Source of the DNA: a virus
Lineage: Duplodnaviria > Heunggongvirae > Uroviricota > Caudoviricetes
IMG/VR virus record: IMGVR_UViG_2563366949_000011
Length of the DNA: 38,235 nucleotides
Direction: 5' to 3' (one strand)
Shown here: piece after piece, positions 1 to 38,235 of the stretch
Position numbering within the stretch: position 1 is the stretch's first letter
Layout of the letters: every line of letters begins with the position of its first letter
Made by a program: the position numbers and the translations under genes
Notes under the pieces: model-generated
Told to the model about the DNA's origin: nothing
What the model saw: only the letters and a program-made list of their open reading frames with translations
Databases searched by the model: none

Positions 1-56
1 AGTCTTGAGTCTTGAGTCTTGAGTCTTGAGTCTTGAGTCTTGAGTCTTGAGTCTTA
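1..56 (-). repeat. Heptanucleotide tandem repeat (AGTCTTG on + strand, AAGACTC on the coding strand); at least 7 complete copies plus a variant copy, array continues past the left window edge
   Basis: Directly visible: positions 1-49 are seven perfect AGTCTTG units, 50-56 is AGTCTTA. The array sits immediately after the ATG at 60..58 (minus strand). Confidence 0.95.
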
Positions 57-60
57 ACAT
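1..60 (-). CDS. neuO: 5' end of a neuO-like phase-variable polysialic acid O-acetyltransferase gene, truncated by the window edge
   Basis: Minus-strand translation from ATG 60..58 reads MLRLKTQDSRLKTQDS..., the RLKTQDS heptad-encoded N-terminus I recall for NeuO of prophage CUS-3. Putative RBS AGGA 7 nt upstream. Only about 20 codons are visible. Confidence 0.6.
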   Translation of the reverse strand, partial: MLRLKTQDSRLKTQDSRLKT

Positions 61-213
61 ATTAGTATCCTACGTTATTTTACCACTAGTTACTTTTCTT
101 GTCATTAAAAAGCATTTAAATTTTTATATTTAATTTCGTTGACGTCAATGTTTTTTGCCAATGTACTTACTTCTTTATGTGATCAGTTCATATTTTTGAC
201 GCCAACGAAACAT

Positions 214-3159
214 TTAGTGCTTCCCTTCTATTAAGTCTAACCTAGCTTTTATTCTTTCTATTTCTCTGCGCTGCCATGCTGCCTCGATATAGAATAAGAG
301 ATCAGGTCTGACCCCCCATCTAGATCCTGCTGGCGTTATTTCAACGCGCTCAATGATGTCTTCCATTACCATCACTGGATTATCATCCTCATCAACAATG
401 ATGCTCCCGTCATTATCAGTCAGCGGCATTTCCCTTTGGCCAGTAATGACGTCATCATATACTGCGGGATAATCGTCATAGCAAAGAAAGGCATAGCGGC
501 ATGTTGTGCTTTCTTCTTCCATGAGTCCGTGAGAAATAAGAACATCACGAAGTTGCTGCGCGATTACACCATGATGTATCCTCGCCCCTTCTTCCCCCTT
601 TATAGCGACAGCGTTCAGCCATTTATAAGCGATATACCTGACGTCACCCCAGGCATCCAGCAATGTTTCGTCAGGAGAGACCGGCTCTGTCTTTAATGTT
701 CCGTCACTGGTAACCACAGGATTGGAGCCAAGATAAACTATCGAGAACCTGTTTCCCGGACCACCAAGAGCATTTACATTATCAAGATAAGGTTTAACAT
801 CTCCGTTCTCAAAAAGATGTTCGAGTGCGTTATATACCGCGCGACGTGGAGTACTGCTTCTGGAACCATGCAACGTTATCATTGCACCATCTGCTGAAGA
901 CGTTGTTTCACCGCCGCTAACGATTAATCTCTGAGCGGTAACATCATCAGACGGTACTTTCTTCGCAATAATGGCGTAATTACCCTCAAGTTTGACTTCC
1001 GCGCGAACTTGTCCTGATGTACCTGCATGGACAGTCAGTGACTGGACGGCAACATCATCTGTGAAATCAACGGGTACAGGAACCGTCCTCACGCCTGACG
1101 TCGACATAAAAGTAGGAAGCGTTCTGTTAGGAGTGGCTCCGTAGACAAAATCCCTTGAAACAAATTCTTCCTGTTTAATTTTCACCCTGAAACAATACAA
1201 ATCAGCCGGGTGACCATCGTGAACATAAGGATATTTTCTGTTGTTATCCCCTATGCTCCATGGGTTTAGAAAGTCTTCCCCACCGAAAATGTAGTACAGC
1301 CAGTTGTCTTTGATACAAACTGAACCAACACCAACCGCAGAGTTAACTATTCCGCCCTGATAAATCTGATCAGTAACATTAACCCACTCTACATTATCCA
1401 GACTCCACTCATTGACGTTAACTCTGGTCATAAATGTTCTTGGATAGTTTCCTGCATAACGGTTATCAGGTTCTCCTCCTTCCCACTCACCAAATGCGCG
1501 CTCACTGCCAAAAATAATCAGCTCATCGCCAACTTTGGCAAAAGGAAGGTTTGAGTGATGAACATTATTTGGGAAGCGAAGAGAATTCCATGATGTACCT
1601 AAATCAGAGCTTCTGTGCAATGAACTACCGGGTTGAGTACTTAATGTCCCCCTGGTCGTCAGATACAGAATGCCATCATAATATTTTACACATGGCTCAG
1701 ATGCATTCGCCTCATATTCTGCAGGTATGCGTCTGCGAACAAAGCTACCAGGAGAACCGAAAGCATCAGAGAAATAGAGTATCCCAAGCTCGCGTGGACC
1801 AATATCACCATTATGGTAGCCAACAGCAAAACTGTTATCGCTAATCGTCGCAAAACTGTGAATCTCAGTAACAGGAGTGCTTCCGTCAACAAAAGAAGGA
1901 ATAGTTCCAAGACTGGTTTTTCTCCATGGTGACGAGTGAAATGATGTACCAAAACTCCAGTATCTACCCTCGTTATTCTGATCCACATCCTGGGTATTTT
2001 GCGTCGTAACTGTAAAAGTATTTTTATCAATAACAGTAGTCACCGTCATATTCCCGGTAACACCTGTAACACCAGAGTTTGAGAAGTTGACAAAATCACC
2101 AGCAAATAATCCGTGATCAGTAATGCGAATATAAGCGACTTGCTGATTTGCTGCTTTCGTTATACCACCATAAACGCGAAGGCTGCGACTCATTGGGCGA
2201 TCCCACAACTCTGCAACCTGCAGTTTATTTCCGCTCACGGTCCGCGTCTCAATTACAGCAAAAAGGCGATTTCTGACAACCCCCATACTCATGCAGTGAT
2301 AGTTAACTGTGGGATAGTTTTCATGTAAATCTGTAAGCCATTCCGGCGTTGTCCAGGTCTTCCCGTCATCTCCTGAGCGAACCCATGCAACATGGAGGTT
2401 ATTTACACCATGGCGGTCTCCAGCCATAAAAGGCGCATAGATGACATTGTCATATACAAACGTTTTATCCTGCGTCCAGGCGTTGTACCACGGTGTATCT
2501 GTAATTTTAAATAACTCTCCCTGGATAAAATCTTCAGAAACATAAAAAAGAGGCTGACCCGGTATTCTCTCAAATAAAAAACGAGCATTTTTAAATCGAC
2601 TGACATCTGGAAGAGTTGATACTTTAAAAGTAAGCCCTCGCCCATCTATCTTTTCACCACCTGTTGCAACAGAAAGTAATTCTGATAGAGCTGATGTATC
2701 ATCATGAACACCATCACCAATAGCCCCCCAACCTCTTACATCATAACTGTCTCTCCATCTTGCTATCTGAAGTTTTGGGTATTTATTCGCTCCATCTGTG
2801 TCTTCTAATTGCTGCCGTAACTGATCAGGATCATACTTCAGCACATTAGGAAAATAGAACTGCTGCGCACCATACGCATCATAAACAGCCATAGAATGGC
2901 CTTGCACGGTAACGAATTTGGCAATCTGTCCGTTATATACCGGATATCCAGCAGCGTTAATGATTATTGGTTGCGAAACAGGAACGTGAGAACCGTCTTC
3001 ATTCTCCACATAGACCTGAATCTGGTTTTCAGGATTTACCGGGTCAGTGTCAATTTTACCGATATAAATTTTGCCATTGGCTACGGCTTTAAAAGAACGC
3101 GCCATAGTGAAGAGTTGCGAAGGCATCGATACAATCACATTGGCTGTAATGTCTGTCAT
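214..3159 (-). CDS. Tailspike: P22-type head-binding N-terminal domain fused to an endosialidase (endo-N-acetylneuraminidase) body and a C-terminal intramolecular chaperone domain
   Basis: 981 aa ORF with ATG and GGAG RBS. N-terminus [17 protein letters not shown]...[14 protein letters not shown] resembles the P22 gp9 head-binding domain. Asp-box motifs SGDDGKTW and SSDLGTSW are typical of sialidase beta-propellers. C-terminal TSDGTLKT (Ser...Lys) and acidic tail resemble the self-cleaving chaperone domain of K1F/CUS-3 endosialidases. Confidence 0.9.
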
Positions 3160-3215
3160 TTAATTTGCTCCAGATGCAAAGAATCGCCGCAGCATGGCCA
3201 CGGTGAATTTTGGGC

Positions 3216-3240
3216 ATAAAAAAACCCAGCCGAAGCTGGG
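3216..3240 (-). terminator. Rho-independent terminator after ant, before the tailspike gene
   Basis: Hairpin CCCAGC-CGAA-GCTGGG at 3225-3240 preceded on the + strand by an A-run at 3216-3224, which is a U-run on the minus-strand transcript. Confidence 0.5.
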
Positions 3241-3259
3241 TCGTTGCGTTGGTTATCTG

Positions 3260-4162
3260 TCAGTAATTATGTACTGAAGGAGGTAATTCTTTATTCTTAA
3301 GTCTCATCCATGCGGAAAGATTCGTTGGTCCGTCTGGCTCATTGATATCAACATCTCGTGTGTGATTGATTAAAACGTCTCTCGCCATATCGATAATACG
3401 GGAGAACTCATAACCGCAGTCATGACATCTGCCGGAATAGTTCGATTGAATTTGTTTTAGCGCCGGATACAGTTCGCGGAATAATGCCTGTGAGCGGTTG
3501 GCATAATCCCATAGCCATACAAGGCTGTTTGCTTCTTTTGCAGAAAGCTCGTTGGTTTTCTTCTCTTGTTTGCCGATGAACTCACCTTCAAGCACTACCC
3601 TGTGGATGTACTCTACTGCTTGTGGTATCTGAGATGCATCAAGCTCTTCAATACTTTCCACATTGAAACGCTGATGAATCATTGCATAAGCTTCTGGGTA
3701 CATTAGATGCTTTTTGCTGACTAGCATATTTACAGCATCACGAAGCGGAGTCCTGTCATCAACAGATGTTTTCTTCCGTGCATTTGCTGCCTCTCCCTTT
3801 GTCCAGTAGTCATGCAGCACAGTAAAGCATTCTTCCTGGTACTGAATCAGTTTATCGCGGATGTCAGCACGAACTTTCTCAGGGTTGATGCTGAACAGCC
3901 ATCCATTTAACTTCTTCAAAGGAAGGCAGAGTAGCTTACGAAGCTTACCATCAGCGGCAACCATGTTCATATGAACACAGTTGAATTTGCTAATCTGCTT
4001 CATGAGTTTTGTTTGCTGCGTTGACCAGCTCATTCCGAGGTTTTCAACGATTGGCTTCATCGCAACATATGCAACTCCGGCAGCCATGGCGGTGATAATT
4101 TGCTGACCGTTGAATGGCACGTAAGAGGTGTTCACTGCTTCTAAAATTGCTATACTATTCAT
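3260..4162 (-). CDS. ant: Antirepressor Ant (P22 immI type)
   Basis: Protein from the ATG at 4162 ([21 protein letters not shown]...) is 300 aa and matches my recollection of P22 Ant. The ORF-track start at 4228 is a GTG without RBS; the ATG at 4162 has GGAGAA upstream. Sits in the arc-ant-tailspike arrangement. Confidence 0.75.
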
Positions 4163-4394
4163 GTTGGTTTTTCTCCACGGATTTACCGACAACCGAAGCC
4201 CTGACTGTTCCAGCAGTTGGGGCTTCACTGTTTTGATTTCTTTGCCGCATCAAGCATCACTTCTGAAAACGTGCGCTTGCCACTGAATACTCTTTCTCTT
4301 CTCAATTTTTCGTTCGTGCCAAATGATTCGCCATGAACAAAATTTGGTCTTAAAATGGTAATCGCAATCTCTTTGACTACTGCATCCAAGCGAA

Positions 4395-4547
4395 TCACAC
4401 CGTTACCCCCTCTCTCTTCAGGCTGTCTATCAGGCGCTTGATAACCTCTGAGTTAAACGACCTGCACTCTTCCTTTGCCCTGCTACCGATAGCATCCTTT
4501 AACGACTGCGGCATCCTTACCAAAATCTTACTTATTTCTTTCTCCAT
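4395..4547 (-). CDS. arc: Arc-like ribbon-helix-helix repressor
   Basis: 50 aa from ATG 4547 with GGAGGG RBS: MEKEISKILVRMPQSLKDAIGSRAKEECRSFNSEVIKRLIDSL. The RSxNSE motif is typical of Arc/MetJ RHH proteins. Located upstream of ant, divergent from mnt. Confidence 0.65.
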   Translation of the reverse strand: MEKEISKILVRMPQSLKDAIGSRAKEECRSFNSEVIKRLIDSLKREGVTV

Positions 4548-4661
4548 GTTACCCTCCACGCAAACAACTCTTTTCGAATACAAAAGATAGCAAAGTGAGT
4601 ATATCTAGTCAAAATTTTTTTGCATACACTTTGCTATCAAATTGAATACCAAAGGTGTTAT
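4548..4661. promoter_or_regulatory. Divergent arc-ant / mnt promoter-operator region with a 12-bp inverted repeat pair
   Basis: GATAGCAAAGTG at 4586-4597 and its exact reverse complement CACTTTGCTATC at 4627-4638 lie in the AT-rich spacer between divergent RHH repressor genes. Confidence 0.45.
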
Positions 4662-4910
4662 ATGGCAAAGGGTGTGTCAATTTCTCCAACTACGGTAAGA
4701 ATCCCTGAATCTTTACGCGAGGCTCTTGCTGTCAGAGCATCAAAAAATGGTCGCTCTGTTAACTCCGAGATCGTCATGATTTTGCAAGCCGCGATTGATG
4801 AAGATAGGTCGCCAAAGTCAGTTGAGTCATTTGCTCAGCAAGAAGCTGATAAATTCAAAGAGGCGCTACTTGAGACGCTAAAGACCATGTATGCTAAGGA
4901 TGAAAAATAA
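4662..4910 (+). CDS. mnt: Mnt-like ribbon-helix-helix repressor
   Basis: 82 aa from ATG 4662: MAKGVSISPTTVRIPESLREALAVRASKNGRSVNSEI...KFKEALLETLKTMYAKDEK. The RHH motif and coiled-coil C-terminus resemble P22 Mnt. Divergent from arc. Confidence 0.7.
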   Translation: MAKGVSISPTTVRIPESLREALAVRASKNGRSVNSEIVMILQAAIDEDRSPKSVESFAQQEADKFKEALLETLKTMYAKDEK

Positions 4911-5446
4911 TGCTGCACACAATTCATTTCTTATGCCCTGTTAACACTGCCACTGTTGGGCAACTTCAGAACCACTGTCTCACCGCATTATCTCAAGGCG
5001 CAACTGAATTAAATATCCATATATCAAGTCAGGGAGGGGAAACTGCTGCTGGCTTTACTGCGTATAACTTTCTTAAGTCACTCCCTGTTACCGTTAGAAC
5101 TCACAACATAAGCAATGTTGAATCCATAGCTAATATCGTTTTCCTGGCTGGCTCAGAACGTTTCGCAAACCCATTATCAAGATTCCTGTTACATCCTCTA
5201 TTATGGTGCTTTGCCTCCCCAGCCGCCGACCATGCCAGATTGAGAGAGTACGGGAAATGCCTCGATAACGATCTTGATCGCTTCGTTGAGACGTTCAATA
5301 TCGACATCGGAACCCATATTAGGTGGGCATCCCTGATAGCAGACTCGACCATTTTGGATGCTAACAAGGCTCTTGAGCATGGCATAATTAATTCCATAAA
5401 AACTGCAAGGCTGGCATCCAATCAGGCAAACTGGTGGGTTGTTTGA
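4910..5446 (+). CDS. ClpP-like serine peptidase (Clp/crotonase fold), translationally coupled to mnt
   Basis: 178 aa; start ATG overlaps the mnt stop (TAATG). Motifs IHISSQGGETAAGFTAYNFLKS, a Ser in NVESIANIVFLAGS and a His in FLLHP align by eye with the ClpP pattern (INSPGG...AASMG...MIHQP). Confidence 0.55.
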   Translation: MLHTIHFLCPVNTATVGQLQNHCLTALSQGATELNIHISSQGGETAAGFTAYNFLKSLPVTVRTHNISNVESIANIVFLAGSERFANPLSRFLLHPLLWCFASPAADHARLREYGKCLDNDLDRFVETFNIDIGTHIRWASLIADSTILDANKALEHGIINSIKTARLASNQANWWVV

Positions 5447-5469
5447 TGGGTAAATCATGATTACTCCTT

Positions 5470-5494
5470 ATAAAAAACCCACCTGACGGTGGGT
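5470..5494 (-). terminator. Rho-independent terminator at the convergence point (mainly minus-strand sense)
   Basis: Hairpin ACCCACC-TGAC-GGTGGGT at 5477-5494 with an A-run at 5471-5476 on the + strand (U-run for the minus transcript). It abuts the stop codon of the YafO-like gene. Confidence 0.5.
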
Positions 5495-5944
5495 TTAGTC
5501 AAACATAGTGTTTCTAAAGTCTCTCGCATACCCTGCTAACACTCTCATTCTATTATGATTGTTAGCAGACATGTGAGCTACAGGATGAAAAAGAGCAATC
5601 AATGAATACCTGTTCTCATCAAAAAGATTTTGTGCATAAACGAGAGCGGTATTGGATGTTTTATGCCACTGCAACTTTTGCGGTGTGCTGATATCTGTGC
5701 CATTTTTTATTGGCTCAAATTTATTTTCACCAATTGCTAAATGAAGGTGCATAAGGCCTGCATCTTCAATATCAGGAGGTCGATGATAAGAGGTGTCTCT
5801 GCCAAAATAGCTGGGCAACGTTCCCGTAGACTTGTAGATGATAAAATCATCTACAAGTGTTTGTTTTAAATCAGGAAACTCAACAAAAACCGGGGAGAAA
5901 AAATAGTCAAAACTATCCTGATTATATTCCACGGTTACTTGCAT
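5495..5944 (-). CDS. YafO-like toxin domain protein (putative ribosome-dependent mRNA interferase family)
   Basis: 149 aa, ATG with GAGGT RBS. Segments DDFIIYKSTGTLPSYFGRD, LMHLHLA, ALVYAQNLFDE, LIALFHPVAH and NNHNRM align by eye with E. coli YafO (DFISYKRDGVLPDIFGRD, HIHLA, LVYCQGAFDE, NNQMH), recalled from memory. Confidence 0.55.
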   Translation of the reverse strand: MQVTVEYNQDSFDYFFSPVFVEFPDLKQTLVDDFIIYKSTGTLPSYFGRDTSYHRPPDIEDAGLMHLHLAIGENKFEPIKNGTDISTPQKLQWHKTSNTALVYAQNLFDENRYSLIALFHPVAHMSANNHNRMRVLAGYARDFRNTMFD

Positions 5945-5952
5945 GTTTTACC

Positions 5953-6519
5953 TCAGTGGAAGTTACCAGAGTGAAACACACGAGTCCCGTGCTCAGCAAG
6001 CGCACGCAAACCAGCCATATCTACGGAACTATCAAAAACAACCGGAACACATGAGCGTTGTTTAATAAGACTATTCAGGTTGGTTACGGCAGATCTGGCA
6101 TCAGCAACAACGATATAGATATCTCTTGCGATCTCTTTAAAATCAGCAGAAGCTTCTTTGAATACCGATTTCATTGCCCCTTCAAGTCCTCTCAATTGAT
6201 GCTCTATCAATCGAGACTTTTCTGGTTCAATGATAGACAACACATTGTCTACATTCTCATCGGTAGCGTTTGCAAGAACACGATAAGCGTATTTCAGCAT
6301 TCGAGACAATTCTTTAATCGAAGACACCGCCTCATGAAGCTCATCATTAGCCCGTTCACTGCTGAATGAGGATTGATGGTAAGCGTGCTGAACGTTATCA
6401 GTAACAACCACCTCACAACTGAACGCAGAAGCTTGCTGTAATAGCAAACCTATTGCGACTCCAGCTTTGGCAGCGTTCAAGCTAAACATTTCATCAATCC
6501 CATTAGTCTCATTGCTCAT
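5953..6519 (-). CDS. Hypothetical protein (188 aa), immediately upstream of and co-oriented with the YafO-like gene
   Basis: ATG at 6519 preceded by AAGGAGG. Stop lies 8 nt before the YafO-like start. No family recognised by eye. Region is AT-rich relative to the structural genes. Confidence 0.55.
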   Translation of the reverse strand: MSNETNGIDEMFSLNAAKAGVAIGLLLQQASAFSCEVVVTDNVQHAYHQSSFSSERANDELHEAVSSIKELSRMLKYAYRVLANATDENVDNVLSIIEPEKSRLIEHQLRGLEGAMKSVFKEASADFKEIARDIYIVVADARSAVTNLNSLIKQRSCVPVVFDSSVDMAGLRALAEHGTRVFHSGNFH

Positions 6520-6694
6520 ACAAACCTCCTTCTTATCGGAGATTATCAATAGCTATGCATCCATTGAATACACGCTATGCGCAATAAGTTTACGTCACGT
6601 GATATCATTATGCAACCACCGTTCTATCACCGACTAACTTTACTCCCACTCCTATACATCATCTGGTATCCTGCGCAAAACTAAGGAGGTTGGT

Positions 6695-7045
6695 GTGAAT
6701 GCTCAGTCTGTCATCATGGTTTTCCTTGGGCTGATTGTCGCAAAACTATATCCAGACTGGTGGAAAGGGGCATTAGCTACTGTCGCCATCTATTTGCTTT
6801 TATCCATCGTTAAGCGATCACTCGCTGAGACCGTAAATCAAGCAAAACGTTTCTCATTTAAGAGTTTAATAAACTATGTTACTGGGCTTATTTTTTGCCT
6901 TTCAATTCTGATCGCTTCGGCTTTTTTGCCCGTATCAATAGCTAATTTTTTTGGCGCACCATATGAGGTAGGTTATCTATTCTCTGTTTCCTGTCTTGCC
7001 ATTGCTCTTCTTTACCTGTGGACGAGATCAAAGAATAAAAATTAG
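6695..7045 (+). CDS. Small integral membrane protein (116 aa, about three hydrophobic helices), position equivalent to P22 sieA
   Basis: GTG start with AAGGAGG 5 nt upstream. Hydrophobic segments VIMVFLGLIVA, ALATVAIYLLLSIV and LIFCLSILIASAFLPV. Plus strand, convergent with the ejection-protein operon. Confidence 0.5.
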   Translation: MNAQSVIMVFLGLIVAKLYPDWWKGALATVAIYLLLSIVKRSLAETVNQAKRFSFKSLINYVTGLIFCLSILIASAFLPVSIANFFGAPYEVGYLFSVSCLAIALLYLWTRSKNKN

Positions 7046-7062
7046 CCATCCGTGGCTGCCAG

Positions 7063-9078
7063 TTATTGAGCTTCTTTTTGTGATGCCTGTGCGACTCTGG
7101 TTAGCGATTGTGTGACCGTACTGATCGCTATGTCATATGCTGTGCTACCTTTTGGCGTATTTGCCAGACGTAACAAGGCATTTCGTATAACAGGGCTTTC
7201 GTATGCCTTCGCAGCTCCTCCTACGACACCAGCAGCAGGAACAACAAACGCAGCCGTTTTTAGCATCCCCGCTAATACTGCTGCGTTTATGATGCCACCA
7301 CCAACTAACAATCCATAAAGCTGCTGACCATTTAAGTTTTGAACGTTCGCTTTTGCCGCGTGTCTTGTATCGTTGAGGTATTTAATAACGCCGTCCAGTT
7401 CCTTTCCATGTACGCCTTTAAAGAAAGTTGCTGATTGCTTCCTGTTCCGGTGTAACGCATTAATAAACTTTTCAACACTAATATTTCCAGACGGATCAGT
7501 CGCCTTATCTACAGCATTCTGAACTATGGCTGCTCGTGCGTTTTGCCTACCATTGTCATCCAGAAGCCTGTAAAGCTGAGAACGTTCTGATGGGTTTTGG
7601 CTAAAAACGAGTTTTGTTACATCCTCAGGTGTAGCCTTGCCGCTGGCTATTGCCTTTTGAACGCGCGTTCTTCCCATCATGTCATTGAATCTAGCCCATG
7701 AGCGATCAACCCTAGACATATTGGCAGCTTCTTCTGAGCCTAGTTTTTGGGATACTGCTTTTTTCATATCCGCTGTATATGCCTTGTAGACAATATCGCT
7801 GGCTTTCTGGAGCGTGTCTTTATCAACAGTCTCGTTTGAATTCATGAACCGCTTTCGAAGGTCAGTTCTGTTTTCTCTCGCCAGACGCAGGTCATTGGGT
7901 CCGCTGGTGATATCGTCTTTAAATTGCTGCAAGACTTTTACCGCGGCTCTATCCTGAGATTTGCCCGGGCGGCTTAACACGGCAATCTGATTGTCGATAG
8001 CTTTTACCGTGTTTGAGAGATCGACAGGGGTATCCCCCATAGCGTCAATTATGCGGTTATATCGCTTTCCTGCTGCCTCAATGAATTTTTGTTGCCCTTT
8101 AGTCGCAGATTCATAAAGCTGTTTATCAGAAATGCCACCCAGACCATCGCTAAATGTTCTGACTAAATTTTCTCGTGCTTGTTGTTGATTCAGCCGATTC
8201 TTACCGGTTCCAAAAAAAGGAACTCTTTCGCCTAATGTCTGAGCCTGACTCTGCATAAAGGTTTTATCTTTCAGCGTGTCACTGGTCATTAACGGCAGGT
8301 TTCTTTCCGACGCAAAATCGACAGCAGCCTTTGCTTCCGGTGACATCTCACCGCGAACAGCCCTGGAAACCGCACTAACTGTATTTTCCAGCCCCTTGCC
8401 AACACCACCAATGCCAGCAGAAATTACCGTTTGTGCAGGATCAATATCTTCTCCGCCAGCAAGGCTGGTGCCACCCTGTAGTGCTAAATCTGTAGCAGCT
8501 GATTTCCCTATGGCACCAAGCACCGTTCCAGCCCTGCCCGCTGGTGTGAACGCTAACGCATTAGCAAGAAACGAAGTCAGGTCTTGCGGTGATAAACCTG
8601 GCTTGTTCAGGGCATAATCACCGGATGGCAGGGAAACGATAGTGTTACCCTTCTCATCCTGCCTTAATTTCGCCCCCATACTCTGAAGAATCTTTTCCTG
8701 AGACGCGTCGGAGCCGAAAAGTTGAGACCATCCAGCCTTCAGGGCATCCATGCTTAGTGAGTTCAACTCAGGGGCAGCCCCAACATTTTGCAGTCTCTCC
8801 ATTTCTGGTGTCATTCGGCTTTCACCGGTAACGGCATCGCGCATTGCAGCACCTAAAACAGCCCCTTGCTCAGCAGAGCGATCTAGTCCTTCCTTCTGCT
8901 GAGTGGCAAGCTGTGCATATCCTGATGCAAGTGAGTTGTCTGCTGGCGATTGCTGAACACCTTGTTGTGTTGGCGCTGACTGACCAGCAAAATACTCATC
9001 AATGGCGGACCCAATATCTTCCGTGCTCGTACCATCAGGAAAGGTAAATGTCTTACCATTTGCAGTTACTTTCATCAT
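7063..9078 (-). CDS. Ejection (injection) protein, P22 gp16-like
   Basis: 671 aa ORF at the position and orientation of P22 gene 16, last gene of the head/ejection operon. Confidence 0.75.
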
Positions 9079-10526
9079 TCCACCGTAAATTGAATGCCTG
9101 ATTTTGACGTGTAGCTACCTCCTGCTGATTGCTGAGTAGCTGGCTGTTGCCTTGATGATTTCTTCCCGCCATTACCAACATTAACGTTATATTGCTGGTT
9201 GTAATTGTCGGTATATTGCTGAATGTCGCGCATTGATTGTTGCAGCGCTTCAGGACTTGAGAAATCAGGCTTTGGCATACCCTGAAAATACCTATTGGCC
9301 TCTGCTTCGGTGTTGATGCCAGATGCCCCCATATCTCGGGCTGCTGCAATCCCCTGATTTTGCATTTTGCCCATGATTCGCTGTGCAGCGTTGTATAGCC
9401 TCCTCTCCTCAACACCAGATGCCCTGCTACGAATATCTGCACCAAGAGCAAAAGAACCTGAAGAACCTGTAATACCTGTCATGAAGCCAAGATCGTCAAT
9501 TGATGCGCCAGAAATTGCATCAAGATCTTTCTTCATTTCGTAATTCTGTGCATTAGCTGCCGATGTAGCCGGAGCAGCAATAGAACTGGCGGGGACGCGA
9601 ATCATATTGCCCTCGTTGTCTATTCCTTCGTAGAACGCATTAGCACCAGCGCCGTGAAGCTTCCTACCAACCGTTACCGTTCTGCCATCTGCCAGTTGCA
9701 CAACATTCTCCCCGCCAGCATCAGGACGACCTCGAACACGAAGATATGTCTTTTGTTGCTCTGGAGACAGGCTGTTGAAATATTGATATTCTTTAACAGA
9801 TGCAGGAACAGCACCTCCAGCAGTGCGCAGGGAGTTTTCACGGCTAACAGCAATGCTTTGCGCCTTTAAACCTTCCCCAGCTTTATTGCTGCGAATCGTC
9901 TCTGCCAACTTGCCACGCTCAATATCCCGACCTTCCATTTGATCTTTGATATCGAAATACTTCTCATGACCGAGAGAAAATAGTGCCAGATTACCTGCGA
10001 AGTGCTGGAAGCCCTGCGGGTCATTAACCTGCATTTCCGCAATAGTTTCTGGAGGGATACCTAAACGACGCATATCCTTTTCGTTATCCATCATGAACCT
10101 GCCAAATGCACCCGGACCAAGCGACGAAGCGACCTGAGCCTTAAGCGCCAGATTGCCAAAATCATCCCGCTGGGCGTCATCGACATACCCCATGCCTTTA
10201 CGGACTTCCTCAAACTCTTCGGGGAATGCTGTAATAAGATTACGCATCTGCTCCCTGTCGCCGGACGCATAAGCATCCGCATAACCTTTCTGGAATGCCG
10301 CTTTACGCTCCTGCTTTTGCTGCTGCTTATAAATATCAGCAACTCCAGCCAGACCACGAAGACCTGTCAGAGCAACGTTATTTGCACCTGATCGAGCCAG
10401 TTCATTGTTTTCGCGGATCAGACCAAGCGTTGCGTTAATGTCGCTTGCCTTTGGCGCATTCTCATTTTGCGTACCGATGCCAGCCAGAAACCCACCAGAA
10501 TTAATACCCTGTTGCCACGTAGCCAT
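9075..10526 (-). CDS. Ejection protein, P22 gp20-like
   Basis: 483 aa ORF, start overlaps the upstream stop; position and size as P22 gene 20. Confidence 0.75.
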
Positions 10527-10536
10527 TGATTAACCC

Positions 10537-11229
10537 TTAAAACAGTGAACCAAGCAGACCAAGACCAGCACCAATACCAGCCCCCCACGGAGTTGATAGC
10601 TCGAGAGCACTGGCTATGCCACCACCCAAAAGCGCACCGGATGCAGCACCACTAACACCCTGCTGCAATGCTGACGGTCGGTTGGCGTTTGCCGCCGCCA
10701 GTGCTGCACTTTGCTGCGAAATCTGACTCATGTTGTTGGCATATGTCTGCCCGGCGTTTGCCTGACCTTGCAGTGCGCCAAGACCAATATTTGCCAGATT
10801 CTGGTAGTTGTTCATCTGACCAGACAGCCACTGCTGACCAAGCGTTGGTGCGATTGTTGCTAACTGATTACCGGTTGCAGTGGAACCCAATCCACCTGTT
10901 GCTTCCGCTGCCGCCAGACTCTGATAGCGAGCCTGACCAGCAAGATCTTTGTACTGCTGAGAGTTGTAATACTGGTTAAGTACCTGACCTTGCCCTTCCA
11001 GAGACGATAAGTTCTCGAGGCTGCCGACATACTTATCAGCCAGAGGAGTAAACGGCTTCAGGTTGTTCATGATGGTGTTGAACTGCTGATTTTGCAGGTC
11101 TGCTGCATACTTCTGAGCTTCTGCGGCATACTTTGCGCTTTTATCAGAACTGCCACCTTTCCCACCCTTTTCAGGGCAATAAGGTTCCTCGCCGCGCAGT
11201 TTTCTGCCCAGCGTAAATGCATATAACAT
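10537..11229 (-). CDS. Ejection protein, P22 gp7-like
   Basis: 230 aa, Gln/Ala/Gly-rich with a hydrophobic Gly-rich C-terminus; size and position as P22 gene 7. Confidence 0.7.
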   Translation of the reverse strand: MLYAFTLGRKLRGEEPYCPEKGGKGGSSDKSAKYAAEAQKYAADLQNQQFNTIMNNLKPFTPLADKYVGSLENLSSLEGQGQVLNQYYNSQQYKDLAGQARYQSLAAAEATGGLGSTATGNQLATIAPTLGQQWLSGQMNNYQNLANIGLGALQGQANAGQTYANNMSQISQQSAALAAANANRPSALQQGVSGAASGALLGGGIASALELSTPWGAGIGAGLGLLGSLF

Positions 11230-11231
11230 GG

Positions 11232-11687
11232 CTATCTCCCGTGATTCAGGAAGTCGATTAGTTCTTCGCGTGTGGCGCTGTAAAACGTCACGTCATCCAC
11301 GCCTTTGAAGTATTTCTTGATGGTTCCTACACGCTTAAGGCCAATCATTGCGCAGTACATCTGCCCGTGGCGGAATTTGCGTGCAGCAAATGATGTGACG
11401 CACTGAACGGTGGTGTTGGTCAGAATGTATCGCCAGAACGCCAGCCCTATTTCCTTGCTGAAGCCGCGAATCTCTGGCAGGTACATGGCGTGGCAATCGA
11501 ATGTAAGCGGCTGAATCTCCTGATAGTAAACAATGCCGCCGAACTGACCGTGCACGTTAACCTCAAAGTAACGGCATTCAGGTTTGTAGTCGTATCCATC
11601 ACCGTTGTTGCTCCCGGCGATAATGTCAGGGTGATTTCCTACGGCTTCTATCAGGTCGATGTTTCGCGTTGGTTTGAATGTAATCAT
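11232..11687 (-). CDS. Head assembly protein, P22 gp14-like
   Basis: 151 aa ORF between the gp7-like and tail-needle genes, as P22 gene 14. Confidence 0.65.
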   Translation of the reverse strand: MITFKPTRNIDLIEAVGNHPDIIAGSNNGDGYDYKPECRYFEVNVHGQFGGIVYYQEIQPLTFDCHAMYLPEIRGFSKEIGLAFWRYILTNTTVQCVTSFAARKFRHGQMYCAMIGLKRVGTIKKYFKGVDDVTFYSATREELIDFLNHGR

Positions 11688-12388
11688 CAGTCAATCAGCC
11701 CATGTAATCTAAGTGCTGTTTCAAGCGCCAGAATACGCTGCCGCGCCTGCTCCAAACCTGTAGCGAGAGCTGCGACTTCGGATTGTGTGTACGTAGTGCC
11801 GACCGTGTATGACTGGTTAGCGTTGAATGAACCAAGAAGTGGCGTACCTGTGGCTGCAGTCCATCCGCTCTGCCTTGCTCCAACGACCTGAATTCCATCA
11901 ACTGAATATGATGTTTTTACATCCAGCGGTGACGCAAGAGACTGCAATTCGGTTACGGTTTTCGATACGTAATCACTCTTAATGCCAGAGACATCGTTTT
12001 CTACGTCATCCAGTCTTTGGTCAACAGTGACCAGATGCGCCTGAATATCGATAACCTCATCCAGCAAGTAATCAACATCGCTACGCAGTACGACTATCTT
12101 CCCTTCGGCAGTTGTTAACCTGACCTCAAGTAGATTTATCGCTTTTGTGTTTGCGGTGATTCTTGCGTCGTGATCAGCCAGTTCGACATCCTGTTCATCG
12201 TTTTTTACCTGGGCATCGTAAGCGCCCTGACCAGCCTGATTTGCCTTCCCGGCAATTGCGCCGACATCAGCCCCCTGATTAATGACATACAGCAGGTAAG
12301 ACTGGCTGAATATATTGCGTGGAAGGATTGATGTATCGAGTCGTGTAGCCTGAATTGTTACCGGCTCATTGAGATTCGAATCAGCCAT
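11687..12388 (-). CDS. Tail needle protein, P22 gp26-like
   Basis: 233 aa; N-terminus [36 protein letters not shown] and C-terminal ...LHGLID match my recollection of P22 gp26. Confidence 0.85.
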
Positions 12389-13806
12389 TACTCAATCCTT
12401 ATCTGGCAACCAGACAGAGTGACAGGTGACTTCGTGATAACGCGCAATTTGAAGCCGACATTTTTCCTGATGCGCCCTACTCGCTTCCACAAAACACGTT
12501 TGTCGTAAACGAACGGTTCATTCTGCTCAATCATCTGCTCACGCCCGTAATTGATGCCGTCAGTGGTTGCAGAGAGAAAAAGGCGGTCAGCATACTGCGC
12601 AACGCCAGTTGACGACTCAACCTCAAGGTCGAAAACTCTGGCGTTATCCGCTTTGAACAACGGAGTAAACAGCAGGTGTTCCTGTTGCCTGTCGTACTGG
12701 CTGCTGATATCGAACTGCAATTTCCCTGTCATCGATTCAAGCTTATCGCCGCACGTAATTTGGTTGCCTTCGTAAATGAAGTCGATAGCGCGGTACACAT
12801 CGTCATACAGGCCTGTTTTCAGTACACACCATTGCGGACCATTGGCGCTTGAAGATGCGTCGTACACGAGGACGTGGCGCGGCAGGTGAATAATCAGCAA
12901 CTCATGAGCATCAAACCGCAACGATTCCATCACGCCATCAGCCAGTTCATCAGCAGTGTAGGAGCGGAGGATTTTCTCAATGCTCGCGCTGGCTATTGGT
13001 GATACCTGACCGGAGCCGATGATGTATACAGAAGGCGCGCCTGTTGCCGGATTGCTGATGAACGCATACGAATCAGCAAACGGCGTTTTGCAGTAAGTCC
13101 CGGCAATACCTTTCTGCACCATCAGCGATGGCTGTGCGACATACAAAGCGGCACCAACAGTGGTTGCACCAGTCATGGAGAAATATTCAATCGTTGATGA
13201 ACCAAAGCAGACAATGAAGTCTCGCCATGTTCCGATGCCGATAATGCCGTCAGGCTGCGATTCTGCGCGATATTGTGCGCTGTATCGGTCAGGGTGCGAT
13301 TCGTCTTCAAGGTCAGTAATAAACCATGAATCCGTGCCGTCTTTTGACCACGCATAACGCCCACGTAAGCGTGTAATGTCGCGGACTGAACCTAACTCAT
13401 ACTGCGTAAATCCGCTGTCTGCAGGCCAGTTTGAGACGGTTTTAACCGTGCCATCATAGCGATACTCAACCAGTTGACCATTAACGCCTACAGCCTGAGA
13501 TGTTCGACCATGCGCCATTGATACACGACCACTTCCGGCAACATCACCGACTTCACTTTCTCCTTTGTACAGCTTGCCGCCACACACGCGATAAACAGCA
13601 TTCTGCGCCATGTTGTACTCAACTCCGCGCGATACACCGTTTACATCAGAGCGTTTGGCAATGCCCGGGAATGAGCGAAGATATCCGCTGCTGTTAAGGA
13701 TTTCTTTGGGTGTAGCCAACATATTCACTGGCAGATAGTCGATATAGTCGGCGTTTCTAAAGTCTTTGCCGACACCTTTCATAAGCGGAAGTTGCTGAAT
13801 CGGCAT
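12388..13806 (-). CDS. Tail accessory / head completion protein, P22 gp10-like
   Basis: 472 aa, same length and position as P22 gene 10. Confidence 0.8.
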
Positions 13807-13815
13807 TTATTCACC

Positions 13816-14277
13816 TCACGTACTCGGATCATCTTTCTCGATGTAAAACCGATTCCACGTAAACGCGCTTTTGTTACCATTACCGCGAGGCATGTCATTT
13901 CGCCGCTCAAGTGGTGGTATTTTGGTTAAAGCGATACAGATTGTTTGATATGCACTGTCAGCAGCGGTAAGGAGAGCGTCTGACGGCTGAATGACGTTAT
14001 CCATGCACACTTGCACAGCGAGTTTCAAAGCGACGCCATCATTTGCCCATGCAGGGATGCCTGAATCATCGTCAGGTAACGGCATGATGCCGTTTTCTGT
14101 ATCAGCAAACTGATACCCAAGCTCGATACCTTTCGCCTGCCATGCTGCCATCATGTCTTCGAGGTCATTAATGGCATCTTCAATTGCCTGAGGGTCAGCA
14201 TCTGTCAACGTGGCATTGGAATACAGCCCAGCTTTTCGTAAAGCCTTTAGAACGAGATCACCCTTCGTTTTCGCCAT
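13816..14277 (-). CDS. Tail accessory / head completion protein, P22 gp4-like
   Basis: 153 aa; N-terminus MAKTKGDLVLKALRKAGLYSNATLTDADPQAIEDAINDLE resembles P22 gp4. Confidence 0.8.
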   Translation of the reverse strand: MAKTKGDLVLKALRKAGLYSNATLTDADPQAIEDAINDLEDMMAAWQAKGIELGYQFADTENGIMPLPDDDSGIPAWANDGVALKLAVQVCMDNVIQPSDALLTAADSAYQTICIALTKIPPLERRNDMPRGNGNKSAFTWNRFYIEKDDPST

Positions 14278-14446
14278 CTTCTTCCGCCTTAGCCACTTTT
14301 TGCTTCGTTGCGGTTTCTTCAGGAGTTTTTACCCAACCTTTTTTCAGGTGAGATTTAACTTCTTCGTCATCAACAATGATGTAATCGACAGCAAACTGAC
14401 CGCAGGTGATCATGTTGCCTGGCTTATAGAGCATTGTTCGTGCCAT
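14258..14446 (-). CDS. Small hypothetical protein between coat and gp4-like genes
   Basis: 62 aa from ATG 14446 (MARTMLYKPGN...); the ORF-track start further upstream would overlap the coat stop. Acidic C-terminus. Confidence 0.4.
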   Translation of the reverse strand: MARTMLYKPGNMITCGQFAVDYIIVDDEEVKSHLKKGWVKTPEETATKQKVAKAEEDGENEG

Positions 14447-14487
14447 TGTCTTCTCCCAATAAAAATGGGGCCGAAGCCCCACCAAAA

Positions 14488-15741
14488 TTACTGCCCAGCA
14501 ATAACGATGCCCGTATATTCAGGAACCAGTACAGAGCAACCGTACAGAGTGGTGAAACGCGCAGTGGTTACGCCTTTGATGTGGTCGAAGGAGTAAGACA
14601 TGATCAGCGTAGCGCCCTGCTCGGTGGTTGCTGTCATTACCTGTGGACCCTGACCAGTTGGGAACGCCAGTTTGCCGTACATCAGTTCAACAGAACCATC
14701 AGCCCAGAACAGGTTAGCAGGTGCTGCGTTCTTGTTGAGAATGGTGATTGCTGCTGATTCTGCCGGTTTGGCATCGACGTTTGCATATGGACGACTCGCA
14801 ACATCAGTATTTTCAACAGGGAGAATCTTTGGAGAAATTGTTACGGTAGTTCCGCTAACAGCCAGAACACGGAATACCTGCGGTTGACCGGTGGTATCTT
14901 TTGTGATCTGGTGTACGGAATTCACACCGGCAATGGTGAACGCATCACCAACCTGCAAGCCAGATGCAGATACCGTAATAGTCCCCTGTCGGTTATCAAC
15001 TGGCATACCATTTGAATCTTTCGCTTCAACCTTGTGTTCAGGTTGGCCTGATACTGTCAAGGATTCAGTGCTTCCTTTCGGTAATCGACCAGAAATATCG
15101 GTCTTGTAGCTATCAAAGGAAGCAACCGGAGGGATCTGCGCTTTTTCGTATGCTGTCAGGGTTGCGCCCTGAGCGTAGGCTCGGTGACCAAGCTCGCCAG
15201 CAAGGTCTTTGTAGTTGAAGGGGTTCCAAAAAGAGCGGCGGTTGATACCCTGTGGCACACCAATCGCCGTCATGGTGGCATCAATACCTGCCGCACAGTT
15301 CCACAAATCACGGCCCTGTGTACCTGCGGTTGAGTCAGCCATCGTGATCACGTTAGTAGCACGCTGCGTGACCATGGAAATCAGGTCAGAGTCAATCTGT
15401 GCAGCAAGGCGCATACCTGCGGCGCGACCAGCTTCAGTTTTATGTTCCGGATCACGCATTTCACGCGCATCCAGAGTGTACAGAATGTTTTTCGGCTCCT
15501 TGAACACTGAAGGAACAAGGCGCTGAACCAGTGCTGTTGGCGTTTTGCTGCTGAGGTCGAGGCCTTCCTCAATATTCATGTGGTAATGCTGCGGACGATA
15601 CAGAACATCACCTGCTCGCTGCATTGCTGTATCACCGGGACGGAATTTTTTAGCGTTACGGGAAACTACGCAGGCGGCCTCAAAGCCTTCAACGTAGTTT
15701 TCGAACATGATTTCAAGGTCTTTTGCTAATTGGTTAGCCAT
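14488..15741 (-). CDS. Major coat protein (P22 gp5 family)
   Basis: 417 aa ORF immediately downstream of the scaffold gene in the portal-scaffold-coat order. Confidence 0.85.
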   Translation of the reverse strand: MANQLAKDLEIMFENYVEGFEAACVVSRNAKKFRPGDTAMQRAGDVLYRPQHYHMNIEEGLDLSSKTPTALVQRLVPSVFKEPKNILYTLDAREMRDPEHKTEAGRAAGMRLAAQIDSDLISMVTQRATNVITMADSTAGTQGRDLWNCAAGIDATMTAIGVPQGINRRSFWNPFNYKDLAGELGHRAYAQGATLTAYEKAQIPPVASFDSYKTDISGRLPKGSTESLTVSGQPEHKVEAKDSNGMPVDNRQGTITVSASGLQVGDAFTIAGVNSVHQITKDTTGQPQVFRVLAVSGTTVTISPKILPVENTDVASRPYANVDAKPAESAAITILNKNAAPANLFWADGSVELMYGKLAFPTGQGPQVMTATTEQGATLIMSYSFDHIKGVTTARFTTLYGCSVLVPEYTGIVIAGQ

Positions 15742-15759
15742 GCTTAATGCTCCAATAGG

Positions 15760-16653
15760 TTATTTTTTTGCCTTTTTAGCGGCGAAATACGGCGTCCAGT
15801 CACCAGTTTCCAGCGCCTTGGCTTTCAATTTGTCGAGGTTGTTGATTACTGCGCCGTTGCTCCCCTTAACCGTCGGGGTTGTGGCTGCCGTGGTTTTTGC
15901 TTTTGGCATGATTCTGGCCTTCGATTCGATACGTTCCAGCAGACGACCAATTGCTACGGGGTTGGTAGCTTCTGCCAGTTGCTTGCGCAGTTCAGCGTTG
16001 CGACCAAGCGCCAGAACAACGATTTCCGGCTTCTCTGACTCAAACAGGATCGCGTTTTGTGTCTCGATGGGGATTTCCTCGAGTACGGCCTGCTCAGCTT
16101 CCTGATAGCCAGGAACTTTGAGAGCCTTAACACGTTGCTGATATTTGGATAATCGCTCTTGATAGGCAGCCTGAAGCTCCTGCTCCTTCTGCTTGCGAGC
16201 CATCTCCTGTTGCTGGTACTTGCCATTATCCTCTGCCCACTTAGCCATGCGTTGCTGGTAGATTTCTTCATCGAAACCGATGTCCTCATCATCCAGTTTT
16301 GGCATTCGCGGTGGTTGAGTGATTACCGGCTGCTGCTCGACGGGTTTCTGAGACTGACGCATCAGCTCTTTCAGCTCGCGGTCTTTCTCTTTAATCGTCT
16401 TGCGCAGGTGTTTTACCAGTCCATGCTCAGCGCCATCTTCGCTGGTTGGCGAATCCAGCTTTTCGTCACCAAAGTAGAATTCCTGTTCTGATTCGTCGTC
16501 ATCAGTTTCAGTAGCCTCCTCTGCATCATTGCCTGAGGACTCACTGCCATCTTCTGTTTCGACTTTTTCAGCCAGTTCGACATCATCAGGAATCTGCTCT
16601 GACGCGTCGGTTTCGATTTCAACTTCTGGTGTGTTTTCTGCCATCTGGTCCAT
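15760..16653 (-). CDS. Scaffolding protein (P22 gp8-like)
   Basis: 297 aa, very acidic N-terminus, Glu/Lys/Gln-rich helical middle and basic C-terminus; between portal and coat genes. Confidence 0.85.
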   Translation of the reverse strand: MDQMAENTPEVEIETDASEQIPDDVELAEKVETEDGSESSGNDAEEATETDDDESEQEFYFGDEKLDSPTSEDGAEHGLVKHLRKTIKEKDRELKELMRQSQKPVEQQPVITQPPRMPKLDDEDIGFDEEIYQQRMAKWAEDNGKYQQQEMARKQKEQELQAAYQERLSKYQQRVKALKVPGYQEAEQAVLEEIPIETQNAILFESEKPEIVVLALGRNAELRKQLAEATNPVAIGRLLERIESKARIMPKAKTTAATTPTVKGSNGAVINNLDKLKAKALETGDWTPYFAAKKAKK

Positions 16654-16743
16654 TTGTTACCCCTGTTTACTCGATGTTCAGCCCATCGGAAGGCAATAGG
16701 GTGCCAGGCCTCATAAAGACAGCCATTGCACGTTATGGGTTAA

Positions 16744-18942
16744 TTACTGCTGTGGTTGTTGCTGAGTTGATTTTTGCAGGATGCTGCTGATGTCCATGCG
16801 CTGCGCATGGCCCTGTGCCTGACTTTTCAGGACAAGCTCTGCATCAGCACGGGCATTGTCTCCTTGCTGTTGCTGGAACTGTCCGAGCAGTTTCAGAGCC
16901 TCGCGGATATCAGATTTCTGCTGGCTATCGGCAGATGCGAGGATTTTCACAACATTTGCCGCTGCAACCTGAGCATCAGTCTGTGCCTGGAATGCTTTAA
17001 CCTGAATGGCTGCCTGCTCGTTCTGCGCTTTCTGCAATTCAGCCTGACCAGCAAGAAGCTGACCTTGCGCAGCAACCATAGCCGGATCTGGCTGACTGGC
17101 CTGTTGTTGTTTCGCCTGCTCAACCATCTGCTGTTCTTCTGGCGTTCTCGGCTTGATAACTCCAGACAGAAGCAACTGATTGCGGTTGTATTCTTTAAGG
17201 TCGTCCATCCCTTCGCCGTCCATATTGTCGAGGATCATCGACGATACAAGGTCGTGTTTCGGCGTTCCGGGCGGGATAAGTGCCAGCATGGAAAGTAACG
17301 ACTTAACCGTTGCGTCACGGCGAGTAGCGAACGACTGACCGACATCGACAGTCACTTCATAGTTACCCTGCGAAAGGTCGTTAAGCGCGATAACCTGCCC
17401 TGTCTGACGGTCAACCACTTCACCAGTCATCAGCGCCACGTCATCGCTGCCATCCTCATTAACGATGCGCATTGGCGTATCGCTGCCATAGACTTCACGA
17501 GCCATAGAAAGCCACACGACGCCAGCACGGCGCATGGATTTAGCCATGTTGTCCATGTAGATATAGGACTGCGTGTCCATCCGGTTAAAGATGCTATCAA
17601 CGGTATCGGTAGCGACGTTGCTCGGCATGTTCTCAAGCTGCGACGCACCTGTAATTTGCTGAATAGCCGTTCCGGTGTACTGCAATAGCCCGGCAAGAGC
17701 TGGCGGCATTTGTGTCGGAGGTGTCCAGCCAGCAACCTGAGCTTCTGAAATGACTGTTCCGTTTTTGTCCTTCTTGCTGGTCATAGGAAGAACTGCAGGT
17801 CTTTTCTTATTCCTCTCTGCCCAGTGATTCATTAATGGGCCGGGAATGAAATCAACATCCACGATAGGAATGCCATCACCGCCAGCCTGAGTGGCGTTAT
17901 CTGCAATCATGGAAACCATCAGGTTCTCAAGACGCTGTGCATCCATCGCTTTTGCTGCGTGGCCTTCGATTCGCTCCTGATTATCAACAAATGAGCGACG
18001 CCCATATACCGGGATGAGTGGAATATGTTCGCCCGGAATACGCTTCGGTTCTTCCAGCCATTCAGCGCCAGACAGAAGGCCGCAATAAACGCGGCGTTTC
18101 TTCACCGTTCGCTCACCAATCAGTTCGAATGCGCCATCGGTTAGCTCGTCGACAATATCTTTGATTTGATCTTCATCATAGATTGCCGTTTCTCCGCTAA
18201 CAGGGTTGCGCCACGCCGTGAGCTTCACCTTCTCTATGCGGACTTCGTAGTAACGTCCAACATAGATGGCATCTGGCGTTGACCAGTCATATTGAGTGCC
18301 AGTGTCATCACGAGAAAGGCTTGCCGCGATGGAATCAGGGTATTCAGCCTCGAACGCTTTAGGCGTCATGGAGAACATTTCCATAGCCCACATAGCATCA
18401 GAGCGGTCATATTGCTTGCTGTCCTGATCAAAGAAGACGCATGTCGCTGGGTCGTAAACAGGAAGAAGGCTGATGCGGCGCTGCTCGTTACTCGGATCCA
18501 TTTCATCTTCGTAATCGGCACACATGCGGAAACAACCGAATCCACCCGTTACGGCATCATCAAATGCGTTATCACACGCTTCGCCACCGGATGTTTCCTG
18601 ATAGTCAGCGCGGAATTTGCCGTTCATTTTTTCGGCTAAAGCTTCCGATGCCTTGTCATCCTTCGGCCTGAATTTAACGCTGATGCGATTCTGTCGATAC
18701 TCGCCAATGATGCGATCACATTCACGGGAAATCTTATTCAGTTCAAAACGCGGATAATGCTCAAACCTGCCTTCATCAAATGAGTAACCAGCGTTTGTGC
18801 TGCCTTCCCACTGTGCGCCGGACACCCGGACGAAACGCTGAGCCTCAATAATCTGCTCACGCATATCCTGCGTTGCTGACCAGGCATTATCAAAGTTGCA
18901 CAGCACCTTGCGATGCCAGTCAGTCATCTTTTTTTCTGCCAT
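16744..18942 (-). CDS. Portal protein (P22 gp1-like)
   Basis: 732 aa with a Gln-rich C-terminal extension typical of P22-like portals; directly downstream of the large terminase gene. Confidence 0.9.
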   Translation of the reverse strand: MAEKKMTDWHRKVLCNFDNAWSATQDMREQIIEAQRFVRVSGAQWEGSTNAGYSFDEGRFEHYPRFELNKISRECDRIIGEYRQNRISVKFRPKDDKASEALAEKMNGKFRADYQETSGGEACDNAFDDAVTGGFGCFRMCADYEDEMDPSNEQRRISLLPVYDPATCVFFDQDSKQYDRSDAMWAMEMFSMTPKAFEAEYPDSIAASLSRDDTGTQYDWSTPDAIYVGRYYEVRIEKVKLTAWRNPVSGETAIYDEDQIKDIVDELTDGAFELIGERTVKKRRVYCGLLSGAEWLEEPKRIPGEHIPLIPVYGRRSFVDNQERIEGHAAKAMDAQRLENLMVSMIADNATQAGGDGIPIVDVDFIPGPLMNHWAERNKKRPAVLPMTSKKDKNGTVISEAQVAGWTPPTQMPPALAGLLQYTGTAIQQITGASQLENMPSNVATDTVDSIFNRMDTQSYIYMDNMAKSMRRAGVVWLSMAREVYGSDTPMRIVNEDGSDDVALMTGEVVDRQTGQVIALNDLSQGNYEVTVDVGQSFATRRDATVKSLLSMLALIPPGTPKHDLVSSMILDNMDGEGMDDLKEYNRNQLLLSGVIKPRTPEEQQMVEQAKQQQASQPDPAMVAAQGQLLAGQAELQKAQNEQAAIQVKAFQAQTDAQVAAANVVKILASADSQQKSDIREALKLLGQFQQQQGDNARADAELVLKSQAQGHAQRMDISSILQKSTQQQPQQ

Positions 18943-18943
18943 A

Positions 18944-20359
18944 TCAACCTACACCACAAGGAATTGAGTAACTGGAATAGTCGGGTTGCGCAGCCGACTC
19001 CGGGCAATGCATACACATCATCAGCGCATCAGCCAGGTTAGGAGATGGAATACCGAGCTTCTGCTTCATTTCGACCTTAGTCATTAGCTCCAGCTTCCCG
19101 TTGTTATTGAATTTGCGCTGAATCTGCGTCAATTCTGCAAACAGCTTCTCCAGCATCTTCTCGCCTATCGCTTCTTTGTCGAAGCTCAGCATGTCGTCGG
19201 GGTCTGCATACTCACCGTAGACAACCGCCCGATATGTCAGATACAGCCTGTCAGCCAGCGCGTAATAGAATTGTGCTCGCTTATTGCGGAACACATCGCC
19301 AATAGTGCGAACGTTGTCACCCTGTACGACTTCATCAGCCCATGCTCCGGCTTGATACGGTGCATCTTCATCGAATGGCGATTCGCTGCCCTTGAACATC
19401 GTGGCGGTGATTTTCTTGCCGGAAAACGCTTCCGTTGTCTGTCTGCGTAGCCCGGCACCAACACCATCACCATCCCACAGGTAATGGTCAGCGCCGTCTT
19501 CAATCGCCAGCGAAGTAGCCCAGTCAGCACCCTCGTTGATGTCCATCAGCAGACCTTCGGCAATGCGCTTAACTACCGAACCGTGACGCGATGCATAACC
19601 TTTAGCATCTGGCCCTGTATCTGATGGGTCATGCGCAGAGACAACAGCGCCTTTCGCTTTCCATCCGAGTTTCTTGTGCGCATCGGTTGCGGCTTCAAGC
19701 CATTCACGTTTGATAATTGCCATATCACTTGCGCTCACTGGCTCACCAAGCCAGATGTGACGATACAGTGTCGGATTTCTGCGTTTACACTCTTCCATCT
19801 CCAGACGGAGAACTTCAGGAAAGTGCGGGTTGTCGGTGTAGTTCACCGTCAACAGGCAAATATCATCAGGAGGATTTACGACGAATCGCTGATAGGTATC
19901 GTCGAGTATGTTCTTCGGGTTAAAGCTCACCCATATTTCAGAGAACGGCTTACGGATGGTTGGTATCAGGATATCCCATGATTCCTTCGTTACCGCTTCC
20001 GCTTCTTCCACCCAGCAGATATCAATACCTTCGAGCGATTTAATCTTCGTCGGGTTGTTTTTGATGCCGTAGAACATGAATTCAGCATTCGTTCCGAGAT
20101 GACGAATCATTGAACGCTGAATTTCAAACTCAGCCGAATATCCTTCACGCTCGATGGTGTCTTCAAGCAGCCGGATTACCGAATCGCTGATACTGTTTTG
20201 CAGTTCACGAGCGCAAAGAATACGCACTGGCTGACGACGCGCCGCTTCAACAAGCAGCCTCGCAATTGCCCATGATTTACCGCTACCTCGACCGCCTTTG
20301 GCGACTTTGTAGCGATGCGCCTCAATGAACGGTTCAAAGATAGGATTAATCGAGGTCAT
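18944..20359 (-). CDS. Terminase large subunit
   Basis: 471 aa; Walker A motif GGRGSGKS near the N-terminus; gene order TerS-TerL-portal. Confidence 0.9.
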   Translation of the reverse strand: MTSINPIFEPFIEAHRYKVAKGGRGSGKSWAIARLLVEAARRQPVRILCARELQNSISDSVIRLLEDTIEREGYSAEFEIQRSMIRHLGTNAEFMFYGIKNNPTKIKSLEGIDICWVEEAEAVTKESWDILIPTIRKPFSEIWVSFNPKNILDDTYQRFVVNPPDDICLLTVNYTDNPHFPEVLRLEMEECKRRNPTLYRHIWLGEPVSASDMAIIKREWLEAATDAHKKLGWKAKGAVVSAHDPSDTGPDAKGYASRHGSVVKRIAEGLLMDINEGADWATSLAIEDGADHYLWDGDGVGAGLRRQTTEAFSGKKITATMFKGSESPFDEDAPYQAGAWADEVVQGDNVRTIGDVFRNKRAQFYYALADRLYLTYRAVVYGEYADPDDMLSFDKEAIGEKMLEKLFAELTQIQRKFNNNGKLELMTKVEMKQKLGIPSPNLADALMMCMHCPESAAQPDYSSYSIPCGVG

Positions 20360-20796
20360 TTTCCGAACAGAGTGCTCATCGGTGATGTTTCAATCTGAAT
20401 TGCGCCGCCGTCTTTGCCTGTTAGCTCGTGATCAACCTTGTCGCGCCATTTATCCTTCTGTCGGTTCTTAAGCCAGAAGATGGCGGCAGTTGTATCAGGC
20501 GGGTAATACTTCTCAAGCGGAGTTTCGACAATTCTGTTTTCAATAACACGAATATCGATGTCTGGAGCCACGAAGCCCATAGCGCGTTGATAAAGACGGT
20601 CACTAACTTCTGCATCAGCGACGGCCTTACCCTTTTTTATGGACTCCGAAAACTCAGGATAATCAAGCTTCCACTTGTTAATAGTTGACTCACTGACTTC
20701 GAAGAAATCAGCAAGCTCTGCATCGGTGTAGCCCAGCAAGCACAGTTTGCGTGCCTGTTCGGCATACGCCTCTTGATACTTTGTTGGGCGCGCCAT
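20356..20796 (-). CDS. Terminase small subunit (Sf6 gp1-like)
   Basis: 146 aa; C-terminus GKDGGAIQIETSPMSTLFGK matches my recollection of the Sf6 small terminase; overlaps the TerL start. Confidence 0.8.
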   Translation of the reverse strand: MARPTKYQEAYAEQARKLCLLGYTDAELADFFEVSESTINKWKLDYPEFSESIKKGKAVADAEVSDRLYQRAMGFVAPDIDIRVIENRIVETPLEKYYPPDTTAAIFWLKNRQKDKWRDKVDHELTGKDGGAIQIETSPMSTLFGK

Positions 20797-20798
20797 GT

Positions 20799-21041
20799 TT
20801 ATGCTCCGGTGGTGAACAGGTCTAACGCTTCCTTCGATTTACGCACCGCTTCGATAGTGCGGGTCGTGATATCTGAATTAGCGCCGCCTGACTGGAAGTG
20901 AATTTTGAATAGCTCAAGCTTCAGTTCGTCAGTGCCGATGAATTGAAATGCTTCTTCTGCGGCTGCGTTCTGGTTCATGACCAGCTTGTAAATCTCTAAC
21001 TGGAATTTCTGTTCTTCAGTCATGGGAATAATCTCTGCCAT
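20799..21041 (-). CDS. Hypothetical protein upstream of the terminase genes
   Basis: 80 aa ATG-initiated ORF, co-oriented and tightly packed with TerS. Confidence 0.5.
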   Translation of the reverse strand: MAEIIPMTEEQKFQLEIYKLVMNQNAAAEEAFQFIGTDELKLELFKIHFQSGGANSDITTRTIEAVRKSKEALDLFTTGA

Positions 21042-21144
21042 TGTTGGCTCCGTTTATCCGTTAAAAGGGATATCAGTTAAGTTATCCCGTGTAGGGTATA
21101 AGCCATTATCAAAGCCACTCTGTAGGGAATGGCTTTTGTAATAA

Positions 21145-21483
21145 CTACTGTTCGCTTAGCTTCTGCTTCAGCAAGTAACCTTCGAGCATCCAGATTTTGT
21201 TTACAGCATTTTGCCGGGCAATCTTCCGACCAATTTCTGCATCAAAGTTTTCCGGGCTTGCACAGGCGCTCTCTCCGGTGACGGTGAAGCCATTTTGTAG
21301 AGTCAATACACAAAATGTCAGCAGAGCCAAACTGTCGTGATAGTCATCGCCAGTTGCAATAGCTCCATCAGCAGCAGTGAAGTACGTTTCCGCAAGAATA
21401 ATGCTTTCGATATGGTCTGGCGTAACGCGCGGGGCGGTTTTGCCTTTCTCAACGATTTCTTTTTCGATTTGCTGGTCGTTCAT
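21145..21483 (-). CDS. Hypothetical phage protein
   Basis: 112 aa ATG-initiated ORF between the moron and the terminase module; no family assigned with confidence. Confidence 0.5.
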   Translation of the reverse strand: MNDQQIEKEIVEKGKTAPRVTPDHIESIILAETYFTAADGAIATGDDYHDSLALLTFCVLTLQNGFTVTGESACASPENFDAEIGRKIARQNAVNKIWMLEGYLLKQKLSEQ

Positions 21484-21661
21484 AATTATGACCCTGTAGA
21501 GTAGTTGCTTGATTAGGATGTCTTTCCATCAGTCCGCCACCACAAAGAATCTTTTTTGCCATAAGGCAGGAGGTTCATCTTTCAGTGGCTGCCAGTGTTA
21601 TTTCCCCACTTTCTGGCTTGGGTTGTTTCGCTGTACTGCCGTTAATTGATGAGTCCGGGGA

Positions 21662-22147
21662 TTATTTCAGTTCGTTACCAGGCATTTCTTTTAGCTCTTT
21701 CAAATGACAACGATTGAGACTAAACCACTCCCCGTGCGACCTATAGTTGTAATATTTTTGGTGCAATTTGGTTTCAAGCTCTCTATCGGCCGGAATCTTT
21801 GCAATTAGATTTAGCTTCCCACCACTCATGCGAGATATCTCTGAAATTCGTTTATTAACCCTGCGACTAAACCCTATTTTTGTTAGCCCACTATCTTCAG
21901 CATGCAGAACGTACACATATGATTTTTGCGAAGCACTGGGTGCGACTTTGTTGTAATTAATCATGTCAAACATGAAGCCTTGCTTTAGCAAAGTTTCAAA
22001 AAAGATAGAATTAACACACCCATTCCTTCTCAGCTCTGCACTTAGCTTGTCAATTTCCTCTATGATGTCGCCAGACCCCTTTCCACTTATAAGAAAATCT
22101 TGGTACATGCGACCAATTCTTGAGGTAATTTCAACAAAGTTGTTCAT
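21662..22147 (-). CDS. T5orf172 (GIY-YIG-like) domain protein, moron between the lysis cassette and the terminase module
   Basis: 161 aa; C-terminal half YVYVLHAEDSGLTKIGFSRRVNKRISEI...LHQKYYNYRSHGEWFSL fits the T5orf172 signature (VYIL...KIG.T...EWF). Region is visibly AT-rich. Confidence 0.6.
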   Translation of the reverse strand: MNNFVEITSRIGRMYQDFLISGKGSGDIIEEIDKLSAELRRNGCVNSIFFETLLKQGFMFDMINYNKVAPSASQKSYVYVLHAEDSGLTKIGFSRRVNKRISEISRMSGGKLNLIAKIPADRELETKLHQKYYNYRSHGEWFSLNRCHLKELKEMPGNELK

Positions 22148-22293
22148 AGCGTTTACCTTTTAGAAAGATGAGCCTGTTCGCACAGAAAAGCCGTCCCCGA
22201 GATGGTCGCCACCATATACGGCAATTCTCAGGCTCAGCTTTCTGAAAGACTCGGGATTGTTACGCGCTGCGATGCGCGGTTTACTGCAGATGT

Positions 22294-22317
22294 AAAAAAG
22301 CCCCGCAAATGCGAGGC
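22294..22317 (-). terminator. Putative rho-independent terminator downstream of the lysis cassette
   Basis: Imperfect hairpin GCCCCGCA-AA-TGCGAGGC at 22300-22317 preceded on the + strand by AAAAAA (22294-22299), a U-run in minus-strand sense. Confidence 0.4.
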
Positions 22318-22491
22318 TAAATCCTGGTATTTGTAATGACTGGCTCTTATCTCAACGCAGCCCCTTACCGCGCGCCAGATGCTCAATATCAAGCATCAGC
22401 AATGAGATGTTTAATCTGGATTCACTCCAGAAGTGATCACCACCCTGTCTACAGAGCCAGATGTGAAGGATGATGAGTAAAATTATCGCTA

Positions 22492-22929
22492 TCATCGAAG
22501 GCATTGCGTCCTGATGTACTCCTGCAGGTAGTTAACCTGCGCGGTTATCCTGTCGATTCCACTTCGGAGACGGTAATAATTGAGTTCAGCATCTGCTGTA
22601 AGTCTTGGGTTTTCTCCATCGCCCATGCTGCTGGCTCCGGTCGTTGACTTTGCACAGGTGGCGGCGACTTGCAGGCGCTTACGCCCAGCAGAAACATCAG
22701 CACGGAGACTTTCGATAGTCGCGTTAGCATCAGCAAGCTCCTTTGTGTATCTTGCGTCGAGTTCTGCTACATCACGTTGACGCTTCCGCATATCAGCGAT
22801 GATGGATGTGGCTTTATCGCGCTGCTCTTTGTAGGCGATTGCATTATCACGGTAATGATTAACAGCCCATGACAGGCAGACGATGATGCAAATAATCAGA
22901 GCGGAGATAATCGCGGTGACTCTGCTCAT
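22492..22929 (-). CDS. Rz: Rz i-spanin
   Basis: 145 aa with an N-terminal membrane anchor and coiled-coil body; follows the endolysin with overlapping start/stop as in lambda. Confidence 0.85.
22545..22730 (-). CDS. Rz1: Rz1 o-spanin lipoprotein, embedded in Rz in another frame
   Basis: ATG at 22730; [20 protein letters not shown] with a lipobox-like VSAC followed by the proline-rich [13 protein letters not shown]. Confidence 0.7.
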
Positions 22930-23402
22930 ACCTCAATCTCTCTGACCGTTCCGCCAGCCTCTTTGAATTTTGCAATCAGGTTGTCAGCCTTATGCTCGAA
23001 CTGACCATAACCAGCGCCCGGCAGTGAAGCCCAGATATTGCTGCAACGGTCGATTGCCTGACGAATATCACCGCGGTCAATCATCGGTAAAGCGCCACGC
23101 TCTTTAATCTGCTGCAATGCCACAGCGTCCTGACTTTTCGGAGAGAAGTCTTTCAGACCAAGCTGCTTACGGTAGGCATCCCACCAACGGGAAAGAAGCT
23201 GGTAGCGTCCGGCGGCTGTTGATTTGAGTTTTGGGTTTAGCGTGACAAGCTTGCGAGGGTGATCGGAGTAATCAGTAAATAGCTCTCCGCCTACAATGAC
23301 GTCATAACCATGATTTCTGGTTTTCTGCCGTCCGTTATCAGTTCCCTCTGACCACGCCAGCATATCGAGGAACGCCTTACGTTGATTATTGATTTCCACC
23401 AT
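22926..23402 (-). CDS. R: Endolysin, lambda R-type lytic transglycosylase
   Basis: 158 aa; [49 protein letters not shown] matches my recollection of lambda R. Confidence 0.9.
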
Positions 23403-23709
23403 CTTCTACTCCGGCTTTTTTAGCAGCGAAGCGTTTGATAAGCGAACCAATCGAGTCAGTACCGATGTAGCCGATGAACACGCTCGTTATATAAGCGAGA
23501 TTGCTACTTAGTCCGGCGAAGTCGAGAAGGTCACGAATGAACCAGGCGATAATGGCGCACATCGTTGCGTCGATTACTGTTTTTGTAAACGCACCGCCAT
23601 TATATCTGCCGCGAAGGTACGCCATTGCAAACGCAAGGATTGCCCCGATGCCTTGTTCCTTTGCCGCGAGAATGGCGGCTAACAGGTCATGTTTTTCTGG
23701 CATCTTCAT
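23386..23709 (-). CDS. S: Holin, lambda S-type (class I, dual-start)
   Basis: 107 aa; [39 protein letters not shown]... matches my recollection of lambda S107 almost residue for residue. Confidence 0.9.
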
Positions 23710-23828
23710 GTCTTACCCCCAATAAGGGGATTTGCTCTATTTAATTAGGAATAAGGTCGATTACTGATAGAACAAATCCAGGCTACTGTGTTTAGTAATC
23801 AGATTTGTTCGTGACCGATATGCACGGG

Positions 23829-23863
23829 CAAAACGGCATGAGGTTGTTAGCGCAACCTCATGC
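23829..23863 (-). terminator. Candidate late-leader terminator (tR'-like) between Q and the holin
   Basis: Perfect 12-bp stem GGCATGAGGTTG/CAACCTCATGCC with 6-nt loop at 23834-23863, followed in minus-strand sense by GUUUU (23829-23833). Confidence 0.35.
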
Positions 23864-24305
23864 CACCCGCTTTCACGAAGGTCATGTGTAGAAGGCCGCA
23901 GCATAACTATCACTGATGAATTCAGGATAGCCAGTGGCTACGGCTCAGGTTGGGTTGTGGCGGTCGGTGCTGAACTCCGACTTAATGACGATAGGCGTGT
24001 ACCGACGCCTCGTTTTACTTCCTCCGCTTTCACGGCTTCACCCTAGACCAGCTTTACGAAATCCTCGTAAACCTAACCGCGGCAGATATGACCGGCACGG
24101 TGTGCCATATCACGGACCGGCGGGTGTCTCGTTCACCTGATTAACGCATCAGCCTGCGTATTCACCACAACGATAAGAGTACTGCGCGGCACCTTTCACC
24201 AATTCCGCGAGGTCTGCGGGTTCAATGCTCTTACCTGTTGTGCAAACAAAAAAGCCACCGTTGCAACTTAAGAGTCACTAACGGCAGCTTACCTTCTAAT
24301 TATGG

Positions 24306-24824
24306 CTAAATGGATAATTGCATGTCAAGGTTTTTAACAGCAACATGCTTAACTTTCTCAACACGTTTACGCATTTTGAAAGCATTTTGCATTGGCTGGT
24401 ATAAAACAAATAATGACGCTTTCAGGATGTCGTCAATTTCGTTTCTACAGGTTGCCAGTGAAGGTTTTCTCCATCCCTCGCCACCACGTCCACACATCTT
24501 GCGTGGCTTTGCAGTCGCGTGATAGTAGGATGCAATTGCTCGCTTAGATGAACCATGAGCGTAGTAGCTGAGGAGGATGCCAAAGGCTTTCTTGTCAATG
24601 TACATGACGGAATCAACGACCTGAGAAATCAACATTCCATCATCATCATTACACATTGGCCTTGTCATAATTCTTCCCGGCTCTACGCTCTCCATGAACT
24701 TCGCTATTACGCTGCTCATGCGCTTTTCCAGACGACCTGAATAAACCCATGCGCCCCACAGTTCAAGCCAGCCATTCAGCCACTCGTGCTGCTCTTTGGT
24801 GAGGTTTAGTTCTCTTATGCTCAT
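24306..24824 (-). CDS. Late antiterminator Q (phage 21 / QuuD-like family)
   Basis: 172 aa; WLELWGAWVYSG...TRPMCNDDDGMLI...SYYAHG follows the pattern I recall for E. coli QuuD (ERWGAWAA...RPQCCDDDAM...DYYVVG); sits between ninH and the late leader. Confidence 0.7.
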   Translation of the reverse strand: MSIRELNLTKEQHEWLNGWLELWGAWVYSGRLEKRMSSVIAKFMESVEPGRIMTRPMCNDDDGMLISQVVDSVMYIDKKAFGILLSYYAHGSSKRAIASYYHATAKPRKMCGRGGEGWRKPSLATCRNEIDDILKASLFVLYQPMQNAFKMRKRVEKVKHVAVKNLDMQLSI

Positions 24825-25009
24825 CGTCTTCCCCTCTTGCCTTGTTTGACCATCAGGACGCCGTTAACTATTACGTGACGCTCGCCTTTGCTGTCTCGGT
24901 TGTACTTGAGCACTGTTCCTCTTGCGCAGGAAAGCATCCTCGCCACTTCGGTCTGATTGCCTCGTGTCTGGATAAGAAGCTCTGGTATCGTTTGAATTGT
25001 GGCGTTCAT
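24821..25009 (-). CDS. ninH: NinH-like protein
   Basis: 62 aa; YGNQTEVARMLSCARGTVLKY and VIVNGVLMV resemble lambda NinH. Confidence 0.65.
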   Translation of the reverse strand: MNATIQTIPELLIQTRGNQTEVARMLSCARGTVLKYNRDSKGERHVIVNGVLMVKQGKRGRR

Positions 25010-25368
25010 GCGTTCTCCAGTTCGGTGATTTTTATTCCAAGCCGTCCGCCTGGTACTTTCACACCACGAATTACGCGAATGTCATCGAATTGCTCGTCGT
25101 CTTCCGCAAATCCGGCGTGGATAAGGGAGTCGAGTAAACCTTTCAGGATGTTGTCGAGGTCGCGGCGGCGGGAGTCTGGAACGTCTGCGATGACTTTGAT
25201 ACGGAGTCGTGATTTGGTGAAAATGTCTAACTTGAGTTGGCGGATGATTTGCTGAACGTCTTTTCGGTATTTCTGGCCTTTATCGCTTATGTAATATTGG
25301 CTTCCCCGTCTTCGCCAGTAGGTATTCACCGACGGCGGGTATGGAAGCACAAACTGATATTCGTTCAT
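25006..25368 (-). CDS. rusA: RusA-type Holliday junction resolvase
   Basis: 120 aa; PPSVNTYW, RRRDLDN and GGRLGIKITELEN align with E. coli RusA motifs. Confidence 0.85.
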   Translation of the reverse strand: MNEYQFVLPYPPSVNTYWRRRGSQYYISDKGQKYRKDVQQIIRQLKLDIFTKSRLRIKVIADVPDSRRRDLDNILKGLLDSLIHAGFAEDDEQFDDIRVIRGVKVPGGRLGIKITELENA

Positions 25369-25655
25369 GACTTAATCTTCCCCTCCCTCAGCAGTATCGC
25401 CTGCGTTCTGATCACGCCTTCGAGGTGGTAAAGTCTGGCGTCTTTGTTGTCGAGATTATGGGTGCGTCGGTCGATTTCATCGTGACACGCACTACAAGCC
25501 CATGCACCGATCAGGTCGTCAGGCTTCATTCCCGTTCCGCAAATTCCAGCCATCCGGTAATGTGCCAGAACTGTAGTTTCAGGGTTGCCATTGCATACGC
25601 CGTAAATACGTACCTGACATTCTCTTCCGCGCGCTTCTTTGCGTAGGTTAGCCAT
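25365..25655 (-). CDS. YbcO-like DUF1364 protein (predicted nuclease)
   Basis: 96 aa; MANLRKEARGRECQVRIYGVCNGNPETTVLAHYRMAG resembles DLP12 YbcO. Confidence 0.65.
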   Translation of the reverse strand: MANLRKEARGRECQVRIYGVCNGNPETTVLAHYRMAGICGTGMKPDDLIGAWACSACHDEIDRRTHNLDNKDARLYHLEGVIRTQAILLREGKIKS

Positions 25656-26377
25656 TAAGCAGCCTCCCCTGTTACTTTCAGCATTCCGTTATCGAGCAGC
25701 TTTCTGGTCAGCCACTGTTGACCACGCCCGGTGATTTTTGTGGTGAACGATATCTGTATTCCGTGATTTGTGTTGACCGCTGTTTCTTTCACTGTGAAAT
25801 AGCCGCGATCCATATATTCCTGCATTGGCACATTGCGCCGGGAACCTGAAGCAATAAGGATTTTGTGATCACGCATCCACGCAAACAGTTTGTTTTGACC
25901 AATACCAACAACCTTTGCAAAGTTTCCAATCAAAATTCCGCTGGCCTCGCCAACGCGATCGGCAAACTCAACTTTAGGTGCGACAATTGCGAGCTGGTTT
26001 TCCAGTTGCATTTTCTGCTCAGCAAGATCGGCAGCAAGGCGCAACGCTTCCGGTAGCGTTTTGGGGATATTAACCGCAGCTTCTTCAAGCTCTCGCCAGC
26101 GGTCAACAAGGCGAGCGGTGAACTCTGGCGACAACTGGGCAACAACGACAATACTGTCTCGCTTACCTTGTTCGCCCTCGAAGACGTAATGCTCGTACTG
26201 AACATTGAACCCTAAGTTATTGATTCTTTCGGAAACCTCAATTTGAGGAAGCCGGATAACACCATTTTTAGCCAGCGTTTCGATGGTACGTTTCACATTG
26301 TCATGACGCTTACCAACCAACTCAGCAATTTCAATGCTTGTCATTTTGATGGCATTGCCATTCATTAACTCATTCAT
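25655..26377 (-). CDS. Antirepressor-like protein with Rha-type N-terminus and KilAC-type C-terminal domain, inserted in the nin region
   Basis: 240 aa; N-terminus MTSIEIAELVGKRHDNVKRTIETL is a Rha-family signature; the C-terminal half resembles the KilAC antirepressor domain. Confidence 0.65.
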   Translation of the reverse strand: MNELMNGNAIKMTSIEIAELVGKRHDNVKRTIETLAKNGVIRLPQIEVSERINNLGFNVQYEHYVFEGEQGKRDSIVVVAQLSPEFTARLVDRWRELEEAAVNIPKTLPEALRLAADLAEQKMQLENQLAIVAPKVEFADRVGEASGILIGNFAKVVGIGQNKLFAWMRDHKILIASGSRRNVPMQEYMDRGYFTVKETAVNTNHGIQISFTTKITGRGQQWLTRKLLDNGMLKVTGEAA

Positions 26378-26546
26378 CGTCTTCTTCCTCGTACATTGAG
26401 CTATTCGGATCGCTCATCAGTTCTGCGCAGCAGTGCTCACACATGTGAACTTCCAGCACATGCAGCTTCTGACCGCAGTTAGCGCACGTTAAAGCTCGCT
26501 CGACGCTTTCTTTCTGGCATTGAAGGGATTGGGATGGGCTAAGCAT
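26370..26546 (-). CDS. ninF: NinF-like protein (not in the supplied ORF track, below its length cutoff)
   Basis: Hand translation of the minus strand from ATG 26546: [58 protein letters not shown], 58 aa, matching my recollection of lambda NinF; stop overlaps the downstream start. Confidence 0.65.
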   Translation of the reverse strand: MLSPSQSLQCQKESVERALTCANCGQKLHVLEVHMCEHCCAELMSDPNSSMYEEEDDE

Positions 26547-26892
26547 TATTGGCGTCCTGCATCATGAGAAAGACAATCATGGCGGCGCGGAGTTGGTTTT
26601 CATCTTGAGTCATATGATATGGGGTGCTATCACTGCCAACTTTTCTATGCGCTGCCTTCCATAATCCATTTTCTGGCGCTGGAATAATGCCAATTCTGTT
26701 CTCTACGATAATCGGCTCTGCGTCTTCAGGATTATTGCAGTAGTCGTACCATCGATAATTACCATTTGATTCATTGCCGACAGACCGTCCATCTGCGTTG
26801 TGCGGATAACCTAATGGTATTGCCCCCACTATCGCTTTAAATACTCGCTTGTTAATTTCAAAATCACTTAACTGTGAATAATCCATTGTCAT
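26539..26892 (-). CDS. Hypothetical nin-region protein at the ninE/ninX position
   Basis: About 117 aa from ATG 26892 ([18 protein letters not shown]...), start adjacent to the ninD stop. Assignment is by position only. Confidence 0.5.
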
Positions 26893-27065
26893 TTCCTCGC
26901 GCGATGTCTTAGCCACCGGATATCCCACAGGTGAGCCGTGTAGTTGAAGGTTTTTACGTCAGATTCTTTTGGGATTGGCTTGCGTTTATTTCTGGAGCGT
27001 TTCGTTGGAAGGTATTTGCAGTTTTCGCAGATGATGTCGGTGATACTTCGTCGCTGTCGTCTCAT
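26889..27065 (-). CDS. ninD: NinD-like protein
   Basis: 58 aa from ATG 27065: [52 protein letters not shown], as recalled for lambda NinD. Confidence 0.7.
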
Positions 27066-27502
27066 GCCGCCCTGTCTCCCCATCGCGCTTTCCATTCGAG
27101 AGCCAGTCGCGCTTCGTCTGACCACTTAACGCCACGCTCTGTACCGAATGCCTGTATAAGCTCTAATAGCTCCGCAAATTCGTTTACACGCATCCTGCTG
27201 GTTGACTGGCCTATTACCACAAAGCCATTCCCGGCAAGGTTAGGAACAACATCCTGCTGCTTTAATGCTGCGGTAAACACACACTTCCAGCTTTCTGCAT
27301 CCAGCCAGCGACCATGCCATTCAACCTGACGAGAGACGTCACCAAGGCAAGCCCAAAGCTTTCGATTCTGGTCTAAGCTGCGGTTGCGTTCCTGAATGGT
27401 TACTACGATTGGTTTGGTTGGGTCTGGAATGATTTGCTGTACTGCGTGAATAGCGTTCTGCTGATGGATGTGGCTTCTTAGTTCAAACGTTAGTTTCCTC
27501 AT
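27062..27502 (-). CDS. ninB: NinB (Orf-family recombination mediator)
   Basis: 146 aa, near-identical over its length to my recollection of lambda NinB. Confidence 0.85.
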
Positions 27503-27719
27503 GGGATGAACTCCAGTTTGCGATGTTAAATTCCCATTTAATTACCTTTGCATACCCAATTTTGAACCCATCAATACCTATCCACCGATTGCCACTCCAA
27601 TAAGCTGTACCACTTTGCTTGAAATGATGTGGATGCCTAGATTGAGTGGTCACAGTTACAGGTAAATATGGCTTCGGGTATTCCCCATTCCCTGGATAAC
27701 CAGATTTAATTTTGCTCAT
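27483..27719 (-). CDS. Hypothetical protein upstream of ninB
   Basis: 78 aa; ATG overlaps the stop of the upstream ORF (ATGA). Confidence 0.5.
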   Translation of the reverse strand: MSKIKSGYPGNGEYPKPYLPVTVTTQSRHPHHFKQSGTAYWSGNRWIGIDGFKIGYAKVIKWEFNIANWSSSHEETNV

Positions 27720-27907
27720 TGATACCCTCTCTCACTTAATCGCGCCCACGCTTCGTTAAACTCTTCTCGGGTTGCGCCGGATTTTCTTTCTTCAAACATC
27801 ATGCATTCGCTGATGTCTCCCCATGACTTTGGTCGCTTTTCAGCGAACAGATCATCCCATTCGAATACCCAGCGTCCTGATTTTCGGTATGGTAAATGGT
27901 CAGCCAT
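27716..27907 (-). CDS. Hypothetical small protein
   Basis: 63 aa ATG-initiated ORF (MADHLPYRKSGRWVFEWDDLF...); overlaps the 3' 109 nt of ORF 27799..28041 in another frame, so one of the two is probably wrong or the locus is frameshifted. Confidence 0.4.
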   Translation of the reverse strand: MADHLPYRKSGRWVFEWDDLFAEKRPKSWGDISECMMFEERKSGATREEFNEAWARLSERGYQ

Positions 27908-28041
27908 GTTGTGCTGTTCGCTGGATACCCATAGAGAACTTCGACTTTTTGATCACGGTCTTTATGCTTTTTCAGCAGGATAAAGCCAGCAACCAGCGAA
28001 GCTCCGGCAAGAATGATGATTGGAATTTGCCAGTCAGCCAC
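27799..28041 (-). CDS. Hypothetical small membrane protein (GTG start), possibly part of a frameshifted gene
   Basis: 80 aa with hydrophobic segment IPIIILAGASLVAGFILL. Its start lies inside a 27-codon ATG ORF (28034..28117) that begins ATGA-overlapped with the helicase stop; a GGGGG run sits at the frame junction. Confidence 0.3.
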   Translation of the reverse strand: MADWQIPIIILAGASLVAGFILLKKHKDRDQKVEVLYGYPANSTTWLTIYHTENQDAGYSNGMICSLKSDQSHGETSANA

Positions 28042-28113
28042 ACTTCCCTCTCCCCCAAATAAAAAGGCCTGCGATTACCAGCAGGCCTGTTACAAGCTCA
28101 GTGATGTAGATGG

Positions 28114-29490
28114 TCATACGTCAGCCCCTTGTGCATATCGTCTGCCACGCGCAGCAGGTGCATTTGATGCTGTGCAAATCTGTCTGGCTTCATCCTGGTC
28201 ACATGCAACAAAGTGTCCGTTACAGAACCGCTGGTAAACCGTACCAAGTGAGCCAAAACGGTTTTTCGTCACGATGATTTCAGCAAATGGCGCGGCGCTA
28301 CTGTTCTCGTCATATACCGCTTCACGATAGAGCATGATGATTGAGTCTGCGTCCTGCTCAATGCTTCCTGAATCACGCAAATCTGCGTTTGTCGGGCGTT
28401 TGTTTGGTCGCTTCTCAACATCGCGCGAAAGCTGACTCAGGGAGATAACGGGCGTTTTCAGGTCTTTCGCCATCGCCTTAAGGCTTCCGGAGATGTGAGC
28501 AATTGCGAGGTCGTTGCGATCTGCTTTCGGCTTCTCAATCAGGCCAAGATAATCCGCCATGATGAGTGACAGGTTTGGATTTTCCTGTTTGTGCCGTTCT
28601 GCGATTGAGCGTATTTCTTCGACCGATAACCGCGAGGCATCGACTACCCATACATCCAAATCTGCAAGCTGACTCATGCCGTTAGCAACACGCGCCCAGC
28701 CTTCATCATCCATCGATGCAGGATTTCGCAGTACGCTAACCGACATCCTCCCGGCGTTGGCAATGCTTCGCTCTGCAATCTGCAATGCGCTCATTTCCAT
28801 TGAGAAAATCAATACCCCGCGCCGGACGTCAGAACCAGGAATAACGCGGCTTGCAACGCCTTCGGCAATCTTCAGCGCCAGCTCGGTTTTCCCCATACCA
28901 GGACGAGCAGCGATTATCACTAGGTCTTCCGCGTTCATCCCTCCGGTGATGGCATCAAGTTCTTCGATTCCGGTCTTCAGGGTATCTGACTCTTCTCCGT
29001 TCCTCAGACGCCTGTCAAGCGTGTCGGTGTAGTCAGTGATGATTTCCCCTAACCGTACAGGTTTAACCTCGTCACGGGGCTTTCTGATGGCTGAAAGACG
29101 CTTTACAAGTTCATCCATCGCCTGACTCGATGCGTCGATGGTTCCGCTCTGAATTGGTTCACGCATTTCATCCATGATTTCCAGCACCAGACGGCGGTGA
29201 TAGTTATCCTCGACCATTCCGGCATATCCCTTCAGGTTTGCGGCACTCGGGCAGTTTTTGCTGGTCATCAGGATTGACGTGAAATGCTCCTCTCCGCACG
29301 CTTCGGCAACCATCAGCGCGTCGATTAGGTTTCTGTTTCGCGCCTGCTTGCGGATAACCTCGAAGGCTTTCCGGTAGAGCGGAATTGAAAACGCTTCCGG
29401 CTCAAGCGTTGCCAGAACGTCACTGGCGGTTGGTGTTAATCCACCAATCAGCAGGCCACCGATAACGCTCGCTTCGATATCCTGTCTCAT
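28114..29490 (-). CDS. DnaB-family replicative helicase (P22 gene 12-like)
   Basis: 458 aa; Walker [16 protein letters not shown], Walker B-like [12 protein letters not shown], and DnaB-like N-terminal domain; start overlaps the initiator stop. Confidence 0.9.
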
Positions 29491-30434
29491 GCAATCCCCC
29501 TGTCTGCAAACTTCCCTTCCCGAACTCCCGTTAACGAGTCTTCCCTCAGCAGGTAATCAAAATCTGCCGTCCAGCCAGTGTCGTTGTCTCCGAAGTAAAA
29601 CGGCTTGGCCTGATGCACAAACGCCCTGACATACGCTCTGAAACCGTCCACGTTTGGCGTTTTCAGTTGCGGGATGATTTTCTTCAGGCGACGTTTGCGT
29701 TTCTCGTTGAGCGCAACAGCGTGTGGCAGTCTGTCACCGACTTCGGTGTTGTAGGCGTTCAGGAAAGATTCGTAGTCGATTCGTTCTGCCCTTCGACGTT
29801 CAGGTTTATCCTGCCCATCTCCTCCCCCATTGGGGGGTAGGGGGGTATTATTTATATTCTTGTTAATACCTTCTTGTTCATGATGTGCGGTTGTTTGTGC
29901 GGCTTCATGTGCGCTTTCATGTGCGGCATGTGCGCTGAAAGCCGCTCCATTACTGACTTCGCCATGTGCGGCATCATGTGCGGTTGTTTGTGCGGCTTCA
30001 TGTGCGGGTAAATTGTCCATTTTTTGAGCATATTCATGGTAATTTGTGATGGTTATCACACGACCTTTTTGCTTCTCTCCATCAATGGAGATCATCCCCT
30101 CTTTCACAAAAACCTGAAGCATCCGCTCAACCTGATCACGGCTTGCTGGCTTGCCATGCCTGTCGCATAACTGAAGACCTAAATCAGCTGCTGTCACAAC
30201 CAGTTGACCGGGTTGCAGATGCCATTCATGACCTTTGAAATTCGCTTTGTATGGCTTTCTGGCGGCATTCAGGAGAAGGTTTTCCCACAGGGTGCGAAGA
30301 TAAACATCTTTCGCCCATGACTGTTTCAGAATGCTCCGGTACAACGGAATGTAACCAGTTTTCTGGTTCTCCATCCTGTTGCTCCTGCGCTCGTGTGCGG
30401 CGCTGAAATCGTAGATTTTTGCTGTATTGCTCAT
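29487..30434 (-). CDS. Replication initiator (lambda O / P22 gene 18 functional analogue) containing the origin iterons
   Basis: 315 aa. Alternative start at ATG 30374 ([16 protein letters not shown]...) has a better RBS (AGGAG). Contains the internal peptide repeat [10 protein letters not shown] encoded by the iterons. Confidence 0.7.
29845..30007. repeat. Putative origin of replication: iterons inside the initiator gene plus adjacent AT-rich stretch
   Basis: Two near-identical ~33-bp direct repeats (29877-29912 and 29971-30006, ...ATGTGCGGTTGTTTGTGCGGCTTCATGTGCG) plus further ATGTGCG(G/C) copies at about 29917-29937 and 29961-29982; G-tracts and AT-rich sequence at 29827-29875. Confidence 0.5.
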
Positions 30435-30436
30435 AA

Positions 30437-30709
30437 CTACCTGCCTTGACGAAAGACCTTAAGAACATCGTTAAACTGACTTACGGATATGTCTTCTTTG
30501 AGAAGCTTTTCCAGAAATGCGTTTGGAATGAACGTATATCCCTCCTCTTTTGGGAGAGACGGGAGCAACGCCCTCGCCTCAGCTTTCAGAAGCTCAGTTC
30601 TGGCAACTTTCACAAAAGAGATTTGAGTTCTTTCATCAATGGAACGAAGGAAGCGCAAACGCTTAGCTTCTTTGTGTGTATCAGGTGGATTAAAGCCTTT
30701 GTTTCGCAT
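30437..30709 (-). CDS. Hypothetical protein between cII and the replication initiator gene
   Basis: 90 aa from ATG 30709 (MRNKGFNPPDTHKEAKRLRFLRSIDER...). The longer ORF-track version overlaps cII out of frame and is not credible. Confidence 0.45.
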   Translation of the reverse strand: MRNKGFNPPDTHKEAKRLRFLRSIDERTQISFVKVARTELLKAEARALLPSLPKEEGYTFIPNAFLEKLLKEDISVSQFNDVLKVFRQGR

Positions 30710-30731
30710 ATAATTACCTCGCTGGATGTTG

Positions 30732-31025
30732 TTAAAATTCCATTTGTATTTGATCAGAACGCTCGGTTGCCGCCGGGCGTTTTTTATTGGTGAGAATCGA
30801 AGCAACTTGTCGTGCCAATCGAGCCATGTCGTCGTCGACAACACCCCATTCAAGAACAGCAAGCAGCATTGAGAACTTTGGAATCCAGTCCCTCTTCCAC
30901 CTGCTGATCTGCGACTTATCAACGCCCACAGCTTCCGCTGTCTTCTCAGTTCCAAGCATTGCGATTTTGTTAAGCAACGCACTCTCGATTCTTAGAGCCT
31001 CGTTGCGTTTGTTTGCACGAACCAT
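30732..31025 (-). CDS. cII: CII transcriptional activator (lambda type)
   Basis: 97 aa from ATG 31025: MVRANKRNEALRIESALLNKIAMLGTEKTAEAVGVDKSQISRWKRDWIPKF..., essentially as I recall lambda CII. The ORF-track 5' extension runs over nutR and is rejected. Confidence 0.85.
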   Translation of the reverse strand: MVRANKRNEALRIESALLNKIAMLGTEKTAEAVGVDKSQISRWKRDWIPKFSMLLAVLEWGVVDDDMARLARQVASILTNKKRPAATERSDQIQMEF

Positions 31026-31082
31026 ATGTAAGTATTTCCTTAACAAATAAGAAGTTATGCGCATCAACTTATGCGCGTTGTA

Positions 31083-31128
31083 TTCCCGCATTTCGGCGGG
31101 AATGAGGACCATGACTGTTAAAGAGCAA
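31083..31128 (-). promoter_or_regulatory. nutR-like site: boxA plus boxB hairpin
   Basis: Minus-strand sense reads TGCTCTTTAACA (boxA-like; lambda boxA is CGCTCTTACACA) followed by the hairpin TTCCCGCCGAAATGCGGGAA; the same boxA/boxB pair recurs in the leftward operon. Confidence 0.6.
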
Positions 31129-31133
31129 TTTGC

Positions 31134-31319
31134 TTATGCCGCTTTGCGGTAAGCGCTTTCTTGATACTTCAGGGCGCCAGCTGTAACGACTTCCAGTCGA
31201 TAGGCGTCTTTCTCTGGGATGACTTCCTTCCACTGAGAGACTGCTGCGTCGCTAATGCCTAACGCTTTAGCTACAGCACGCTGGGTTCCGAAGTGGTCGA
31301 TAACATCTTTCTTGTACAT
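31134..31319 (-). CDS. cro: Cro-like repressor
   Basis: 61 aa with HTH GTQRAVAKALGISDAAVSQW; divergent from c2 across the operator region. Confidence 0.8.
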   Translation of the reverse strand: MYKKDVIDHFGTQRAVAKALGISDAAVSQWKEVIPEKDAYRLEVVTAGALKYQESAYRKAA

Positions 31320-31399
31320 AGACTCGCTCCGAAATTAAAGAACACTTAAATTATCCACTAAAGGAATCTTAAGTCAAGTTTATTTAAGATGTCTTAACT
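31320..31399. promoter_or_regulatory. OR operator region with pR (and presumably pRM)
   Basis: P22-type operator-like sequences ATTAAAGAACACTTAAAT (31334-31351) and ATTTAAGATGTCTTAA (31382-31397). On the minus strand, TTGACT (complement of 31372-31377) and ATAATT (complement of 31349-31354) with 17-bp spacing form a pR-like promoter for cro. Confidence 0.6.
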
Positions 31400-32050
31400 A
31401 TGAAAACTCAATTGATGGGAGAGCGCATTCGCGCTCGGAGAAAAGAACTCAAGATCAGGCAGGCCGCACTTGGAAAGATGGTCGGCGTGTCTAATGTTGC
31501 CATATCTCAGTGGGAACGCTCTGAGACAGAGCCAAATGGAGAGAATCTTCTCGCCCTGGCTAATGCGTTGAAGTGTTCCCCTGACTATCTGATGAAAGGA
31601 GAGGAAAGTCTTTCAAACATTGCCTATCACAGTAGGCATGATCCAAGAGGGTCATACCCTCTGATTAGCTGGGTGAGCGCAGGATGCTGGATGGAAGCTG
31701 TAGAACCATATCATAAGCGTGCAATAGATAACTGGTACGATACAACCGTAGACTGTTCAGAAGATTCGTTTTGGTTGGACGTGAAGGGAGACTCAATGAC
31801 GGCTCCGGCCGGTCTCAGTATCCCTGAAGGAATGATAATACTCGTCGATCCTGAAGTAGAGCCGCGTAACGGGAAACTGGTAGTTGCAAAGCTCGAAGGA
31901 GAAAACGAGGCAACTTTCAAGAAGTTAGTTATTGATGCAGGCAGGAAGTTTCTAAAACCACTTAACCCACAATATCCGATGATCGAGATCAACGGAAACT
32001 GCAAAATCATCGGCGTAGTTGTCGATGCAAAACTAGCAAACCTTCCATAA
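31400..32050 (+). CDS. c2: C2-type prophage repressor (P22 C2 / lambda CI family, LexA-like autocleaving)
   Basis: 216 aa; near-identical over most of its length to my recollection of P22 C2 (MNTQLMGERIRARRKKLKIRQAALGKMVGVSNVAISQWERSETEPNGENL...). Confidence 0.9.
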   Translation: MKTQLMGERIRARRKELKIRQAALGKMVGVSNVAISQWERSETEPNGENLLALANALKCSPDYLMKGEESLSNIAYHSRHDPRGSYPLISWVSAGCWMEAVEPYHKRAIDNWYDTTVDCSEDSFWLDVKGDSMTAPAGLSIPEGMIILVDPEVEPRNGKLVVAKLEGENEATFKKLVIDAGRKFLKPLNPQYPMIEINGNCKIIGVVVDAKLANLP

Positions 32051-32074
32051 GGGGGCATTCGCCCCTTTTTTTTA
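32051..32074 (+). terminator. Rho-independent terminator immediately after c2
   Basis: GGGGGC-ATTC-GCCCC hairpin (32051-32065) followed by a 9-T run. Confidence 0.7.
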
Positions 32075-32141
32075 TTTCCTTTAAAAATCAAAGCCAAACT
32101 TAAGTTACGAAAGAAAATTTAAGTTTTCTTCAAAAATACTC

Positions 32142-32170
32142 TTGACCATTAATTAAAGAGATCTTAAATT
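32142..32170 (+). promoter_or_regulatory. pL-like promoter embedded in OL operator repeats
   Basis: TTGACC (32142-32147) and TAAATT (32165-32170) with 17-bp spacing; surrounded by TTAAG-containing operator-like half-sites between 32095 and 32180. Confidence 0.45.
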
Positions 32171-32216
32171 TAAGCCATCAGCAGGACGCTGGTAGCCAAA
32201 CGGAACAGATTGGCAG

Positions 32217-32258
32217 GCTCTTTAACATTGATGGGATTGTCCCGCCGAAATGCGGGAA
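32217..32258 (+). promoter_or_regulatory. nutL-like site: boxA plus boxB hairpin
   Basis: GCTCTTTAACA followed by TCCCGCCGAAATGCGGGAA, the same boxA/boxB pair as nutR in transcript sense. Confidence 0.6.
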
Positions 32259-32658
32259 CCAAAGAGTAGTTGGCTTTGGGATTGGATGAATGAGCAGGCT
32301 GATGCTCGACCAATGTATAAACAGCGCTCATGGCAAGCAGTAACCAATCTGCGCCTCAAGACAGCGTCACTGGTAGTGCGGGCGCTCTAACCAGTAAGCC
32401 GGAGTTCAGCACCGGCCATCCAATCGCCAAAGTCAATTCCATAGGCGTTATGCAGCCGCCACCATATTCAAGAAAGCTGCACAAGAGGTAGGAGGATTTA
32501 TGTGAATACTTACATTCAGTTGAGAGATTAATTAAATAGAACTGATCGAGCAGAGTCCATGAAGGATCATAAATGCTCTTCCATCCCCGTCTAATTGGCG
32601 GGGATGGAAACCACTTTGTAATAAAAAAAATTCCAAAGTTGTTTCATCGGAGGTCAAC

Positions 32659-32958
32659 ATGACAGTAGTCATTACATATCTGGCTGACGATAACGCCAGA
32701 AATCGCCGCAGAGCACGCAGACAGGCTCAACGTGAACAGGCAATGCAAGAACAGCGACTGGCGCGAAAGATTGCGCTAAAGCTCTCTGGTTGCGTCAGAG
32801 CAGACAAAGCAGCATCACTCGGAAGCCTTCGCTGCAAGAAGGCAGAAGAAGTCGAGAGTAAACAGAATCGTATTTACTACCGCAAGCCACGCAGTGAAAT
32901 GGGGGTGACTTGTGTTGGTCGCCAGAAAATGAAATTAGGAAGCAAACCACTTATTTGA
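32659..32958 (+). CDS. N-like antitermination protein with arginine-rich motif
   Basis: 99 aa, GGAGG RBS; N-terminal ARM DDNARNRRRARRQAQREQ; first gene downstream of pL/nutL. Confidence 0.6.
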   Translation: MTVVITYLADDNARNRRRARRQAQREQAMQEQRLARKIALKLSGCVRADKAASLGSLRCKKAEEVESKQNRIYYRKPRSEMGVTCVGRQKMKLGSKPLI

Positions 32959-33036
32959 GGTGATATATGGAAGAAGAATTTGAAGAGTTCGAAGAGCATC
33001 CGCAGGATGTGATGGAACAATACCAGGACTATCCTT

Positions 33037-33237
33037 ATGACTACGACTATTGATAAGAATCAATGGTGTGGACAATTCAAGCGATGCAATGGATGCAAGC
33101 TGCAATCGGAATGCATGGTTAAGCCTGAAGAAATGTTTCCTGTAATGGAAGATGGGAAATATGTCGATAAATGGGCAATACGAACGACGGCAATGATTGC
33201 CAGAGAACTTAGTAAACAGAATAACAAGGCTGCCTGA
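33037..33237 (+). CDS. Hypothetical Cys-rich early protein
   Basis: 66 aa (CGQFKRCNGCKLQSEC); no clear RBS; its stop codon lies in the loop of a terminator-like hairpin. Confidence 0.4.
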   Translation: MTTTIDKNQWCGQFKRCNGCKLQSECMVKPEEMFPVMEDGKYVDKWAIRTTAMIARELSKQNNKAA

Positions 33238-33295
33238 TGGTGGCCTTTATTTTTGTCCGTAAATAATTTCATGCTTATTACAATCAAGGTGATAT

Positions 33296-33718
33296 ATGGA
33301 AGAACAAGCAAACAAGATTCTCGTAGAACTTCTGCAAAAAGCCAGTAATGGAATAGACGCGGCTGTTTCATTTAGCCAGGCACAGATTCCTGATGTTGTT
33401 CGTCAGTTGCTAACATGGAGTTTTGTCCATAGCGCACTTTTCCAAGTGGCTGGGTTGTTGCTTTTAATTGCAGCAATGAAACTTCCTAGTTTTGCAAGAA
33501 CGGCAAGAAATAATGGCGAGAGATGGACGTCTTTAGATGGATGTCCAAACGATAGATATTTTATATCTTCGTTTTATTACGATATATGCACTGTATTTGC
33601 TCCTATATTTGGCTCAATTATTGGCGTTTTAATTATTGCCTTCAATTTCGAATGGTTGAAGATTTGGCTTGCACCTAAGTTATTCCTAATTGAATATGCA
33701 GCATCATTGGTTAAGTAA
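33296..33718 (+). CDS. Membrane protein in the early-left operon (position comparable to sieB-type exclusion genes)
   Basis: 140 aa with RBS AGGTGA; hydrophobic helices LFQVAGLLLLIAAM and IFGSIIGVLIIAF. Confidence 0.5.
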   Translation: MEEQANKILVELLQKASNGIDAAVSFSQAQIPDVVRQLLTWSFVHSALFQVAGLLLLIAAMKLPSFARTARNNGERWTSLDGCPNDRYFISSFYYDICTVFAPIFGSIIGVLIIAFNFEWLKIWLAPKLFLIEYAASLVK

Positions 33719-33722
33719 TTTC

Positions 33723-33748
33723 AGGCCGCATAGTCGGCCTTTATTTTT
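33723..33748 (+). terminator. Rho-independent terminator
   Basis: AGGCCG-CATAGT-CGGCCT hairpin followed by TTATTTTT. Confidence 0.55.
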
Positions 33749-33867
33749 GGCATAAACAACAGAATAAACACTGCACTGTGTATTCATTCCAACGAGTGAA
33801 TACACGGAGCAATGTCGCTCGTAACTAAACAGGAGCCGACTTGTTCTGATTATTGGAAATCTTCTTT

Positions 33868-33891
33868 GCCCTCCAGTGTGAGGGCTTTTTT
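33868..33891 (+). terminator. Rho-independent terminator
   Basis: GCCCTC-CAGTGT-GAGGGC hairpin followed by TTTTTT. Confidence 0.55.
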
Positions 33892-33957
33892 ATATGCATA
33901 CCAATAACGCTTCACTCGAGGCGTTTTCGTTATGCAATCAAACAGAAGGAGCATCCT

Positions 33958-34128
33958 ATGCAACAGTTCGCTATTGCAGGGGCGGCATCGGTTCGCCCTT
34001 TCAACCCGATTTTATCGGTACAGCATTCACGAAAAAACATTTTAACCGGAGCAGACTTTAAACAACCAAGAATGAAAAGCTTGCTCGAAAAGCTTTGGGA
34101 TATTTTGAAACAACAAGGCCGTCCATGA
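33958..34128 (+). CDS. Small hypothetical early protein
   Basis: 56 aa from ATG 33958 with AGGAG RBS; the ORF-track 5' extension crosses a terminator and is rejected. Confidence 0.45.
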   Translation: MQQFAIAGAASVRPFNPILSVQHSRKNILTGADFKQPRMKSLLEKLWDILKQQGRP

Positions 34129-34283
34129 GTTTTACGGATAACTGGTCAGACGAAGAATTCATTCGTCAGATAAAAGAATTAATCGGTAACGAAGGAGATA
34201 TTCATGTCACTTGCAACCACAGTGAAGGAGAGCAAGTTACAGAGACGCATGTACACGCAGAAAGCTCTCTGGTATCGCCATAA
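34125..34283 (+). CDS. Small hypothetical early protein (kil/arf-position)
   Basis: 52 aa from ATG 34125, overlapping the upstream stop (ATGA); lies immediately upstream of erf. Confidence 0.4.
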   Translation: MSFTDNWSDEEFIRQIKELIGNEGDIHVTCNHSEGEQVTETHVHAESSLVSP

Positions 34284-34384
34284 TGGTGACCGCGAAGGAA
34301 TGCGGGTATGCCTTAATTTGTCCCGAGTCGAAGTATTAAATCAGCGTTATTTCCTTGGGCCGTGTCCATTCTGAGAGCAATCAT

Positions 34385-34990
34385 ATGAGCAAAGAATTTT
34401 ACGCAAGACTGGCAGCTATTCAGGAGAATCTGAACGCGCCAAAGAATCAGTACAACTCATTCGGCAAATATAAATACAGAAGCTGCGAAGATATTCTTGA
34501 AGGCGTTAAGCCGTTACTGAACGGTCTGTTTTTATCAATCAGCGATGAAGTTGTGTTGATTGGTGATCGGTATTACGTGAAAGCCACGGCAACTATTACC
34601 GATGGCGAAAACAGTCATACGGCAACCGCTCTTGCACGAGAGGAAGAAAGCAAGAAAGGAATGGATTCTGCACAAGTTACGGGAGCTACAAGCTCTTATG
34701 CACGCAAGTATTGCCTCAATGGTTTGTTCGGCATTGATGATGCGAAAGATGCAGATACAGACGAGCATAAACATCAGCAGAACGCAGCAGCAAAGCAATC
34801 AAAACCATCACTTACACCTGAACAGGTTCTAAAAGCATTCACTGACGCAGCAATGCAGAAAAACACCGTAGAAGAGCTTAAACAGGCGTTCGCCAAAGCG
34901 TGGAAGATGCTCGAAGGGACGCCGGAGCAGCACAAAGCGCAGGACGTTTACAACATCAGACGAGACGAATTAGAAGGGGCAACTGCTTAA
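34385..34990 (+). CDS. erf: Erf single-strand annealing recombinase
   Basis: 201 aa from ATG 34385: MSKEFYARLAAIQENLNAPKNQYNSFGKYKYRSCEDILEGVKPLL..., closely matching my recollection of P22 Erf. The ORF-track start at 34355 is a TTG. Confidence 0.85.
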   Translation: MSKEFYARLAAIQENLNAPKNQYNSFGKYKYRSCEDILEGVKPLLNGLFLSISDEVVLIGDRYYVKATATITDGENSHTATALAREEESKKGMDSAQVTGATSSYARKYCLNGLFGIDDAKDADTDEHKHQQNAAAKQSKPSLTPEQVLKAFTDAAMQKNTVEELKQAFAKAWKMLEGTPEQHKAQDVYNIRRDELEGATA

Positions 34991-35373
34991 TGGCACATTC
35001 GATTACAGTAAGACTAAACAAACCCGCAAGAGAGTTTCAGGGCGGGGAAAATATCGGATTCAACATCCGTGCTGGCGTTCAGTATTACGATCGCCAGACA
35101 AAAAAGAAAGAATGGACAAACTACAGCGCCGTTGTATTTGCCAAGCCGGGAGCGCAAGCGGATTACTATCGTAGCGTTCTGGTTGAAGGAGGCATTGTAG
35201 AAATTACCGGAGAAAACATCAGGGTTGATGTTTATCAGGGGCAAAATGGTCAATCAATCACTCTTGAATTACTGAATGCAAAGATTGGATTTGCAACTTC
35301 AGGAAACAGCCAACAGCAGCAAAGTAGCAATCATCAAAATAATCCTGAATACGACGATTCCATCCCATTCTGA
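34990..35373 (+). CDS. ssb: Single-stranded DNA-binding protein (SSB-like)
   Basis: 127 aa from ATG 34990 (overlapping the erf stop, TAATG); OB-fold-like body and a Gln-rich linker ending in the acidic tail DDSIPF, like the bacterial SSB tail DDDIPF. Confidence 0.65.
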   Translation: MAHSITVRLNKPAREFQGGENIGFNIRAGVQYYDRQTKKKEWTNYSAVVFAKPGAQADYYRSVLVEGGIVEITGENIRVDVYQGQNGQSITLELLNAKIGFATSGNSQQQQSSNHQNNPEYDDSIPF

Positions 35374-35396
35374 TTTAGAAAAATAAGGATTTAATT

Positions 35397-35693
35397 ATGC
35401 CAGCGCCTTTGTATGGTGCGGATGACCCGCGCCGCTGTTCCGGCAATTCCGTATCGGAGGTGCTGGATAAATTCAGAAAAAACTACGATCGAATAATGTC
35501 TCTACCGCAGGAAACGAAAGAGGAAAAGGAATTTCGCCACTGTATATGGCTTGCAGAGAAAGAAGAACGCGAGCGAATTTACCAGACATCAATCCGACCA
35601 TTCCGCAAAGCCACATATACCCACTTCCCTGAATATATCGACCCGCGCCTGCGTAATTACCGCTCACGCTATGGCGCTATCAGTAATGACTGA
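35397..35693 (+). CDS. Hypothetical protein downstream of erf/ssb (position of the P22 abc anti-RecBCD genes)
   Basis: 98 aa ATG ORF with AAGGA RBS. Position is suggestive only; I cannot confirm the sequence against Abc2. Confidence 0.45.
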   Translation: MPAPLYGADDPRRCSGNSVSEVLDKFRKNYDRIMSLPQETKEEKEFRHCIWLAEKEERERIYQTSIRPFRKATYTHFPEYIDPRLRNYRSRYGAISND

Positions 35694-35787
35694 GGAATTT
35701 ACCATGAGAGGACTTGCTTAAGAGAAAGAGTTTCGGTTCTGTTAATGACAACAAATATCTGAATGCGATGTGGCGGAGTGGGAAGAA

Positions 35788-36306
35788 ATGAAACAAATGT
35801 CACTAATTGAGATGGATGGTTTTCTGAAAGGTAAATGCATCCCAAGTGATTTAAAGGTTAACGAAACAAACGCTGAATACCTTGTCCGTAAGTTCGGTGA
35901 ACTTGAATCAAAACTGGAAACGGCGTTGCGGGAGTGTAGTTCTGCTGGAATCACGATTGATAACCTTGAGGCTAAATGCGCGAAGATGGCTGCTGAAAAT
36001 ACCTCACTTAAGCAATCTGAGAAGGAATTTAATGACTTTTGTCGTGAGGAGTTTAGCGAATGGGAAGATGATGTTACTGAAACCCCAGCCACCGATGCTT
36101 TTCTGGCTGAAGTGCGGGCGCAGGGGGTGGATGCTGCTATAGAAGCTGCAAAAAATCTGGTGGCCCAAGAATATGAGTATAAGGATTTCAAAGCGGCGCA
36201 GAGTGATTGCTGTATGCACCCTGGTTCAGACCTGGTAGGGAAGGTTGAAATGACTGAGTGGTTAGTTGACTTTGCTGCCCAGCTTCGCAAAGGAGGCAAC
36301 CAGTGA
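35788..36306 (+). CDS. Hypothetical acidic protein (ea region)
   Basis: 172 aa from ATG 35788 with GGAG RBS; the ORF-track start at 35770 is a GTG without RBS. Confidence 0.5.
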   Translation: MKQMSLIEMDGFLKGKCIPSDLKVNETNAEYLVRKFGELESKLETALRECSSAGITIDNLEAKCAKMAAENTSLKQSEKEFNDFCREEFSEWEDDVTETPATDAFLAEVRAQGVDAAIEAAKNLVAQEYEYKDFKAAQSDCCMHPGSDLVGKVEMTEWLVDFAAQLRKGGNQ

Positions 36307-36602
36307 CTGTATGTCTTATTGATAAACGTCGACGTGGGCAACAAATACCATCTGTTGAAATGCCGAATCACACATGGTTTTGCGTACTTGATATCGATGG
36401 TATGGATACGTTGGTTGACACTCGTCATTACTGCGATACCGCAACAGCTACTCCGGCGAAAGCAAAGAAAATGGCTGCTCTGATAGAAAACTGGACTCCA
36501 CCTGATGGTTGGTGCAATGGGAATGATCGAGATTGGCACGAAAAAATGAAGGGCTATATCTGCGATTTTTTACGTAAATGCAACGGCTTCAGGGGGATGT
36601 GA
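36303..36602 (+). CDS. Hypothetical protein (ea region)
   Basis: 99 aa, GTG start with AAGGAGG 7 nt upstream, overlapping the upstream stop. Confidence 0.5.
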   Translation: MTVCLIDKRRRGQQIPSVEMPNHTWFCVLDIDGMDTLVDTRHYCDTATATPAKAKKMAALIENWTPPDGWCNGNDRDWHEKMKGYICDFLRKCNGFRGM

Positions 36603-36603
36603 T

Positions 36604-37176
36604 ATGACCAAAATTAACTATCAGGCACTGCGTGAGGCGGCAGAACGTGCAATTCCGGCAATGGAACGCCTGTTAATGTTGCCAGTTGATGATGATTTGT
36701 TAAGTGAACAGGAACTTAAGGATTACGGTGTGGATATTGATGCGCTCAACGCCTTCAAATTTCTGACCGGACCAGAAACCGTGCTGGCGCTGCTGGATGA
36801 ACGGGAAAGAAACCAGCAATACATCAAACGCCGCGACCAGGAGAACGAGGAAATTGCGCTAACGGTAGGGAAGCTGCGCGTTGAGCTGGAAGCTGCAGAG
36901 AAGCGCATTGCAGAACTGGAAGCCGAACCTGTAAGCCAAACTTACAAGTTGAACGAGCTGTCGGGCAACTATCCGGTAACTCCGGATGGTTGGATAAGCT
37001 GTAGTGAGCGAATGCCCGCTCAAGATGATTGGATTTTAATTTATTCAAAGCACGGCGAGTATATGGCAGGACAGGTACAAGGGGAATACGTGGAGTTGAG
37101 CGACGGCACTTTATCGTGGTTAGGGAACGCCTTGTACTGGATGCCTCTACCGGAACCGCCGCAGGAGGTTAATTGA
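36604..37176 (+). CDS. DUF551-domain protein
   Basis: 190 aa; coiled-coil N-terminal half and C-terminal WISCSERMPAQDDWILIY...LYWMPLPEPP typical of DUF551 prophage proteins. Confidence 0.6.
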   Translation: MTKINYQALREAAERAIPAMERLLMLPVDDDLLSEQELKDYGVDIDALNAFKFLTGPETVLALLDERERNQQYIKRRDQENEEIALTVGKLRVELEAAEKRIAELEAEPVSQTYKLNELSGNYPVTPDGWISCSERMPAQDDWILIYSKHGEYMAGQVQGEYVELSDGTLSWLGNALYWMPLPEPPQEVN

Positions 37177-37460
37177 TGGTCTCCTTCGCGAAATATACGA
37201 TTATTGACTGGATAGCATTCATTCAGGTTTTGCTCATCTGGTTTTATATGGCTTACAGGAGTGGACAGTGGATTGTCAGTGTAGCCTGTAGCAATGGATG
37301 GCGTTGGTGGAACCGAAAGAATAAAAAAGCGCTGGCCTTGGCTTCGTTTTACGAAGCATTCAATCTTAACAGTCTTCAGCCTGGTTCTGTCGTTGTAGTC
37401 ACCACTCAAAGCGGCATGACGATACAAATTCACAAGCCAAAGGAGGAAGGTCGTGGCTAA
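37176..37460 (+). CDS. Hypothetical protein
   Basis: 94 aa from ATG 37176 with GCAGGAGG RBS. Confidence 0.5.
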   Translation: MVSFAKYTIIDWIAFIQVLLIWFYMAYRSGQWIVSVACSNGWRWWNRKNKKALALASFYEAFNLNSLQPGSVVVVTTQSGMTIQIHKPKEEGRG

Positions 37461-37737
37461 CCTGCAACTTGCCGTTAAAGGTGAATACTTCGATGCCATG
37501 ATTCGCGGAGAGAAAACGGAAGAGTATCGCCTGTGTAATGACTACTGGAATAAGCGAATTATGTTCCGCGAGTATGACCGCCTGATTATCACAAAGGGAT
37601 ATCCGAAGCGCGACGATTCCAGCCGCAGAATTGACGTCCCGTATGACGGATATGAAATCAAGACAATCACACATCCGCACTTCGGCGATAAACCGGTAAA
37701 GGTGTTCGCTATAAAGGTGAATATCGACAATGAATGA
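37453..37737 (+). CDS. ASCH (PUA-like) domain protein
   Basis: 94 aa, GTG start with AGGAGG RBS; LAVKGEYFDAMIRGEKTEEYR fits the ASCH pattern. Confidence 0.5.
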   Translation: MANLQLAVKGEYFDAMIRGEKTEEYRLCNDYWNKRIMFREYDRLIITKGYPKRDDSSRRIDVPYDGYEIKTITHPHFGDKPVKVFAIKVNIDNE

Positions 37738-37809
37738 TAATCCTCGCACTCGCGGGGATTTCTTTTATCTGAACTCGCTACGGCGGGTTTTGTTTTATGG
37801 AGATGATAA

Positions 37810-37977
37810 ATGCACTTCCGAGTCACAGGTGAATGGAATGGAGAGCCATTCAACAGAGTTATCGAAGCAGAGAACATCAACGACTGCTATGACCACTGGA
37901 TGCTGTGGGCGCAGATAGCACATGCAGACGTAACTAATATTCGAATTGAAGAACTGAAAGAACACCAAGCCGCCTGA
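37810..37977 (+). CDS. Small hypothetical protein (hand-called; alternative to track ORF 37730..37918)
   Basis: 55 aa from ATG 37810 with GGAG RBS: MHFRVTGEWNGEPFNRVIEAENINDCYDHWMLWAQIAHADVTNIRIEELKEHQAA; the stop TGA lies in the loop of the terminator hairpin. The overlapping 62-aa track ORF has odd composition. Confidence 0.35.
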   Translation: MHFRVTGEWNGEPFNRVIEAENINDCYDHWMLWAQIAHADVTNIRIEELKEHQAA

Positions 37978-37990
37978 TGGCGGTTTTTTA
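37969..37990 (+). terminator. Rho-independent terminator before the xis-like gene
   Basis: GCCGCC-TGAT-GGCGGT hairpin followed by TTTTTTATT. Confidence 0.65.
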
Positions 37991-38034
37991 TTGCCTGATT
38001 TGCAGGTTCGATTCCCTATTCGGAGATAGCACTC

Positions 38035-38235
38035 ATGCAACACGAACTACAACCTGATTCACTGGTTGATTTGAAATTCATCATGGCCGATACTGGCTTC
38101 GGTAAAACCTTCATCTATGACCGGATTAAGTCCGGCGACCTGCCAAAAGCCAAAGTTATCCACGGGCGAGCAAGATGGTTATATCGTGACCATTGTGAAT
38201 TCAAAAATAAGCTCTTAAGCCGCGCCAATGGGTAA
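38035..38235 (+). CDS. Excisionase-like small DNA-binding protein (AlpA/Xis family)
   Basis: 66 aa ending at the window edge with a stop; GGAG RBS; HTH-like LVDLKFIMADTGFGKTFIYDRIKSGDLPKAKVIHGRARWLYRD; last gene of the leftward early operon. Confidence 0.55.
   Translation: MQHELQPDSLVDLKFIMADTGFGKTFIYDRIKSGDLPKAKVIHGRARWLYRDHCEFKNKLLSRANG

Follow-up and report, generated by a model that had tools for sequence, protein, structure and literature searches.

Organization of the locus

The window, by which we mean the whole 38,235-nt stretch of viral DNA analysed here, opens at its left end with a short tandem repeat that belongs to a gene on the minus strand (Table 1). Read on that strand, the sequence runs AGGA-tactaat-ATG-TT-(AAGACTC)x7-AAGACT and then reaches the window end; the unit appearing as AGTCTTG on the plus strand is AAGACTC on the minus strand. 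Tandem Repeats Finder reported positions 1-55 as a period-7 array of 7.9 copies with 100% matches and a score of 110, outscoring every other tandem array in the 38-kb window. A two-unit probe, the 14-mer AAGACTCAAGACTC, gave six matches, all on the minus strand between 7 and 55, with 0.00 expected from 100 shuffles. A preliminary description of this DNA had counted seven perfect AGTCTTG units plus a variant copy. The perfect repeat is borne out by both analyses, whereas the variant copy is not: the supposed variant, AGTCTTA (50-56, plus strand), is a register artefact in which the T of ATGTT is read in a shifted frame. In the AAGACTC register, which is the published one, all copies are perfect, with seven full units and six of the seven bases of an eighth.

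The remaining features ascribed to the array were recovered as described. It starts 2 nt past the ATG at 60 on the minus strand (ATG 60-58, TT 57-56, array from 55), and translation from this ATG gives MLRLKTQDSRLKTQDSRLKT, confirming that the repeat encodes RLKTQDS heptads. The last unit, AAGACT (6-1), is incomplete at position 1, so the array does run off the window edge, and since it is cut after 7.9 copies, neither the copy number nor the ON/OFF state of the allele can be read from the window, as had been pointed out.

The gene was also said to lie just downstream of a tailspike gene, and the same-strand ORF immediately upstream of it (214-3159, minus strand) indeed carries all Pfam domains of an endosialidase tailspike, namely Head_binding, End_N_terminal, End_beta_propel, End_beta_barrel, End_tail_spike and Peptidase_S74. 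The tailspike gene of some related prophages is interrupted: O18 and MS20654 have IS3-family elements in it, and phiv205-1 has annotated transposase genes. Such prophages may be defective and yet have kept neuO.

Directly after the tailspike stop codon, and forming part of the tailspike 3' flank, lies an inverted repeat that as RNA folds into a 16-bp stem (z = -3.4). It is conserved in CUS-3, in phiv205-1 and in the neuO-less phage vB_EcoP-720R6. The promoter-proximal arm (134-148, neuO strand) contains the palindrome TTGACGTCAA together with a second promoter-like -35. The structure may be a stem in the late transcript, a terminator or a binding site, all putative roles. A scan of positions 61-213 found no intrinsic terminator between the tailspike gene and neuO, only this long-loop inverted repeat.

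Table 1. Features located in the window, with the evidence on which each was placed
Feature	Position	Strand	Basis and remarks
neuO poly-psi VNTR	1..55	minus	AAGACTC x7 (55-7) + AAGACT (6-1), cut at the window edge; encodes (RLKTQDS)n
neuO start ATG (60-58) and the TT (57-56) preceding the array	56..60	minus	sequence; identical in CUS-3
neuO-specific 5' leader, missing from vB_EcoP-720R6	61..99	minus	alignment and junction search
Shine-Dalgarno-like AGGA, 7 nt upstream of the ATG	68..71	minus	read from sequence; function inferred
best sigma-70 promoter-like site, ATGACA-17 nt-TG-TAAAAT, 10/12 matches	77..105	minus	consensus scan; predicted
15-nt inverted repeat TTTCGTTGACGTCAA / TTGACGCCAACGAAA, arms 134-148 and 196-210, 47 nt apart	134..210	minus	repeat search
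siaK1 endosialidase tailspike gene, 981 aa	214..3159	minus	ORF list, Pfam; 99.2% identical to CUS-3 siaK1
P22-type antirepressor	3260-4228		first mosaic block
two Arc/Mnt-like ribbon-helix-helix genes			first mosaic block (3593-10322)
Clp-protease-like ORF	4910-5446		first mosaic block
YafO-family toxin	5495-5944		first mosaic block
two ORFs without Pfam match	5953-6549, 7063-9078		first mosaic block
P22 injectosome translocase	9075-10526		first mosaic block
CUS-3 attR core TTGCAGGTTCGATTCC, argW-derived 16-mer, the prophage's far end	38000..38015	plus	exact match; blastn to the last base of CP000711.1
torI-like ORF, 66 aa	38035-38235		ORF 19 nt downstream of the attR core

The surrounding prophage

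Compared with phage records by megablast, window positions 1-4000 matched, with 99.2% identity, Enterobacteria phage CUS-3 (CP000711.1) of E. coli RS218. By blastn, colinearity between the window and CUS-3 begins within the array, at CUS-3 position 2313, and extends to the final base of the record, barring four blocks that found no counterpart in CUS-3 of RS218 at the megablast level (3593-10322, 21121-22138, 27504-28085 and 33892-34124). The first of these is the immI/ejection-protein region, whose genes are listed in Table 1. On sequence grounds the prophage is thus a mosaic variant of CUS-3. None of the complete E. coli genomes searched held an exact match to it, the best reaching 96% coverage and 98.4% identity for query positions 56-24000.

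On the right, the window ends with the stop codon of the torI-like ORF, which suggests trimming at a gene boundary. The attR core lies upstream of this ORF, so that torI is not part of CUS-3 as the CP000711.1 annotation delimits it by the core. In UTI89 (L034, 41041-41363), a near-copy of the argW 3' end, TGCAGGGACACCA, is found 74 nt after torI and before dsdC; this near-copy suggests an older or second att junction. The gene order in UTI89 is yfdC, argW, intS, neuO, tailspike, ... torI, dsdC. A tRNA scan detected no tRNA genes in the window, and argW lies beyond its left end, as in UTI89. In CUS-3, neuO has the endosialidase tailspike gene on one side and the integrase/argW end of the prophage on the other. 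What the window contains is a CUS-3-type prophage of K1 E. coli, minus the end carrying int and the body of neuO.

The neuO cassette and its leader

The CUS-3-like phage vB_EcoP-720R6 (ON470605.1) carries the same endosialidase tailspike and is devoid of neuO, which allowed the boundary of the gene to be compared by alignment and junction search over positions 1300-1661 of ON470605.1 (L037) and 1340-2572 of L001. The sequence of vB_EcoP-720R6 runs colinear with the window as far as position 100 (...TTTTT[A/G]ATGACA) and then continues with the CUS-3 sequence that follows the neuO stop codon, CAATATTAATATAAGG... With colinearity ending at 100, the cassette that holds neuO has its upstream edge at window 99/100. 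In CUS-3 the cassette is a sharply bounded segment of 850 nt, including an array of 133 nt, that sits between the tailspike 3' flank and the sequence following neuO.

The best promoter-like site near the gene straddles this junction, the predicted -35 ATGACA (105-100) belonging to the phage backbone and the TG-extended -10 TAAAAT (82-77) to the cassette. An alternative candidate is a TTGACG/AAAAAT site, from which transcripts would begin near window 113. It is a tentative and rather doubtful idea that the insertion made a hybrid promoter on which the lysogen would rely to express neuO, with the 16-bp stem just upstream possibly shielding this expression from late transcription.

Copy number and reading frame in related loci

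Loci with the same leader were collected from IMG/VR by pattern scan (16 loci) and from RefSeq complete E. coli genomes (16), in addition to CUS-3 and phiv205-1. Arrays were taken as complete when bounded by ATGT[T/C] and GTTTTCCGTTGATGA, which left 27 loci, 11 from phage or IMG/VR records and 16 from the RefSeq genomes. Their copy numbers were 5, 8, 8, 9, 9, 10, 11, 11, 12, 13, 15, 18, 18, 18, 19, 20, 20, 21, 26, 26, 30, 30, 32, 34, 34, 36 and 39, and the array length was a multiple of 7 in every one. At a broader scale, the segment comprising the leader and the tailspike was found in 194 of 5426 complete E. coli genomes, and was chromosomal in each case.

Beyond the array, all 27 complete loci continue into the same 216-codon acetyltransferase body; the preliminary description had named the lack of any ORF past the repeat as the finding that would speak against it. 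Where the copy number was divisible by three (n = 9, 9, 12, 15, 18, 18, 18, 21, 30, 30, 36 and 39), the ORF from the ATG was full length in 12/12 loci, coding for 237-307 aa with the C-terminus ...KRCSSYHAKLTQ. Where it was not, the ORF stopped after 28-94 aa (15/15). The proposal that only multiples of three keep the gene in frame accordingly holds in 27/27 loci, a full-length ORF being present exactly when the copy number is divisible by three, as a property of the related loci and not of the window's own allele.

These data bear on where the repeat exerts its effect. Many contingency loci in other bacteria have their repeats in promoters, and the array could in principle work on transcription, by setting promoter spacing or as a protein-binding array, instead of on the reading frame. 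ChIP-seq has indeed shown DsdC to bind inside the coding sequence of neuO and a little downstream of it (PMC9659370). However, the array lies downstream of AGGA-N7-ATG and inside the ORF, the integrity of that ORF tracks copy number modulo 3 in 27/27 loci, and the array is translated, the heptads being present in the crystallised protein construct. We therefore give a transcriptional role in place of the frame effect next to no credence. DsdC does exert transcriptional control (PMC9659370).

Three arrays (L005, L032 and L033) contained a few variant units (AAGCCTC, AAGTCTC, AAGAATC, AATAATC, AAGAGTC, AAGTCTA and AAGACTA). Within otherwise perfect arrays, such units could be tract-stabilising interruptions or long-read sequencing errors.

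The repeat at the window edge

No frame of the heptamer contains a stop codon, so a gene caller would not end a gene there; in all likelihood the left end of the window is thus where a contig ends. Of the 16 IMG/VR loci, seven likewise end inside the array, with 18-94 nt of repeat. Most probably a short-read assembler was unable to span the array, and the presence of exactly 55 nt of repeat at the window start would plausibly reflect an assembly break at k=55. Since the sequence ends here, the 7.9 copies give a lower bound and are no phase call.

The same pattern, exactly 55 nt of pure repeat at the very end of the sequence, resembles what a de Bruijn assembler would be expected to leave at an unresolved repeat, and it could be taken to mean that the tract is a collapsed or chimeric repeat absent from the genome as read. 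The same array occupies the same place in finished genomes, both long-read and Sanger-era, and in the CUS-3 reference, so that only the copy number in the window is artefactual, as a lower bound, and the repeat itself is real; an artefact of assembly is scarcely conceivable as the source of the tract. A slightly better, though still very slim, chance attaches to the array being the dead remnant of a neuO gene truncated or lost past the window edge by deletion, IS insertion or rearrangement. The window ends within the array with the gene body out of view, and IS elements disrupt neighbouring genes in some CUS-3 prophages (the tailspike in phiv205-1, O18 and MS20654). Against this, the body is intact in 27/27 loci that share the leader and have a complete array, and the seven of 16 IMG/VR loci ending in the array point to a general limit of assembly, not to a lesion specific to this strain.

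Identity of the gene

At window positions 1-260, from the tailspike 3' end through the 153-nt intergenic leader and the ATG into the repeat, identity with CP000711.1 is 100%. The annotation of that record, beside siaK1, reads 'neuO: poly(psi) domain; contains 19 copies of heptanucleotide repeat AAGACTC'. We consider it virtually certain that window 1-213 represents the 5' end of neuO, the gene for the K1 capsule O-acetyltransferase and a phase-variable cargo of CUS-3, a P22-like prophage. The mechanism put forward at the outset, that of neuO in CUS-3, is supported by this identity, the locus being neuO of a CUS-3-type prophage. To judge from the related loci, what would lie past the left edge is the array's 3' end, the acetyltransferase body and the integrase.

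The observation is confirmed, and the feature is an already known one, described in 2005 and annotated in the reference record. For the neuO poly-psi VNTR, PMC3046976 cites Deszo et al. 2005 PNAS and King et al. 2007 J Bacteriol. All defining features of the neuO locus open to testing in the window or its relatives are present, and the locus is the known one, not a new member or variant.

The NeuO protein

The full-length product of the related ON loci matches Pfam Hexapep, and its residues 17-258 are essentially the same as PDB 3JQY, 'Polysialic acid O-acetyltransferase' (E = 1.3e-160). Ranking second is the meningococcal polysialic acid O-acetyltransferase 2WLC (E = 5e-31), the OatWY enzyme of serogroups W-135/Y and NeuO's nearest structural homologue (PMC3046976). 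O-acetylation of K1 polysialic acid has been established for the identical protein (PDB 3JQY; PMC3046976, PMC13001214), and the catalytic efficiency of NeuO rises in a linear manner with heptad count, even though the heptad domain is disordered in the crystal (PMC3046976). Enzyme activity and its increase with heptad number are taken here from the literature.

The ON alleles in RefSeq are annotated as full-length acyltransferase genes. In the OFF genomes (nine RefSeq loci), PGAP calls only a C-terminal 'acyltransferase' fragment of 111 aa, WP_011478229.1, and sets no pseudogene flag. The phase-variable neuO is misrepresented in most records, and because the OFF annotation shows only the 111-aa fragment, the ON/OFF state must come from the repeat count in long-read or PCR data.

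Instability of the array and phase variation

Between strains, the array varies eight-fold in the 27 related loci, from 5 to 39 copies, with flanks that are otherwise identical; this length polymorphism, like the frame rule and the identity with CUS-3 neuO, comes from the present comparison. A close pair is formed by ATCC 11775 (CP033092.2), which has 30 copies and is ON, and JCM 20135 (AP043894.1), which has 26 copies and is OFF. The 150 nt upstream and the 1000 nt downstream of the array are identical in the two, their genome lengths are 99 bp apart, they share the same tailspike protein accession, and an ISEc12 transposase is listed under the prophage match in both. The two appear to be of one lineage. 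JCM 20135 is labelled 'feces from diphtheria convalescent', which we take to be the classical K-12 provenance, yet it carries a CUS-3 prophage and its assembly matches the ATCC 11775 type strain; there may be a strain-labelling issue.

For MS7163, our count of 21 copies equals the published one (PMC13001214), and fragment analysis of a single culture of this strain resolved subpopulations with 20, 21 and 22 copies (PMC13001214). Among 64 complete genomes, 3-53 repeats were reported, with 65.6% OFF (PMC13001214). The unit has been described as 5'-AAGACTC-3' in 2-93 copies, starting 2 nt after the start codon, with one RLKTQDS heptad per three units and full-length, active NeuO only at multiples of three; strand slippage usually gains or loses one unit (PMC3046976). 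PMC13001214 agrees with this account on the unit, on where it starts, on the heptad and on the multiple-of-three rule. The slippage rates and the heterogeneity within a culture are likewise literature values.

Put together, slipped-strand mispairing during replication would add or remove whole 7-nt units. When n is a multiple of three, the ATG would be in frame with the left-handed beta-helix acetyltransferase body, with the array translated as RLKTQDS heptads, and the in-frame neuO would allow the capsule to be O-acetylated (ON). Any other copy number would shift the frame and end translation shortly past the array (OFF). Phase-variable O-acetylation of the K1 capsule alters antigenicity, resistance to phages specific for K1 and to neutrophils, and serum sensitivity, effects that concern E. 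coli causing meningitis and urosepsis (PMC13001214, PMC9659370).

Comparison with known systems

The closest system is neuO of CUS-3 itself, which shares the AAGACTC unit, its start 2 nt after the ATG, the RLKTQDS heptads and, base for base, the 153-nt leader. In both, the siaK1 endosialidase tailspike gene lies directly upstream of the array, and the prophages are colinear up to the attR core. The differences are of context only: the window prophage is, by its sequence, a mosaic variant of CUS-3, and its array is cut by the window edge.

Haemophilus influenzae lic1, with (CAAT)n, and Neisseria opa, with (CTCTT)n, are likewise intragenic simple-sequence contingency loci, in which a repeat in the 5' part of the ORF has a unit that is not a multiple of three and slippage toggles the frame. 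The neuO gene differs from these in its 7-nt unit and its carriage by a temperate phage, and also in that the translated repeat of the ON allele tunes catalytic efficiency (PMC3046976). OatWY (2WLC) is a homologous left-handed beta-helix enzyme, but it lacks both the N-terminal heptad domain and the AAGACTC array, and it is not borne by a prophage (PMC3046976).

Follow-up and report, generated by a model that had tools for sequence, protein, structure and literature searches.

The chimeric nature of the tailspike of prophage CUS-3, its K1 specificity and its linkage to neuO were reportedly published in 2006-2007, by Stummeyer et al. in 2006 and King et al. in 2007. One review (PMC5380687, citing Stummeyer 2006) describes it as having an N-terminal domain in common with P22, Sf6, and HK620 and a catalytic domain in common with coliphage K1F. 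The K1F enzyme, endoNF (GH58; structures 1v0e, 3gvl, and 3gw6), consists of a beta-propeller with an inserted barrel, a stalk, and a chaperone domain, behind a T7-fibre-like N-terminal adaptor; the residues counted as its key catalytic ones (PMC12632334), with a role in catalysis or in binding of the substrate, are H350, R549, E581, R596, and R647. It cleaves itself by means of a Ser911-Lys916 dyad and an arginine from the triple beta-helix, R897, which is required (PMC8326128); this machinery is described further in PMC3742443 and PMC4690869. The tailspikes of P22 (gp9), Sf6 (gp14), and HK620, by contrast, have right-handed beta-helix bodies that are O-antigen endoglycosidases, without a sialidase propeller or an S74 domain. 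A conserved YDPDQ closes the head-binding module in tailspikes of the P22/Sf6 type. As to neuO, PMC3046976 places the insertion of its phase-variation repeat two nucleotides past the start codon, and NeuO reduces killing by K1 phages, which has been read as superinfection exclusion (PMC13001214; PMC9659370).

The sequence considered here is a stretch of 38,235 nt of viral DNA (IMG/VR record IMGVR_UViG_2563366949_000011), referred to as a whole as the window. Its tailspike frame, read from 3159 to 214 on the (-) strand, is unbroken over 981 codons, and the ORF is confirmed to be genuine and intact (Table 1). Chance occurrence of its motifs, or a pseudogene, was also considered, and is excluded by the E-values and the unbroken frame. 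Along its entire length the gene has 99.8% nucleotide identity with siaK1 of CUS-3 (CP000711.1, 2526-5471). Five nucleotides differ, all between nt 27 and 129 of the gene, with a single amino acid difference: P43 in the window vs. T43 in CUS-3 of strain RS218. From aa 145 to aa 981 the two proteins are 100% identical. The CUS-3 protein (ABQ88383.1 / CAJ29292.1) also has the same length of 981 aa and the same domain order, with ant upstream and the neuO repeat downstream of its gene. In CP000711.1, siaK1 is annotated as “endosialidase tailspike protein,” with endo-alpha-sialidase activity as its GO term on IDA evidence (PMID 16689790). For the window tailspike this activity is a prediction, known only through the annotation of the 100% identical CUS-3 catalytic region; the specificity for K1 polysialic acid proposed in the original prediction probably holds by the same identity to an assay-annotated enzyme. 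Among 5426 complete E. coli genomes, 181 carry a full-length copy of the gene, those of UTI89, IHE3034, and NU14 among them. The tailspike is thus the already published CUS-3 endosialidase tailspike: its finding is a rediscovery, with nothing new in it.

Table 1. Features of the tailspike gene and its immediate surroundings, in window coordinates.
Feature	Position (nt)	Strand	Details
neuO, 5' end only	1..60	(-)	ATG 60..58, TT, 7.9 AAGACTC copies running off window edge
Tailspike ORF, allele of CUS-3 siaK1	214..3159	(-)	981 aa + stop; ATG start, TAA stop
C-terminal intramolecular chaperone / self-cleaving domain (Peptidase_S74), aa 818-981	217..708	(-)	Pfam PF13884, 2.7e-10
Stalk, triple beta-helix / beta-prism (End_tail_spike), aa 663-817	709..1173	(-)	Pfam PF12219, 6.7e-78
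Six-bladed beta-propeller catalytic domain (End_beta_propel), aa 213-662	1174..2523	(-)	Pfam PF12217, 1.1e-233
Beta-barrel inserted in propeller (End_beta_barrel), aa 324-406	1942..2190	(-)	Pfam PF12195, 1.2e-46
Endosialidase N-terminal extension (End_N_terminal), aa 146-212	2524..2724	(-)	Pfam PF12218, 2.9e-37
Neck/linker, aa 114-145	2725..2820	(-)	First segment also found in endosialidases from other kinds of phage
P22-type head-binding (virion attachment) domain, aa 1-113	2821..3159	(-)	Pfam PF09008, 1.2e-66
Shine-Dalgarno GGAG	3168..3171	(-)	9 nt 5' of tailspike ATG; read from sequence
Intrinsic-terminator-like hairpin + T-run	3223..3242	(-)	Between ant stop codon and tailspike gene

By Pfam, the protein is an ordered series of six domains, the canonical endosialidase series behind a Head_binding domain. 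This bears out the original prediction, which had read the first ~110 residues as P22 gp9-like, the body as an endosialidase with sialidase Asp-box motifs, and the last ~160 residues as an endosialidase chaperone domain. At the N-terminus the whole 113-position Head_binding model is covered, the domain ending in NVLKYDPDQ; the sequence here is ~94% identical to that of Sf6, and ~75% to that of P22. In searches against solved structures, the Sf6 tailspike (7sg7) matches aa 1-118 at 5e-67 and P22 gp9 structures (1lkt, 2xc1, and 8tvr among the matches) the same residues at 1e-46 to 1e-53; taken together, Sf6 and P22 tailspike structures match the N-terminal domain with E-values of 1e-45 to 1e-67. 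The endoNF structures 1v0e and 3gvl match aa 145-817 with E = 0, the N-terminal extension aligning with 1v0e from chain residue 2. The propeller matches the complete 367-position model, and is ~70% identical to endoNF in its solved structures; the sialidase fold follows from this identity. Over aa 114-981 the identity to endoNF is 64%. The Peptidase_S74 match (“chaperone of endosialidase”) spans aa 818-878. The pre-cleavage chaperone construct of endoNF (S911A; 3gw6) matches aa 698-979 at about 1e-93, and the whole chaperone domain, 164 aa from Ser818 to the end, at 7.7e-95; GA-1 gp12 (3gud) matches this domain as well, at 3.3e-10. Solved structures at 55-70% identity span aa 1-118 and 145-979.

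The two parts of the protein meet at a defined point. In a MAFFT alignment of the tailspike with the full-length K1F, phi92, and K1A endosialidases, on which the residue assignments below are also based, the junction lies between YDPDQ and LRQQ, at residues 113 and 114 (window nt 2820/2821). The neck that follows, aa 114-145, has 53% identity with K1F and 66% with phi92. Because similarity to P22 and Sf6 stops at NVLKYDPDQ (113) and endosialidase similarity begins at 114, the tailspike is a chimera of two sharply joined parts. This division is also seen in the PHROG scan: some 20 tailspike families match only from aa 1 to ~120, and the endosialidase family phrog_1171 matches 120-980. The right-handed parallel beta-helix body of P22-like tailspikes was not found in the protein, similarity to P22 and Sf6 ending at residue 113-118. 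Membership among gp9-type tailspikes therefore applies to the N-terminal module only, which is the known CUS-3 situation.

Two matches to S-x-D-x-G-x-x-W, the Asp-box motif, are found in the whole protein: SGDDGKTW (aa 262-269, nt 2353-2376) and SSDLGTSW (aa 517-524, nt 1588-1611). Residues H250, R456, E488, R503, and R554 align with endoNF H350, R549, E581, R596, and R647, and are kept in phi92 and K1A. Two other endoNF residues are replaced, K410 by G310 and Q853 by M760; K410 was dispensable in a mutational scan of K1F (PMC12632334). The tailspike also has a 7-residue insertion, FVDGSTP (aa 423-429), that endoNF and K1A lack; phi92 likewise has an insertion at this site.

The candidate cleavage serine had been placed in TSDGTLKT, encoded near 706-708. 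TSDGTLKT is aa 817-824, and the AGT codon of Ser818 occupies exactly 706-708. Lys823 (codon 691-693) follows five residues later, so that a dyad with S-x4-K spacing comes immediately behind the stalk, and the pair aligns with S911/K916 in K1F, phi92, and K1A; the Ser-Lys dyad expected of endosialidase chaperone domains is thus present, as is the sialidase fold, and it was the absence of either that would have refuted the original prediction. In the stalk, Arg804 (codon 748-750) aligns with endoNF R897. Mature endoNF chains in solved structures terminate at the Thr that aligns with Thr817; together with the aligned dyad, this predicts a cut between Thr817 and Ser818 and release of a 164-residue fragment. 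Autoproteolytic release after trimer folding is what we infer from these correspondences.

The surroundings of the gene are those of a P22-like prophage related to CUS-3. The hairpin 5' of the tailspike gene, with a stem of 8 bp (5 GC pairs) and the tail TTTTTTTAT, falls within a stretch labelled “bsq1 boundary sequence” in the CUS-3 record. Further 5' are a P22-type antirepressor (ant) and Arc/Mnt-like repressors and, beyond these, P22-type gp20, gp7, gp10, gp4, coat, portal, and large terminase genes, whose products match Pfam models essentially end to end. Those of the tail hub and virion are P22_Tail-4 (gp4), Phage_stabilise (gp10), P22 gp7, Inj_translocase (gp20), P22 coat, and P22 portal. 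This gene set confirms the P22-like virion that had been postulated. For the ORF presumed to encode the gp26 needle (11687-12388), Pfam gave no match at 1e-5, and a tRNA scan of the window found no tRNA gene. A small ORF at the right end (38035-38235) has a sub-threshold HTH match only.

The postulated neuO-like neighbor was correctly identified, but no more of it than the start codon and ~8 heptanucleotide repeats (1-60) is in the window, the acetyltransferase body lying outside. In position the AAGACTC repeat corresponds to the poly(psi) repeat annotated in CUS-3, which lies just downstream of siaK1; the fragment is assigned to neuO because this layout matches CUS-3 and because the repeat fits its published description (PMC3046976). 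Positions 1-3592 are collinear with CUS-3 (99.2%), and 25001-38015 match it at 99.3%, reaching the CUS-3 attR end. The backbone of the prophage departs from that of CUS-3 of RS218 at 3593 and stays divergent up to at least 10000, the immI/moron region included. Within this interval, 4300-7100 is 100% identical to E. coli ATCC 11775, a strain in which an IS21-family element lies between ant and the tailspike gene and the annotated tailspike is shorter.

The ORF is accordingly best read as coding for a receptor-destroying tailspike, that of a prophage of CUS-3 type (P22-like, Lederbergvirus) in E. coli K1, with a probability of about 0.96; no sequence evidence against this was found in the window. 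As in its homologues, the tailspike would fold as a homotrimer, with the C-terminal 164-residue domain assisting trimerisation of the precursor as an intramolecular chaperone of the triple-beta-helix stalk. After proper folding of the stalk, Arg804 of a neighboring chain would complete the active site, and Ser818, activated by Lys823, would cut the Thr817-Ser818 bond and so free the chaperone. The mature spike (aa 1-817) could then dock through its head-binding domain on the gp4/gp10/gp26 tail hub, and its propeller, with H250, R456, E488, R503, and R554, would bind and hydrolyse the K1 capsule's alpha-2,8-polysialic acid. Degradation of the capsule would allow the virion to reach the outer membrane. 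In the lysogen, the neighboring phase-variable neuO O-acetylates the same polymer.

Whether the gene is still put to this use is a separate matter from its identity. CUS-3-like prophages often decay, and their tail and coat genes are frequently pseudogenes (PMC9659370), so that an intact gene is no proof of infectious phage being made, and the IS21-family element of ATCC 11775 shows an interruption between ant and the tailspike gene. It could be supposed on these grounds that the tailspike gene, though it looks intact, is a relic of a prophage in decay, its product no longer built into virions, the element being kept only for its neuO cargo. This is unlikely: the window tailspike is full length, with one substitution in a conservative context and no IS, and when compared with their Pfam models, the ORFs for portal, coat, gp4, gp10, gp7, gp20, and terminase are of full length too. 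It would in any case bear on current use, and leave the identity of the gene as it stands.

The mature spike could also conceivably differ from the one outlined. Retention of the C-terminal domain, uncleaved, as a structural or receptor-binding tip is extremely unlikely, given that Ser818, Lys823, Arg804, and Thr817 are all in register with endoNF, that the domain and its endoNF counterpart have 56% identity, and that the annotation of the phi92 homologue divides it at this serine into two mature peptides. It would agree with the 109 kDa entered for CUS-3 in a review table (PMC5380687), which is the full-length mass, and in those parts of the literature that were searched no description of cleavage of the CUS-3 protein itself was found. 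As to substrate, a range shifted from plain K1 polymer to substrates such as O-acetylated polysialic acid or the alpha-2,8/2,9 K92 polymer is suggested by the FVDGSTP insertion, which sits where the phi92 enzyme endoN92, annotated as cutting both polymers, is also inserted, and by the replacement of endoNF K410 and Q853. Such a shift is nevertheless very improbable with a catalytic region 100% identical to that of the CUS-3 enzyme, for which endo-alpha-sialidase activity is annotated on the basis of direct assay, with all five named catalytic residues kept, and with K1 strains as hosts. A reading in which the insertion, G310, and M760 tune the enzyme to the partly O-acetylated polysialic acid made by neuO, is quite improbable; if true, the receptor landscape of CUS-3-type phages would differ from that of lytic K1 phages.

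Read as a CUS-3-type tailspike, the protein is a textbook case of modular tailspike evolution, one capsule-degrading cassette being found on several virion adaptors: P22-like in the window, T7-like in K1F, epsilon15-like in vB_EcoP_ZX5, and that of a myovirus in phi92. The tail fibre of vB_EcoP_ZX5, a Uetakevirus (epsilon15-like), carries the endosialidase cassette with 99.5% DNA identity over gene nt 522-2914, and 95% protein identity from residue 134, behind an unrelated 192-residue N-terminal adaptor of its own, for a different virion type. All this has been known since 2006-2007, and the window adds only another allele and a slightly different prophage backbone. The tailspike gene marks the neuO-carrying CUS-3 prophage in invasive ST95 E. 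coli K1.

The tailspike gene has five nucleotide differences from its counterpart in CUS-3 RS218, and all of them lie in a stretch of roughly 100 nt inside the part that encodes the head-binding domain (gene nt 27-129; window 3031-3133), a cluster that looks like a small recombination patch. They alter residue 43, which is proline in the window protein, as it also is in Sf6 and P22, but threonine in CUS-3 RS218. Among the best 12 complete E. coli genomes listed, none was 100% identical across the tailspike gene. The E. coli type strain ATCC 11775 (L006, 3836-6138) has an IS21-family element (ISEc12 istA/istB) between the antirepressor gene ant and the tailspike gene, and its annotated tailspike gene is shorter, at 2913 nt; these are an example of the decay of CUS-3-like prophages described in PMC9659370. 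No insertion of this kind is present in the window.

The immI/moron region (window 3593-7060) is unlike that of CUS-3 RS218. Window 4300-7100 is found at 100% identity in E. coli ATCC 11775, MS7163, and others, and its portion up to ~5500 at 99% identity in phage phiv205-1. Three ORFs have no Pfam match at 1e-5, while their neighbors match P22 families strongly; by position, these would be the tail needle gp26 (11687-12388), the ejection protein gp16 (7063-9078), and the scaffold (15760-16653).

The left edge of the window falls within the array of AAGACTC units of neuO, so that neither copy number nor ON/OFF phase can be read from it; the assembly seems to have broken off in this array. At the right end, similarity to CUS-3 stops at ~38015, the attR end of CUS-3. 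The short ORF beyond this point is possibly a regulator belonging to a neighboring integrated element.

Features at the two window edges and in the immI/moron region
Feature	Position	Strand	Remarks
neuO AAGACTC phase-variation repeat	within 1-60; ATG at 58-60	minus	7.9 copies in window, then TT and ATG
Sigma-70-like site, ATGACA-17-TAAAAT	105..77	minus	Extended -10; directly upstream of neuO start
Arc-like gene	4395-4583	minus	
Mnt/Arc-like gene	4620-4910	plus	Abuts ClpP-family protease-like ORF
ClpP-family protease-like ORF	4910-5446	plus	
YafO-family toxin ORF	5495-5944	minus	
198-aa ORF, phrog_8416	5953-6549	minus	Directly upstream of YafO-family toxin ORF
tRNA T-arm-like GGTTCGATTCC	~38005-38017		Just before end of CUS-3 homology
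66-aa ORF	38035-38235	plus	In last 220 bases; sub-threshold helix-turn-helix match only

The endosialidase body differs from that of endoNF at several positions: K410 and Q853 of endoNF are replaced by G310 and M760, and a 7-residue insertion, FVDGSTP (aa 423-429, window 1873-1893), has no counterpart in endoNF or K1A, although phi92 endoN92 also has an insertion at this site. The same endosialidase cassette is found in vB_EcoP_ZX5 (MW722083.1, 2303-5422), an epsilon15-like Uetakevirus, with 99.5% DNA identity to the window over gene nt 522-2914 and 95% protein identity from residue 134, but there it sits on an unrelated 192-aa N-terminal adaptor. This points to the cassette having been exchanged recently between temperate podoviruses of two lineages.

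Follow-up and report, generated by a model that had tools for sequence, protein, structure and literature searches.

In the immI region of a P22-like E. coli prophage, the gene that follows mnt encodes a further member of the known short-ClpP family of serine peptidases and is the translationally coupled second cistron of the mnt operon, where it occupies the place of orf59a in P22. The gene was studied in a window of 38,235 nucleotides, by which we mean the whole stretch of DNA that was analysed. We see an even chance that it is prophage cargo specifying an accessory ClpP subunit of the short-ClpP type that acts through the host's Clp machinery in the lysogen. The operon and its flanks comprise the following features:

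4584..4661, no strand assigned: arc-mnt intergenic control region, with promoter-like sites in divergent orientation and a 12-nt inverted repeat without mismatches
4662..4910, plus strand: mnt, encoding an 82-aa ribbon-helix-helix (RHH) maintenance repressor, first cistron of the operon (Pfam Arc, alignment with P22 Mnt)
4896..4912, plus strand: translational-coupling junction (AAGGA Shine-Dalgarno and TAATG, read from the sequence)
4910..5446, plus strand: short ClpP (PpClpP1-type) serine peptidase, 178 aa (Pfam, profile, fold, invariant residues)
5475..5496, no strand assigned: G+C-rich terminator hairpin, AAACCCACC-TGAC-GGTGGGTTT

The initial annotation had read motifs of a Clp-protease fold in the 178-aa product, and this assignment is borne out by both profile and structure. 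The protein matches Pfam CLP_protease (PF00574) over residues 24-165 with 44.4 bits (E 2.2e-11; gathering score 20.2 bits), and its AF2 model (pLDDT 92.2) is matched by Foldseek to the ClpP of E. coli, S. aureus and Listeria at TM 0.78-0.81 and probability 1.00, with Listeria ClpP1/2 among the top structural matches. With E. coli ClpP (family S14) the fold is common (TM 0.78-0.80) but the identity is only about 20%. No Pfam hit at E<=1 belonged to Peptidase_S49, the family of SppA and of prohead proteases of the lambda gpC type. The two residues proposed earlier as catalytic, a serine in NVESIANI and a histidine in FLLHP, are Ser72 (codon 5123-5125) and His95 (codon 5192-5194); their counterparts in E. 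coli ClpP are Ser97 and His122, and neither they nor G42 and G43 vary among 27 homologues. A crotonase-fold protein lacking a Ser/His dyad had been considered as the alternative; the dyad is present. The homologues share the N-terminal sequence MLHT[IV]HF, which supports the start codon at 4910, and a dN/dS of 0.075 against the Pectobacterium orthologue marks the open reading frame as genuine and under selection, as opposed to a chance one.

Several parts of a canonical ClpP are missing. Asp171 of E. coli ClpP is replaced by Ser145, a position that is Ser or Ala throughout the clade, so that Asp, the third residue of the triad, is absent; the spacing from the His to the Asp-equivalent position, handle stretch included, is nevertheless kept, at 50 residues compared to 49 in E. 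coli ClpP. Residues 1-25 of E. coli ClpP, which form the axial loops and gate, are without counterpart: the 178-aa protein starts at the equivalent of residue ~26, and the Pfam match starts only at profile position 37. Seven E. coli residues of the hydrophobic pocket where the IGF/LGF loops of ClpX and ClpA dock (the ADEP/IGF pocket: Y60, Y62, F82, I90, M92, F112, and L114) map to N35, H37, S57, H65, I67, F85, and N87, so that five of the seven mapped positions are polar. Relative to E. coli ClpP the protein also adds a C-terminal extension, with a conserved NWWV tail. The loss of the third triad residue, of the gating loops and of most of the docking pocket goes beyond what the initial annotation had noted, as does the existence of a solved relative with published biochemistry (PMC12900304).

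That relative, the closest one solved, is PpClpP1 of Pseudomonas plecoglossicida (PDB 9UXT), to which the profile match is full length (E 2.1e-51), with 38-40% identity, TM 0.91 and an rmsd of 2.0 A to 9uxt_A. The two proteins are similar in length (178 aa here, 183 aa in PpClpP1), share the N-terminal truncation and have Ser and His in the same places; in both, the residue that replaces Asp is not acidic, and the C-terminal tail contains Trp. They differ at the third position, which is Ser145 here (Ser/Ala in the enterobacterial clade) and Pro151 in PpClpP1. At E<=1e-30 the family comprises 234 cluster representatives; of the 150 best listed, almost every one is 180-200 aa long. PpClpP1 was reported to be a homotetradecamer by AUC and cryo-EM, with a 42.7 A pore and a Ser-His-Pro arrangement, and to have a catalytic efficiency 13-fold below that of canonical ClpP2; exchange of Ser or His for Ala abolished its activity (PMC12900304). 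It bound no ClpX in pull-downs, but with canonical ClpP2 formed a stable hetero-tetradecamer that did, and its deletion caused growth and motility defects (PMC12900304).

The first cistron is a true Mnt orthologue, so that the initial annotation was right to pair the protease gene with an Mnt-like gene. Its product matches Pfam Arc (E 9.5e-11 in a profile search) and aligns end to end with P22 Mnt at 36% identity, including the C-terminal tetramerisation region; the RefSeq name of the identical gene is 'Arc family DNA-binding protein'. The TAATG that had been seen at the end of mnt lies at 4908-4912, with the mnt stop TAA at 4908-4910 and the ATG of the 178-aa ORF at 4910-4912 (1-nt overlap). 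An AAGGA Shine-Dalgarno sequence (4896-4900) stands inside the end of mnt with the ATG nine bases downstream, giving the junction GCTAAGGATGAAAAATAATGCTG. In phiv205-1 and the lambda-like PhiR12_1 all but one base of this junction are identical, and the Pectobacterium mnt and short-ClpP genes have the same 1-nt overlap. Upstream, the arms GATAGCAAAGTG (4586-4597) and CACTTTGCTATC (4627-4638) of the inverted repeat are candidate operators, and a promoter-like site TTGACT-17-TATCTT reads from the minus strand (4612-4584). This layout matches that of P22, where overlapping Pant and Pmnt promoters are annotated with the operators Oarc and Omnt. A simple promoter and terminator scan of the region gave counts no higher than in shuffled sequence, and the operon promoter is therefore assigned by analogy to P22.

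At the other end, the hairpin at 5475-5496 was found by RNA folding (-23.1 kcal/mol, z = -3.8). It terminates the mnt/short-ClpP transcript and, with a run of six U on the opposite strand, also the convergent yafO-like gene. In Salmonella phage Emek an identical stretch of 42 bases carries the annotation 'terminator', and P22 has a terminator at the equivalent site, 3' of mnt-orf59a. Similarity among three phages (the window, phiv205-1, and PhiR12_1) stops just past the hairpin, which is the right edge of the shared module. The order of mnt, small second cistron, terminator, and variable slot adjoining gene 16 is that of P22, with two exchanges: a 59-aa orf59a stands in P22 where the protease gene stands here, and the slot that holds sieA in P22 holds unrelated genes here, among them a YafO-like toxin cassette. 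The 116-aa membrane ORF showed no similarity when compared to P22 SieA. A functional link between the protease and the neighbouring YafO-like toxin was considered and rejected, as phiv205-1, PhiR12, and E212 carry the protease with other genes downstream of it.

Since Mnt is made in lysogens, the protease of the same operon would be made there too. The study of the LF82 prophage 'Gally' reported a strong induction of mnt in macrophages; its mnt deletion primers have no match in the window and the six phage records with the protease gene do not include Gally, so that it supports only the general point that prophage mnt operons are transcribed. An RHH gene overlapping the start of a downstream gene is also the usual layout of a type II toxin-antitoxin pair, in which the RHH protein would be the antitoxin and the ClpP-like protein the toxin. 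This we hold to be scarcely credible and have rejected: the supposed antitoxin is orthologous to Mnt over its full length and has an established function of its own, most members of the protease family are partnerless and the pairing is not kept across homologues, phage E212 has the gene without mnt, and PpClpP1 was purified after expression alone in E. coli (PMC12900304).

The gene occurs in 128 of 5,426 complete E. coli genomes (~2.4%); the carriers include the type strain of the species, K1 isolates from meningitis, and strains pathogenic to birds. Throughout the E. coli genomes listed, bar a few truncated copies, it is tightly linked to mnt by translational coupling. Among 50,697 phage genomes only six carry it (tblastn, 1e-8), all at the same non-structural spot. 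In phiv205-1 it is likewise linked to mnt, and in a lambda-like siphovirus the complete ant-arc-mnt-short-ClpP cassette stands between the tail genes L and K, with an Mnt whose DNA-binding half differs from that of the window's Mnt. Coupling to mnt is thus kept down to 80% identity, in E. coli, a lambda-like phage, and Pectobacterium. Beyond this, the homologues of Leclercia (75% identity), Serratia (72%), and Klebsiella, Proteus, Pantoea, Rahnella, and Chromobacterium (52-60%) have no RHH or ant gene adjacent; they are solitary, are opposed to the flanking phage genes and sit in other prophage slots, namely between the lysis cassette and terminase (Klebsiella, Leclercia, Serratia, and Rahnella), between N and erf (Proteus) or inside tail modules (Chromobacterium and Pantoea). 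In Enterobacterales the family is always prophage-borne and always opposed to the flanking phage genes. More distant members in Pseudomonas and Massilia are chromosomal, amid stress and metabolic genes and outside defence islands, and plasmids have a single good homologue. The conserved unit is the short-ClpP gene and not its pair with mnt.

This distribution bears on the suggestion, made in the initial annotation, that the protease processes Ant or Arc. A protease specific to immI, cleaving Ant, Arc or another regulator of the region and thereby stabilising lysogeny, would fit the tight coupling to mnt in E. coli, phiv205-1, the lambda-like phage, and Pectobacterium. We consider it very unlikely in view of the solitary homologues from Leclercia to Chromobacterium and the chromosomal relatives; moreover, in phage E212 the gene has outlasted the loss of mnt, arc, and the greater part of ant to an IS21-family element, and P22 runs its immI without the gene, having orf59a instead. 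Within the sub-clade of at least 80% identity, where the gene stays attached to mnt, an immI-linked role may apply.

The setting speaks equally to the possibility that the gene is a displaced or remnant ClpP-type head-maturation protease, as annotated in the GenBank record of phiv205-1. The protein resembles the head proteases of NF045542 and PHROG 94 in the size of its domain, in having no N-terminal gating loops and at the level of profiles: the best PHROG match is phrog_94 'head maturation protease' (7.3e-21, in a collection without curated thresholds), and the NCBIfam model Clp_rel_HeadMat (NF045542) scores 49.3 bits, far below its cut-off of 120 bits. Unlike those proteases, the protein has no attached scaffold or capsid domain and is not encoded in a head module. 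Heads of the P22 type are assembled with a recycled scaffold and no protease, and the head module of the window is a portal-scaffold-coat one without a protease. The gene lies in immI, its homologues lie outside head modules in every prophage examined, and the best viral structure matches are only 14-25% identical. The sub-cut-off score, the setting, the spread seen by tblastn and the low viral structural identity effectively refute a head-maturation role, which we regard as extremely improbable; the initial annotation, which placed the gene outside the structural module and had weighed whether its homologues might always be head proteases, is upheld on this point.

As an accessory ClpP subunit, and by analogy to PpClpP1, the product probably forms an open-pore, seven-fold double-ring barrel with weak peptidase activity that is unable to dock an unfoldase, and its rings probably pair with those of host ClpP. 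In such a mixed barrel ClpX and ClpA would still feed through the host ring, and the activity or the cleavage profile of Clp proteolysis in the lysogen would be shifted. The working model comes from two-paralogue ClpP systems, such as M. tuberculosis ClpP1P2, L. monocytogenes ClpP1/2, and P. aeruginosa ClpP1/ClpP2, which combine a divergent weak ring with a canonical one and have the unfoldase dock on one face only (PMC12900304). Their paralogues are chromosomal and co-evolved, whereas here the second ring would come from a mobile prophage. PpClpP1-type genes stand alone on the chromosome among small stress-protein genes, while the gene described here is prophage cargo in the mnt operon. Candidate benefits to the lysogen are a gain in fitness, under stress or in virulence, and a defence-like interference with phages that enter the cell. 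Against an accessory subunit it counts that PpClpP1 is only 38-40% identical, with a different third triad residue (Pro, not Ser/Ala), and is chromosomal beside a co-evolved canonical ClpP; a copy moving among genera would need to pair with differing host ClpPs. The oligomeric state, the hetero-assembly with E. coli ClpP, and the expression in lysogens are all inferred.

Mixed assembly could also work in the opposite direction. As a poison subunit, the protein would lower the activity of host ClpXP and ClpAP by co-assembly, so that proteins of the prophage or the host that are ordinarily cleared by ClpXP would be stabilised. A ring without unfoldase pocket, gate, and Asp, the low intrinsic activity of PpClpP1 and the one face of a mixed barrel that could bind no unfoldase are compatible with this. 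We nevertheless consider it quite unlikely, since in peptidase assays the PpClpP1P2 heterocomplex outperformed either homo-oligomer and was slightly more active with ClpX (PMC12900304), and since the strict conservation of Ser72 and His95 argues for catalysis over mere blocking.

The initial annotation had also suggested an exclusion or counter-defence effector. The protein might indeed work alone, as an exclusion or anti-phage protease whose gate-less, wide-pore barrel degrades unfolded or disordered proteins of incoming phages without any unfoldase. Ejection proteins entering unfolded, or early proteins, are examples of targets in such a scheme. The gene's place in the mnt transcript (expressed in lysogens), adjoining the variable slot that is the sieA slot in P22, is in line with it, as are the classic lysogenic-conversion slots, opposed to flanking phage genes, that the gene fills elsewhere, and the absence of the N-terminal gate together with the 42.7 A pore of the relative PpClpP1. 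Yet PpClpP1 alone left both casein and GFP-ssrA undegraded (PMC12900304), and the chromosomal relatives have stress and metabolic genes for neighbours and lie outside defence islands. A search of PADLOC-DB 2.0 with the protease and four neighbours returned nothing meaningful (the protease had no hit at E<=0.1). Our literature search on ClpP-like prophage or defence genes found no paper on this gene class and none tying such a protein to defence; for phiv205-1 it returned whole-prophage phenotypes only. A stand-alone exclusion protease is for these reasons unlikely. A wider proposal is in our estimate improbable too: a ClpP ring without gate and Asp, expressed in lysogens as a weapon or tool, would be spread among Enterobacterales by their temperate phages, and would either redirect host ClpXP and ClpAP against superinfecting phages or degrade the unfolded ejection or early proteins of these phages on its own. 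If true, it would amount to a protease-based, single-gene exclusion or defence mechanism that is absent from current defence catalogues.

Many regulators of phages and of their hosts, such as lambda O, the Mu repressor, P1 Phd, and RpoS, have their stability controlled by ClpXP and ClpAP, and a ClpP ring supplied by a prophage to its lysogens would be a simple way of retuning this proteolysis. Genes of this kind carry the ordinary RefSeq label 'ATP-dependent Clp protease proteolytic subunit', and in the phiv205-1 record that of a head protease. The prophage clade shows that the short-ClpP family is mobile, a point not considered in the structural paper (PMC12900304), and the kinship with PpClpP1 makes the function of the prophage copy open to concrete and cheap experiments.

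The window is a complete Lederbergvirus (P22-like) genome, CUS-3 in type, and its left end carries the genes ant, arc and mnt (the immI region).

Left-end features of the window (coordinates, strand, description)
214-3159, minus, tailspike (981 aa, endosialidase domains)
3260-4228, minus, ant
4225-4398, minus, 57-aa ORF
4395-4583, minus, arc
4662-4910, plus, mnt (82 aa)
4910-5446, plus, 178-aa ORF (short ClpP)
5475-5496, hairpin
5495-5944, minus, YafO-like toxin gene
5953-6549, minus, 198-aa ORF
6695-7045, plus, 116-aa membrane ORF
7063-9078, minus, gp16-like ejection protein gene

The coupling of mnt to a ClpP-family ORF, proposed in the initial annotation, was confirmed, and the interpretation given there found partial support. 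The junction reads GCTAAGGATGAAAAATAATGCTG, with AAGGA at 4896-4900 and the mnt stop TAA (4908-4910) overlapping the ATG (4910-4912), so that the earlier description of the sequence was accurate. The 82-aa protein is a genuine Mnt orthologue: it has a Pfam Arc match (9.5e-11), and its alignment to P22 Mnt extends across the C-terminal tetramerisation segment. Between arc and mnt lies a perfect 12-nt inverted repeat, GATAGCAAAGTG (4586-4597) and CACTTTGCTATC (4627-4638), 29 nt apart; its arms flank divergent promoter-like sites and are candidate Arc/Mnt operators of the window's immI specificity. Escherichia phage PhiR12_1 differs from the window in this stretch. The 57-aa ORF (4225-4398, minus) overlaps both arc and ant by 4 bases, has no Pfam match, is labelled hypothetical in RefSeq, and lies where P22 has its sar antisense RNA region. 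The tailspike (214-3159, minus) is a P22-type head-binding domain fused to a complete endosialidase, in which the End_N_terminal, beta-propeller, beta-barrel and tail-spike domains are accompanied by an S74 chaperone; this identifies the phage as K1-capsule-specific and CUS-3-like.

In P22 the mnt transcript comprises mnt and orf59a and stops at an annotated terminator, and sieA follows with its own promoter beside gene 16. In the window, the protease gene occupies the place of orf59a, the hairpin at 5475-5496 (-23.1 kcal/mol, z = -3.8 by RNA folding) that of the terminator, and other genes fill the sieA slot; phage Emek has the same bases, labelled there as a terminator. P22 lysogens make Mnt, which keeps ant off. 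In another P22-like E. coli prophage, mnt transcription within macrophages was among the strongest of any prophage gene (PMC9928086). Because Mnt is made in the one case and mnt strongly transcribed in the other, the protease is, by analogy, likely expressed in lysogens.

Between the mnt operon and gene 16 lies a variable slot, filled here by a two-gene cassette (5495-6549, minus): a 149-aa YafO-family toxin homologue (Pfam YafO_toxin 3.4e-22; under the NCBIfam cut-off) and, directly upstream, a protein of 188-198 aa (phrog_8416, 2.6e-96) that is not YafN-like. The upstream protein could be a novel antitoxin or other partner of a YafO-type toxin, or the two genes could form a defence pair; Escherichia phage E212 carries a different gene pair here. 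A tie between the protease and the YafO-like gene was considered and rejected, as was a toxin-antitoxin partnership with Mnt. The 116-aa predicted membrane protein (6695-7045, plus) adjoins gene 16 in opposite orientation. Because it sits at the exact sieA position of P22, has no detectable similarity to SieA on comparison, and matches no family, it is a candidate alternative exclusion protein.

The 178-aa protein scores 44.4 bits against Pfam CLP_protease (threshold 20.2), falls far under every cut-off of the NCBIfam ClpP and ClpP-related head-protease models, and is matched by none of the PADLOC models. A database search returned 68 close relatives, 178-200 aa long, from Enterobacterales and Chromobacterium; a profile built from 27 of these and run against 1.84 billion proteins retrieved 234 cluster representatives (E<=1e-30), almost all of the 150 best listed measuring 180-200 aa. 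These short ClpP proteins form a coherent family, in whose alignment Ser72, His95, Gly42, Gly43, Asp121, Arg124 and Glu113 are invariant. Compared with E. coli ClpP (sequence verified against PDB), the protein lacks the first ~25 mature residues, which there make up the axial gating loops; in place of Asp171 it has Ser145 (Ser or Ala throughout the clade), and a conserved C-terminal NWWV tail is added. The E. coli ClpP residues that line the ClpX/ClpA IGF-loop (ADEP) pocket, Y60, Y62, F82, I90, M92, F112 and L114, map to N35, H37, S57, H65, I67, F85 and N87.

Heads of the P22 type are built with a recycled scaffold and without a protease. For this reason, and since the family-model cut-off was missed widely, none of the homologue settings examined is a head module, and the closest viral structures have just the generic fold in common with the protein, a head-maturation role is rejected. 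The phiv205-1 record is wrong to call it a "head maturation protease", while the generic RefSeq name is acceptable.

The confident AF2 model (pLDDT 92.2, pTM 0.88) has as its top PDB match 9uxt_A (TM 0.91, rmsd 2.0 A, 38% identity), ahead of all canonical ClpPs (TM about 0.8, 19-24% identity); the family profile also picks up the 9UXT sequence (E 2.1e-51). The gene adds a new, phage-borne member to a ClpP sub-family characterised only recently. 9UXT is the ClpP1 protein from Pseudomonas plecoglossicida (PpClpP1): 183 aa, truncated at the N-terminus, with a Ser73-His96-Pro151 arrangement, forming a homotetradecamer with a 42.7 A axial pore and a peptidase efficiency 13-fold below that of canonical ClpP2 (PMC12900304). 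Changing Ser or His to Ala abolishes activity and changing Pro reduces it only partially; PpClpP1 does not bind ClpX in pull-downs and alone degrades neither casein nor GFP-ssrA; with ClpP2 it forms a stable, more active, ClpX-binding hetero-tetradecamer, and its deletion causes growth and motility defects (PMC12900304). That paper does not mention prophages (PMC12900304). The best-supported mechanism for the 178-aa protein, by analogy, is that it would form an open-pore, weakly active ring unable to dock an unfoldase, which would pair with the host's canonical ClpP ring and so alter ClpXP/ClpAP output in the lysogen.

At >=95% identity the gene occurs in 128 of 5,426 complete E. coli genomes, always chromosomally, and in six phage records; E. 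coli ATCC 11775 has a 100% identical copy, carried by a closely related prophage that sits at its argW tRNA gene. An Arc-family (mnt) gene adjoins it in all but two of the 40 E. coli matches listed, both exceptions being truncated matches. Plasmids gave only one good homologue match. Three of the six phage records are PhiR12 phages, which are lambda-like siphoviruses; PhiR12_1, the one examined, has the complete ant-arc-mnt-protease cassette (4606-6665) between lambda-type tail genes L and K. Podoviruses and siphoviruses therefore exchange an immI-type antirepressor module as a unit. Aligning the DNA of the window with that of PhiR12_1 and phiv205-1 delimits a ~98% identical block (about 4834 to about 5497) from within the 3' third of mnt to just past the hairpin, with unrelated flanks; the PhiR12 Mnt differs in its N-terminal DNA-binding half. 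Because the block is so bounded, the mobile unit consists of the 3' end of mnt, the protease gene and the terminator. In E212 an IstB-like remnant of an IS21-family element (4516-5033) stands in place of mnt, arc and most of ant, whose 5' part is gone; the protease gene is intact, and of Ant a C-terminal stub of 65 aa is left. ATCC 11775 and phiv205-1 carry IS elements between ant and the tailspike gene, and the ant/mnt region thus attracts IS insertions. Against the Pectobacterium copy, dN/dS is 0.075.

Settings of the protease gene in prophages of other genera (identity to the window's protein; setting)
Pectobacterium, 80%; coupled to mnt, P22-like immI
Leclercia, 75%; alone, lysis cassette-terminase interval
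Serratia, 72%; alone, lysis cassette-terminase interval
Klebsiella (four different prophages), 57%; alone, lysis cassette-terminase interval
Rahnella, 53%; alone, lysis cassette-terminase interval
Proteus, 54%; between N and erf/ssb early-left genes
Chromobacterium and Pantoea, 44-58%; within tail modules

In all of these prophages the protease gene is oriented against the phage genes on both flanks. The window's own lysis-terminase interval, the slot of the short ClpP gene elsewhere, holds a 161-aa T5orf172/MUG113-domain protein (21662-22147, minus). Members of about 40% identity are stand-alone chromosomal genes in Pseudomonas, Azotobacter and Stutzerimonas, and adjoin purine-catabolism genes in Massilia and Telluria. 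Because the gene functions in prophages and chromosomes without immI, dedicated cleavage of Ant or Arc, as initially suggested, is unlikely; an added immI-linked use in the E. coli/Pectobacterium sub-clade is conceivable.

The protease may have an anti-phage role, since it occupies slots that elsewhere house lysogenic-conversion and exclusion genes. The chromosomal relatives, with small stress-type genes (KGG, CsbD, metallothionein) nearby in three of four lineages, are just as suggestive of a role in proteostasis or fitness. In Pseudomonas and Azotobacter chromosomes, PpClpP1-type genes lie beside KGG, CsbD, metallothionein and DUF2934 genes, which hints at a stress or stationary-phase regulon that the structural paper does not discuss (PMC12900304). 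The fold and family of the 178-aa protein were already known; previously undescribed are its occurrence in prophages, the mobility of the mnt-3'/protease/terminator module, and a possible, easily tested retuning of host Clp proteolysis.

Follow-up and report, generated by a model that had tools for sequence, protein, structure and literature searches.

The locus analysed here raises the question of what two tightly linked genes, oriented against their immediate neighbours, do for the prophage that carries them. The window, by which we mean the whole stretch of DNA (38,235 nucleotides), is a P22-like (Lederbergvirus-type) prophage. A reading of its sequence alone had proposed that the pair, a YafO-like protein with an unfamiliar partner, is a plausible uncharacterised toxin-antitoxin or abortive-infection module. 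Having followed up this proposal computationally, we consider the cassette to be probably a moron that is mobile and encodes a type II-like toxin-antitoxin pair whose antitoxin is non-canonical; it would serve abortive infection or stabilisation of the element.

Layout and surroundings of the cassette

The two genes, the signals read around them and their neighbours are placed as follows (window coordinates).

4910-5446, plus strand: ClpP-like gene, 178 aa, the immediate neighbour of the cassette on the toxin side
5470-5496, minus strand: intrinsic terminator that overlaps the stop codon of the toxin gene; its hairpin (9-bp stem, GUCA loop) occupies 5475-5496 and its U-run extends as far as about 5470
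5495-5944, minus strand: YafO-family toxin gene, 149 aa, assigned by sequence to the RelE/ParE BECR-fold mRNA endoribonucleases
5953-6519, minus strand: partner gene, 188 aa, an all-alpha orphan (PHROG 8416), presumed to neutralise or control the YafO-like protein
6520-6586, minus strand: 5' leader, with a possible hairpin sequestering the Shine-Dalgarno sequence (UCUCC N8 GGAGG) and an AAGGAGG ribosome-binding site
6587-6615, minus strand: putative sigma-70 promoter, read from the sequence, with -35 TTGCAT (6615-6610), a 17-nt spacer and -10 TAAACT (6592-6587)
6695-7045, plus strand: 116-aa membrane-protein ORF, the immediate neighbour of the cassette on the partner side
7057-7044: upstream terminator, following gene 16

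The partner ORF starts at an ATG with a Shine-Dalgarno site, AAGGAGG, 5 nt ahead of it, and an alternative TTG 30 nt further up would give a protein of 198 aa. After a gap of only 8 nt (5945-5952) comes the ATG of the toxin ORF, which has GAGG 6 nt ahead, overlapping the TGA of the partner. RefSeq (PGAP) predicts both genes identically, as 'hypothetical protein' and 'type II toxin-antitoxin system YafO family toxin'. The earlier description of two closely linked minus-strand genes, each with its own ribosome-binding site, was borne out.

Beyond the ClpP-like gene, the toxin side holds a gene for a homologue of Mnt (36% identity with the P22 protein), whose stop overlaps the start of the ClpP-like gene, the sar antisense RNA (Rfam RF00262, 83.9 bits), Arc, a small ORF and an Ant homologue. 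On the other side, the 116-aa ORF is followed by a homologue of gene 16, which shares 30% identity with P22 gp16 (E=2e-52) and is classed as 'DNA transfer protein' in PHROGs. In the P22 genome, the direct neighbour of gene 16, on the opposite strand, is sieA, and beyond it come an intergenic gap and then the mnt-operon terminator. Since the 116-aa ORF adjoins gene 16 here as sieA does in P22, it is the positional equivalent of sieA, without similarity to SieA, and the cassette lies between this gene and the mnt-operon terminator. The sequence-only reading had put the pair in the sieA slot itself; the flanks that it named, mnt and gene 16, are correct, but the cassette stands beside the sieA equivalent and not in its place. 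The same reading had the pair bracketed by terminators. One is indeed found right after the toxin stop, but the upstream one follows gene 16, so that the 116-aa gene intervenes between it and the cassette.

The stretch 5450-6600 (1151 bp) matches chromosomal DNA at 100% identity in no fewer than 20 complete E. coli genomes, APEC O1, S88 and the type strain among them, and is present at a coverage of at least 80% in 55 of 5,426 complete genomes. The prophage occurs in ST95-type strains of E. coli and lies beside tRNA-Arg and intS in APEC O1. The slot that the cassette occupies is variable: phiv205-1 and EC.P3 are about 99% identical to the window on the arc-mnt-ClpP side up to position 5496, past which phage phiv205-1 carries other genes in place of the cassette. 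Because DNA identity with both ends at 5496, the terminator hairpin (5470-5496) is, as judged from these alignments, the left recombination joint of the slot.

The cassette appears to bring its own expression signals. The best promoter candidate is TTGCAT-17 nt-TAAACT (6615-6587), whose function we infer from its sequence; it agrees with the consensus at 8 of 12 positions, falls under the threshold of the promoter scanner and contains the palindrome TCACGTGA in its spacer. Transcription is predicted to start near 6580. In an alignment with the Salmonella counterpart (locus L024), both hexamers (TTGCAG and TAGACT) and the 17-nt spacing are kept and the sequence of the spacer differs. Folding of 6510-6640 on the minus strand gave z = -2.6, with the Shine-Dalgarno sequence paired to the upstream UCUCC, and the CUCC...GGAG arrangement is invariant also in the different leader of related cassettes. 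No covariation was detected for this hairpin, and the conserved leader of the related cassettes matched no Rfam family; the predicted fold weakly suggests that a leader hairpin may sequester the Shine-Dalgarno sequence of the partner gene. The terminator at the other end folds at -14.9 kcal/mol (z = -3.0), and a 42-nt match to it in phage Emek is annotated there as a terminator. A further hairpin, with 13 perfect base pairs inside the toxin gene (5830-5858), was rejected as a signal: it is reduced to 8 bp in Salmonella, is absent elsewhere and is probably a by-product of the VDD/IIY codons.

The YafO-family toxin and its orphan partner

The likeness of the 149-aa protein to YafO had been noticed by eye in the sequence-only reading, which proposed a profile search as the check. 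That search confirmed it: Pfam PF13957 (YafO_toxin) matched with E=3.4e-22 (78.9 bits, cut-off 25) over profile positions 3-101 of 101, and the protein is 38% identical to K-12 YafO over residues 29-144. The NCBIfam model NF007377, the equivalog of K-12 YafO, gave 79 bits, under its cut-off of 153, indicating that the protein is a member of the YafO family and not the K-12 orthologue. D33, F34, Y37, K38, D50, Y53, H66, Y103, E110 and H124 are invariant among 18 sequences including K-12 YafO; K38, D50, H66, Y103, E110 and H124 are the candidate catalytic residues, and the conservation is what would be expected of an intact RNase site. HigB, RelE, YafQ and YoeB toxins were the top fold matches of the structural model, itself of low confidence (pLDDT 60). 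The YafO family has been described as mRNA-degrading toxins of the BECR fold whose antitoxin gene precedes the toxin gene (PMC11980606). Zero matches to the 149-aa toxin were returned by the defence models of PADLOC-DB v2. To our knowledge, YafO is among the least understood RelE-type toxins, with K-12 YafN as its only studied partner.

The partner protein gave no significant match in Pfam, NCBIfam or PADLOC. Its sole match in PADLOC-DB v2, to the tail of ZorA (E=0.0039, 14 bits), is coiled-coil noise, and in PHROGs it matched phrog_8416 alone, a family of unknown function. Sequence and profile searches found no relative in the PDB, where the family profile returned noise (best match a paramyxovirus fusion-peptide region, E=0.08). 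It is unrelated to YafN (BLASTP E=36; hhalign probability 0.4%), gave no alignment with SieA and lacks RHH, RelB and YafN features; the earlier statement that it is about twice the canonical antitoxin size (188 versus 97 aa) and of none of these kinds is therefore upheld. No Pfam or NCBIfam domain was found in any of 22 members of the family, and a DNA-binding domain is apparently absent, as far as such searches tell. Identity of the partner with a known virion or regulatory protein would have spoken against a two-gene module; no known virion, regulatory or defence family was matched.

In a word-indexed search of 5.8 billion proteins the partner family comprised six clusters at 90% identity, and in an exhaustive profile search of 1.84 billion representatives it comprised 23 clusters at 50% identity. 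In the structural model of the partner (pLDDT 73), long helices form a bundle and residues 36-53 are disordered; fold searches with this model returned only generic helical bundles. The family conserves an N-terminal hydrophobic segment (residues 11-35, with GLL[LM]QQ nearly invariant in the subfamily of the window), LRGLEG at 109-114, ARSA at 140-143 (in the context ARSA...LN.L..Q) and a C-terminal block, F.S.ID..GLR.LA.HGT. The C-terminus is the most conserved part across subfamilies and usually ends in an aromatic residue and His (FH in the window protein). The partner was also considered as a lipoprotein and rejected as such, as its conserved Cys35 lies outside any lipobox, with H, P or S at position -1 across the subfamily.

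Set against the K-12 yafN-yafO pair of the dinB operon, the cassette has the same order, partner gene first and toxin gene second with a very short gap, and the toxins share, besides the identity given above, PF13957 and the conserved D/K/H/E/Y positions. Unlike the K-12 toxin, that of the cassette has a longer N-terminus and stays under the NCBIfam equivalog cut-off. The two pairs differ most in their first genes: the cassette partner is all-helical, nearly twice as long as YafN, unrelated to it and without Phd/YefM or RHH. The K-12 pair resides in the SOS dinB operon, whereas the cassette is phage-borne.

Conservation, mobility and selection of the pair

Loci were gathered through relatives of the toxin, by toxin alignment, and then scanned with profiles of both proteins. 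In every one of the 85 loci, from phages or prophages, that include DNA upstream of the toxin, a gene of the partner family directly precedes the YafO-like gene on the same strand, at a gap of -4 to +18 nt (mode 8 nt). These loci represent 53 distinct pairs, or 31 clusters at no more than 90% identity, in which the partners are as little as about 25% identical to the window protein. YafO loci lacking such a partner were confined to contigs starting at the toxin gene and to K-12 yafO, which has YafN. Viewed from the partner, the result was the same: wherever the gene neighbourhood of a family member was examined, a YafO-like gene followed it directly. The neighbourhood survey that the sequence-only reading had called for thus found the pair strictly conserved.

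The hosts span at least nine genera, among them Escherichia, Salmonella, Proteus, Klebsiella, Pseudomonas, Buttiauxella, Pluralibacter, Enterobacter and Pantoea; the Klebsiella members reside on phage-plasmids of about 110 kb. The pair was found in at least six mutually unrelated contexts.

P22-like immI region: the window prophage
Siphovirus tail modules: in phage HK639, between tape-measure/lipoprotein and minor tail genes
Myovirus tail module: in Proteus
P2-like element: beside old and ogr
Pseudomonas phage YMC11/02/R656: downstream of a cI-like repressor gene, on the same strand
E. coli phage PhiR40_1: at the end of the genome, a prophage end next to early-left genes

The depositors of PhiR40_1 labelled its partner homologue 'YafM antitoxin', in a RAST-style annotation. 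This label is also present in a Pectobacterium genomics paper.

Comparison of the cassettes with each other revealed that DNA identity goes up some 150 nt ahead of the partner ATG and drops again immediately past the stop codon of the toxin gene. These edges mark the cassette as a discrete unit, which in the window extends over about 1.15 kb from promoter to terminator (6615-5470). Mosaicism is seen within cassettes as well: one (L003) has its 5' part in common with a second (L038, 96%) and its toxin in common with a third (L005, up to 92%). In such mosaics the C-terminal fifth of the partner, unlike the 5' part, diverges together with the toxin. Purifying selection acts on both genes; between the window and the Salmonella counterpart, pN and pS are 0.20 and 0.70 for the partner and 0.075 and 0.76 for the toxin.

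Proposed role of the pair and alternatives to it

A partner family that accompanies the toxin in dozens of unrelated phages most likely forms a toxin-antitoxin pair with it and represents a new kind of antitoxin. The proposal of a toxin-antitoxin or abortive-infection module is supported to this extent by a toxin of the YafO family, a partner other than YafN and the unbroken pairing of the two. The word 'uncharacterised' needs to be narrowed: PGAP already names the toxin and a RAST-style annotation labels a homologue of the partner, so it is the partner family alone that is truly uncharacterised. The cassette has the form of a type II module, with two small, co-oriented, closely spaced and co-inherited genes. 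Most type II antitoxins carry a DNA-binding domain, and Pfam and NCBIfam found none of the usual ones (RHH, HTH, AbrB, Phd/YefM) in the partner. The apparent lack of such a domain, together with twice the usual antitoxin size, speaks against the toxin-antitoxin reading. Since the cassette runs in the direction of the late operon in the window, it may also be expressed late in the lytic cycle. Antitoxin swapping between toxin families is a familiar theme.

We propose the following mechanism. The toxin would be an endoribonuclease of the YafO family with a RelE/ParE-type fold, which stops translation by cleaving mRNA. The partner gene, translationally coupled to the toxin gene, would encode its cognate neutraliser, an all-helical protein of about 185 aa standing in for YafN in temperate phages. 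Lysogens would express the pair from the promoter of the cassette, with transcription ending at its terminator, and the partner would bind the toxin directly and so keep it inactive, most likely by way of the conserved C-terminal block that ends in the aromatic residue and His. The strict co-occurrence of the two genes and the divergence of this block in step with the toxin point indirectly to such binding. Loss or displacement of the partner would free the RNase. Possible triggers are a superinfecting phage that shuts off host gene expression, an unknown signal sensed by the large helical body of the partner, or loss of the prophage. Once free, the RNase would arrest the cell, resulting in abortive infection or post-segregational killing.

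Several known systems bear on this proposal. P22 sieA, HK97 gp15 and lambda rexAB (downstream of cI), the latter two of which we take to be precedents for defence or exclusion morons, are discrete units of promoter, genes and terminator between conserved phage genes, as the cassette is, and the site types are the same (the immI/sieA neighbourhood, moron sites in tail modules, downstream of cI). Unlike these exclusion morons, the cassette would have an RNase toxin as effector, to judge from its family, and not a membrane protein; compared with SieA in particular, its partner has no relation in sequence or fold, and it has no match in PADLOC. The HigB-containing TAC module, one of the phage-defence toxin-antitoxin systems with RelE-superfamily toxins (cited in PMC11980606), is similar in that a mobile element carries an RNase toxin, of the BECR fold as predicted for the cassette, next to a partner that is larger than usual and non-standard. 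It differs in that the cassette has neither a SecB-like chaperone nor a third gene, and in that the cassette partner belongs to an orphan family.

The pair could instead act purely in maintenance of the prophage or phage-plasmid, by post-segregational killing or competition between elements, and have no activity against phages. Type II modules carried by mobile elements are classically addiction modules, stabilisation would be directly useful to the Klebsiella phage-plasmids that carry members, and neither protein fits a known defence model in PADLOC. Segregational killing, however, would bring little gain to an integrated prophage, and the recurrent positions of the cassette are of the moron or defence type (downstream of cI, beside old, beside the sieA equivalent, among tail-module morons). 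As the two roles are moreover compatible with each other, we regard maintenance to the exclusion of defence as unlikely. A role in the lytic cycle, in which read-through of the late operon would produce an RNase that shuts off host or competitor mRNAs while the partner times or restrains it, appears very unlikely to us. It would suit the finding that the pair is co-directional with structural genes and embedded among them in the window, in several siphoviruses and in myoviruses, and in related cassettes a hairpin resembling a terminator, which late antitermination would pass, separates the promoter-like element from the start codon. Against it stand the promoter-like element and terminator that the cassette has for itself and the clearly non-late sites occupied elsewhere (downstream of cI, at a prophage end by early-left genes, near integrase); the different genes in the slot of phiv205-1 show, in addition, that the pair is dispensable for P22-like growth.

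A further alternative concerns the partner, which may be exported or associated with the membrane, through a Sec-type signal or a membrane-interacting peptide, and so not be a simple cytoplasmic antitoxin. An n-h-c rule (an uncharged hydrophobic stretch of 8-12 residues, then a small-x-small motif), crude and not a dedicated predictor, found the N-terminus signal-peptide-like in 30 of 31 partner representatives, in 0 of 31 toxins and in 53 of 411 background ORFs (13%). The rule detected 13 of 14 classical E. coli signal peptides. Some subfamilies look like textbook cases, such as MNPFNAITFAALCGPLAQPAAMA before QEF and MARTKIPFSKVAMLSLALSVSTSCAQLAAA before TP; the hydrophobic segment is followed by a variable linker that is predicted to be disordered, and the cassette often sits at superinfection-exclusion moron sites (beside the sieA equivalent, in tail modules). 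Export could operate in two ways: the cytoplasmic YafO-like RNase would be released by an event at the envelope, for instance when a superinfecting phage injects its DNA or when secretion or the membrane is disturbed, or export would turn over the antitoxin pool in place of proteolysis. On the other hand, the N-terminal segment is as conserved as the C-terminus, far beyond what is usual for a signal peptide and beyond the neighbouring linker. It is less hydrophobic than classical signal peptides, its n-region is net negative in the window protein, and AlphaFold predicts a single helix running through the putative cleavage site (residues 11-30, pLDDT 73-81). The Klebsiella phage-plasmid member has no hydrophobic stretch and is still paired with a YafO-like gene. 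A partner residing in the periplasm would be unable to neutralise a toxin lacking a signal peptide, and export, if real, is hard to square with a cytoplasmic antitoxin. These points make an exported or membrane-associated partner improbable in our judgement. Its fullest form, a phage-borne abortive-infection system in which a new kind of antitoxin is directed by its N-terminus to the Sec machinery or the inner membrane and the toxin is released by export or an envelope event, not by cytoplasmic proteolysis, strikes us as decidedly improbable.

We return to the toxin-antitoxin moron as the preferred reading. The toxin family itself is known and already annotated. The strict pairing of a YafO-like toxin with an orphan family other than YafN is not described in the literature searched and is absent from PADLOC: searches on YafO with defence, prophage or abortive infection, on 'YafM', on HK639 morons and on P22-like sieA found neither a phenotype nor a characterisation of the pair, and the pair was not found in the DefensePredictor supplement.

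Were the pair an addiction module only, the main gain would be a better annotation of a gene now called 'hypothetical'. Were the Sec or membrane reading true, it would constitute an undescribed abortive-infection system across temperate phages of Enterobacterales and Pseudomonas. If the partner is an antitoxin, it would be one apparently without a DNA-binding domain and with an N-terminus resembling a membrane peptide, and it could reveal a new mode of toxin control. For the phages themselves, the finding means that the YafO-like toxins of temperate phages are accompanied by another, uncharacterised partner family, in a discrete cassette moving among the accessory-gene sites of phages unrelated to each other. 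If the cassette is a defence or exclusion system, it would be a compact two-gene addition missed by current defence catalogues, and one also present in prophages of ST95-type extraintestinal pathogenic E. coli (APEC O1, S88).

Genes on either side of the cassette

The genes surrounding the cassette, which encodes the 149-aa YafO-family toxin and the 188-aa partner, are arranged as follows (window coordinates):

4163-4229, plus strand: P22-type sar antisense RNA between arc and ant (Rfam RF00262, 83.9 bits)
4620-4910, plus strand: Mnt-like RHH repressor gene, its end overlapping the start of the next gene (ATGA)
4910-5446, plus strand: ClpP-like serine-protease gene, 178 aa
6695-7045, plus strand: 116-aa ORF, predicted multi-pass membrane protein

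The presence of the sar RNA between arc and ant confirmed that the immI region is intact. The ClpP-like gene holds the position occupied in P22 by orf59a. Its product matched Pfam CLP_protease (E=2e-11), with a score far under all ClpP equivalog cut-offs. The same Mnt-like and ClpP-like gene pair was found in phages phiv205-1 and EC.P3, and the phiv205-1 annotation of the ClpP-like gene is "head maturation protease". A ClpP-like protein standing alone and co-transcribed with a maintenance repressor in the lysogen is unusual, and it may have a further accessory or defence function.

On the other side of the cassette, the 116-aa ORF lies in exactly the position of P22 sieA, which adjoins gene 16 on the opposite strand, whereas its product shows no similarity to P22 SieA. 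Family searches with this ORF returned no match, and we regard it as a candidate superinfection-exclusion gene.

Sequence features within the cassette

One feature was found inside the toxin coding region:

5830-5858: perfect inverted repeat (13 bp, 3-nt loop), at codons LVDD/IIYK

Because only 8 bp of this repeat are left in the Salmonella homologue and it is absent from the remaining homologues compared, the repeat is likely to be incidental to the codons present there. In the partner (gene 5953-6519, minus strand) and its homologues, residues 11-35 resemble a signal peptide, yet their conservation is unusually high, with GLL[LM]QQ in the subfamily of the window's protein and CGPLAQPAAMAQEFIxQPAP in other subfamilies. 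The weak profile resemblance of the segment to a viral fusion peptide was not significant (E=0.08).

Leader and reshuffling of related cassettes

Related cassettes have about 150 nt of conserved 5' sequence in common, which differs from the 5' region in the window. It was found at loci L003 (3270-3420), L005, L006, L008, L015, L016, L026, L027, L029-L033, L036, L038, L040 and L100 (HK639, 4311-4421), each in its own coordinates. The region contains a palindrome, TTGCTCAaaaaTGAGCAA, overlapping a -35-like hexamer, one small hairpin, and a GC-rich hairpin followed by a T-run, in which some compensatory changes are seen from locus to locus. An invariant element, GUCAGAGGURCUCC...GGAG, which could sequester the Shine-Dalgarno sequence, is also present. 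The region had no match in Rfam, and may constitute an operator together with an attenuator or translational control element.

At one of these loci, in a Buttiauxella prophage, one further element lies directly 3' of the YafO-like gene:

L015 4548-4717: group II intron domain (RF02001, 134 bits)

In the L003, L005, L038 and L100 cassettes there is internal recombination; the closest relatives differ between the 5' part of the partner gene and the toxin, which indicates that, within the family, partner types have been recombined with different toxin types.

Follow-up and report, generated by a model that had tools for sequence, protein, structure and literature searches.

A small predicted membrane protein, unrelated to SieA, in a cassette at the sieA position of a P22-like prophage: a candidate superinfection exclusion factor

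Small inner-membrane phage proteins such as HK97 gp15 and T4 Imm reportedly block the entry of phage DNA, and HK97 gp15 is a prophage-expressed moron within the virion-gene cluster. In P22, a single copy of sieA with 85 bp of upstream and 22 bp of downstream sequence lowers the plating of P22 by at least 10^7-fold, and mutations that escape SieA fall in the C-terminal regions of gp16 and gp20 (Leavitt et al., PMC10883804). A cytoplasmic motif near the C terminus, FxRYPxEAxxFNK, defines three SieA types (PMC10883804). The region between genes 16 and 9 in which sieA lies has been named the 'ant moron' and described as one of rapid flux and non-identical functions; for the prophage of APEC O1 six genes were listed there, and the region was drawn in 2008 with genes of unknown function (Villafane et al., PMC2629481). 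A prophage moron that stands at the sieA position and encodes a small inner-membrane protein is, in this sense, known already.

The stretch of DNA analysed here (38,235 nucleotides, the window in what follows) consists of an entire P22-like prophage, inserted at argW with yfdC/intS on one side and dsdC on the other. The prophages of the E. coli K1 strains S88, APEC O1 and ATCC 11775 match it at 99.8% identity, and it is a relative of phage CUS-3, with which 70% of its first 25 kb is shared at 97.7% identity; the differences from CUS-3 are in gene 16 and in the gene 16-to-9 region. ORF116 lies in that interval and is convergent with gene 16, that is, at the position of sieA. The preliminary description had placed it there, and the leader and hairpin described below bear this out. 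The features concerned are as follows.

6664–6694, plus strand: conserved 'sieA-slot' leader TGGTATCCTGCGCAAAACTAAGGAGGTTGGT, with an extended -10-like TGgTATCCT at 6664–6672 and a Shine–Dalgarno sequence at 6683–6689
6695–7045, plus strand: ORF116, GTG start, 116 aa, TAG stop; candidate four-helix inner-membrane protein
7044–7057, no strand assigned: hairpin AGCCAtccgTGGCT (AGCCA-tccg-TGGCT), the 3' boundary of the cassette, between the converging stops
7063–9078, minus strand: gene 16 homologue, 671-aa ejection protein, matching phrog_770 (DNA transfer protein) at 4.9e-171 and annotated as P22-gp16 family
9075–10526, minus strand: gene 20 homologue, 483-aa ejection protein, given for context

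The holin, lysozyme and Rz genes of the prophage form a complete lysis cassette elsewhere. A YafO toxin module adjoins ORF116 in the window; an operon of the two was considered and rejected, the module being on the opposite strand and missing from other ORF116 loci.

The 116-aa plus-strand frame that had been reported, with its GTG start and strong AAGGAGG ribosome-binding site, is exact at 6695–7045. The Shine–Dalgarno sequence ends 5 nt 5' of the GTG, and it, the start and the frame are all kept in Yersinia enterocolitica, Edwardsiella tarda and a third E. coli lineage. In strain S88, RefSeq/PGAP places the start at an ATG (window position 6716), giving 109 aa; this codon is ATA in the third E. 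coli lineage, for which reason we take GTG 6695 to be the true start. Homologues at 37–40% identity have an MNxQ N-terminus and are of equal length. Pairwise dN/dS for ORF116 is 0.13–0.22 at dS of about 1–1.3 and 0.33–0.6 between close E. coli lineages, against 0–0.23 for the adjoining gene 16; it was below 1 in all comparisons, with no signal of positive selection. The GC content is 39.9%, compared with 47.5% in gene 16. ORF116 is a real gene under purifying selection. That it is instead non-functional, a chance frame or a decaying remnant, might be suggested by the RefSeq start calls, which differ among genomes (109, 116 and 129–130 aa), and by several truncated or frameshifted copies in the database (P0013–P0019). 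This has a negligible probability, however, and is effectively refuted by the pattern of conservation: frame, start, Shine–Dalgarno sequence and length persist across genera down to 37% identity, dN/dS is low at the larger distances, and the gene is intact in 227 complete E. coli genomes.

By hydropathy, the protein has four hydrophobic segments, at residues 1–20, 25–40, 58–83 and 92–110, and AlphaFold2 models from two alignments likewise have four helices in their secondary structure, at low confidence (pLDDT 56 and 64). The topology check proposed earlier thus returned hydrophobic helices, and a membrane protein is still predicted, with four segments in place of the three or so first counted. 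Lysine and arginine are unevenly distributed, with five in loop 40–57 and three in the C-tail (the C terminus is LYLWTRSKNKN), two in the turn between helices 1 and 2 and none in that between helices 3 and 4. This amounts to eight on the predicted cytoplasmic side versus two on the periplasmic side, a strong positive-inside bias. By the positive-inside rule, this distribution predicts that both termini are inside, that the central loop is cytoplasmic and that little of the protein protrudes from the membrane. A motif, L-x-L-I-V-A-K-L-Y-P-D-W-W, is conserved where the first helix meets the periplasmic turn. Residues invariant down to 37% identity are L11, V15 and K17-L18-Y19-P20 at the end of helix 1 and in the first periplasmic turn, and Y61, G64, L65, F67 and P79 in helix 3; F53, L108 and R111 are also invariant. 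If the protein has a contact surface, the KLYPDWW turn and helix 3 are the likeliest places for it.

The comparison of ORF116 with the SieA family, which had been suggested as a check, found neither sequence nor profile similarity. BLASTP against P22 SieA gave E 0.29, and hhalign of the ORF116 family alignment gave probabilities of 0.28% against the SieA type A alignment and 0.08% against the type B SieA of HS1. The phrog_7745 model, which as a positive control found P22 SieA (9e-109), HS1 SieA (6.5e-21) and a third, divergent SieA, the L047 protein (4e-4), had no match to ORF116. In the precomputed Pfam assignments, PF26849 is listed for relatives of SieA and not for those of ORF116. The FxRYPxEAxxFNK motif is missing from ORF116; its RYPxEA part, present in P22, HS1 and L047, occurs in none of the six frames of the window or of any ORF116 locus, so that ORF116 and the SieA motif co-occur at no locus examined. 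ORF116 is not a SieA homologue: BLASTP, hhalign against types A and B, the motif and the PHROG model together rule this out and agree with its earlier characterisation as short and distinct. The proteins differ also in size (164–212 aa for SieA, 116 aa for ORF116), ORF116 being by prediction almost all membrane-embedded and lacking the soluble loop of ~50 aa. What the two have in common is the setting. P22 sieA, like ORF116, adjoins gene 16 downstream in the ant moron and is convergent with it; the genes share a 33-nt leader, the Shine–Dalgarno sequence, the GTG and the terminal hairpin; and SieA is by prediction a polytopic inner-membrane protein of three to four helices, as ORF116 may be with its four. 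HK97 gp15 and T4 Imm resemble ORF116 in being small phage-encoded membrane proteins, but they belong to other phage types and another genomic setting, and ORF116 has no PHROG or profile match with families of that kind.

The leader of P22 sieA, caTGGTATCCTGCACAAAACTAAGGAGGTTGGTGTG, and that of ORF116 in the window, tcTGGTATCCTGCGCAAAACTAAGGAGGTTGGTGTG, show 1 mismatch in 33 nt, Shine–Dalgarno sequence and GTG included, so that ORF116 has the proximal part of the upstream region used with P22 sieA; the leader of the type B sieA of HS1 is a diverged version of this sequence. A T precedes GGTATCCT in 53/53 distinct upstream contexts among the IMG/VR matches listed, making TGgTATCCT universal there, and this sequence fits an extended -10. 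Beyond about 9 nt further upstream of the leader, about eight unrelated sequence contexts are found among the same listed matches. On the plus strand upstream of ORF116, no consensus sigma-70 promoter scored in the window or in a satellite locus. sieA has a promoter region of its own upstream (PsieA), and we infer that the leader at 6664–6694 may have promoter activity.

The hairpin at 7044–7057 overlaps the TAG of ORF116 and fills the 17-nt gap to the stop of gene 16. P22 sieA ends at a hairpin just before gene 16, GCCGTCCTTGGC, and ORF116 likewise ends at GCCATCCGTGGC; a GCC[AG]TCCNTGGC hairpin follows 15/15 ORF116 and 12/12 SieA cassettes examined among the IMG/VR matches listed. Its fold, of 5 bp and -7.2 kcal/mol (z = -0.19), is a weak one and no more stable than shuffled sequences. 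A terminator-like score is obtained on the minus strand only, where there is a T-run, and on this account it looks like a terminator of the late operon and not a bidirectional one. Of the earlier proposal that ORF116 ends at a hairpin shared with the ejection operon, the geometry therefore stands, with the hairpin probably serving the late operon. Rfam has no RNA family at the ORF116 locus; its sole match in the window is sar, at 4163–4229.

A direct view of exchange at this position comes from E. coli islands in which the 3' end of gene 16 is 97–99% identical to that of the window. In these, the 5' flank is near-identical over at least 200 nt, Shine–Dalgarno sequence and GTG included, and leads into one of three genes: ORF116, a 204-aa protein of the SieA family or a 132-aa secreted protein. 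The 204-aa protein has a RYPGEA motif, aligns to the SieA profile with 94.5% probability in hhalign, matches phrog_7745 and is 34% identical to HS1 SieA; the 132-aa protein has a signal peptide and belongs to phrog_2651. In a MAFFT alignment, the 3' flank directly past the stop codon is common to the ORF116 and SieA-like cassettes, and the secreted-protein cassette has ~45 extra nt before it. ORF116 is thus replaced precisely by a SieA-family gene between identical flanks, presumably through recombination within them. The numbers among 5,426 complete E. coli genomes are as follows.

ORF116: 229 genomes (~4%)
SieA-like cassette: 103 genomes
Secreted-protein cassette: 126 genomes
N7/APEC-1-type 3' end of gene 16: 418 genomes

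We have defined a 'sieA-slot' cassette operationally as an ORF running from the GTG of the leader GGTATCCTGnnCAAAACTAAGGAGGTTGGTGTG to the GCC[AG]TCCNTGGC hairpin before gene 16; ORF116 has both ends. A scan of IMG/VR for the leader found at least 120 contigs that carry it, and the ORFs starting at its GTG belong to at least 12 unrelated families, mostly envelope-targeted. Among the matches listed, these are HkcB-like proteins (29 loci), a secreted 129-aa protein (24), ORF116 (15), SieA type A (12), proteins of 62 aa (10) and 75 aa (9) with two helices each, a 109-aa protein with a membrane anchor and coiled coil (8), a 140-aa soluble protein (5), a 149-aa anchored protein (5), N7 ORF14-like proteins (4) and two with signal peptides, of 99 aa (4) and 68 aa (3). 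HkcB (of HK620, CUS-3 and epsilon34) and N7 ORF14 share with ORF116 the slot, the leader, small size and membrane anchoring; they differ in having a single N-terminal anchor and a coiled-coil or soluble domain, and are unrelated to it in sequence. Of the 12 families among these listed matches, ten exceed the hydropathy threshold, and the N-terminus of one more resembles a signal peptide by eye, a composition that fits a slot specialised for prophage factors acting on the envelope. The survey, with its fixed leader, varied upstream contexts and at least 12 families, shows ORF116 to be one among the alleles of a hypervariable cassette whose limits are the conserved leader and hairpin.

The other constant element of the locus is gene 16. 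The gp16 of the window is 30% identical to that of P22 and 71% to that of phage N7, and in BLASTP it had no match to gp16 of CUS-3 or HK620. Beside ORF116, gene 16 is always of this 'N7/APEC-1' sequence type. In the aligned ORF116 loci, gp16 is 59–100% identical per 100-residue bin over its C-terminal ~570 residues, with divergent or truncated N-termini, and in one locus (L036) the overall identity is 67%; the C-terminal half of gene 20 differs between loci that bear ORF116. We have read the gene content of 21 loci from called or annotated genes and of two more from ORF listings. They come from Yersinia, Edwardsiella and several E. coli lineages and include a pair of IMG/VR contigs whose homologues are 40% identical. 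In every locus, ORF116 is convergent with gene 16 and 17–24 nt from it, and the other flank varies. A motif scan found the hairpin and the C-terminal motif of gp16 3' of ORF116 in 15 further IMG/VR loci (among the matches listed). Genes 20 and 16, with ORF116 alongside, have also moved into satellite-like islands in which every other virion gene is missing. The product of gene 16 is a candidate for the target or the partner of ORF116.

The family of ORF116 is very small: 19 clusters, formed at 90% identity, represent it among 5.8 billion proteins. Every one is from Enterobacterales and bears the annotation 'hypothetical'. A profile HMM run against 1.84 billion representatives found seven clusters, none outside the family. 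Nothing significant was found for it in Pfam, PHROGs or NCBIfam. In PADLOC-DB v2, with E up to 0.1 allowed, neither ORF116 nor either of two distant homologues matched a defence-system family; a tblastn search of 50,697 phage records and a PDB sequence search gave no match, and a contig scan of one genome per species found no relative. The best Foldseek match of the model in BFVD, at E 0.39, is meaningless. A holin or lysis role was considered and rejected, the Pfam match to Phage_holin_3_6 scoring 13.7 bits (E 0.065) against a cut-off of 28.4 and the lysis genes lying elsewhere. Lambda RexB, GtrA and SMR proteins resemble ORF116 in size and in four predicted helices, but it has no Pfam, NCBIfam or PADLOC match and no RexA-, GtrB- or GtrC-like partner gene; a GtrA- or SMR-type transporter was considered and rejected. 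Literature searches on the RefSeq protein accession of ORF116, and on ejection proteins in satellites, brought up no specific account.

We propose, with a confidence that stands midway between doubt and acceptance, that ORF116 is a prophage-expressed inner-membrane superinfection exclusion factor directed against P22-like phages. It has the expression context of two experimentally validated exclusion genes, sieA of P22 and of HS1; a SieA-family gene can stand in its place between identical flanks, and the SieA motif never accompanies it in the loci examined; it keeps its convergent position 17–24 nt from gene 16 in all loci read; it has four hydrophobic helices with a strong positive-inside bias; and the families in the slot are mostly of envelope type (10 of 12 by hydropathy among the listed matches). 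The low GC content, and a dN/dS above that of gene 16, are as expected of a moron in host–phage conflict. We infer that ORF116 would be expressed in the lysogen, being transcribed toward gene 16 from the 6664–6694 leader and translated from GTG 6695, and that in the inner membrane it would form two helical hairpins whose cytoplasmic parts are the N terminus, the basic loop 40–57 and the basic C-tail. Its exposed parts would be two short periplasmic turns, one of them KLYPDWW, the most conserved motif. There it may hinder incoming P22-like phages in building or using their gp20/gp16 DNA-delivery conduit and so keep their DNA out, the effect of SieA produced by an unrelated protein. Against this, ORF116 has no link of sequence, motif or fold to known exclusion proteins, its dN/dS gives no sign of positive selection, and no consensus promoter scored upstream of it. 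The structural model is of low confidence (pLDDT 56–64), and membership of the slot is no proof of exclusion, as at least ten other unrelated families share it. The satellite-like islands that carry ORF116 also raise a difficulty, since a blanket block on the entry of a helper could be counter-productive for them.

ORF116 could instead be an inner-membrane moron with another role in the envelope or in lysogenic conversion, and not a blocker of P22-like DNA delivery; examples would be an altered host transporter, stress tolerance, or an effect on the receptor or entry route of unrelated phages. We consider this unlikely. Its chance is nevertheless appreciable, given that the families behind the leader, at least 12 in number, some secreted and one soluble, cannot all act as SieA does, that ORF116 has no homology to any exclusion protein and that the functions in the ant moron were described as non-identical in a region of rapid flux (PMC2629481). 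Such a role leaves unexplained, however, the strict linkage of ORF116 to gene 16, which extends to the small satellite-like islands, and it has to be set against the precise exchange with a SieA-family gene and against the fact that SieA types A and B, the only members of the slot of known function, are both exclusion proteins.

Two further readings are less probable. A small four-helix membrane protein might be an abortive-infection or toxin effector, RexB- or holin-like, that on a phage or stress signal permeabilises the inner membrane and kills or arrests the cell. The weak Phage_holin_3_6 match, sub-threshold holin matches in Foldseek (E ~1) and the adjoining YafO module would be in keeping with this, but every one of these similarities is below significance, PADLOC has no match, no partner gene is conserved at a left flank that differs between loci, the YafO module, encoded on the opposite strand, is missing from other ORF116 loci, and the prophage has its own complete lysis cassette; we regard the effector as improbable. 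Improbable too, in our view, is that ORF116 is an accessory to the gene 16 protein of its own phage or confers immunity to it; such a factor would either shield the membrane of the producer from ejection proteins or, through matching to the gene 16 type, spare own or satellite particles and block others. The occurrence of ORF116 beside one gene 16 sequence type only, and its movement with genes 20 and 16 into islands devoid of other virion genes, are what such a factor would lead one to expect. Yet the same gene 16 type also occurs with a SieA-like, secreted or N7-ORF14-type cassette, from which it follows that gene 16 needs no ORF116; the late operon and ORF116 are on opposite strands, and the linkage could simply reflect the spacing of ~18 nt. 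Moreover, P22 SieA excludes P22 itself (PMC10883804).

Superinfection exclusion by ORF116 can also be placed in a wider scheme, which we put forward as speculative and doubtful. P22-like phages, and satellite-like islands bearing the ejection-protein genes of such phages, may have a hypervariable 'entry-control' locus, at which at least 12 unrelated envelope proteins are swapped by recombination at the fixed leader and hairpin. ORF116 would then represent a class of DNA-injection blocker unrelated to SieA, perhaps matched to N7/APEC-1 gp16 so that own particles are treated differently from competitors.

The literature that we searched contains no account of a family unrelated to SieA that uses the sieA leader and hairpin, none of ORF116 as allelic with SieA-family genes, and none of the leader as the mark of a locus at which a dozen unrelated envelope proteins occur as cassettes. 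Comparison with SieA would be natural for a membrane protein that is unrelated, much smaller and interchangeable with it behind one leader: should the two both act on the gp16/gp20 conduit to block it, the features common to them would define the vulnerable step. The conserved leader is, in addition, a simple sequence handle for a dozen uncharacterised envelope proteins of P22-like prophages. Slot cassettes are present in ~8% of complete E. coli genomes for the N7/APEC-1 gene 16 type alone, and the carriers of ORF116 include K1 neonatal-meningitis and avian-pathogenic lineages (S88, APEC O1) that are the targets of K1-specific phages.

The following features of the window bear on the surroundings of ORF116, the predicted four-helix inner-membrane protein, and on its leader.

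4163-4229, plus strand: sar RNA (Rfam RF00262, 83.9 bits)
4620-5446, plus strand: gene for an Arc/Mnt-like ribbon-helix-helix protein and gene for a ClpP-like serine protease
5495-6549, minus strand: gene pair for a YafO-family toxin (Pfam 3.4e-22) and a phrog_8416 protein
6665-6697: 33-nt leader GGTATCCTGnnCAAAACTAAGGAGGTTGGTGTG, upstream of ORF116 and including its GTG

With sar RNA, the antisense regulator of ant, and the genes for Arc and Ant all present, the P22-type immunity I region shows as intact. The ribbon-helix-helix gene overlaps by one base that of the ClpP-like protease (178 aa, Pfam CLP_protease 2.2e-11, phrog_94). A lone protease of the head-maturation type was unexpected within this region. 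The adjoining pair, in which the YafO-family gene lies downstream of that for the 188/198-aa phrog_8416 protein, is missing in loci L005-L008, where the ClpP-like gene is directly 5' of ORF116; this suggests that the pair was inserted into the ant moron, the variable region between genes 16 and 9. For the 198-aa protein, a role as a non-canonical antitoxin is possible.

Although the prophage as a whole resembles CUS-3, its gp16 (gene at 7063-9078, minus strand) has no detectable similarity to gp16 of CUS-3 or HK620, and its gp20 (gene at 9075-10526, minus strand) matches that of CUS-3 only over the N-terminal 214 residues, with 53% identity. Across loci the C-terminal halves of gp20 are unlike one another despite near-identical gp16, which places a mosaic joint within gene 20.

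Ejection genes of P22 type also occur, as gp14-gp7-gp20-gp16 or as gp20-gp16 only, in ~20-kb islands found at four or more chromosomal sites in two genera (L041 in E. coli 042, NC_017626.1 4198135-4217750; L040; L016-L020; L004 in Edwardsiella; L045-L047). These islands carry an integrase, an AlpA-type HTH protein, PerC and a TOPRIM/DUF927 primase, have no coat, portal, terminase or tailspike genes, and contain a sieA-slot cassette after the ejection genes. They look like satellites that supply their own ejection proteins, of which we found no description in the literature searched.

Two cassettes stand in tandem in Yersinia (L003, 7627-8330) and in IMG/VR loci, L067 and L160 among them, in the order gene for a secreted 99-108-aa protein, GCCATCCNTGGC hairpin, Shine-Dalgarno sequence and second cassette, which in Yersinia is ORF116. 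Since it separates the stacked cassettes, the hairpin is also an inter-cassette boundary.

RefSeq starts for the ORF116 gene conflict (window 6695/6716; L001 9317-9646; L039 5593-5982), being an internal ATG in S88 (109 aa) and an upstream ATG in other genomes (129-130 aa); read from the conserved GTG with its Shine-Dalgarno sequence, the protein has 116 aa in all of them. In at least 120 viral contigs (IMG/VR loci L048-L163), the GGTATCCTGnnCAAAACTAAGGAGGTTGGTGTG leader stands in front of ORFs that belong to at least 12 unrelated families. The hydropathy threshold was passed by 10 of the 12 families, and an eleventh is signal-peptide-like by eye. The leader is an easy handle with which to fetch, from P22-like phages, genes that are candidates for exclusion or conversion.

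Follow-up and report, generated by a model that had tools for sequence, protein, structure and literature searches.

Three small ORFs overlap one another on the minus strand between the gene for a DnaB-type replicative helicase and ninB, and their arrangement raises the question of whether they are one gene broken by an indel, a gene read through by programmed frameshifting, or genuinely overlapping small genes. The window (the whole stretch of DNA analyzed, 38,235 nt) is a lambdoid, UTI89-like prophage of Escherichia coli; its positions 20000–38235 show 99.3–99.4% identity, over 90–91% of the length, to a prophage of UTI89, APEC O18 and EC13. The early-right operon lies on the minus strand in the order cII, O, helicase gene, nin genes and Q, and the relatives' copy of the helicase gene is annotated as "replicative DNA helicase". 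The layout given in the original prediction agreed with the ORF list: ORFs of 27 codons (starting with ATG), 80 codons (GTG; ORF80) and 63 codons (ATG; ORF63) were present at the positions in Table 1. The ATG of the 27-codon ORF (28117–28115) overlaps the helicase TGA (28116–28114) in an ATGA, and ORF80 and ORF63 share 109 nt (27799–27907). A run of five G residues (28056..28052) lies 11 nt upstream of the GTG, within the 3′ end of the 27-codon ORF.

Table 1. Features of the helicase–ninB interval, with coordinates in the window.
Feature	Coordinates	Strand	Basis or remarks
DnaB-type replicative helicase gene, 458 aa	28114..29490	-	Pfam DnaB_C 9.4e-78, DnaB 4.4e-13; ORF list
ninA mini-ORF, 27 codons	28034..28117	-	Lambda nucleotide match; phrog_5907, 1.6e-19; Sf6 annotation; NCBI name
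Intrinsic terminator tR2, inside ninA	28057..28088	-	Hairpin AGGCCTGC-TGGTAATC-GCAGGCCT (28088..28065), then T-tract TTTTTATTT
G5 run and purine-rich tract GGGGGAGAGGGAAGT	28042..28056	-	Directly upstream of the gene 46 GTG; unaltered in the window
Frameshifted Sf6 gene 46 family gene (phrog_5903), most likely a pseudogene	27716..28041	-	326 nt, against 327 nt in the intact gene
ORF80	27799..28041	-	Native residues 1–51 (transmembrane helix, start of the conserved core) plus 29 out-of-frame residues
Single-base deletion site	27889..27890	-	Alignment column 237; difference list for L084; C (G on the plus strand) missing
ORF63	27716..27907	-	Native residues 52–108, preceded by six residues (MADHLP) that start at a chance out-of-frame ATG
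orf78, 78 codons, phrog_29435	27483..27719	-	ORF list and PHROG match
ninB (orf) recombination mediator gene	27062..27502	-	Pfam NinB 3.8e-54; downstream limit of the module

Comparison with related phages revealed a single ORF of 108 codons in place of the ORF80–ORF63 pair. A megablast search of the region against phage records returned Shigella phage Sf6 and Salmonella phage Oslo, which match exactly 28117..27712. At the homologous position both carry a single 327-nt CDS, namely gene 46 in Sf6 (AAQ12235.1) and AMBK_59 in vB_SosS_Oslo. The three-way alignment of the window, Sf6 and Oslo showed 97.3% DNA identity and exactly one gap, at which the window reads ACCA-TACC and both phages read ACCACTACC. 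Sf6 gene 46 has this identity over the whole gene and shares with the window copy the GTG start, the position after ninA/tR2 and the stop context. The window copy, however, is one C short and is divided into ORFs of 80 and 63 aa, whereas Sf6 gene 46, AMBK_59 and E. coli WP_021823881.1 each encode 108 aa. The deletion changes ACCACTACC to ACCATACC and removes the third base of the His51 codon. Native residues are distributed as 51 in ORF80 and 57 in ORF63, which together make up the 108-aa protein, and the intact gene reads through the ATG of ORF63 in another frame (ACA ACA TGG CTG). When the base was restored, the protein matched phrog_5903 end to end (residues 1–108 of 108, E=8.9e-76). As encoded, no single ORF of the window spans the phrog_5903 family, and the window copy is therefore classed as a pseudogene. 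With the C at 27890/27889 lost, the reading frame changes midway through the conserved core (TWLTIYH before the break and xRxxxWxFEWDDLF after it); the upstream frame then runs on through 29 nonsense codons to give ORF80, and the accidental ATG opens the downstream frame as ORF63, which produces the overlap between the two.

The uninterrupted form is the norm among relatives. In the IMG/VR loci retrieved with the restored protein, the GTG start was present in 80 of 80 and the length of 108 aa in 79, the remaining locus having a premature stop. The deletion was found in none of the 87 complete E. coli genomes that carry the site (61-nt probe across it), all of which have the extra base and a single-frame gene; the extra base was likewise present in all three phage records with the site, and among the E. 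coli matches listed, every one was 1 nt longer than the query. In E. coli PEC011, where PGAP calls one hypothetical protein of 327 nt, the missing base is the only difference from the window within gene 46. When 30 family members with identities as low as 36% were aligned, the conserved core proved continuous across the position of the break and had invariant residues to either side of it (Y37, G38, Y39, P40, W46, L47, T48, Y50 and H51 before it; R53, F60, E61, D63, D64, L65, F66 and R70 after it). In the window this core, YGYP..TWLTIYHxR....W.FEWDDLF..GRP, is interrupted: the deletion falls after H51 and leaves the halves in different frames. Strands 46–52 and 57–63 of the structural model of an intact homologue flank the same point. 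Because the relatives, the conserved core and the model all run intact across the break, the single ORF is to be regarded as ancestral and the window as the carrier of a frameshift. Most relatives have two ORFs here, one of 27 codons and one of 108, rather than the three of the window; the split allele was confined to a minority lineage.

The idea of one gene broken by an indel thus held for ORF80 and ORF63 but not for the 27-codon ORF, which on its sequence is lambda ninA, an element separate from the disrupted gene. The 76 nt from its ATG through GGGAAGT align without gaps to lambda 40568–40643, with three substitutions, in ninA codons 5, 8 and 9. The corresponding Sf6 gene 45 is annotated as "similar to phage 21 NinA protein" and is co-extensive with "bsq6; boundary sequence"; inside it is annotated "terminator; homology to phage lambda; tR2". 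The exact 27-aa peptide is deposited in NCBI as "NinA protein [Escherichia coli]". The peptide, MTIYITEL(V/I)TGLLVIAGLFIWGRGK.., has 27 aa in the window and 26 aa in lambda: it ends with ..KCG in the former and with ..KS in the latter, and the conservative I-to-V change relative to lambda is common to other E. coli copies. Searches of Pfam, NCBIfam and PADLOC found no family for the 27-codon ORF. It is kept at 27 codons in 79 of 82 element-bearing loci; lambda has 26 codons, and two loci with indels in the G tract read past the usual stop. By codon position, the variable columns of ninA number 13 at the third, 8 at the first and 6 at the second, which is not significant proof of coding constraint beyond the constraint on terminator DNA. 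Since each piece has strong homologues, in phrog_5907 for the 27-codon ORF and phrog_5903 for the restored gene, the ORF arrangement is not a chance pattern.

The terminator scan placed tR2 within ninA as an 8-pair stem with 6 GC pairs, and the centroid fold gave the same hairpin. The z-score of the 71-nt fold around tR2 was unremarkable, because a short hairpin is not distinctive in a longer context; an Rfam search of 27300–28400 (E<=1) gave no match. In lambda, where ninA/tR2 lies between ren and ninB, the hairpin, T-tract, G5 run and purine tract are identical to those of the window. In both, ninA overlaps its neighbours at either end: its ATG shares bases with the preceding stop codon (ATGA), and its own stop with the start codon that follows. 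The partners differ: upstream is ren in lambda and the DnaB-type helicase gene in the window, and downstream the TGA of the mini-ORF overlaps the ninB ATG in lambda, whereas in the window the next gene is gene 46 with its GTG, which ninA overlaps by 8 nt (GTGGCTGA). The purine tract that precedes the ninB ATG in lambda also precedes the gene 46 GTG in Sf6 and Oslo; 46 of 80 viral loci have it exactly and most of the rest have slightly altered versions, and it is probably the Shine-Dalgarno region of the next gene. As the ninA/tR2 segment matches lambda, the G5 run is part of a conserved post-terminator purine tract that is canonical here and carries no lesion. The suspicion that an indel in this homopolymer had disrupted the gene was accordingly rejected: the missing C lies 160 nt away, in non-repetitive sequence.

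The geometry of ninA and tR2 in the window agrees with that described for lambda, where the tR2 fragment carries the NinA translation start, with 30 bp between the AUG and tR2 and 16 bp between tR2 and the stop (Li et al., PMC4824070). The reporter experiments in that study, which also gave the efficiency of tR2, showed that a ribosome close behind RNA polymerase represses the terminator (Li et al., PMC4824070). According to Kröger and Hobom (1982), as cited in PMC8022706, ATGA chaining is a known property of nin genes. In the window, ribosomes re-initiating at the ATGA would translate across the hairpin, stop on the GTGGCTGA overlap and chain translation to the next gene, and a closely following ribosome could damp tR2, as in the reporter experiments. 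Beyond gene 46, the ATG of orf78 overlaps the gene 46 stop (ATGA), and the end of orf78 overlaps the ninB start by 20 nt. This small ORF moves together with the module and had no family in Pfam, NCBIfam or PADLOC.

We considered it very likely that ORF80 and ORF63 are one accessory gene split by a single-base deletion, that the result is a pseudogene and not a case of recoding, and that the 27-codon ORF is ninA/tR2. This reading depends on the deletion being real. A sequencing or assembly error in a gene that is really intact would explain why the allele was absent from the 87 complete RefSeq E. coli genomes and from the phage records, and why exact-pattern scans for it in representative genomes (genome_contigs) and in viral_contigs found none; the null scans and the count of 0 of 87 did at first suggest a unique allele or an error. 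A protein-level search overturned this view. The protein P0038, identical to ORF80, is recorded from NCBI, ENA, Logan and UniRef; it occurs in 82 index blocks, and examination of 24 contigs from these showed that no fewer than 24 independent contigs, out of separate NCBI, ENA and Logan assemblies, carry the exact 80-aa product. Two of these contigs, L088 and L094, matched the window with 100% identity along 6.2 and 3.8 kb, respectively, the 6.2-kb match being to assembly GCA_052496305.1. Five other backbones with ORF80 have different cro/cII/O genes, nin gene sets and Q types and a helicase allele about 50 substitutions away; these five share an identical block of about 880 nt (28248..27369), deletion included. 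Because the same allele is present on independent contigs and in at least five prophage backbones, and the split haplotype varies by only 0–2 differences over 635 nt, we conclude that the deletion is a true mutation, inherited and fairly young, which homologous recombination has moved between prophages. With the deletion site not being a homopolymer either, an error is very improbable. That at least five backbones carry the identical frameshifted module may indicate more than simple neutral decay of the allele. Loss of the C-terminal domain of gene 46, or the new 80-aa product with its membrane anchor, might benefit lysogens, and recombination might be spreading the allele for that reason; alternatively, low-level -1 slippage at A_AAT might supply a small amount of full-length protein. 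We give either idea only a small chance.

Programmed -1 ribosomal frameshifting, by which ORF80 would be joined to ORF63 and the full-length protein restored, fits the relative position of the two ORFs, since ORF63 occupies the -1 frame with respect to ORF80 and the two overlap for 109 nt; a weak A_AAT site (27882), 7 nt downstream of the deletion, and the persistence of the allele in several backbones also speak for it. However, no slippery heptamer of the X_XXY_YYZ type was found in the ORF80 frame within the overlap. The sole near-canonical motif, G_AAA_AAG (~27975-27967), is upstream, runs straight into -1-frame stops and is present in intact alleles too; we rejected it as a candidate. A shift at the weak A_AAT, which is the sole site close to the lesion, would replace the Y52-R53-K54 segment, including the invariant R53. 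Moreover, the two-frame arrangement is not conserved, the single uninterrupted ORF of the viral loci, Sf6, Oslo, PEC011 and the complete E. coli genomes being the ancestral and overwhelmingly common state, and, given that the split form represents one recent haplotype, there is no sign of a selected frameshift signal. Recoding is, on this evidence, extremely unlikely. The view that the three ORFs are separate overlapping genes, each with its own product, accords with the tight packing of nin-region genes with ATGA overlaps (PMC8022706), and both the 27-codon ORF and ORF80 have been called and deposited as proteins. Against it, no Shine-Dalgarno sequence precedes the ATG of ORF63 in the upstream 20 nt (TATCCAGCGAACAGCACAAC), and its first six codons read gene 46 in the wrong frame. 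The exact 63-aa sequence of ORF63 was not present in a collection of 15 billion proteins; gene callers therefore do not call it. The last 29 residues of ORF80, in turn, are out of frame and have homologues only in the same allele, and relatives have one 108-aa ORF in this place. Three independent products are thus highly improbable, and the split of one gene by a deletion is the reading that we retain.

Alleles of gene 46 that are truncated, frameshifted or fused occur commonly in the database. Those from enterobacterial prophages that are decayed or rearranged (P0016, P0017, P0034, P0040, P0055 and P0057) have lesions at positions other than that of the window, and the fusions of ninA to gene 46 (P0002–P0013) arose via indels in the G-rich tract, a sequence that the window has in unaltered form. 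The suspicion about the G tract thus finds a faint echo elsewhere, since indels of the tract in a few genomes fuse ninA in frame to gene 46 to give ORFs of 133–137 aa. Repeated decay of gene 46 fits a dispensable accessory gene of the nin region, and nin genes are non-essential in the laboratory (PMC5630979). The window copy is most likely a non-functional pseudogene of such a gene.

Conserved boundary sequences such as ninA/tR2 are recombination joints between lambdoid modules, and dispensable nin-region genes decay in prophages; this locus illustrates both. It offers nothing new in kind, ninA/tR2 being already known, and the outcome is a corrected annotation: the 27-codon ORF becomes ninA, with tR2 inside it, and ORF80, now deposited as a separate hypothetical protein, is merged with ORF63 and annotated as a single pseudogene, a frameshifted member of the Sf6 gene 46 family.

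A minor, separate question concerns the gene 46 family. An AlphaFold2 model of the intact homologue P0001 was confident (pLDDT 87.7) and contained a helix at residues 5–27, strands at 32–39, 46–52, 57–63 and 81–84, and a helix at 92–104. The N-terminal helix corresponds to the transmembrane segment that had been noticed in the 80-codon ORF. The protein is thus predicted to consist of an N-terminal transmembrane helix, serving as a membrane anchor, and a small four-stranded sheet with a C-terminal helix; the basic stretch KKHKDRDQK after the first helix suggests, by the positive-inside rule, an N-out, C-in topology. Pfam, NCBIfam and PADLOC searches returned no family for ORF80, ORF63 or the restored gene 46, and neither a sequence-profile search nor a Foldseek search of the PDB gave a significant match for the family. 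In BFVD, the only structural neighbours of this predicted fold were homologues among the uncharacterised proteins of jumbo phage Goslar and of Salmonella phage IME207.

Outside a swapped segment, the window and the Escherichia coli UTI89 prophage (locus L086) were 98.4-99.6% identical. The exchange spans the DNA from within the 5′ part of ninA to the start of ninB: compared with UTI89, a 582-nt module carrying the terminator tR2, gene 46 with its deletion and orf78 has taken the place of a module of 245 nt that encodes a 74-aa cysteine-rich ORF. One breakpoint falls within ninA and the other at the GAGAGGGAAGT-ATG junction of ninB, positions that recombination at boundary sequences would be expected to give. 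An ATGA overlap couples the 78-codon orf78 to the stop of gene 46, and at its other end the ORF shares 20 nt with the start of ninB; it had no match in Pfam, NCBIfam or PADLOC. It accompanies the frameshifted gene 46 module at every deletion-allele locus and is annotated by gene callers at only some of them.

We also observed that the UTI89 prophage has a different ninA allele, whose initial 31 nt are identical to those of the window and are followed by a terminator hairpin wholly unlike that of the window (GGGCTATTTACACAGTAGCCC plus TTTTTTATT), and the mini-ORF remains open (32 aa, MTIYVTELITGAIYTVALFYWIKNDGDPDGHR). Because two unrelated hairpins each sit inside an open ATGA-coupled mini-ORF, there is a hint that the ORF-over-terminator arrangement itself is maintained.

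Several genomes other than that of the window have indels in the T/G-rich tract that follows tR2, and these put ninA and gene 46 into one frame as fused ORFs of 133-137 aa with two hydrophobic segments. These fusion-making indels indicate that the G tract is indel-prone, or error-prone, outside the window; the G tract of the window itself is canonical.

The fold of the intact Sf6 gene 46 family was predicted confidently (pLDDT 87.7; AlphaFold2 model m0510b8c19a64, family alignment A3), and the PDB held no significant match to it. Among its homologues are proteins of the jumbo phage vB_EcoM_Goslar, at 34% identity, and of Salmonella phage IME207. Gene 46 represents a family of small phage proteins, predicted to be membrane-anchored, found across very different phage types.

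Two copies of the motif (G/A)TGGCTGAC are present, one at the GTG where gene 46 truly starts (VADW) and the other at the accidental ATG that opens ORF63 (MADH), the downstream-frame piece of gene 46, so that both ORFs seem to begin 'MAD'. This shared start looks like a coincidence.

In the prophages of E. coli EC13 (L085) and UTI89, close relatives of window 20000-38235, RefSeq flags further frameshifted or partial genes. The prophage lineage of the window carries several decayed genes.

Coordinates and occurrence of the features discussed
Feature	Genome	Position	Strand	Window counterpart	Assignment
Swapped segment	L086	7170-7414		27504-28085	
ninA allele	L086	7349-7444	minus	28034-28117	
orf78	window	27483-27719	minus		phrog_29435
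Motif copies	window	28033-28041; 27899-27907	minus		
Tract in fusion proteins P0002-P0005, P0007, P0010, P0013	E. coli, E. fergusonii, Salmonella Lille			28042-28059	
Replication protein O	L085				frameshifted or partial
TolA-like gene	L085 and L086				frameshifted or partial
DUF2737, ead/Ea22 fragments	close relatives (L085/L086)				frameshifted or partial

Follow-up and report, generated by a model that had tools for sequence, protein, structure and literature searches.

A probable replication origin built from 12-nt direct repeats inside the O-like initiator gene of a P22-like lambdoid phage

Does a short tandem repeat in the middle of a phage replication initiator gene serve the encoded protein, or does it mark the place where the phage begins to copy its DNA? 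The question is raised by a 315-codon open reading frame in a viral sequence of 38,235 nt (IMG/VR record IMGVR_UViG_2563366949_000011), the whole of which is called the window here. An earlier note, made from the letters alone, had described an array of repeated motifs within this gene, followed by an AT-rich segment, and had proposed the region as a candidate origin arranged as in lambda. Comparison of the locus with its relatives indicates that the array is very probably the phage replication origin, lying where the phage's own initiator gene codes for a linker.

The window comes from a P22-like (Lederbergvirus-type) lambdoid phage. Its initiator gene shares 98% DNA identity with the ‘replication protein O’ genes of HF4s, CUS-3, and JEP4, and about 97.5% with those in about 48 records of Stx2a-converting phages. 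In transcript sense, the gene is preceded by those for a CI-type repressor, cro, and cII, and is followed by a DnaB-type helicase gene and then the nin genes. The helicase start codon overlaps the initiator stop codon (ATGA, 29487-29490), an arrangement that suggests translational coupling of the two genes. A further open reading frame (about 30437-30712, minus strand) lies between cII and the initiator gene, where P22 has orf48 and HK97 has gp53; CUS-3 carries no annotation for it, and its long form of 181 aa found no match in Pfam.

The repeats were found inside the initiator gene at the place assigned to them by the earlier note, and the ATGTGCG(G/C) motifs it had listed were recovered: between 29880 and 30008, the plus strand has seven ATGTGCGS and two copies of TTGTGCGG. 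On the coding (minus) strand, the array comprises nine SCGCACA cores, all in one orientation and in 12-nt phase, within 124 bp. The window holds 16 matches to this core in total, nine of them in these 124 bp and all nine on the minus strand, with seven elsewhere in the 38 kb. About 0.02 same-strand matches would be expected in an interval of this length (Poisson P about 1e-21, or about 1e-16 once every window position is allowed for), and no second SCGCACA cluster occurs in the whole 38-kb window. The two near-identical direct repeats reported before are also real, although their length was given as 33 bp and the copies (29879-29913 and 29972-30006) measure 35 nt, with 34 of 35 positions identical. 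The 10-residue peptide repeat is likewise encoded twice in the 315-aa frame. Repeat starts are spaced by 12, 12, 45, 12, and 12 nt, and TRF reports a period of 12; the repeat unit is therefore 12 nt, or four codons, with a core of 7-8 nt.

The array takes up codons 143-185, between the N-terminal and C-terminal domain parts of the gene (the latter from about aa 205), and it begins 11 codons past the end of the Phage_rep_O domain at aa 132. Read in codons on the coding strand, the left cluster consists of CCC GCA CAT GAA, GCC GCA CAA ACA, ACC GCA CAT GAT, and GCC GCA CAT GGC, and the right cluster of GCC GCA CAT GAA, AGC GCA CAT GAA, GCC GCA CAA ACA, and ACC GCA CAT CAT; the spacer between them reads GAA GTC AGT AAT GGA GCG GCT TTC AGC GCA CAT. 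Extra repeat copies had been noted as well, and they are present, with the qualification that the ninth core copy forms the final 9 nt of the spacer (29928-29936) and so lies outside the canonical units. At its polymorphic base (GCA in the window), the minority allele occurs in 17 of 63 close-relative haplotypes, and the SVH/GTA reading is the commoner one among the variants listed. Because the ninth copy sits in the spacer and is polymorphic, the canonical array is counted as 4+4 units. Neither dyad symmetry in the 12-nt units nor an inverted repeat within the array was found. DnaA boxes (TTWTNCACA) match at 1684, 5631, and 26873, none of them near the array, and an Rfam scan of the whole window returned nothing in the array region. 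A tenth CCGCACA copy (30394-30400, minus strand) occurs in the initiator leader at codons 12-13, within the peptide SAAH. It was considered as an autoregulatory site and set aside; it is probably not an iteron, because S.Inf 5-2 shares the SAAH leader but has other iterons.

Table 1. Coordinates of the replication region in the window, with the basis of each assignment.
Feature	Position	Strand	Basis or remark
DnaB-type replicative helicase gene	28114..29490	-	Pfam DnaB_C, E 9.4e-78; DnaB N-terminal domain, E 4.4e-13
O-like replication initiator gene, 315 aa	29487..30434	-	ORF; Pfam Phage_rep_O; probable origin inside gene
C-terminal domain, P22 gp18 / HK97 gp54 type	29490..29822	-	BLASTP
C6-TA-C6-AAT-G5 element CCCCCCTACCCCCCAATGGGGG, C5/G5 inverted repeat	29824..29845	-	read directly
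AT-rich stretch GAACAAGAAGGTATTAACAAGAATATAAATAATA, candidate DNA unwinding element	29846..29879	-	about 79% A+T
Right iteron cluster, four 12-nt units GCCGCACATGAA, AGCGCACATGAA, GCCGCACAAACA, ACCGCACATCAT	29880..29927	-	
Spacer of 33 nt GAAGTCAGTAATGGAGCGGCTTTCAGCGCACAT	29928..29960	-	between left and right iteron clusters
Left iteron cluster, four 12-nt units CCCGCACATGAA, GCCGCACAAACA, ACCGCACATGAT, GCCGCACATGGC	29961..30008	-	
SCGCACA cores 1-4	30001-30007, 29989-95, 29977-83, 29965-71	-	motif scan
SCGCACA cores 5-9	29929-35, 29920-26, 29908-14, 29896-902, 29884-90	-	motif scan
Winged-helix N-terminal DNA-binding domain (predicted), aa 20-140	30015..30377	-	AlphaFold model
D100 codon	30135-30137	-	within predicted recognition helix, aa 99-111

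The AT-rich segment and G-tract expected downstream of the repeats in transcript sense are in place (29846-29879, then 29824-29845), with the plus-strand G-tract corresponding to the C6-TA-C6-AAT-G5 element of the coding strand. The 30-mer at 29846-29875 is 83% A+T; only one other 30-mer of the window is less stable, and none within 27000-32500, so that an easily melted stretch directly adjoins the repeats, as in lambdoid origins. No polymorphism was seen at any of 35 positions of the AT-rich stretch in the 63 haplotypes, and its first 20 nt (GAACAAGAAGGTAATAACAA) are kept across 45 prophage loci. The C5/G5 element that follows is also present in P22, HK97, S.Inf 5-2, ENT1, and L129, regardless of the type of N- or C-terminal domain, and it falls within the rep_origin annotated in the P22 record; lambda-type genes have a GTCAGAG...CTCTGAC inverted repeat in its place. 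We provisionally assign it to the origin or to the module boundary. Among the 80 near-identical IMG/VR contigs (L010-L089), a few carry frameshifts in or near the C6/C6/G5 runs (peptides …NNTPYPPMGEAMGR), which are probably homopolymer sequencing errors or slippage.

The protein encoded by the gene is an O-type initiator, with a Phage_rep_O N-terminal domain and a separate C-terminal domain. Pfam Phage_rep_O (PF04492) covers aa 20-132 (E 3.2e-15), and the same model is matched by lambda O and P22 gp18. A structure predicted by AlphaFold from 24 sequences, with mostly partial or frameshifted protein-search entries serving for the alignment, gives a pLDDT of about 90 over aa 29-140, with a helix-turn-helix and beta-wing topology. 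Foldseek against the PDB returned no match at E <= 0.001 for the N-terminal domain; its matches were weak and all to winged-helix regulators (best E 5.8e-3), and among solved structures there was no sequence relative at E up to 1. Residues 141-205, encoded by the array and the AT-rich stretch, have a pLDDT below 50 and follow a winged-helix domain that is modelled with confidence; this peptide is predicted to be disordered and resembles a linker tolerant of change. The C-terminal part is of the P22 gp18 / HK97 gp54 type: BLASTP aligns aa 185-309 with P22 gp18 at 56% identity (E 2e-50), and the C-terminus is about 95% identical to that of HK97 gp54. A gp18-type C-terminal domain followed by a phage-encoded DnaB-type helicase constitutes an initiator-helicase module of the P22 type. 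A second frame is open through the whole array (61-aa ORF, 29852-30037, minus strand), and the homologues P0017, P0027, P0033, P0039, and P0044 are frameshifted into it, ending in the AT-rich stretch (…QKWTIYPHIKPH…IMNKK..TRI). Such homologues would yield proteins consisting of the N-terminal domain only; sequencing error, decay of the prophage, or genuine truncation may lie behind them.

The constraint on the array is at the level of DNA. It was measured in 45 prophage loci from different enterobacterial species, with N-terminal domains 67-87% identical, by taking three 12-nt units from each array end in a fixed register (270 units). Their consensus is NCC GCR CAT AAN. Position 3 is C in 269 of the 270 units while its codon encodes eight different amino acids (P, A, G, S, T, N, R, and Y), compared with a background of 29% C at four-fold third positions in the rest of these genes; the G at position 4 is equally constant (269 of 270). 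Alanine is written only as GCA or GCG, although GCC and GCT make up 57% of the background, histidine as CAT 209 times and CAC once, and the synonymous choice between GCA and GCG is concerted over all units of a locus. Conservation thus peaks at synonymous sites while the encoded amino acids vary, which places the constraint on the DNA rather than on the peptide. The same tendency was found on a shorter time scale in the 63 haplotypes drawn from the 80 IMG/VR contigs (N-terminal domains at least 99% identical), where 8 of 56 core sites are polymorphic versus 22 of 40 non-core sites (Fisher 3.8e-5). One finding counts against the origin reading: among these close relatives, polymorphism over the entire array is about three times higher than in the N-terminal domain.

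The layout is conserved as well. Across the 45 loci, the array has 3+3 units in 25 and 4+4 in 20, and the spacer measures 33 nt in all 45. The comparison of spacers took in the window (29928-29960) and loci L090-L135 and L137-L213; the first 21 nt or so (consensus GAA GCC AGT AAT GGC GCG GCT, xPSNGAA) are semi-conserved despite differing iterons, and conservation is often lower at second codon positions than at third ones. Locus L137 (IMGVR_UViG_2872672955_000002) has the 69-nt block of three units plus spacer three times in succession, followed by the last three-unit cluster, so that the linker region of its O homologue contains four unit clusters and three spacers; these block copies show array expansion by unequal crossing-over.

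The repeats also appear to be matched to the DNA-binding domain of the initiator and to be independent of its C-terminal domain, as a specificity module would be. Two array types occur in the 45 loci: CGCACAT in 21, the window included, and CGCGCAT/CGAGCAT in 24. The type is perfectly predicted by residues 82 (A/P versus S/T), 100 (D versus H), and 118, which in the model fall, respectively, where helix 2 begins, on residue two of the recognition helix (aa 99-111), and within the wing. A tree built without these three columns implies two independent type switches, including one in the pair L103/L117 at 85% identity. Co-inheritance through linkage could explain this co-variation, because the helix-coding region lies about 130-300 bp from the array and the switches are few. 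More diverged N-terminal domains (about 46-65% identity) keep 3-4 units, the 33-nt spacer, 3-4 units, GAACAGAACAAGAA..., and the AT-rich stretch, with the cores CGATGAACC, CGTCGAACC, or GGTAACAAA. Units read NNC GAT GAA CCN in the S.Inf 5-2 group (46% identity to the window), NNC GTC GAA CCN in the ENT1 group, and GAG GTA ACA AAS in the L170-L187 group; in these sub-families, the base before the core is kept and the amino acid changes (GVE, SVE, PVE, IVE, TVE). The same N-terminal domain and array are joined to at least four types of C-terminal domain, namely lambda-O, P22 gp18, ENT1, and L129. The lambda-O type is found in 43 loci, and in Mulock and vB_YenM_210.17 its neighbour is lambda-P-like; the P22 gp18 type occurs in the window and L123. 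HK97 and P22, conversely, share the window's C-terminal domain (95% and 56-59%) but have lambda-like N-terminal domains and their own repeats of about 20 bp. Exchange of the N-terminal domain and array as a unit is the behaviour expected of an origin-specificity cassette.

The likeness to lambda claimed at the outset holds for the position and order of the elements and fails for the structure of the iterons. As in the lambda origin (ITN1-4), a Phage_rep_O initiator carries repeats just after its N-terminal domain part, an AT-rich stretch and then a GC-containing inverted repeat follow in transcript sense, and the N-terminal domain and repeats form one exchangeable module; the annotated lambda iterons occupy codons 117-145, past a domain that ends at aa 115, with starts 20-24 bp apart. 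Lambda, however, has four symmetric units of about 18-19 bp, whereas the window has 4+4 direct units of 12 bp, without dyad symmetry, around a 33-bp spacer, and these do not belong to the lambda iteron type (about 18-19 bp with internal dyad symmetry, in four to six copies). The N-terminal domain shows no meaningful BLASTP similarity to that of lambda beyond the first 65 residues or so (E 0.005), the C-terminal domain is of the P22 type, and a DnaB-type helicase takes the place of lambda P as partner. Iterons of plasmids are about 17-22 bp long and usually lie outside the rep gene, beside DnaA boxes. The array resembles iteron-plasmid origins (RepA, RepE, pi) in its direct repeats of one orientation, its AT-rich element, and presumed winged-helix binding; it falls outside that class in having 12-bp units inside the gene and no DnaA box nearby.

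Closer parallels exist among the P22-like phages. The P22 origin in gene 18 (rep_origin 32840-32984, BK000583), which is annotated as ‘similar to phage lambda’ and was thus also placed by inference, is comparable in its position within the initiator gene, the type of C-terminal domain (56% identity), the downstream DnaB-type helicase (gene 12), the AT-rich stretch followed by a C5/G5 element, and the gene order. It differs in its lambda-like N-terminal domain and in its four repeats of about 20 bp, which have another sequence (PMC8022706). Phage L has six imprecise 11-bp repeats (TGTCCAACGGA) in gene 18, proposed as its origin from sequence alone (PMC8022706); these are likewise short direct repeats inside gene 18 of a P22-like phage, although by the published description the core is another one and no 4+4 bipartite layout is reported (PMC8022706). 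Lambda, P22, and L each have their own iterons inside gene O or 18 (PMC8022706). Iterons with an AT-rich tract in the middle of O make up the functional origin in lambda and in Stx phages, and origin-specificity cassette behaviour has been functionally demonstrated for lambda, P27, and 933W (PMC7466680, PMC3349717).

Other functions could be imagined for such an array. It might be kept for the protein, with a His/Ala-rich linker under selection and the DNA repeats a by-product without any binding-site role. The repeats are in frame, their units are multiples of 3 nt, the AH dipeptide occurs in all relatives, and the predicted disorder of the segment would suit a linker. A peptide-level explanation nevertheless sits badly with third positions that stay fixed while the codon passes through eight amino acids, with alanine and histidine restricted to essentially one or two codons and GCA or GCG chosen in concert at each locus, and with sub-family peptides as different as PDEPCDKPSD, VEGSDEPPVE, and EVTKEVTN under the same DNA layout; we regard it as highly improbable. 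A signal in the initiator message, whether mRNA structure, programmed frameshift, or attenuation, would draw on the second open frame over the array and on the several homologues shifted into it. The positions of these frameshifts differ among homologues, as expected of errors or pseudogenes, and the units are direct repeats without complementarity. The fold of the array is unremarkable (z = -1.32, with 21 of 200 shuffles folding as well), and RNA structure in the array was rejected on this score. A role in RNA is therefore scarcely conceivable.

Two further explanations accept a function in DNA. The array could bind the initiator while replication starts elsewhere, acting through titration or handcuffing, or in incompatibility or exclusion between related phages. 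Plasmid-borne lambda iterons do inhibit rep-lambda phages (PMC3349717), and the A and G sub-types resemble specificity or incompatibility classes. A control role of this kind would add to origin function and would not replace it; moreover, the AT-rich stretch that is least stable in the region directly adjoins the array, in the order of the functional lambda origin, and the 38-kb window has no second core cluster, so that replacement of the origin by titration is very unlikely. The alternative of a recombination junction, at which short boundary sequences promote the exchange of N- and C-terminal modules and repeats arise by unequal crossing-over, agrees with module junctions lying at the AT-rich stretch and C/G element, with the presence of that element in otherwise unrelated modules, and with an array that is polymorphic among close relatives and that has three copies of the 69-nt block in L137. 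It leaves unexplained why third positions of the core are conserved over 45 species and why the core differs in step with the DNA-binding domain. It does not compete with origin function, with which it is compatible; on its own, we give it hardly any credence. Neither titration nor recombination accounts for the contiguous AT-rich minimum or the lone core cluster, while either role may well coexist with that of an origin.

Under the favoured reading, that of a replication origin, the N-terminal winged-helix domain would bind the 7-8-bp SCGCACAT cores, as co-variation and position suggest, in two clusters of four 12-bp-phased direct repeats flanking the 33-bp spacer. By analogy with the lambda O-some, the resulting nucleoprotein complex would destabilise the adjacent AT-rich stretch of 34 bp, which the C/G palindrome would bound on the far side. 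The P22 gp18-type C-terminal domain would then recruit the DnaB-type helicase of the phage itself, as the pairing of P22 genes 18 and 12 implies, and rightward early transcription would pass through the origin, as in lambda. Because the sites lie in a reading frame, units of four codons and a disordered Ala/His-rich linker of little sequence importance would follow. Tandem head-to-tail binding seems more likely than lambda-style dimers on symmetric sites. A more specific and distinct design can be put forward tentatively and is, on balance, rather unlikely to hold: on two blocks of 7-bp cores in 12-bp phase, winged-helix domains would be tiled head-to-tail; the universally conserved 33-bp spacer would act independently of iteron specificity, as a host-factor site or a linear peptide motif; and replicon specificity would be switched when D100 is replaced by H100 and all iterons change in concert from A to G. 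If this were true, the paired change would represent a natural minimal switch of protein-DNA recognition, separating incompatible replicon classes that include many Stx2a-converting phages.

The kind of origin is already known, since iterons with an AT-rich stretch inside an O-type gene are textbook. The bipartite layout of short units is unusual, and the repeat design is, judging from the loci compared, common to a large family of enterobacterial prophages; no description of this iteron family or origin type was found in the literature or in record annotations. The matching phage records have no rep_origin feature under the match, and the region merits such an annotation. A probable origin is thereby placed for a widespread module, with initiators 96-98% identical in CUS-3, HF4s, Kapi1, and about 48 Stx2a-converting records and relatives in prophages of at least 45 enterobacterial species. 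The proposal names exact sites, namely eight 12-nt units with a 7-bp core, and pairs a candidate residue for specificity (D/H100) with A/G at core position 6. Replication of Stx phages drives toxin gene dosage, and origin studies of these phages have so far dealt only with lambda-like O proteins (PMC7466680).

Two RNA-related observations were made elsewhere in the window. At 30745-30795 (plus strand), a run of about 50 nt exactly matches the lambda oop antisense RNA over its 3' half and terminator (…TCAGAACGCTCGGTTGCCGCCGGGCGTTTTTTATTGGTGAGAA), in antisense to the end of the cII frame; Rfam at its gathering threshold gave no match at this stretch. The Rfam model of sar RNA matches at 4163-4229 (plus strand; 83.9 bits, E 2.3e-16), and, as sar is an antisense RNA of the P22 immI region, this match fits a P22-like phage.

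Follow-up and report, generated by a model that had tools for sequence, protein, structure and literature searches.

Do the two identical boxA–boxB elements that lie in the early operons of this 38,235-nucleotide stretch of viral DNA (the window) represent the nut sites of an N-type antitermination system, and what occupies the long interval between the leftward element and the gene that might serve both? The initial annotation of the locus had described the same boxA–boxB unit in the rightward and leftward early transcripts, and this was borne out, as the unit occurs as an exact repeat, twice, on opposite strands. We consider that, with a probability of roughly 0.9, the pair represents nutL and nutR of a P22-like temperate coliphage of the CUS-3/HK620 type, an assignment drawn from comparison at the sequence level. 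Since the boxA–boxB element is common, being present in more than 120 viral contigs and in 500 of 5,426 complete E. coli genomes, nut sites of the HK620 type, which are designated 'putative' in the HK620 record, are rated here as already known. The sole new point is that the long leader preceding N is composed of conserved structured RNA modules.

The boxA 11-mer GCTCTTTAACA is located at 31116–31126 on the minus strand and at 32217–32227 on the plus strand, and these are its only two copies in the window with one mismatch allowed; taken alone this is not significant, with two or more matches in 25 of 100 shuffles. The boxB 19-mer TCCCGCCGAAATGCGGGAA is located at 31083–31101 (minus strand) and 32240–32258 (plus strand), with no others in the window at up to three mismatches, and two copies were obtained in none of 100 shuffles. 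The repeat finder returned the boxB pair as a 100% inverted repeat, 19 of 19 nucleotides being the same at nutL and nutR. At both sites the order in transcript sense is boxA, spacer and hairpin, with a boxA–boxB spacer of 12 nt at nutL and 14 nt at nutR; the hairpin begins 15–16 nt past the 8-nt boxA core, compared with 8 nt in lambda, 11 nt in P22 and 12 nt in phage 21. The elements identified by repeat search, folding and comparison with HK620 are as follows.

32216–32227, plus strand: nutL boxA, G-GCUCUUUAACA, the same as the HK620 feature annotated nutL.
32240–32258, plus strand: nutL boxB hairpin, stem UCCCGC/GCGGGA, loop CGAAAU (repeat search and fold).
31116–31127, minus strand: nutR boxA, UGCUCUUUAACA, 7 nt past the cro stop codon and the same as the HK620 nutR feature.
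31082–31103, minus strand: nutR boxB hairpin, 8-bp stem AUUCCCGC/GCGGGAAU, loop CGAAAU (repeat search and fold).

The boxA core, UGCUCUUUA at nutR and GGCUCUUUA at nutL, matches the consensus in both early operons, the rrn form being UGCUCUUUA and the lambda variant CGCUCUUA (PMC2724277). The boxA had been likened to that of lambda, but it has the consensus form shared by rrn, P22 and phage 21 and not the variant that lambda itself carries. When the RNA was folded, boxB hairpins formed at both sites, with a stem of 6 bp at nutL or 8 bp at nutR and a 6-nt loop, CGAAAU, at both, and the nutL boxB was kept in the minimum-energy and centroid folds of the entire leader. The folding energies are unexceptional for the composition (z = −0.5 and −1.9), and the evidence for boxB comes from repetition, position and the comparative data rather than from stability.

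The elements also occupy the canonical positions that had been claimed for them, nutR between cro and cII and nutL downstream of pL, with gene and promoter coordinates in agreement. nutR is flanked by the stop codon of cro (31134) and the start of cII (31028), and nutL starts about 40 nt past the putative start of the pL transcript, which lies at about 32177 and reads ATCAGCAGGACGC as at lambda pL; the same ATCAGCAGGACGC is present in lambda, P22 and phage 21. The surrounding early operons contain the following features.

32142–32170, plus strand: pL promoter-like site, TTGACC-17 nt-TAAATT, overlapping P22-type operator repeats (promoter scan and repeats).
31350–31377, minus strand: pR promoter-like site, TTGACT-16 nt-GATAAT (promoter scan).
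31134–31319, minus strand: cro, P22 type (P22_Cro, 8.7e-28).
31029–31081, minus strand: segment between nutR and cII, with the hairpin GCGCAU-aaguug-AUGCGC (31059–31076), identical to HK620.
30732–31028, minus strand: cII, lambda type (Phage_CII, 5.2e-48).
28065–28088, minus strand: terminator-like hairpin and U-tract past the replication genes of the pR operon (pattern level).
33226–33247, plus strand: first terminator-like hairpin and U-tract past N and ral in the pL operon (pattern level).
33723–33740, 33868–33885 and 33906–33925, plus strand: further terminator-like sites of the pL operon (pattern level).

In both operons, candidate terminators for N to override lie downstream of the nut site. 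The HK620 record places tR1 on the 7 nt directly past boxB; tR1 is Rho-dependent and is not recognisable from sequence.

A single N-type protein with an arginine-rich motif (ARM) had been suggested to recognise both sites. This agrees with the presence of an N gene downstream of nutL and with the co-variation of boxB and ARM classes in relatives. The gene had been placed about 400 nt past nutL, and its open reading frame begins at 32659, at a distance of exactly 400 nt from boxB.

32659–32958, plus strand: N antiterminator gene, 99 amino acids, with the Shine–Dalgarno sequence GGAGG at 32649–32653 (PHROG 271).

The ARM, DNARNRRRARRQAQREQ, comprises residues 10–26, with eight arginines within residues 14–25. 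Over residues 1–57, a stretch that takes in the entire ARM, the protein is identical to HK620 N; residues 34–99 are almost identical to phage 21 N, with about 70% identity overall. The central and C-terminal parts are of the phage 21/lambda type. The protein matches PHROG 271, 'anti-termination protein N-like', at 1e-36, and its C-terminal 37 residues (63–99) match lambda N in the antitermination-complex structure 6GOV (E = 9e-4). The Pfam N_peptide model scored 18 bits, below its cut-off of 27.9, no NCBIfam model matched N, and the PGAP name is 'hypothetical'; given the identity to phage 21 and HK620 N and the PHROG 271 and 6GOV matches, we read the missed Pfam and NCBIfam thresholds as a shortcoming of the models rather than as counter-evidence.

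Comparison of 176 nutL leaders sharing the pL start and boxA showed that each boxB loop class is paired with its own ARM class.

Loop CGAAAU: ARM NARNRRRA(R/K)R.
Loop GACAA: P22-type ARM.
Loop CUAACC: phage 21-type ARM.
Loop CCCUUGU: ARM SRRYLKRGEL.

Wherever a CGAAAU-class nutL was accompanied by downstream sequence, an ARM of the NARNRRRA(R/K)R type came next (102 of 102). Class frequencies among the 176 leaders are biased by loci that had been collected via boxB itself, and in the unbiased subset of 80 loci the P22 class accounts for 39, phage 21 for 11, CGAAAU for eight, CCCUUGU for six, GAUGAUUCG for four and others for 12. Some variant members of the class keep the CGAAAU loop with a changed stem, as in the nutR CUCCCAC-CGAAAU-GUCGGAG, and across classes nutR has the loop of nutL but often another stem; in this nutR comparison a loop match was accepted with the stem free to differ, and the P22 positive control needed a looser pattern. 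Phage 21 provides a natural module swap, sharing the pL leader, boxA and N residues 34–99 but differing in the boxB loop (CUAACC) and the ARM. The comparison of boxB with those of lambda, P22 and phage 21, which had been proposed as a check, likewise showed loop classes that differ between phages, each with its own ARM class. The classes of boxB and ARM vary in concert, a pattern that, at the level of sequence, points to cognate specificity. In the searchable literature we found no experimental or structural study of the CGAAAU/NARNRRRARR class, and no paper with this boxB sequence or on the HK620 nut sites.

These data are consistent with the following course of events. Each site would be transcribed, the pL transcript carrying nutL some 40 nt from its start and the pR transcript carrying nutR just past cro, and the rrn-consensus-type boxA on the nascent RNA would recruit NusB and NusE. 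The boxB hairpin, with its CGAAAU loop and G+C-rich stem, would be bound by the arginine-rich N-terminus of the 99-residue N, while the C-terminal region of N, which is homologous to that of phage 21 N and lambda N, may hold the complex on RNA polymerase. Polymerase modified in this way would then pass tR1 and, later in each early operon, the intrinsic terminators.

The same sequences might instead be viewed as a DNA-level boundary or linker for recombination of immunity cassettes between lambdoid phages, without RNA function. One nut pair indeed flanks different immunity cassettes, with arm-to-arm distances of about 1.13, 1.67, 2.0 and 2.9 kb, the stretch between nutR and the start of cII matches HK620 at 100% identity despite cro and cII genes of different types on either side, and the CUS-3 record, which has no nut annotation, labels the interval from cI to N 'bsq5; boundary sequence'. 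Such a reading nevertheless leaves unexplained the strict coupling of boxB loop and ARM class, the conservation of the loop amid variation of the stem, and the transcript-sense orientation and consensus boxA at both sites, and we regard a purely DNA-level function as highly improbable. Boundary and RNA roles are compatible, so that a boundary role would be additional to, and not a replacement for, the assignment as nutL and nutR.

The leader between nutL and N is 400 nt long here, compared with 158 nt in lambda, 156 nt in P22, 110 nt in phage 21 and 106 nt in HK620. It had been called unusually long, which is correct in relation to these four phages; it is not unique, however, as leader length ranges from 61 to 617 nt across the family, about half of the 102 CGAAAU-class leaders exceed 106 nt, and five of these leaders have 399–400 nt. 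The leader may be described as an expanded lambdoid N leader, with a helix of about 22 bp, an enlarged 128-nt module A inside it and a 207-nt module B before the N ribosome-binding site. The part up to and including module A contains the following features.

32259–32279, plus strand: small hairpin CCAAAG-(9 nt)-CUUUGG directly past boxB, also present in lambda, P22 and phage 21.
32269–32288, plus strand: 5′ arm of the long-range helix, GUUGGCUUUGG-GAUUGGAUG, at the position of lambda boxC and the lambda N-leader stem.
32289–32416, plus strand: module A, a 128-nt multi-hairpin core within the long-range helix, with 49 consensus pairs, 12 of which show compensatory changes.
32417–32437, plus strand: 3′ arm of the same helix, CAUCCAAUC-G-CCAAAGUCAAU, containing a single bulged purine (repeat finder, fold and covariation).

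The 3′ arm of the small hairpin is the base of the long-range helix, and the two pairings are therefore alternatives. The long-range helix, a larger conserved structure just past nutL, was absent from the initial annotation. It comprises about 22 bp, with 96.2% of cells paired as against 33–43% in slid controls, and compensatory changes are present in eight of 17 pairs, and the observed score was reached by none of 500 shuffles; in this covariation test the 3′ arm was picked as the best-pairing CCAAAG-anchored candidate, which somewhat favours pairing. The base of the helix, GGCUUUGG/CCAAAG, is common to lambda, P22, phage 21 and HK620, and by position and base sequence the helix appears to be the homologue of the lambda N-leader stem. 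That stem is cut by RNase III and modulates the repression by N of its own translation, and by analogy the helix described here may also be cleaved by RNase III. In lambda, translation of N is repressed by N bound at nutL in concert with Nus factors, with a highly structured leader in between (PMC5725501).

The covarying long helix invariably closes module A, which is 90–99% identical in lambdoid phages of E. coli and Klebsiella and in unrelated Jilinvirus-type phages, in the last of which it adjoins a boxA-like GCUCUUUCC. An Rfam scan of 30700–33300 gave no credible match even at E values up to 5, and the only gathering-level Rfam match in the window is sar RNA, at 4163–4229.

Between the long-range helix and the N Shine–Dalgarno sequence lies module B, with the following components.

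32438–32644, plus strand: module B, a 207-nt leader insert, 98% identical in CUS-3 and diverged (70–78%) in HK140-type leaders.
32490–32505, plus strand: strong Shine–Dalgarno sequence and start–stop mini-ORF, AGGAGGAUUU-AUG-UGA, invariant in three of three module B variants.
32577–32609, plus strand: second hairpin, with a 13-bp G+C-rich stem and the loop UAAUU, without a U-tract (repeat finder and fold).
32607–32645, plus strand: invariant 11-bp helix GAAAC-ACUUUG/CAAAGU-GUUUC, ending 3 nt before the N Shine–Dalgarno sequence.

The presence of another large hairpin in the leader had been noted, and an 11-bp perfect inverted repeat was found at 32579–32609, with a folding energy of −25.4 kcal/mol (z = −7.07) for the second hairpin; this hairpin sits in the 207-nt insertion module, which is present in some relatives only. 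Module B was found in 158 E. coli genomes. It was considered as a mobile element found elsewhere and rejected as such, since it was located 14 nt upstream of an N gene in every genome inspected. A 53-residue ORF in the leader (32330–32491) without any Pfam, PHROG or NCBIfam match was also rejected as a gene, because it spans the junction of modules A and B and is missing in both CUS-3 and HK620.

The location of the second hairpin, downstream of nutL and upstream of N, together with its very stable, G+C-rich stem (z = −7), which is preserved through compensatory changes in the HK140-type variant, would suit a terminator or attenuator before N, in which case N synthesis would need N-modified polymerase and would be subject to positive autoregulation. 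This seems improbable, because the stem is followed by the tail AAACCACUUUGUAAU and not by a U-tract, one stem mismatch is present in most copies of the type found in the window, and module B is missing altogether in about half of the phages that share this nutL and N; as an intrinsic terminator the hairpin was rejected for want of a U-tract, and the terminator scan of 30700–33300 left it unflagged. It is quite possible, if somewhat short of an even chance, that module B derives from a small inserted gene (moron) that has since decayed, and is carried as neutral or nearly neutral cargo of the leader. Relatives hold a 39-residue hydrophobic ORF (PHROG 7482) or, in relative L090, an HNH-like ORF at the same position, and module B itself has a strong Shine–Dalgarno sequence and an AUG with an immediate stop codon; most family members, moreover, are without it. 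A remnant would hardly be expected, however, to keep the Shine–Dalgarno–AUG–UGA element, the 11-bp helix and the paired hairpin between variants that are otherwise only 70% identical, to end always exactly 14 nt before the N AUG, or to persist in its 158 E. coli genomes. We tentatively propose, as a reading likewise short of an even chance, that the expanded N leader, modules A and B together, holds undescribed cis-regulatory RNA modules, which, if so, would tune N translation, leader processing or the Rho resistance of this long untranslated leader, going further than the lambda leader is known to do; any function assigned to module B or its hairpin is putative.

As regards significance, the nut-site finding changes little, as sites annotated in HK620 are met again in a phage nearly identical to CUS-3. 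The CGAAAU/NARNRRRARR class is very common in E. coli prophages and distinct from the lambda, P22, phage 21 and H-19B classes, and the pair could serve as an extra orthogonal peptide–RNA pair. An annotation gap is also apparent, N being systematically 'hypothetical' in PGAP and under the Pfam threshold. The N leader is a hotspot of modular insertions, some of which are structured RNAs under selection, and it offers a possible regulatory system and a tractable one for the effects of leader structure on N autoregulation.

Focusing on the named phages, lambda has the same architecture, and in both the ARM core RRRxRR is followed by QAQ. The boxB loop described here contains GAAA, the lambda loops being GAAGA and GAAAA, and the C-terminus of lambda N shows 54% identity over 35 residues to N of the window. 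Lambda differs in its CGCUCUUA variant of boxA, in a boxB with a 5-bp stem and a 5-nt loop, and in a leader whose 88-nt core is unrelated to that of the window. H-19B has a lambdoid N-type antiterminator acting at nutR/tR1 that has been studied experimentally, with an N of 127 residues and the ARM 12-RSRRRER-18 (PMC3526286). The HK620 record notes a similarity to H-19B N, but identity of the present system with H-19B N/nut was rejected, as the ARM and the protein length differ (PMC3526286).

P22 is of the same genome type (Lederbergvirus, with P22-type C2 and Cro and with sar RNA present) and has the same boxA consensus and the same leader frame, GGUUUGG-ACUGGCG…CGCCAGU-A-CCAAAGCC. Its boxB loop is GACAA and its ARM is GNAKTRRHERRRKLAIERD, and the nutR and nutL stems differ in P22, whereas they are identical here. 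Phage 21 shares the pL transcript start, boxA, the start of the spacer and the leader frame, and its boxB loop is also of 6 nt; its boxB (UCUCAAC-CUAACC-GUUGAGA) and its ARM, GTAKSRYKARRAELIAERR, differ from those of the window, and phage 21 therefore represents a separate specificity class.

CUS-3 (CP000711) is the closest whole-genome relative, with 98.9% identity over the region and the same N, nut sequences and module B; its leader is 312 nt long, with a short core of the HK620 type replacing module A. HK620 (AF335538) annotates base-identical sites as 'nutL; putative N-utilization leftward' and 'nutR', and its boxA, spacer and boxB are identical base for base at both sites, as is the segment from nutR to the cII start. 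The HK620 leader is without modules A and B, and its N has a P22-like C-terminus (…AIYAAGYRKSKQLTAR), whereas N of the window is of the phage 21/lambda type. Between the nut sites, HK620 carries an immunity cassette with a 434/L-type cI, and the window carries one of the P22 C2 type.

The window represents a temperate phage of P22-like type (Lederbergvirus) whose closest record is coliphage CUS-3, with 98.9% identity over the region. The P22 type is confirmed by a sar RNA, which regulates the P22 immI/ant region as an antisense RNA. The features of the early region and its surroundings are as follows.

4163-4229, + strand: sar RNA (Rfam RF00262, 83.9 bits)
28088-28065, - strand: terminator-like hairpin with U-tract, candidate N target after nutR
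30732-31028, - strand: cII, lambda type
31134-31319, - strand: cro, P22 type
31377-31350, - strand: pR-like promoter
31400-32050, + strand: C2-type repressor
32142-32170, + strand: pL-like promoter
32659-32958, + strand: 99-aa arginine-rich ORF
33037-33237, + strand: ral
33226-33247, 33723-33740, 33868-33885 and 33906-33925, + strand: terminator-like hairpins with U-tract, candidate N targets after nutL

The initial annotation placed the same boxA-boxB unit in both early transcripts, between cro and cII (nutR) and past the pL-like promoter (nutL), and both the duplication and the placement were borne out. The 38-kb window contains exactly two copies of the 11-mer boxA, GCTCTTTAACA (31116-31126, -; 32217-32227, +), and exactly two of the 19-mer boxB, TCCCGCCGAAATGCGGGAA (31083-31101, -; 32240-32258, +); no further boxB copies with three or fewer mismatches were found in it, and the repeat finder returned the two as an inverted repeat that is perfect over 19 nt. 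Two matches to the boxB 19-mer arose in 0/100 shuffles, against 25/100 for the boxA 11-mer, which is not significant alone. The weight of the evidence lies not in the boxA 11-mer but in the 19-mer and in the order common to these two divergent transcripts: boxA, a spacer of 12-14 nt and the hairpin, in transcript sense. On RNA folding both boxB copies form a stem (6 bp in nutL, 8 bp in nutR) with a CGAAAU loop, though their energies (z = -0.5 and -1.9) are ordinary for short G+C-rich hairpins, so that folding alone is no proof. The nutR boxA begins 7 nt past the cro stop codon, and a match at 32177 (ATCAGCAGGACGC) to the pL transcript start region of lambda, P22 and phage 21 places the nutL boxA about 40 nt into the pL transcript. 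The boxA had been likened to that of lambda; it is of the rrn/P22-type consensus UGCUCUUUA rather than lambda's CGCUCUUA, and the consensus form has been linked with stronger antitermination (PMC2724277).

Judged by their sequences, the nut elements are members of the lambdoid N/nut family. They are identical base for base, spacers included, to the sites entered in the HK620 GenBank record as 'nutL; putative N-utilization leftward' and 'nutR', and are therefore already known; the finding of the sites is an ordinary one. In that record tR1 is the 7 nt immediately 3' of boxB. The segment from the nutR boxA to the cII start codon (31029-31127 in the window, 816-918 in the HK620 locus, L002) is 100% identical, whereas cro is of P22 type in the window and of lambda/HK97 type in HK620, and cII is of lambda type in the window and of P22 C1 type in HK620. 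Since, in addition, the immunity cassettes between the same nut pair range from ~1.1 to 2.9 kb in relatives, the nut regions double as mosaic joints.

Sequence comparison identifies the 99-aa ORF as the N protein: PHROG 271 ('anti-termination protein N-like') matches it at 1e-36, and its last 37 residues match the lambda N of the solved antitermination complex 6GOV (E = 9e-4, 54% identity). HK620 N is matched exactly by residues 1-57, and phage 21 N almost exactly by residues 34-99. The protein is a three-part mosaic; the same arginine-rich motif (ARM) is joined to either of two C-terminus types: the phage 21/lambda type in the window and CUS-3, and the P22 type in HK620 and HK140. There is an annotation gap for this widespread protein, with no match in NCBIfam, a score under the cut-off for Pfam N_peptide and the PGAP name 'hypothetical protein' (loci L129-L131). 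Some genomes instead carry a 129-aa antisense ORF call across the leader, which is probably spurious. Farther along the operon, a 21-nt direct repeat, AGGTGATATATGGAAGAA(G/C)AA (95% identity; 32958-32978 and 33287-33307), supplies the ribosome-binding site and opening codons for a small ORF after N and for a 140-aa ORF after ral (PHROG 3054). Rfam also gave a hit below threshold to STnc230, an enterobacterial sRNA, at 33215-33295 (-; 27 bits, gathering score 50, E = 0.4); it overlaps the terminator-like hairpin that follows ral and is likely to be a chance hit.

The comparative evidence that one ARM would read both boxBs is strong, in agreement with the single N-type antiterminator proposed at the outset. 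Phage 21 has the pL leader, the boxA and N residues 34-99 in common with the window and differs from it exactly in boxB (UCUCAAC-CUAACC-GUUGAGA) and N residues 1-33. Among 176 leaders retrieved by the conserved pL start and boxA only, with boxB left free, every boxB class was paired with its own ARM class.

boxB loops and the ARM classes paired with them in the 176-leader survey
CGAAAU: NARNRRRA(R/K)R
GACAA: P22 type, NAKTRRHERRRK
CUAACC: phage 21 type, TAKSRYKARR
CCCUUGU: SRRYLKRGEL
GAUGAUUCG: fifth ARM class

In the CGAAAU class the same ARM follows nutL at 102/102 sites with downstream sequence. When differing stems are allowed, the nutL and nutR loops are the same in every boxB class, and the full 19-nt identity is peculiar to the CGAAAU class. 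Variants of this class have altered stems but retain the loop and its closing C-G pair (one such is the nutR CUCCCAC-CGAAAU-GUCGGAG), an indication that specificity is set by the loop.

N had been placed about 400 nt 3' of nutL, and the distance from the boxB end to its start codon is indeed 400 nt. The leader was also described as unusually long, which is correct relative to lambda (158 nt), P22 (156 nt), phage 21 (110 nt) and HK620 (106 nt); within its own class it is not unique, the leaders varying in length between 61 and 617 nt (n = 102): 106 nt in 48, about 310-313 nt in 17, 330 nt in six, 357 nt in five and 399-400 nt in five. Folding shows strong structure over the leader as a whole (z = -5.4), and its alignment resolves a conserved frame, module A and module B. 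Immediately 3' of boxB lies CCAAAG-(9 nt)-CUUUGG, the 3' half of which extends into the 5' arm of a long-range helix of ~22 bp with one bulged purine (GUUGGCUUUGG-GAUUGGAUG, 32269-32288, with CAUCCAAUC-G-CCAAAGUCAAU, 32417-32437). The helix base is common to the window, lambda (GGCUUUGG-GGUGUGUG…CACACACC-A-CCAAAGC), P22, phage 21 and HK620, and the inner 9 bp are lineage-specific yet complementary. Over 17 distinct arm pairs, the paired fraction of cells is 96.2%, compared with 33-43% with the partner slid; compensatory changes occur in 8/17 pairs, and 0/500 shuffles equalled the observed score. The test is somewhat biased toward pairing, since the CCAAAG-anchored candidate that paired best was taken for the 3' arm. 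The 5' arm overlaps the position of lambda's boxC, and by homology the helix may be cleaved by RNase III in this phage. Its lambda counterpart belongs to an N leader described as 'highly structured', by way of which nutL-bound N represses its own translation (PMC5725501). In the minimum-energy fold, the nutL spacer UGAUGGGAU (32228-32237) and part of boxA pair with ~32640-32655, which covers the N Shine-Dalgarno and the bases immediately 5' of it (…UUUCAUCGGAGG); neither segment varies much within the family, being nearly invariant, and the pairing is weak, as it is missing from the centroid structure.

Module A (32289-32416) is a 128-nt core within the long-range helix, standing in for the 41-nt core of HK620 and CUS-3. 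It occurs in ~48 viral contigs (IMG/VR, L212-L250), always enclosed by the long helix, at 90-99% identity in settings that include lambdoid N leaders, a Klebsiella phage pL leader and Jilinvirus-type phages, where it sits 3' of a boxA-like GCUCUUUCC; it spans 1995-2140 and 2000-2160 in loci L005 and L006, respectively. Its consensus fold is multi-hairpin, with compensatory changes in 12/49 pairs, and Rfam gave no match to it. Module B (32438-32644) is a 207-nt insert between the long-range helix and the N ribosome-binding site that ends 14 nt ahead of the N start codon in every case inspected. It is found at 98% identity in CUS-3, in diverged forms of 78% and 70% identity (HK140 type) and in 158/5,426 complete E. 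coli genomes. Within it, a strong Shine-Dalgarno with a start-stop mini-ORF, AGGAGGAUUU-AUG-UGA (DNA AGGAGGATTT-ATG-TGA; 32490-32505), is invariant in 3/3 variants that are elsewhere only 70-78% identical, and an invariant 11-bp helix (32607-32618 with 32634-32645) ends just 5' of the N Shine-Dalgarno. Another leader insert (L024, L068 and L109) likewise carries a strong Shine-Dalgarno mini-ORF, AGGAGGTGCCGTA-ATG-GTG-CAC-TAA.

The large leader hairpin of the initial annotation was recovered within module B at 32577-32609 (13 bp, -25.4 kcal/mol, z = -7.07). The HK140-type variant retains it with several compensatory changes (-18.5 kcal/mol, z = -4.6), which amounts to one independent lineage comparison, and most window-type copies have one stem mismatch. 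The hairpin is not a canonical intrinsic terminator, since its stem lacks a following U-tract and was not called in the terminator scan. Nor is it required for a working N/nut system, as some half of the phages that share this nutL and N do without it. It may modulate N translation or the stability of the leader, or it may be part of a decayed gene insertion, in keeping with the 39-aa hydrophobic ORF or HNH-like ORF held by relatives at the same place. The nutL-N interval is an insertion hotspot (leaders L012, L054, L060 and L090); the hydrophobic ORF (MLDIMTNPILGG…) belongs to PHROG 7482, and the HNH-like ORF, in one relative, gives the 617-nt leader (L090). The modular structured N leader, made up of the covarying long helix and the two modules, the second with its start-stop and hairpin, is worth following up; that its modules are regulatory RNA elements hitherto undescribed is a tentative reading, and a doubtful one.

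In conclusion, the CGAAAU-class element is present in at least 120 viral contigs and in 500/5,426 complete E. coli genomes, where it is without annotation, and no experimental work on this boxB/ARM class was found in the searchable literature. By eye, its ARM (NARNRRRARRQAQREQ, against lambda AQTRRRERRAEKQAQW) and its loop (GAAA within CGAAAU, against lambda GAAGA/GAAAA) resemble those of lambda more than those of P22 or phage 21, and the loop could plausibly adopt a GNRA-like fold with C·U closure. It forms a specificity class other than those of lambda, P22 and phage 21, and it differs also from H-19B, whose N has 127 aa and the ARM RSRRRER (PMC3526286).
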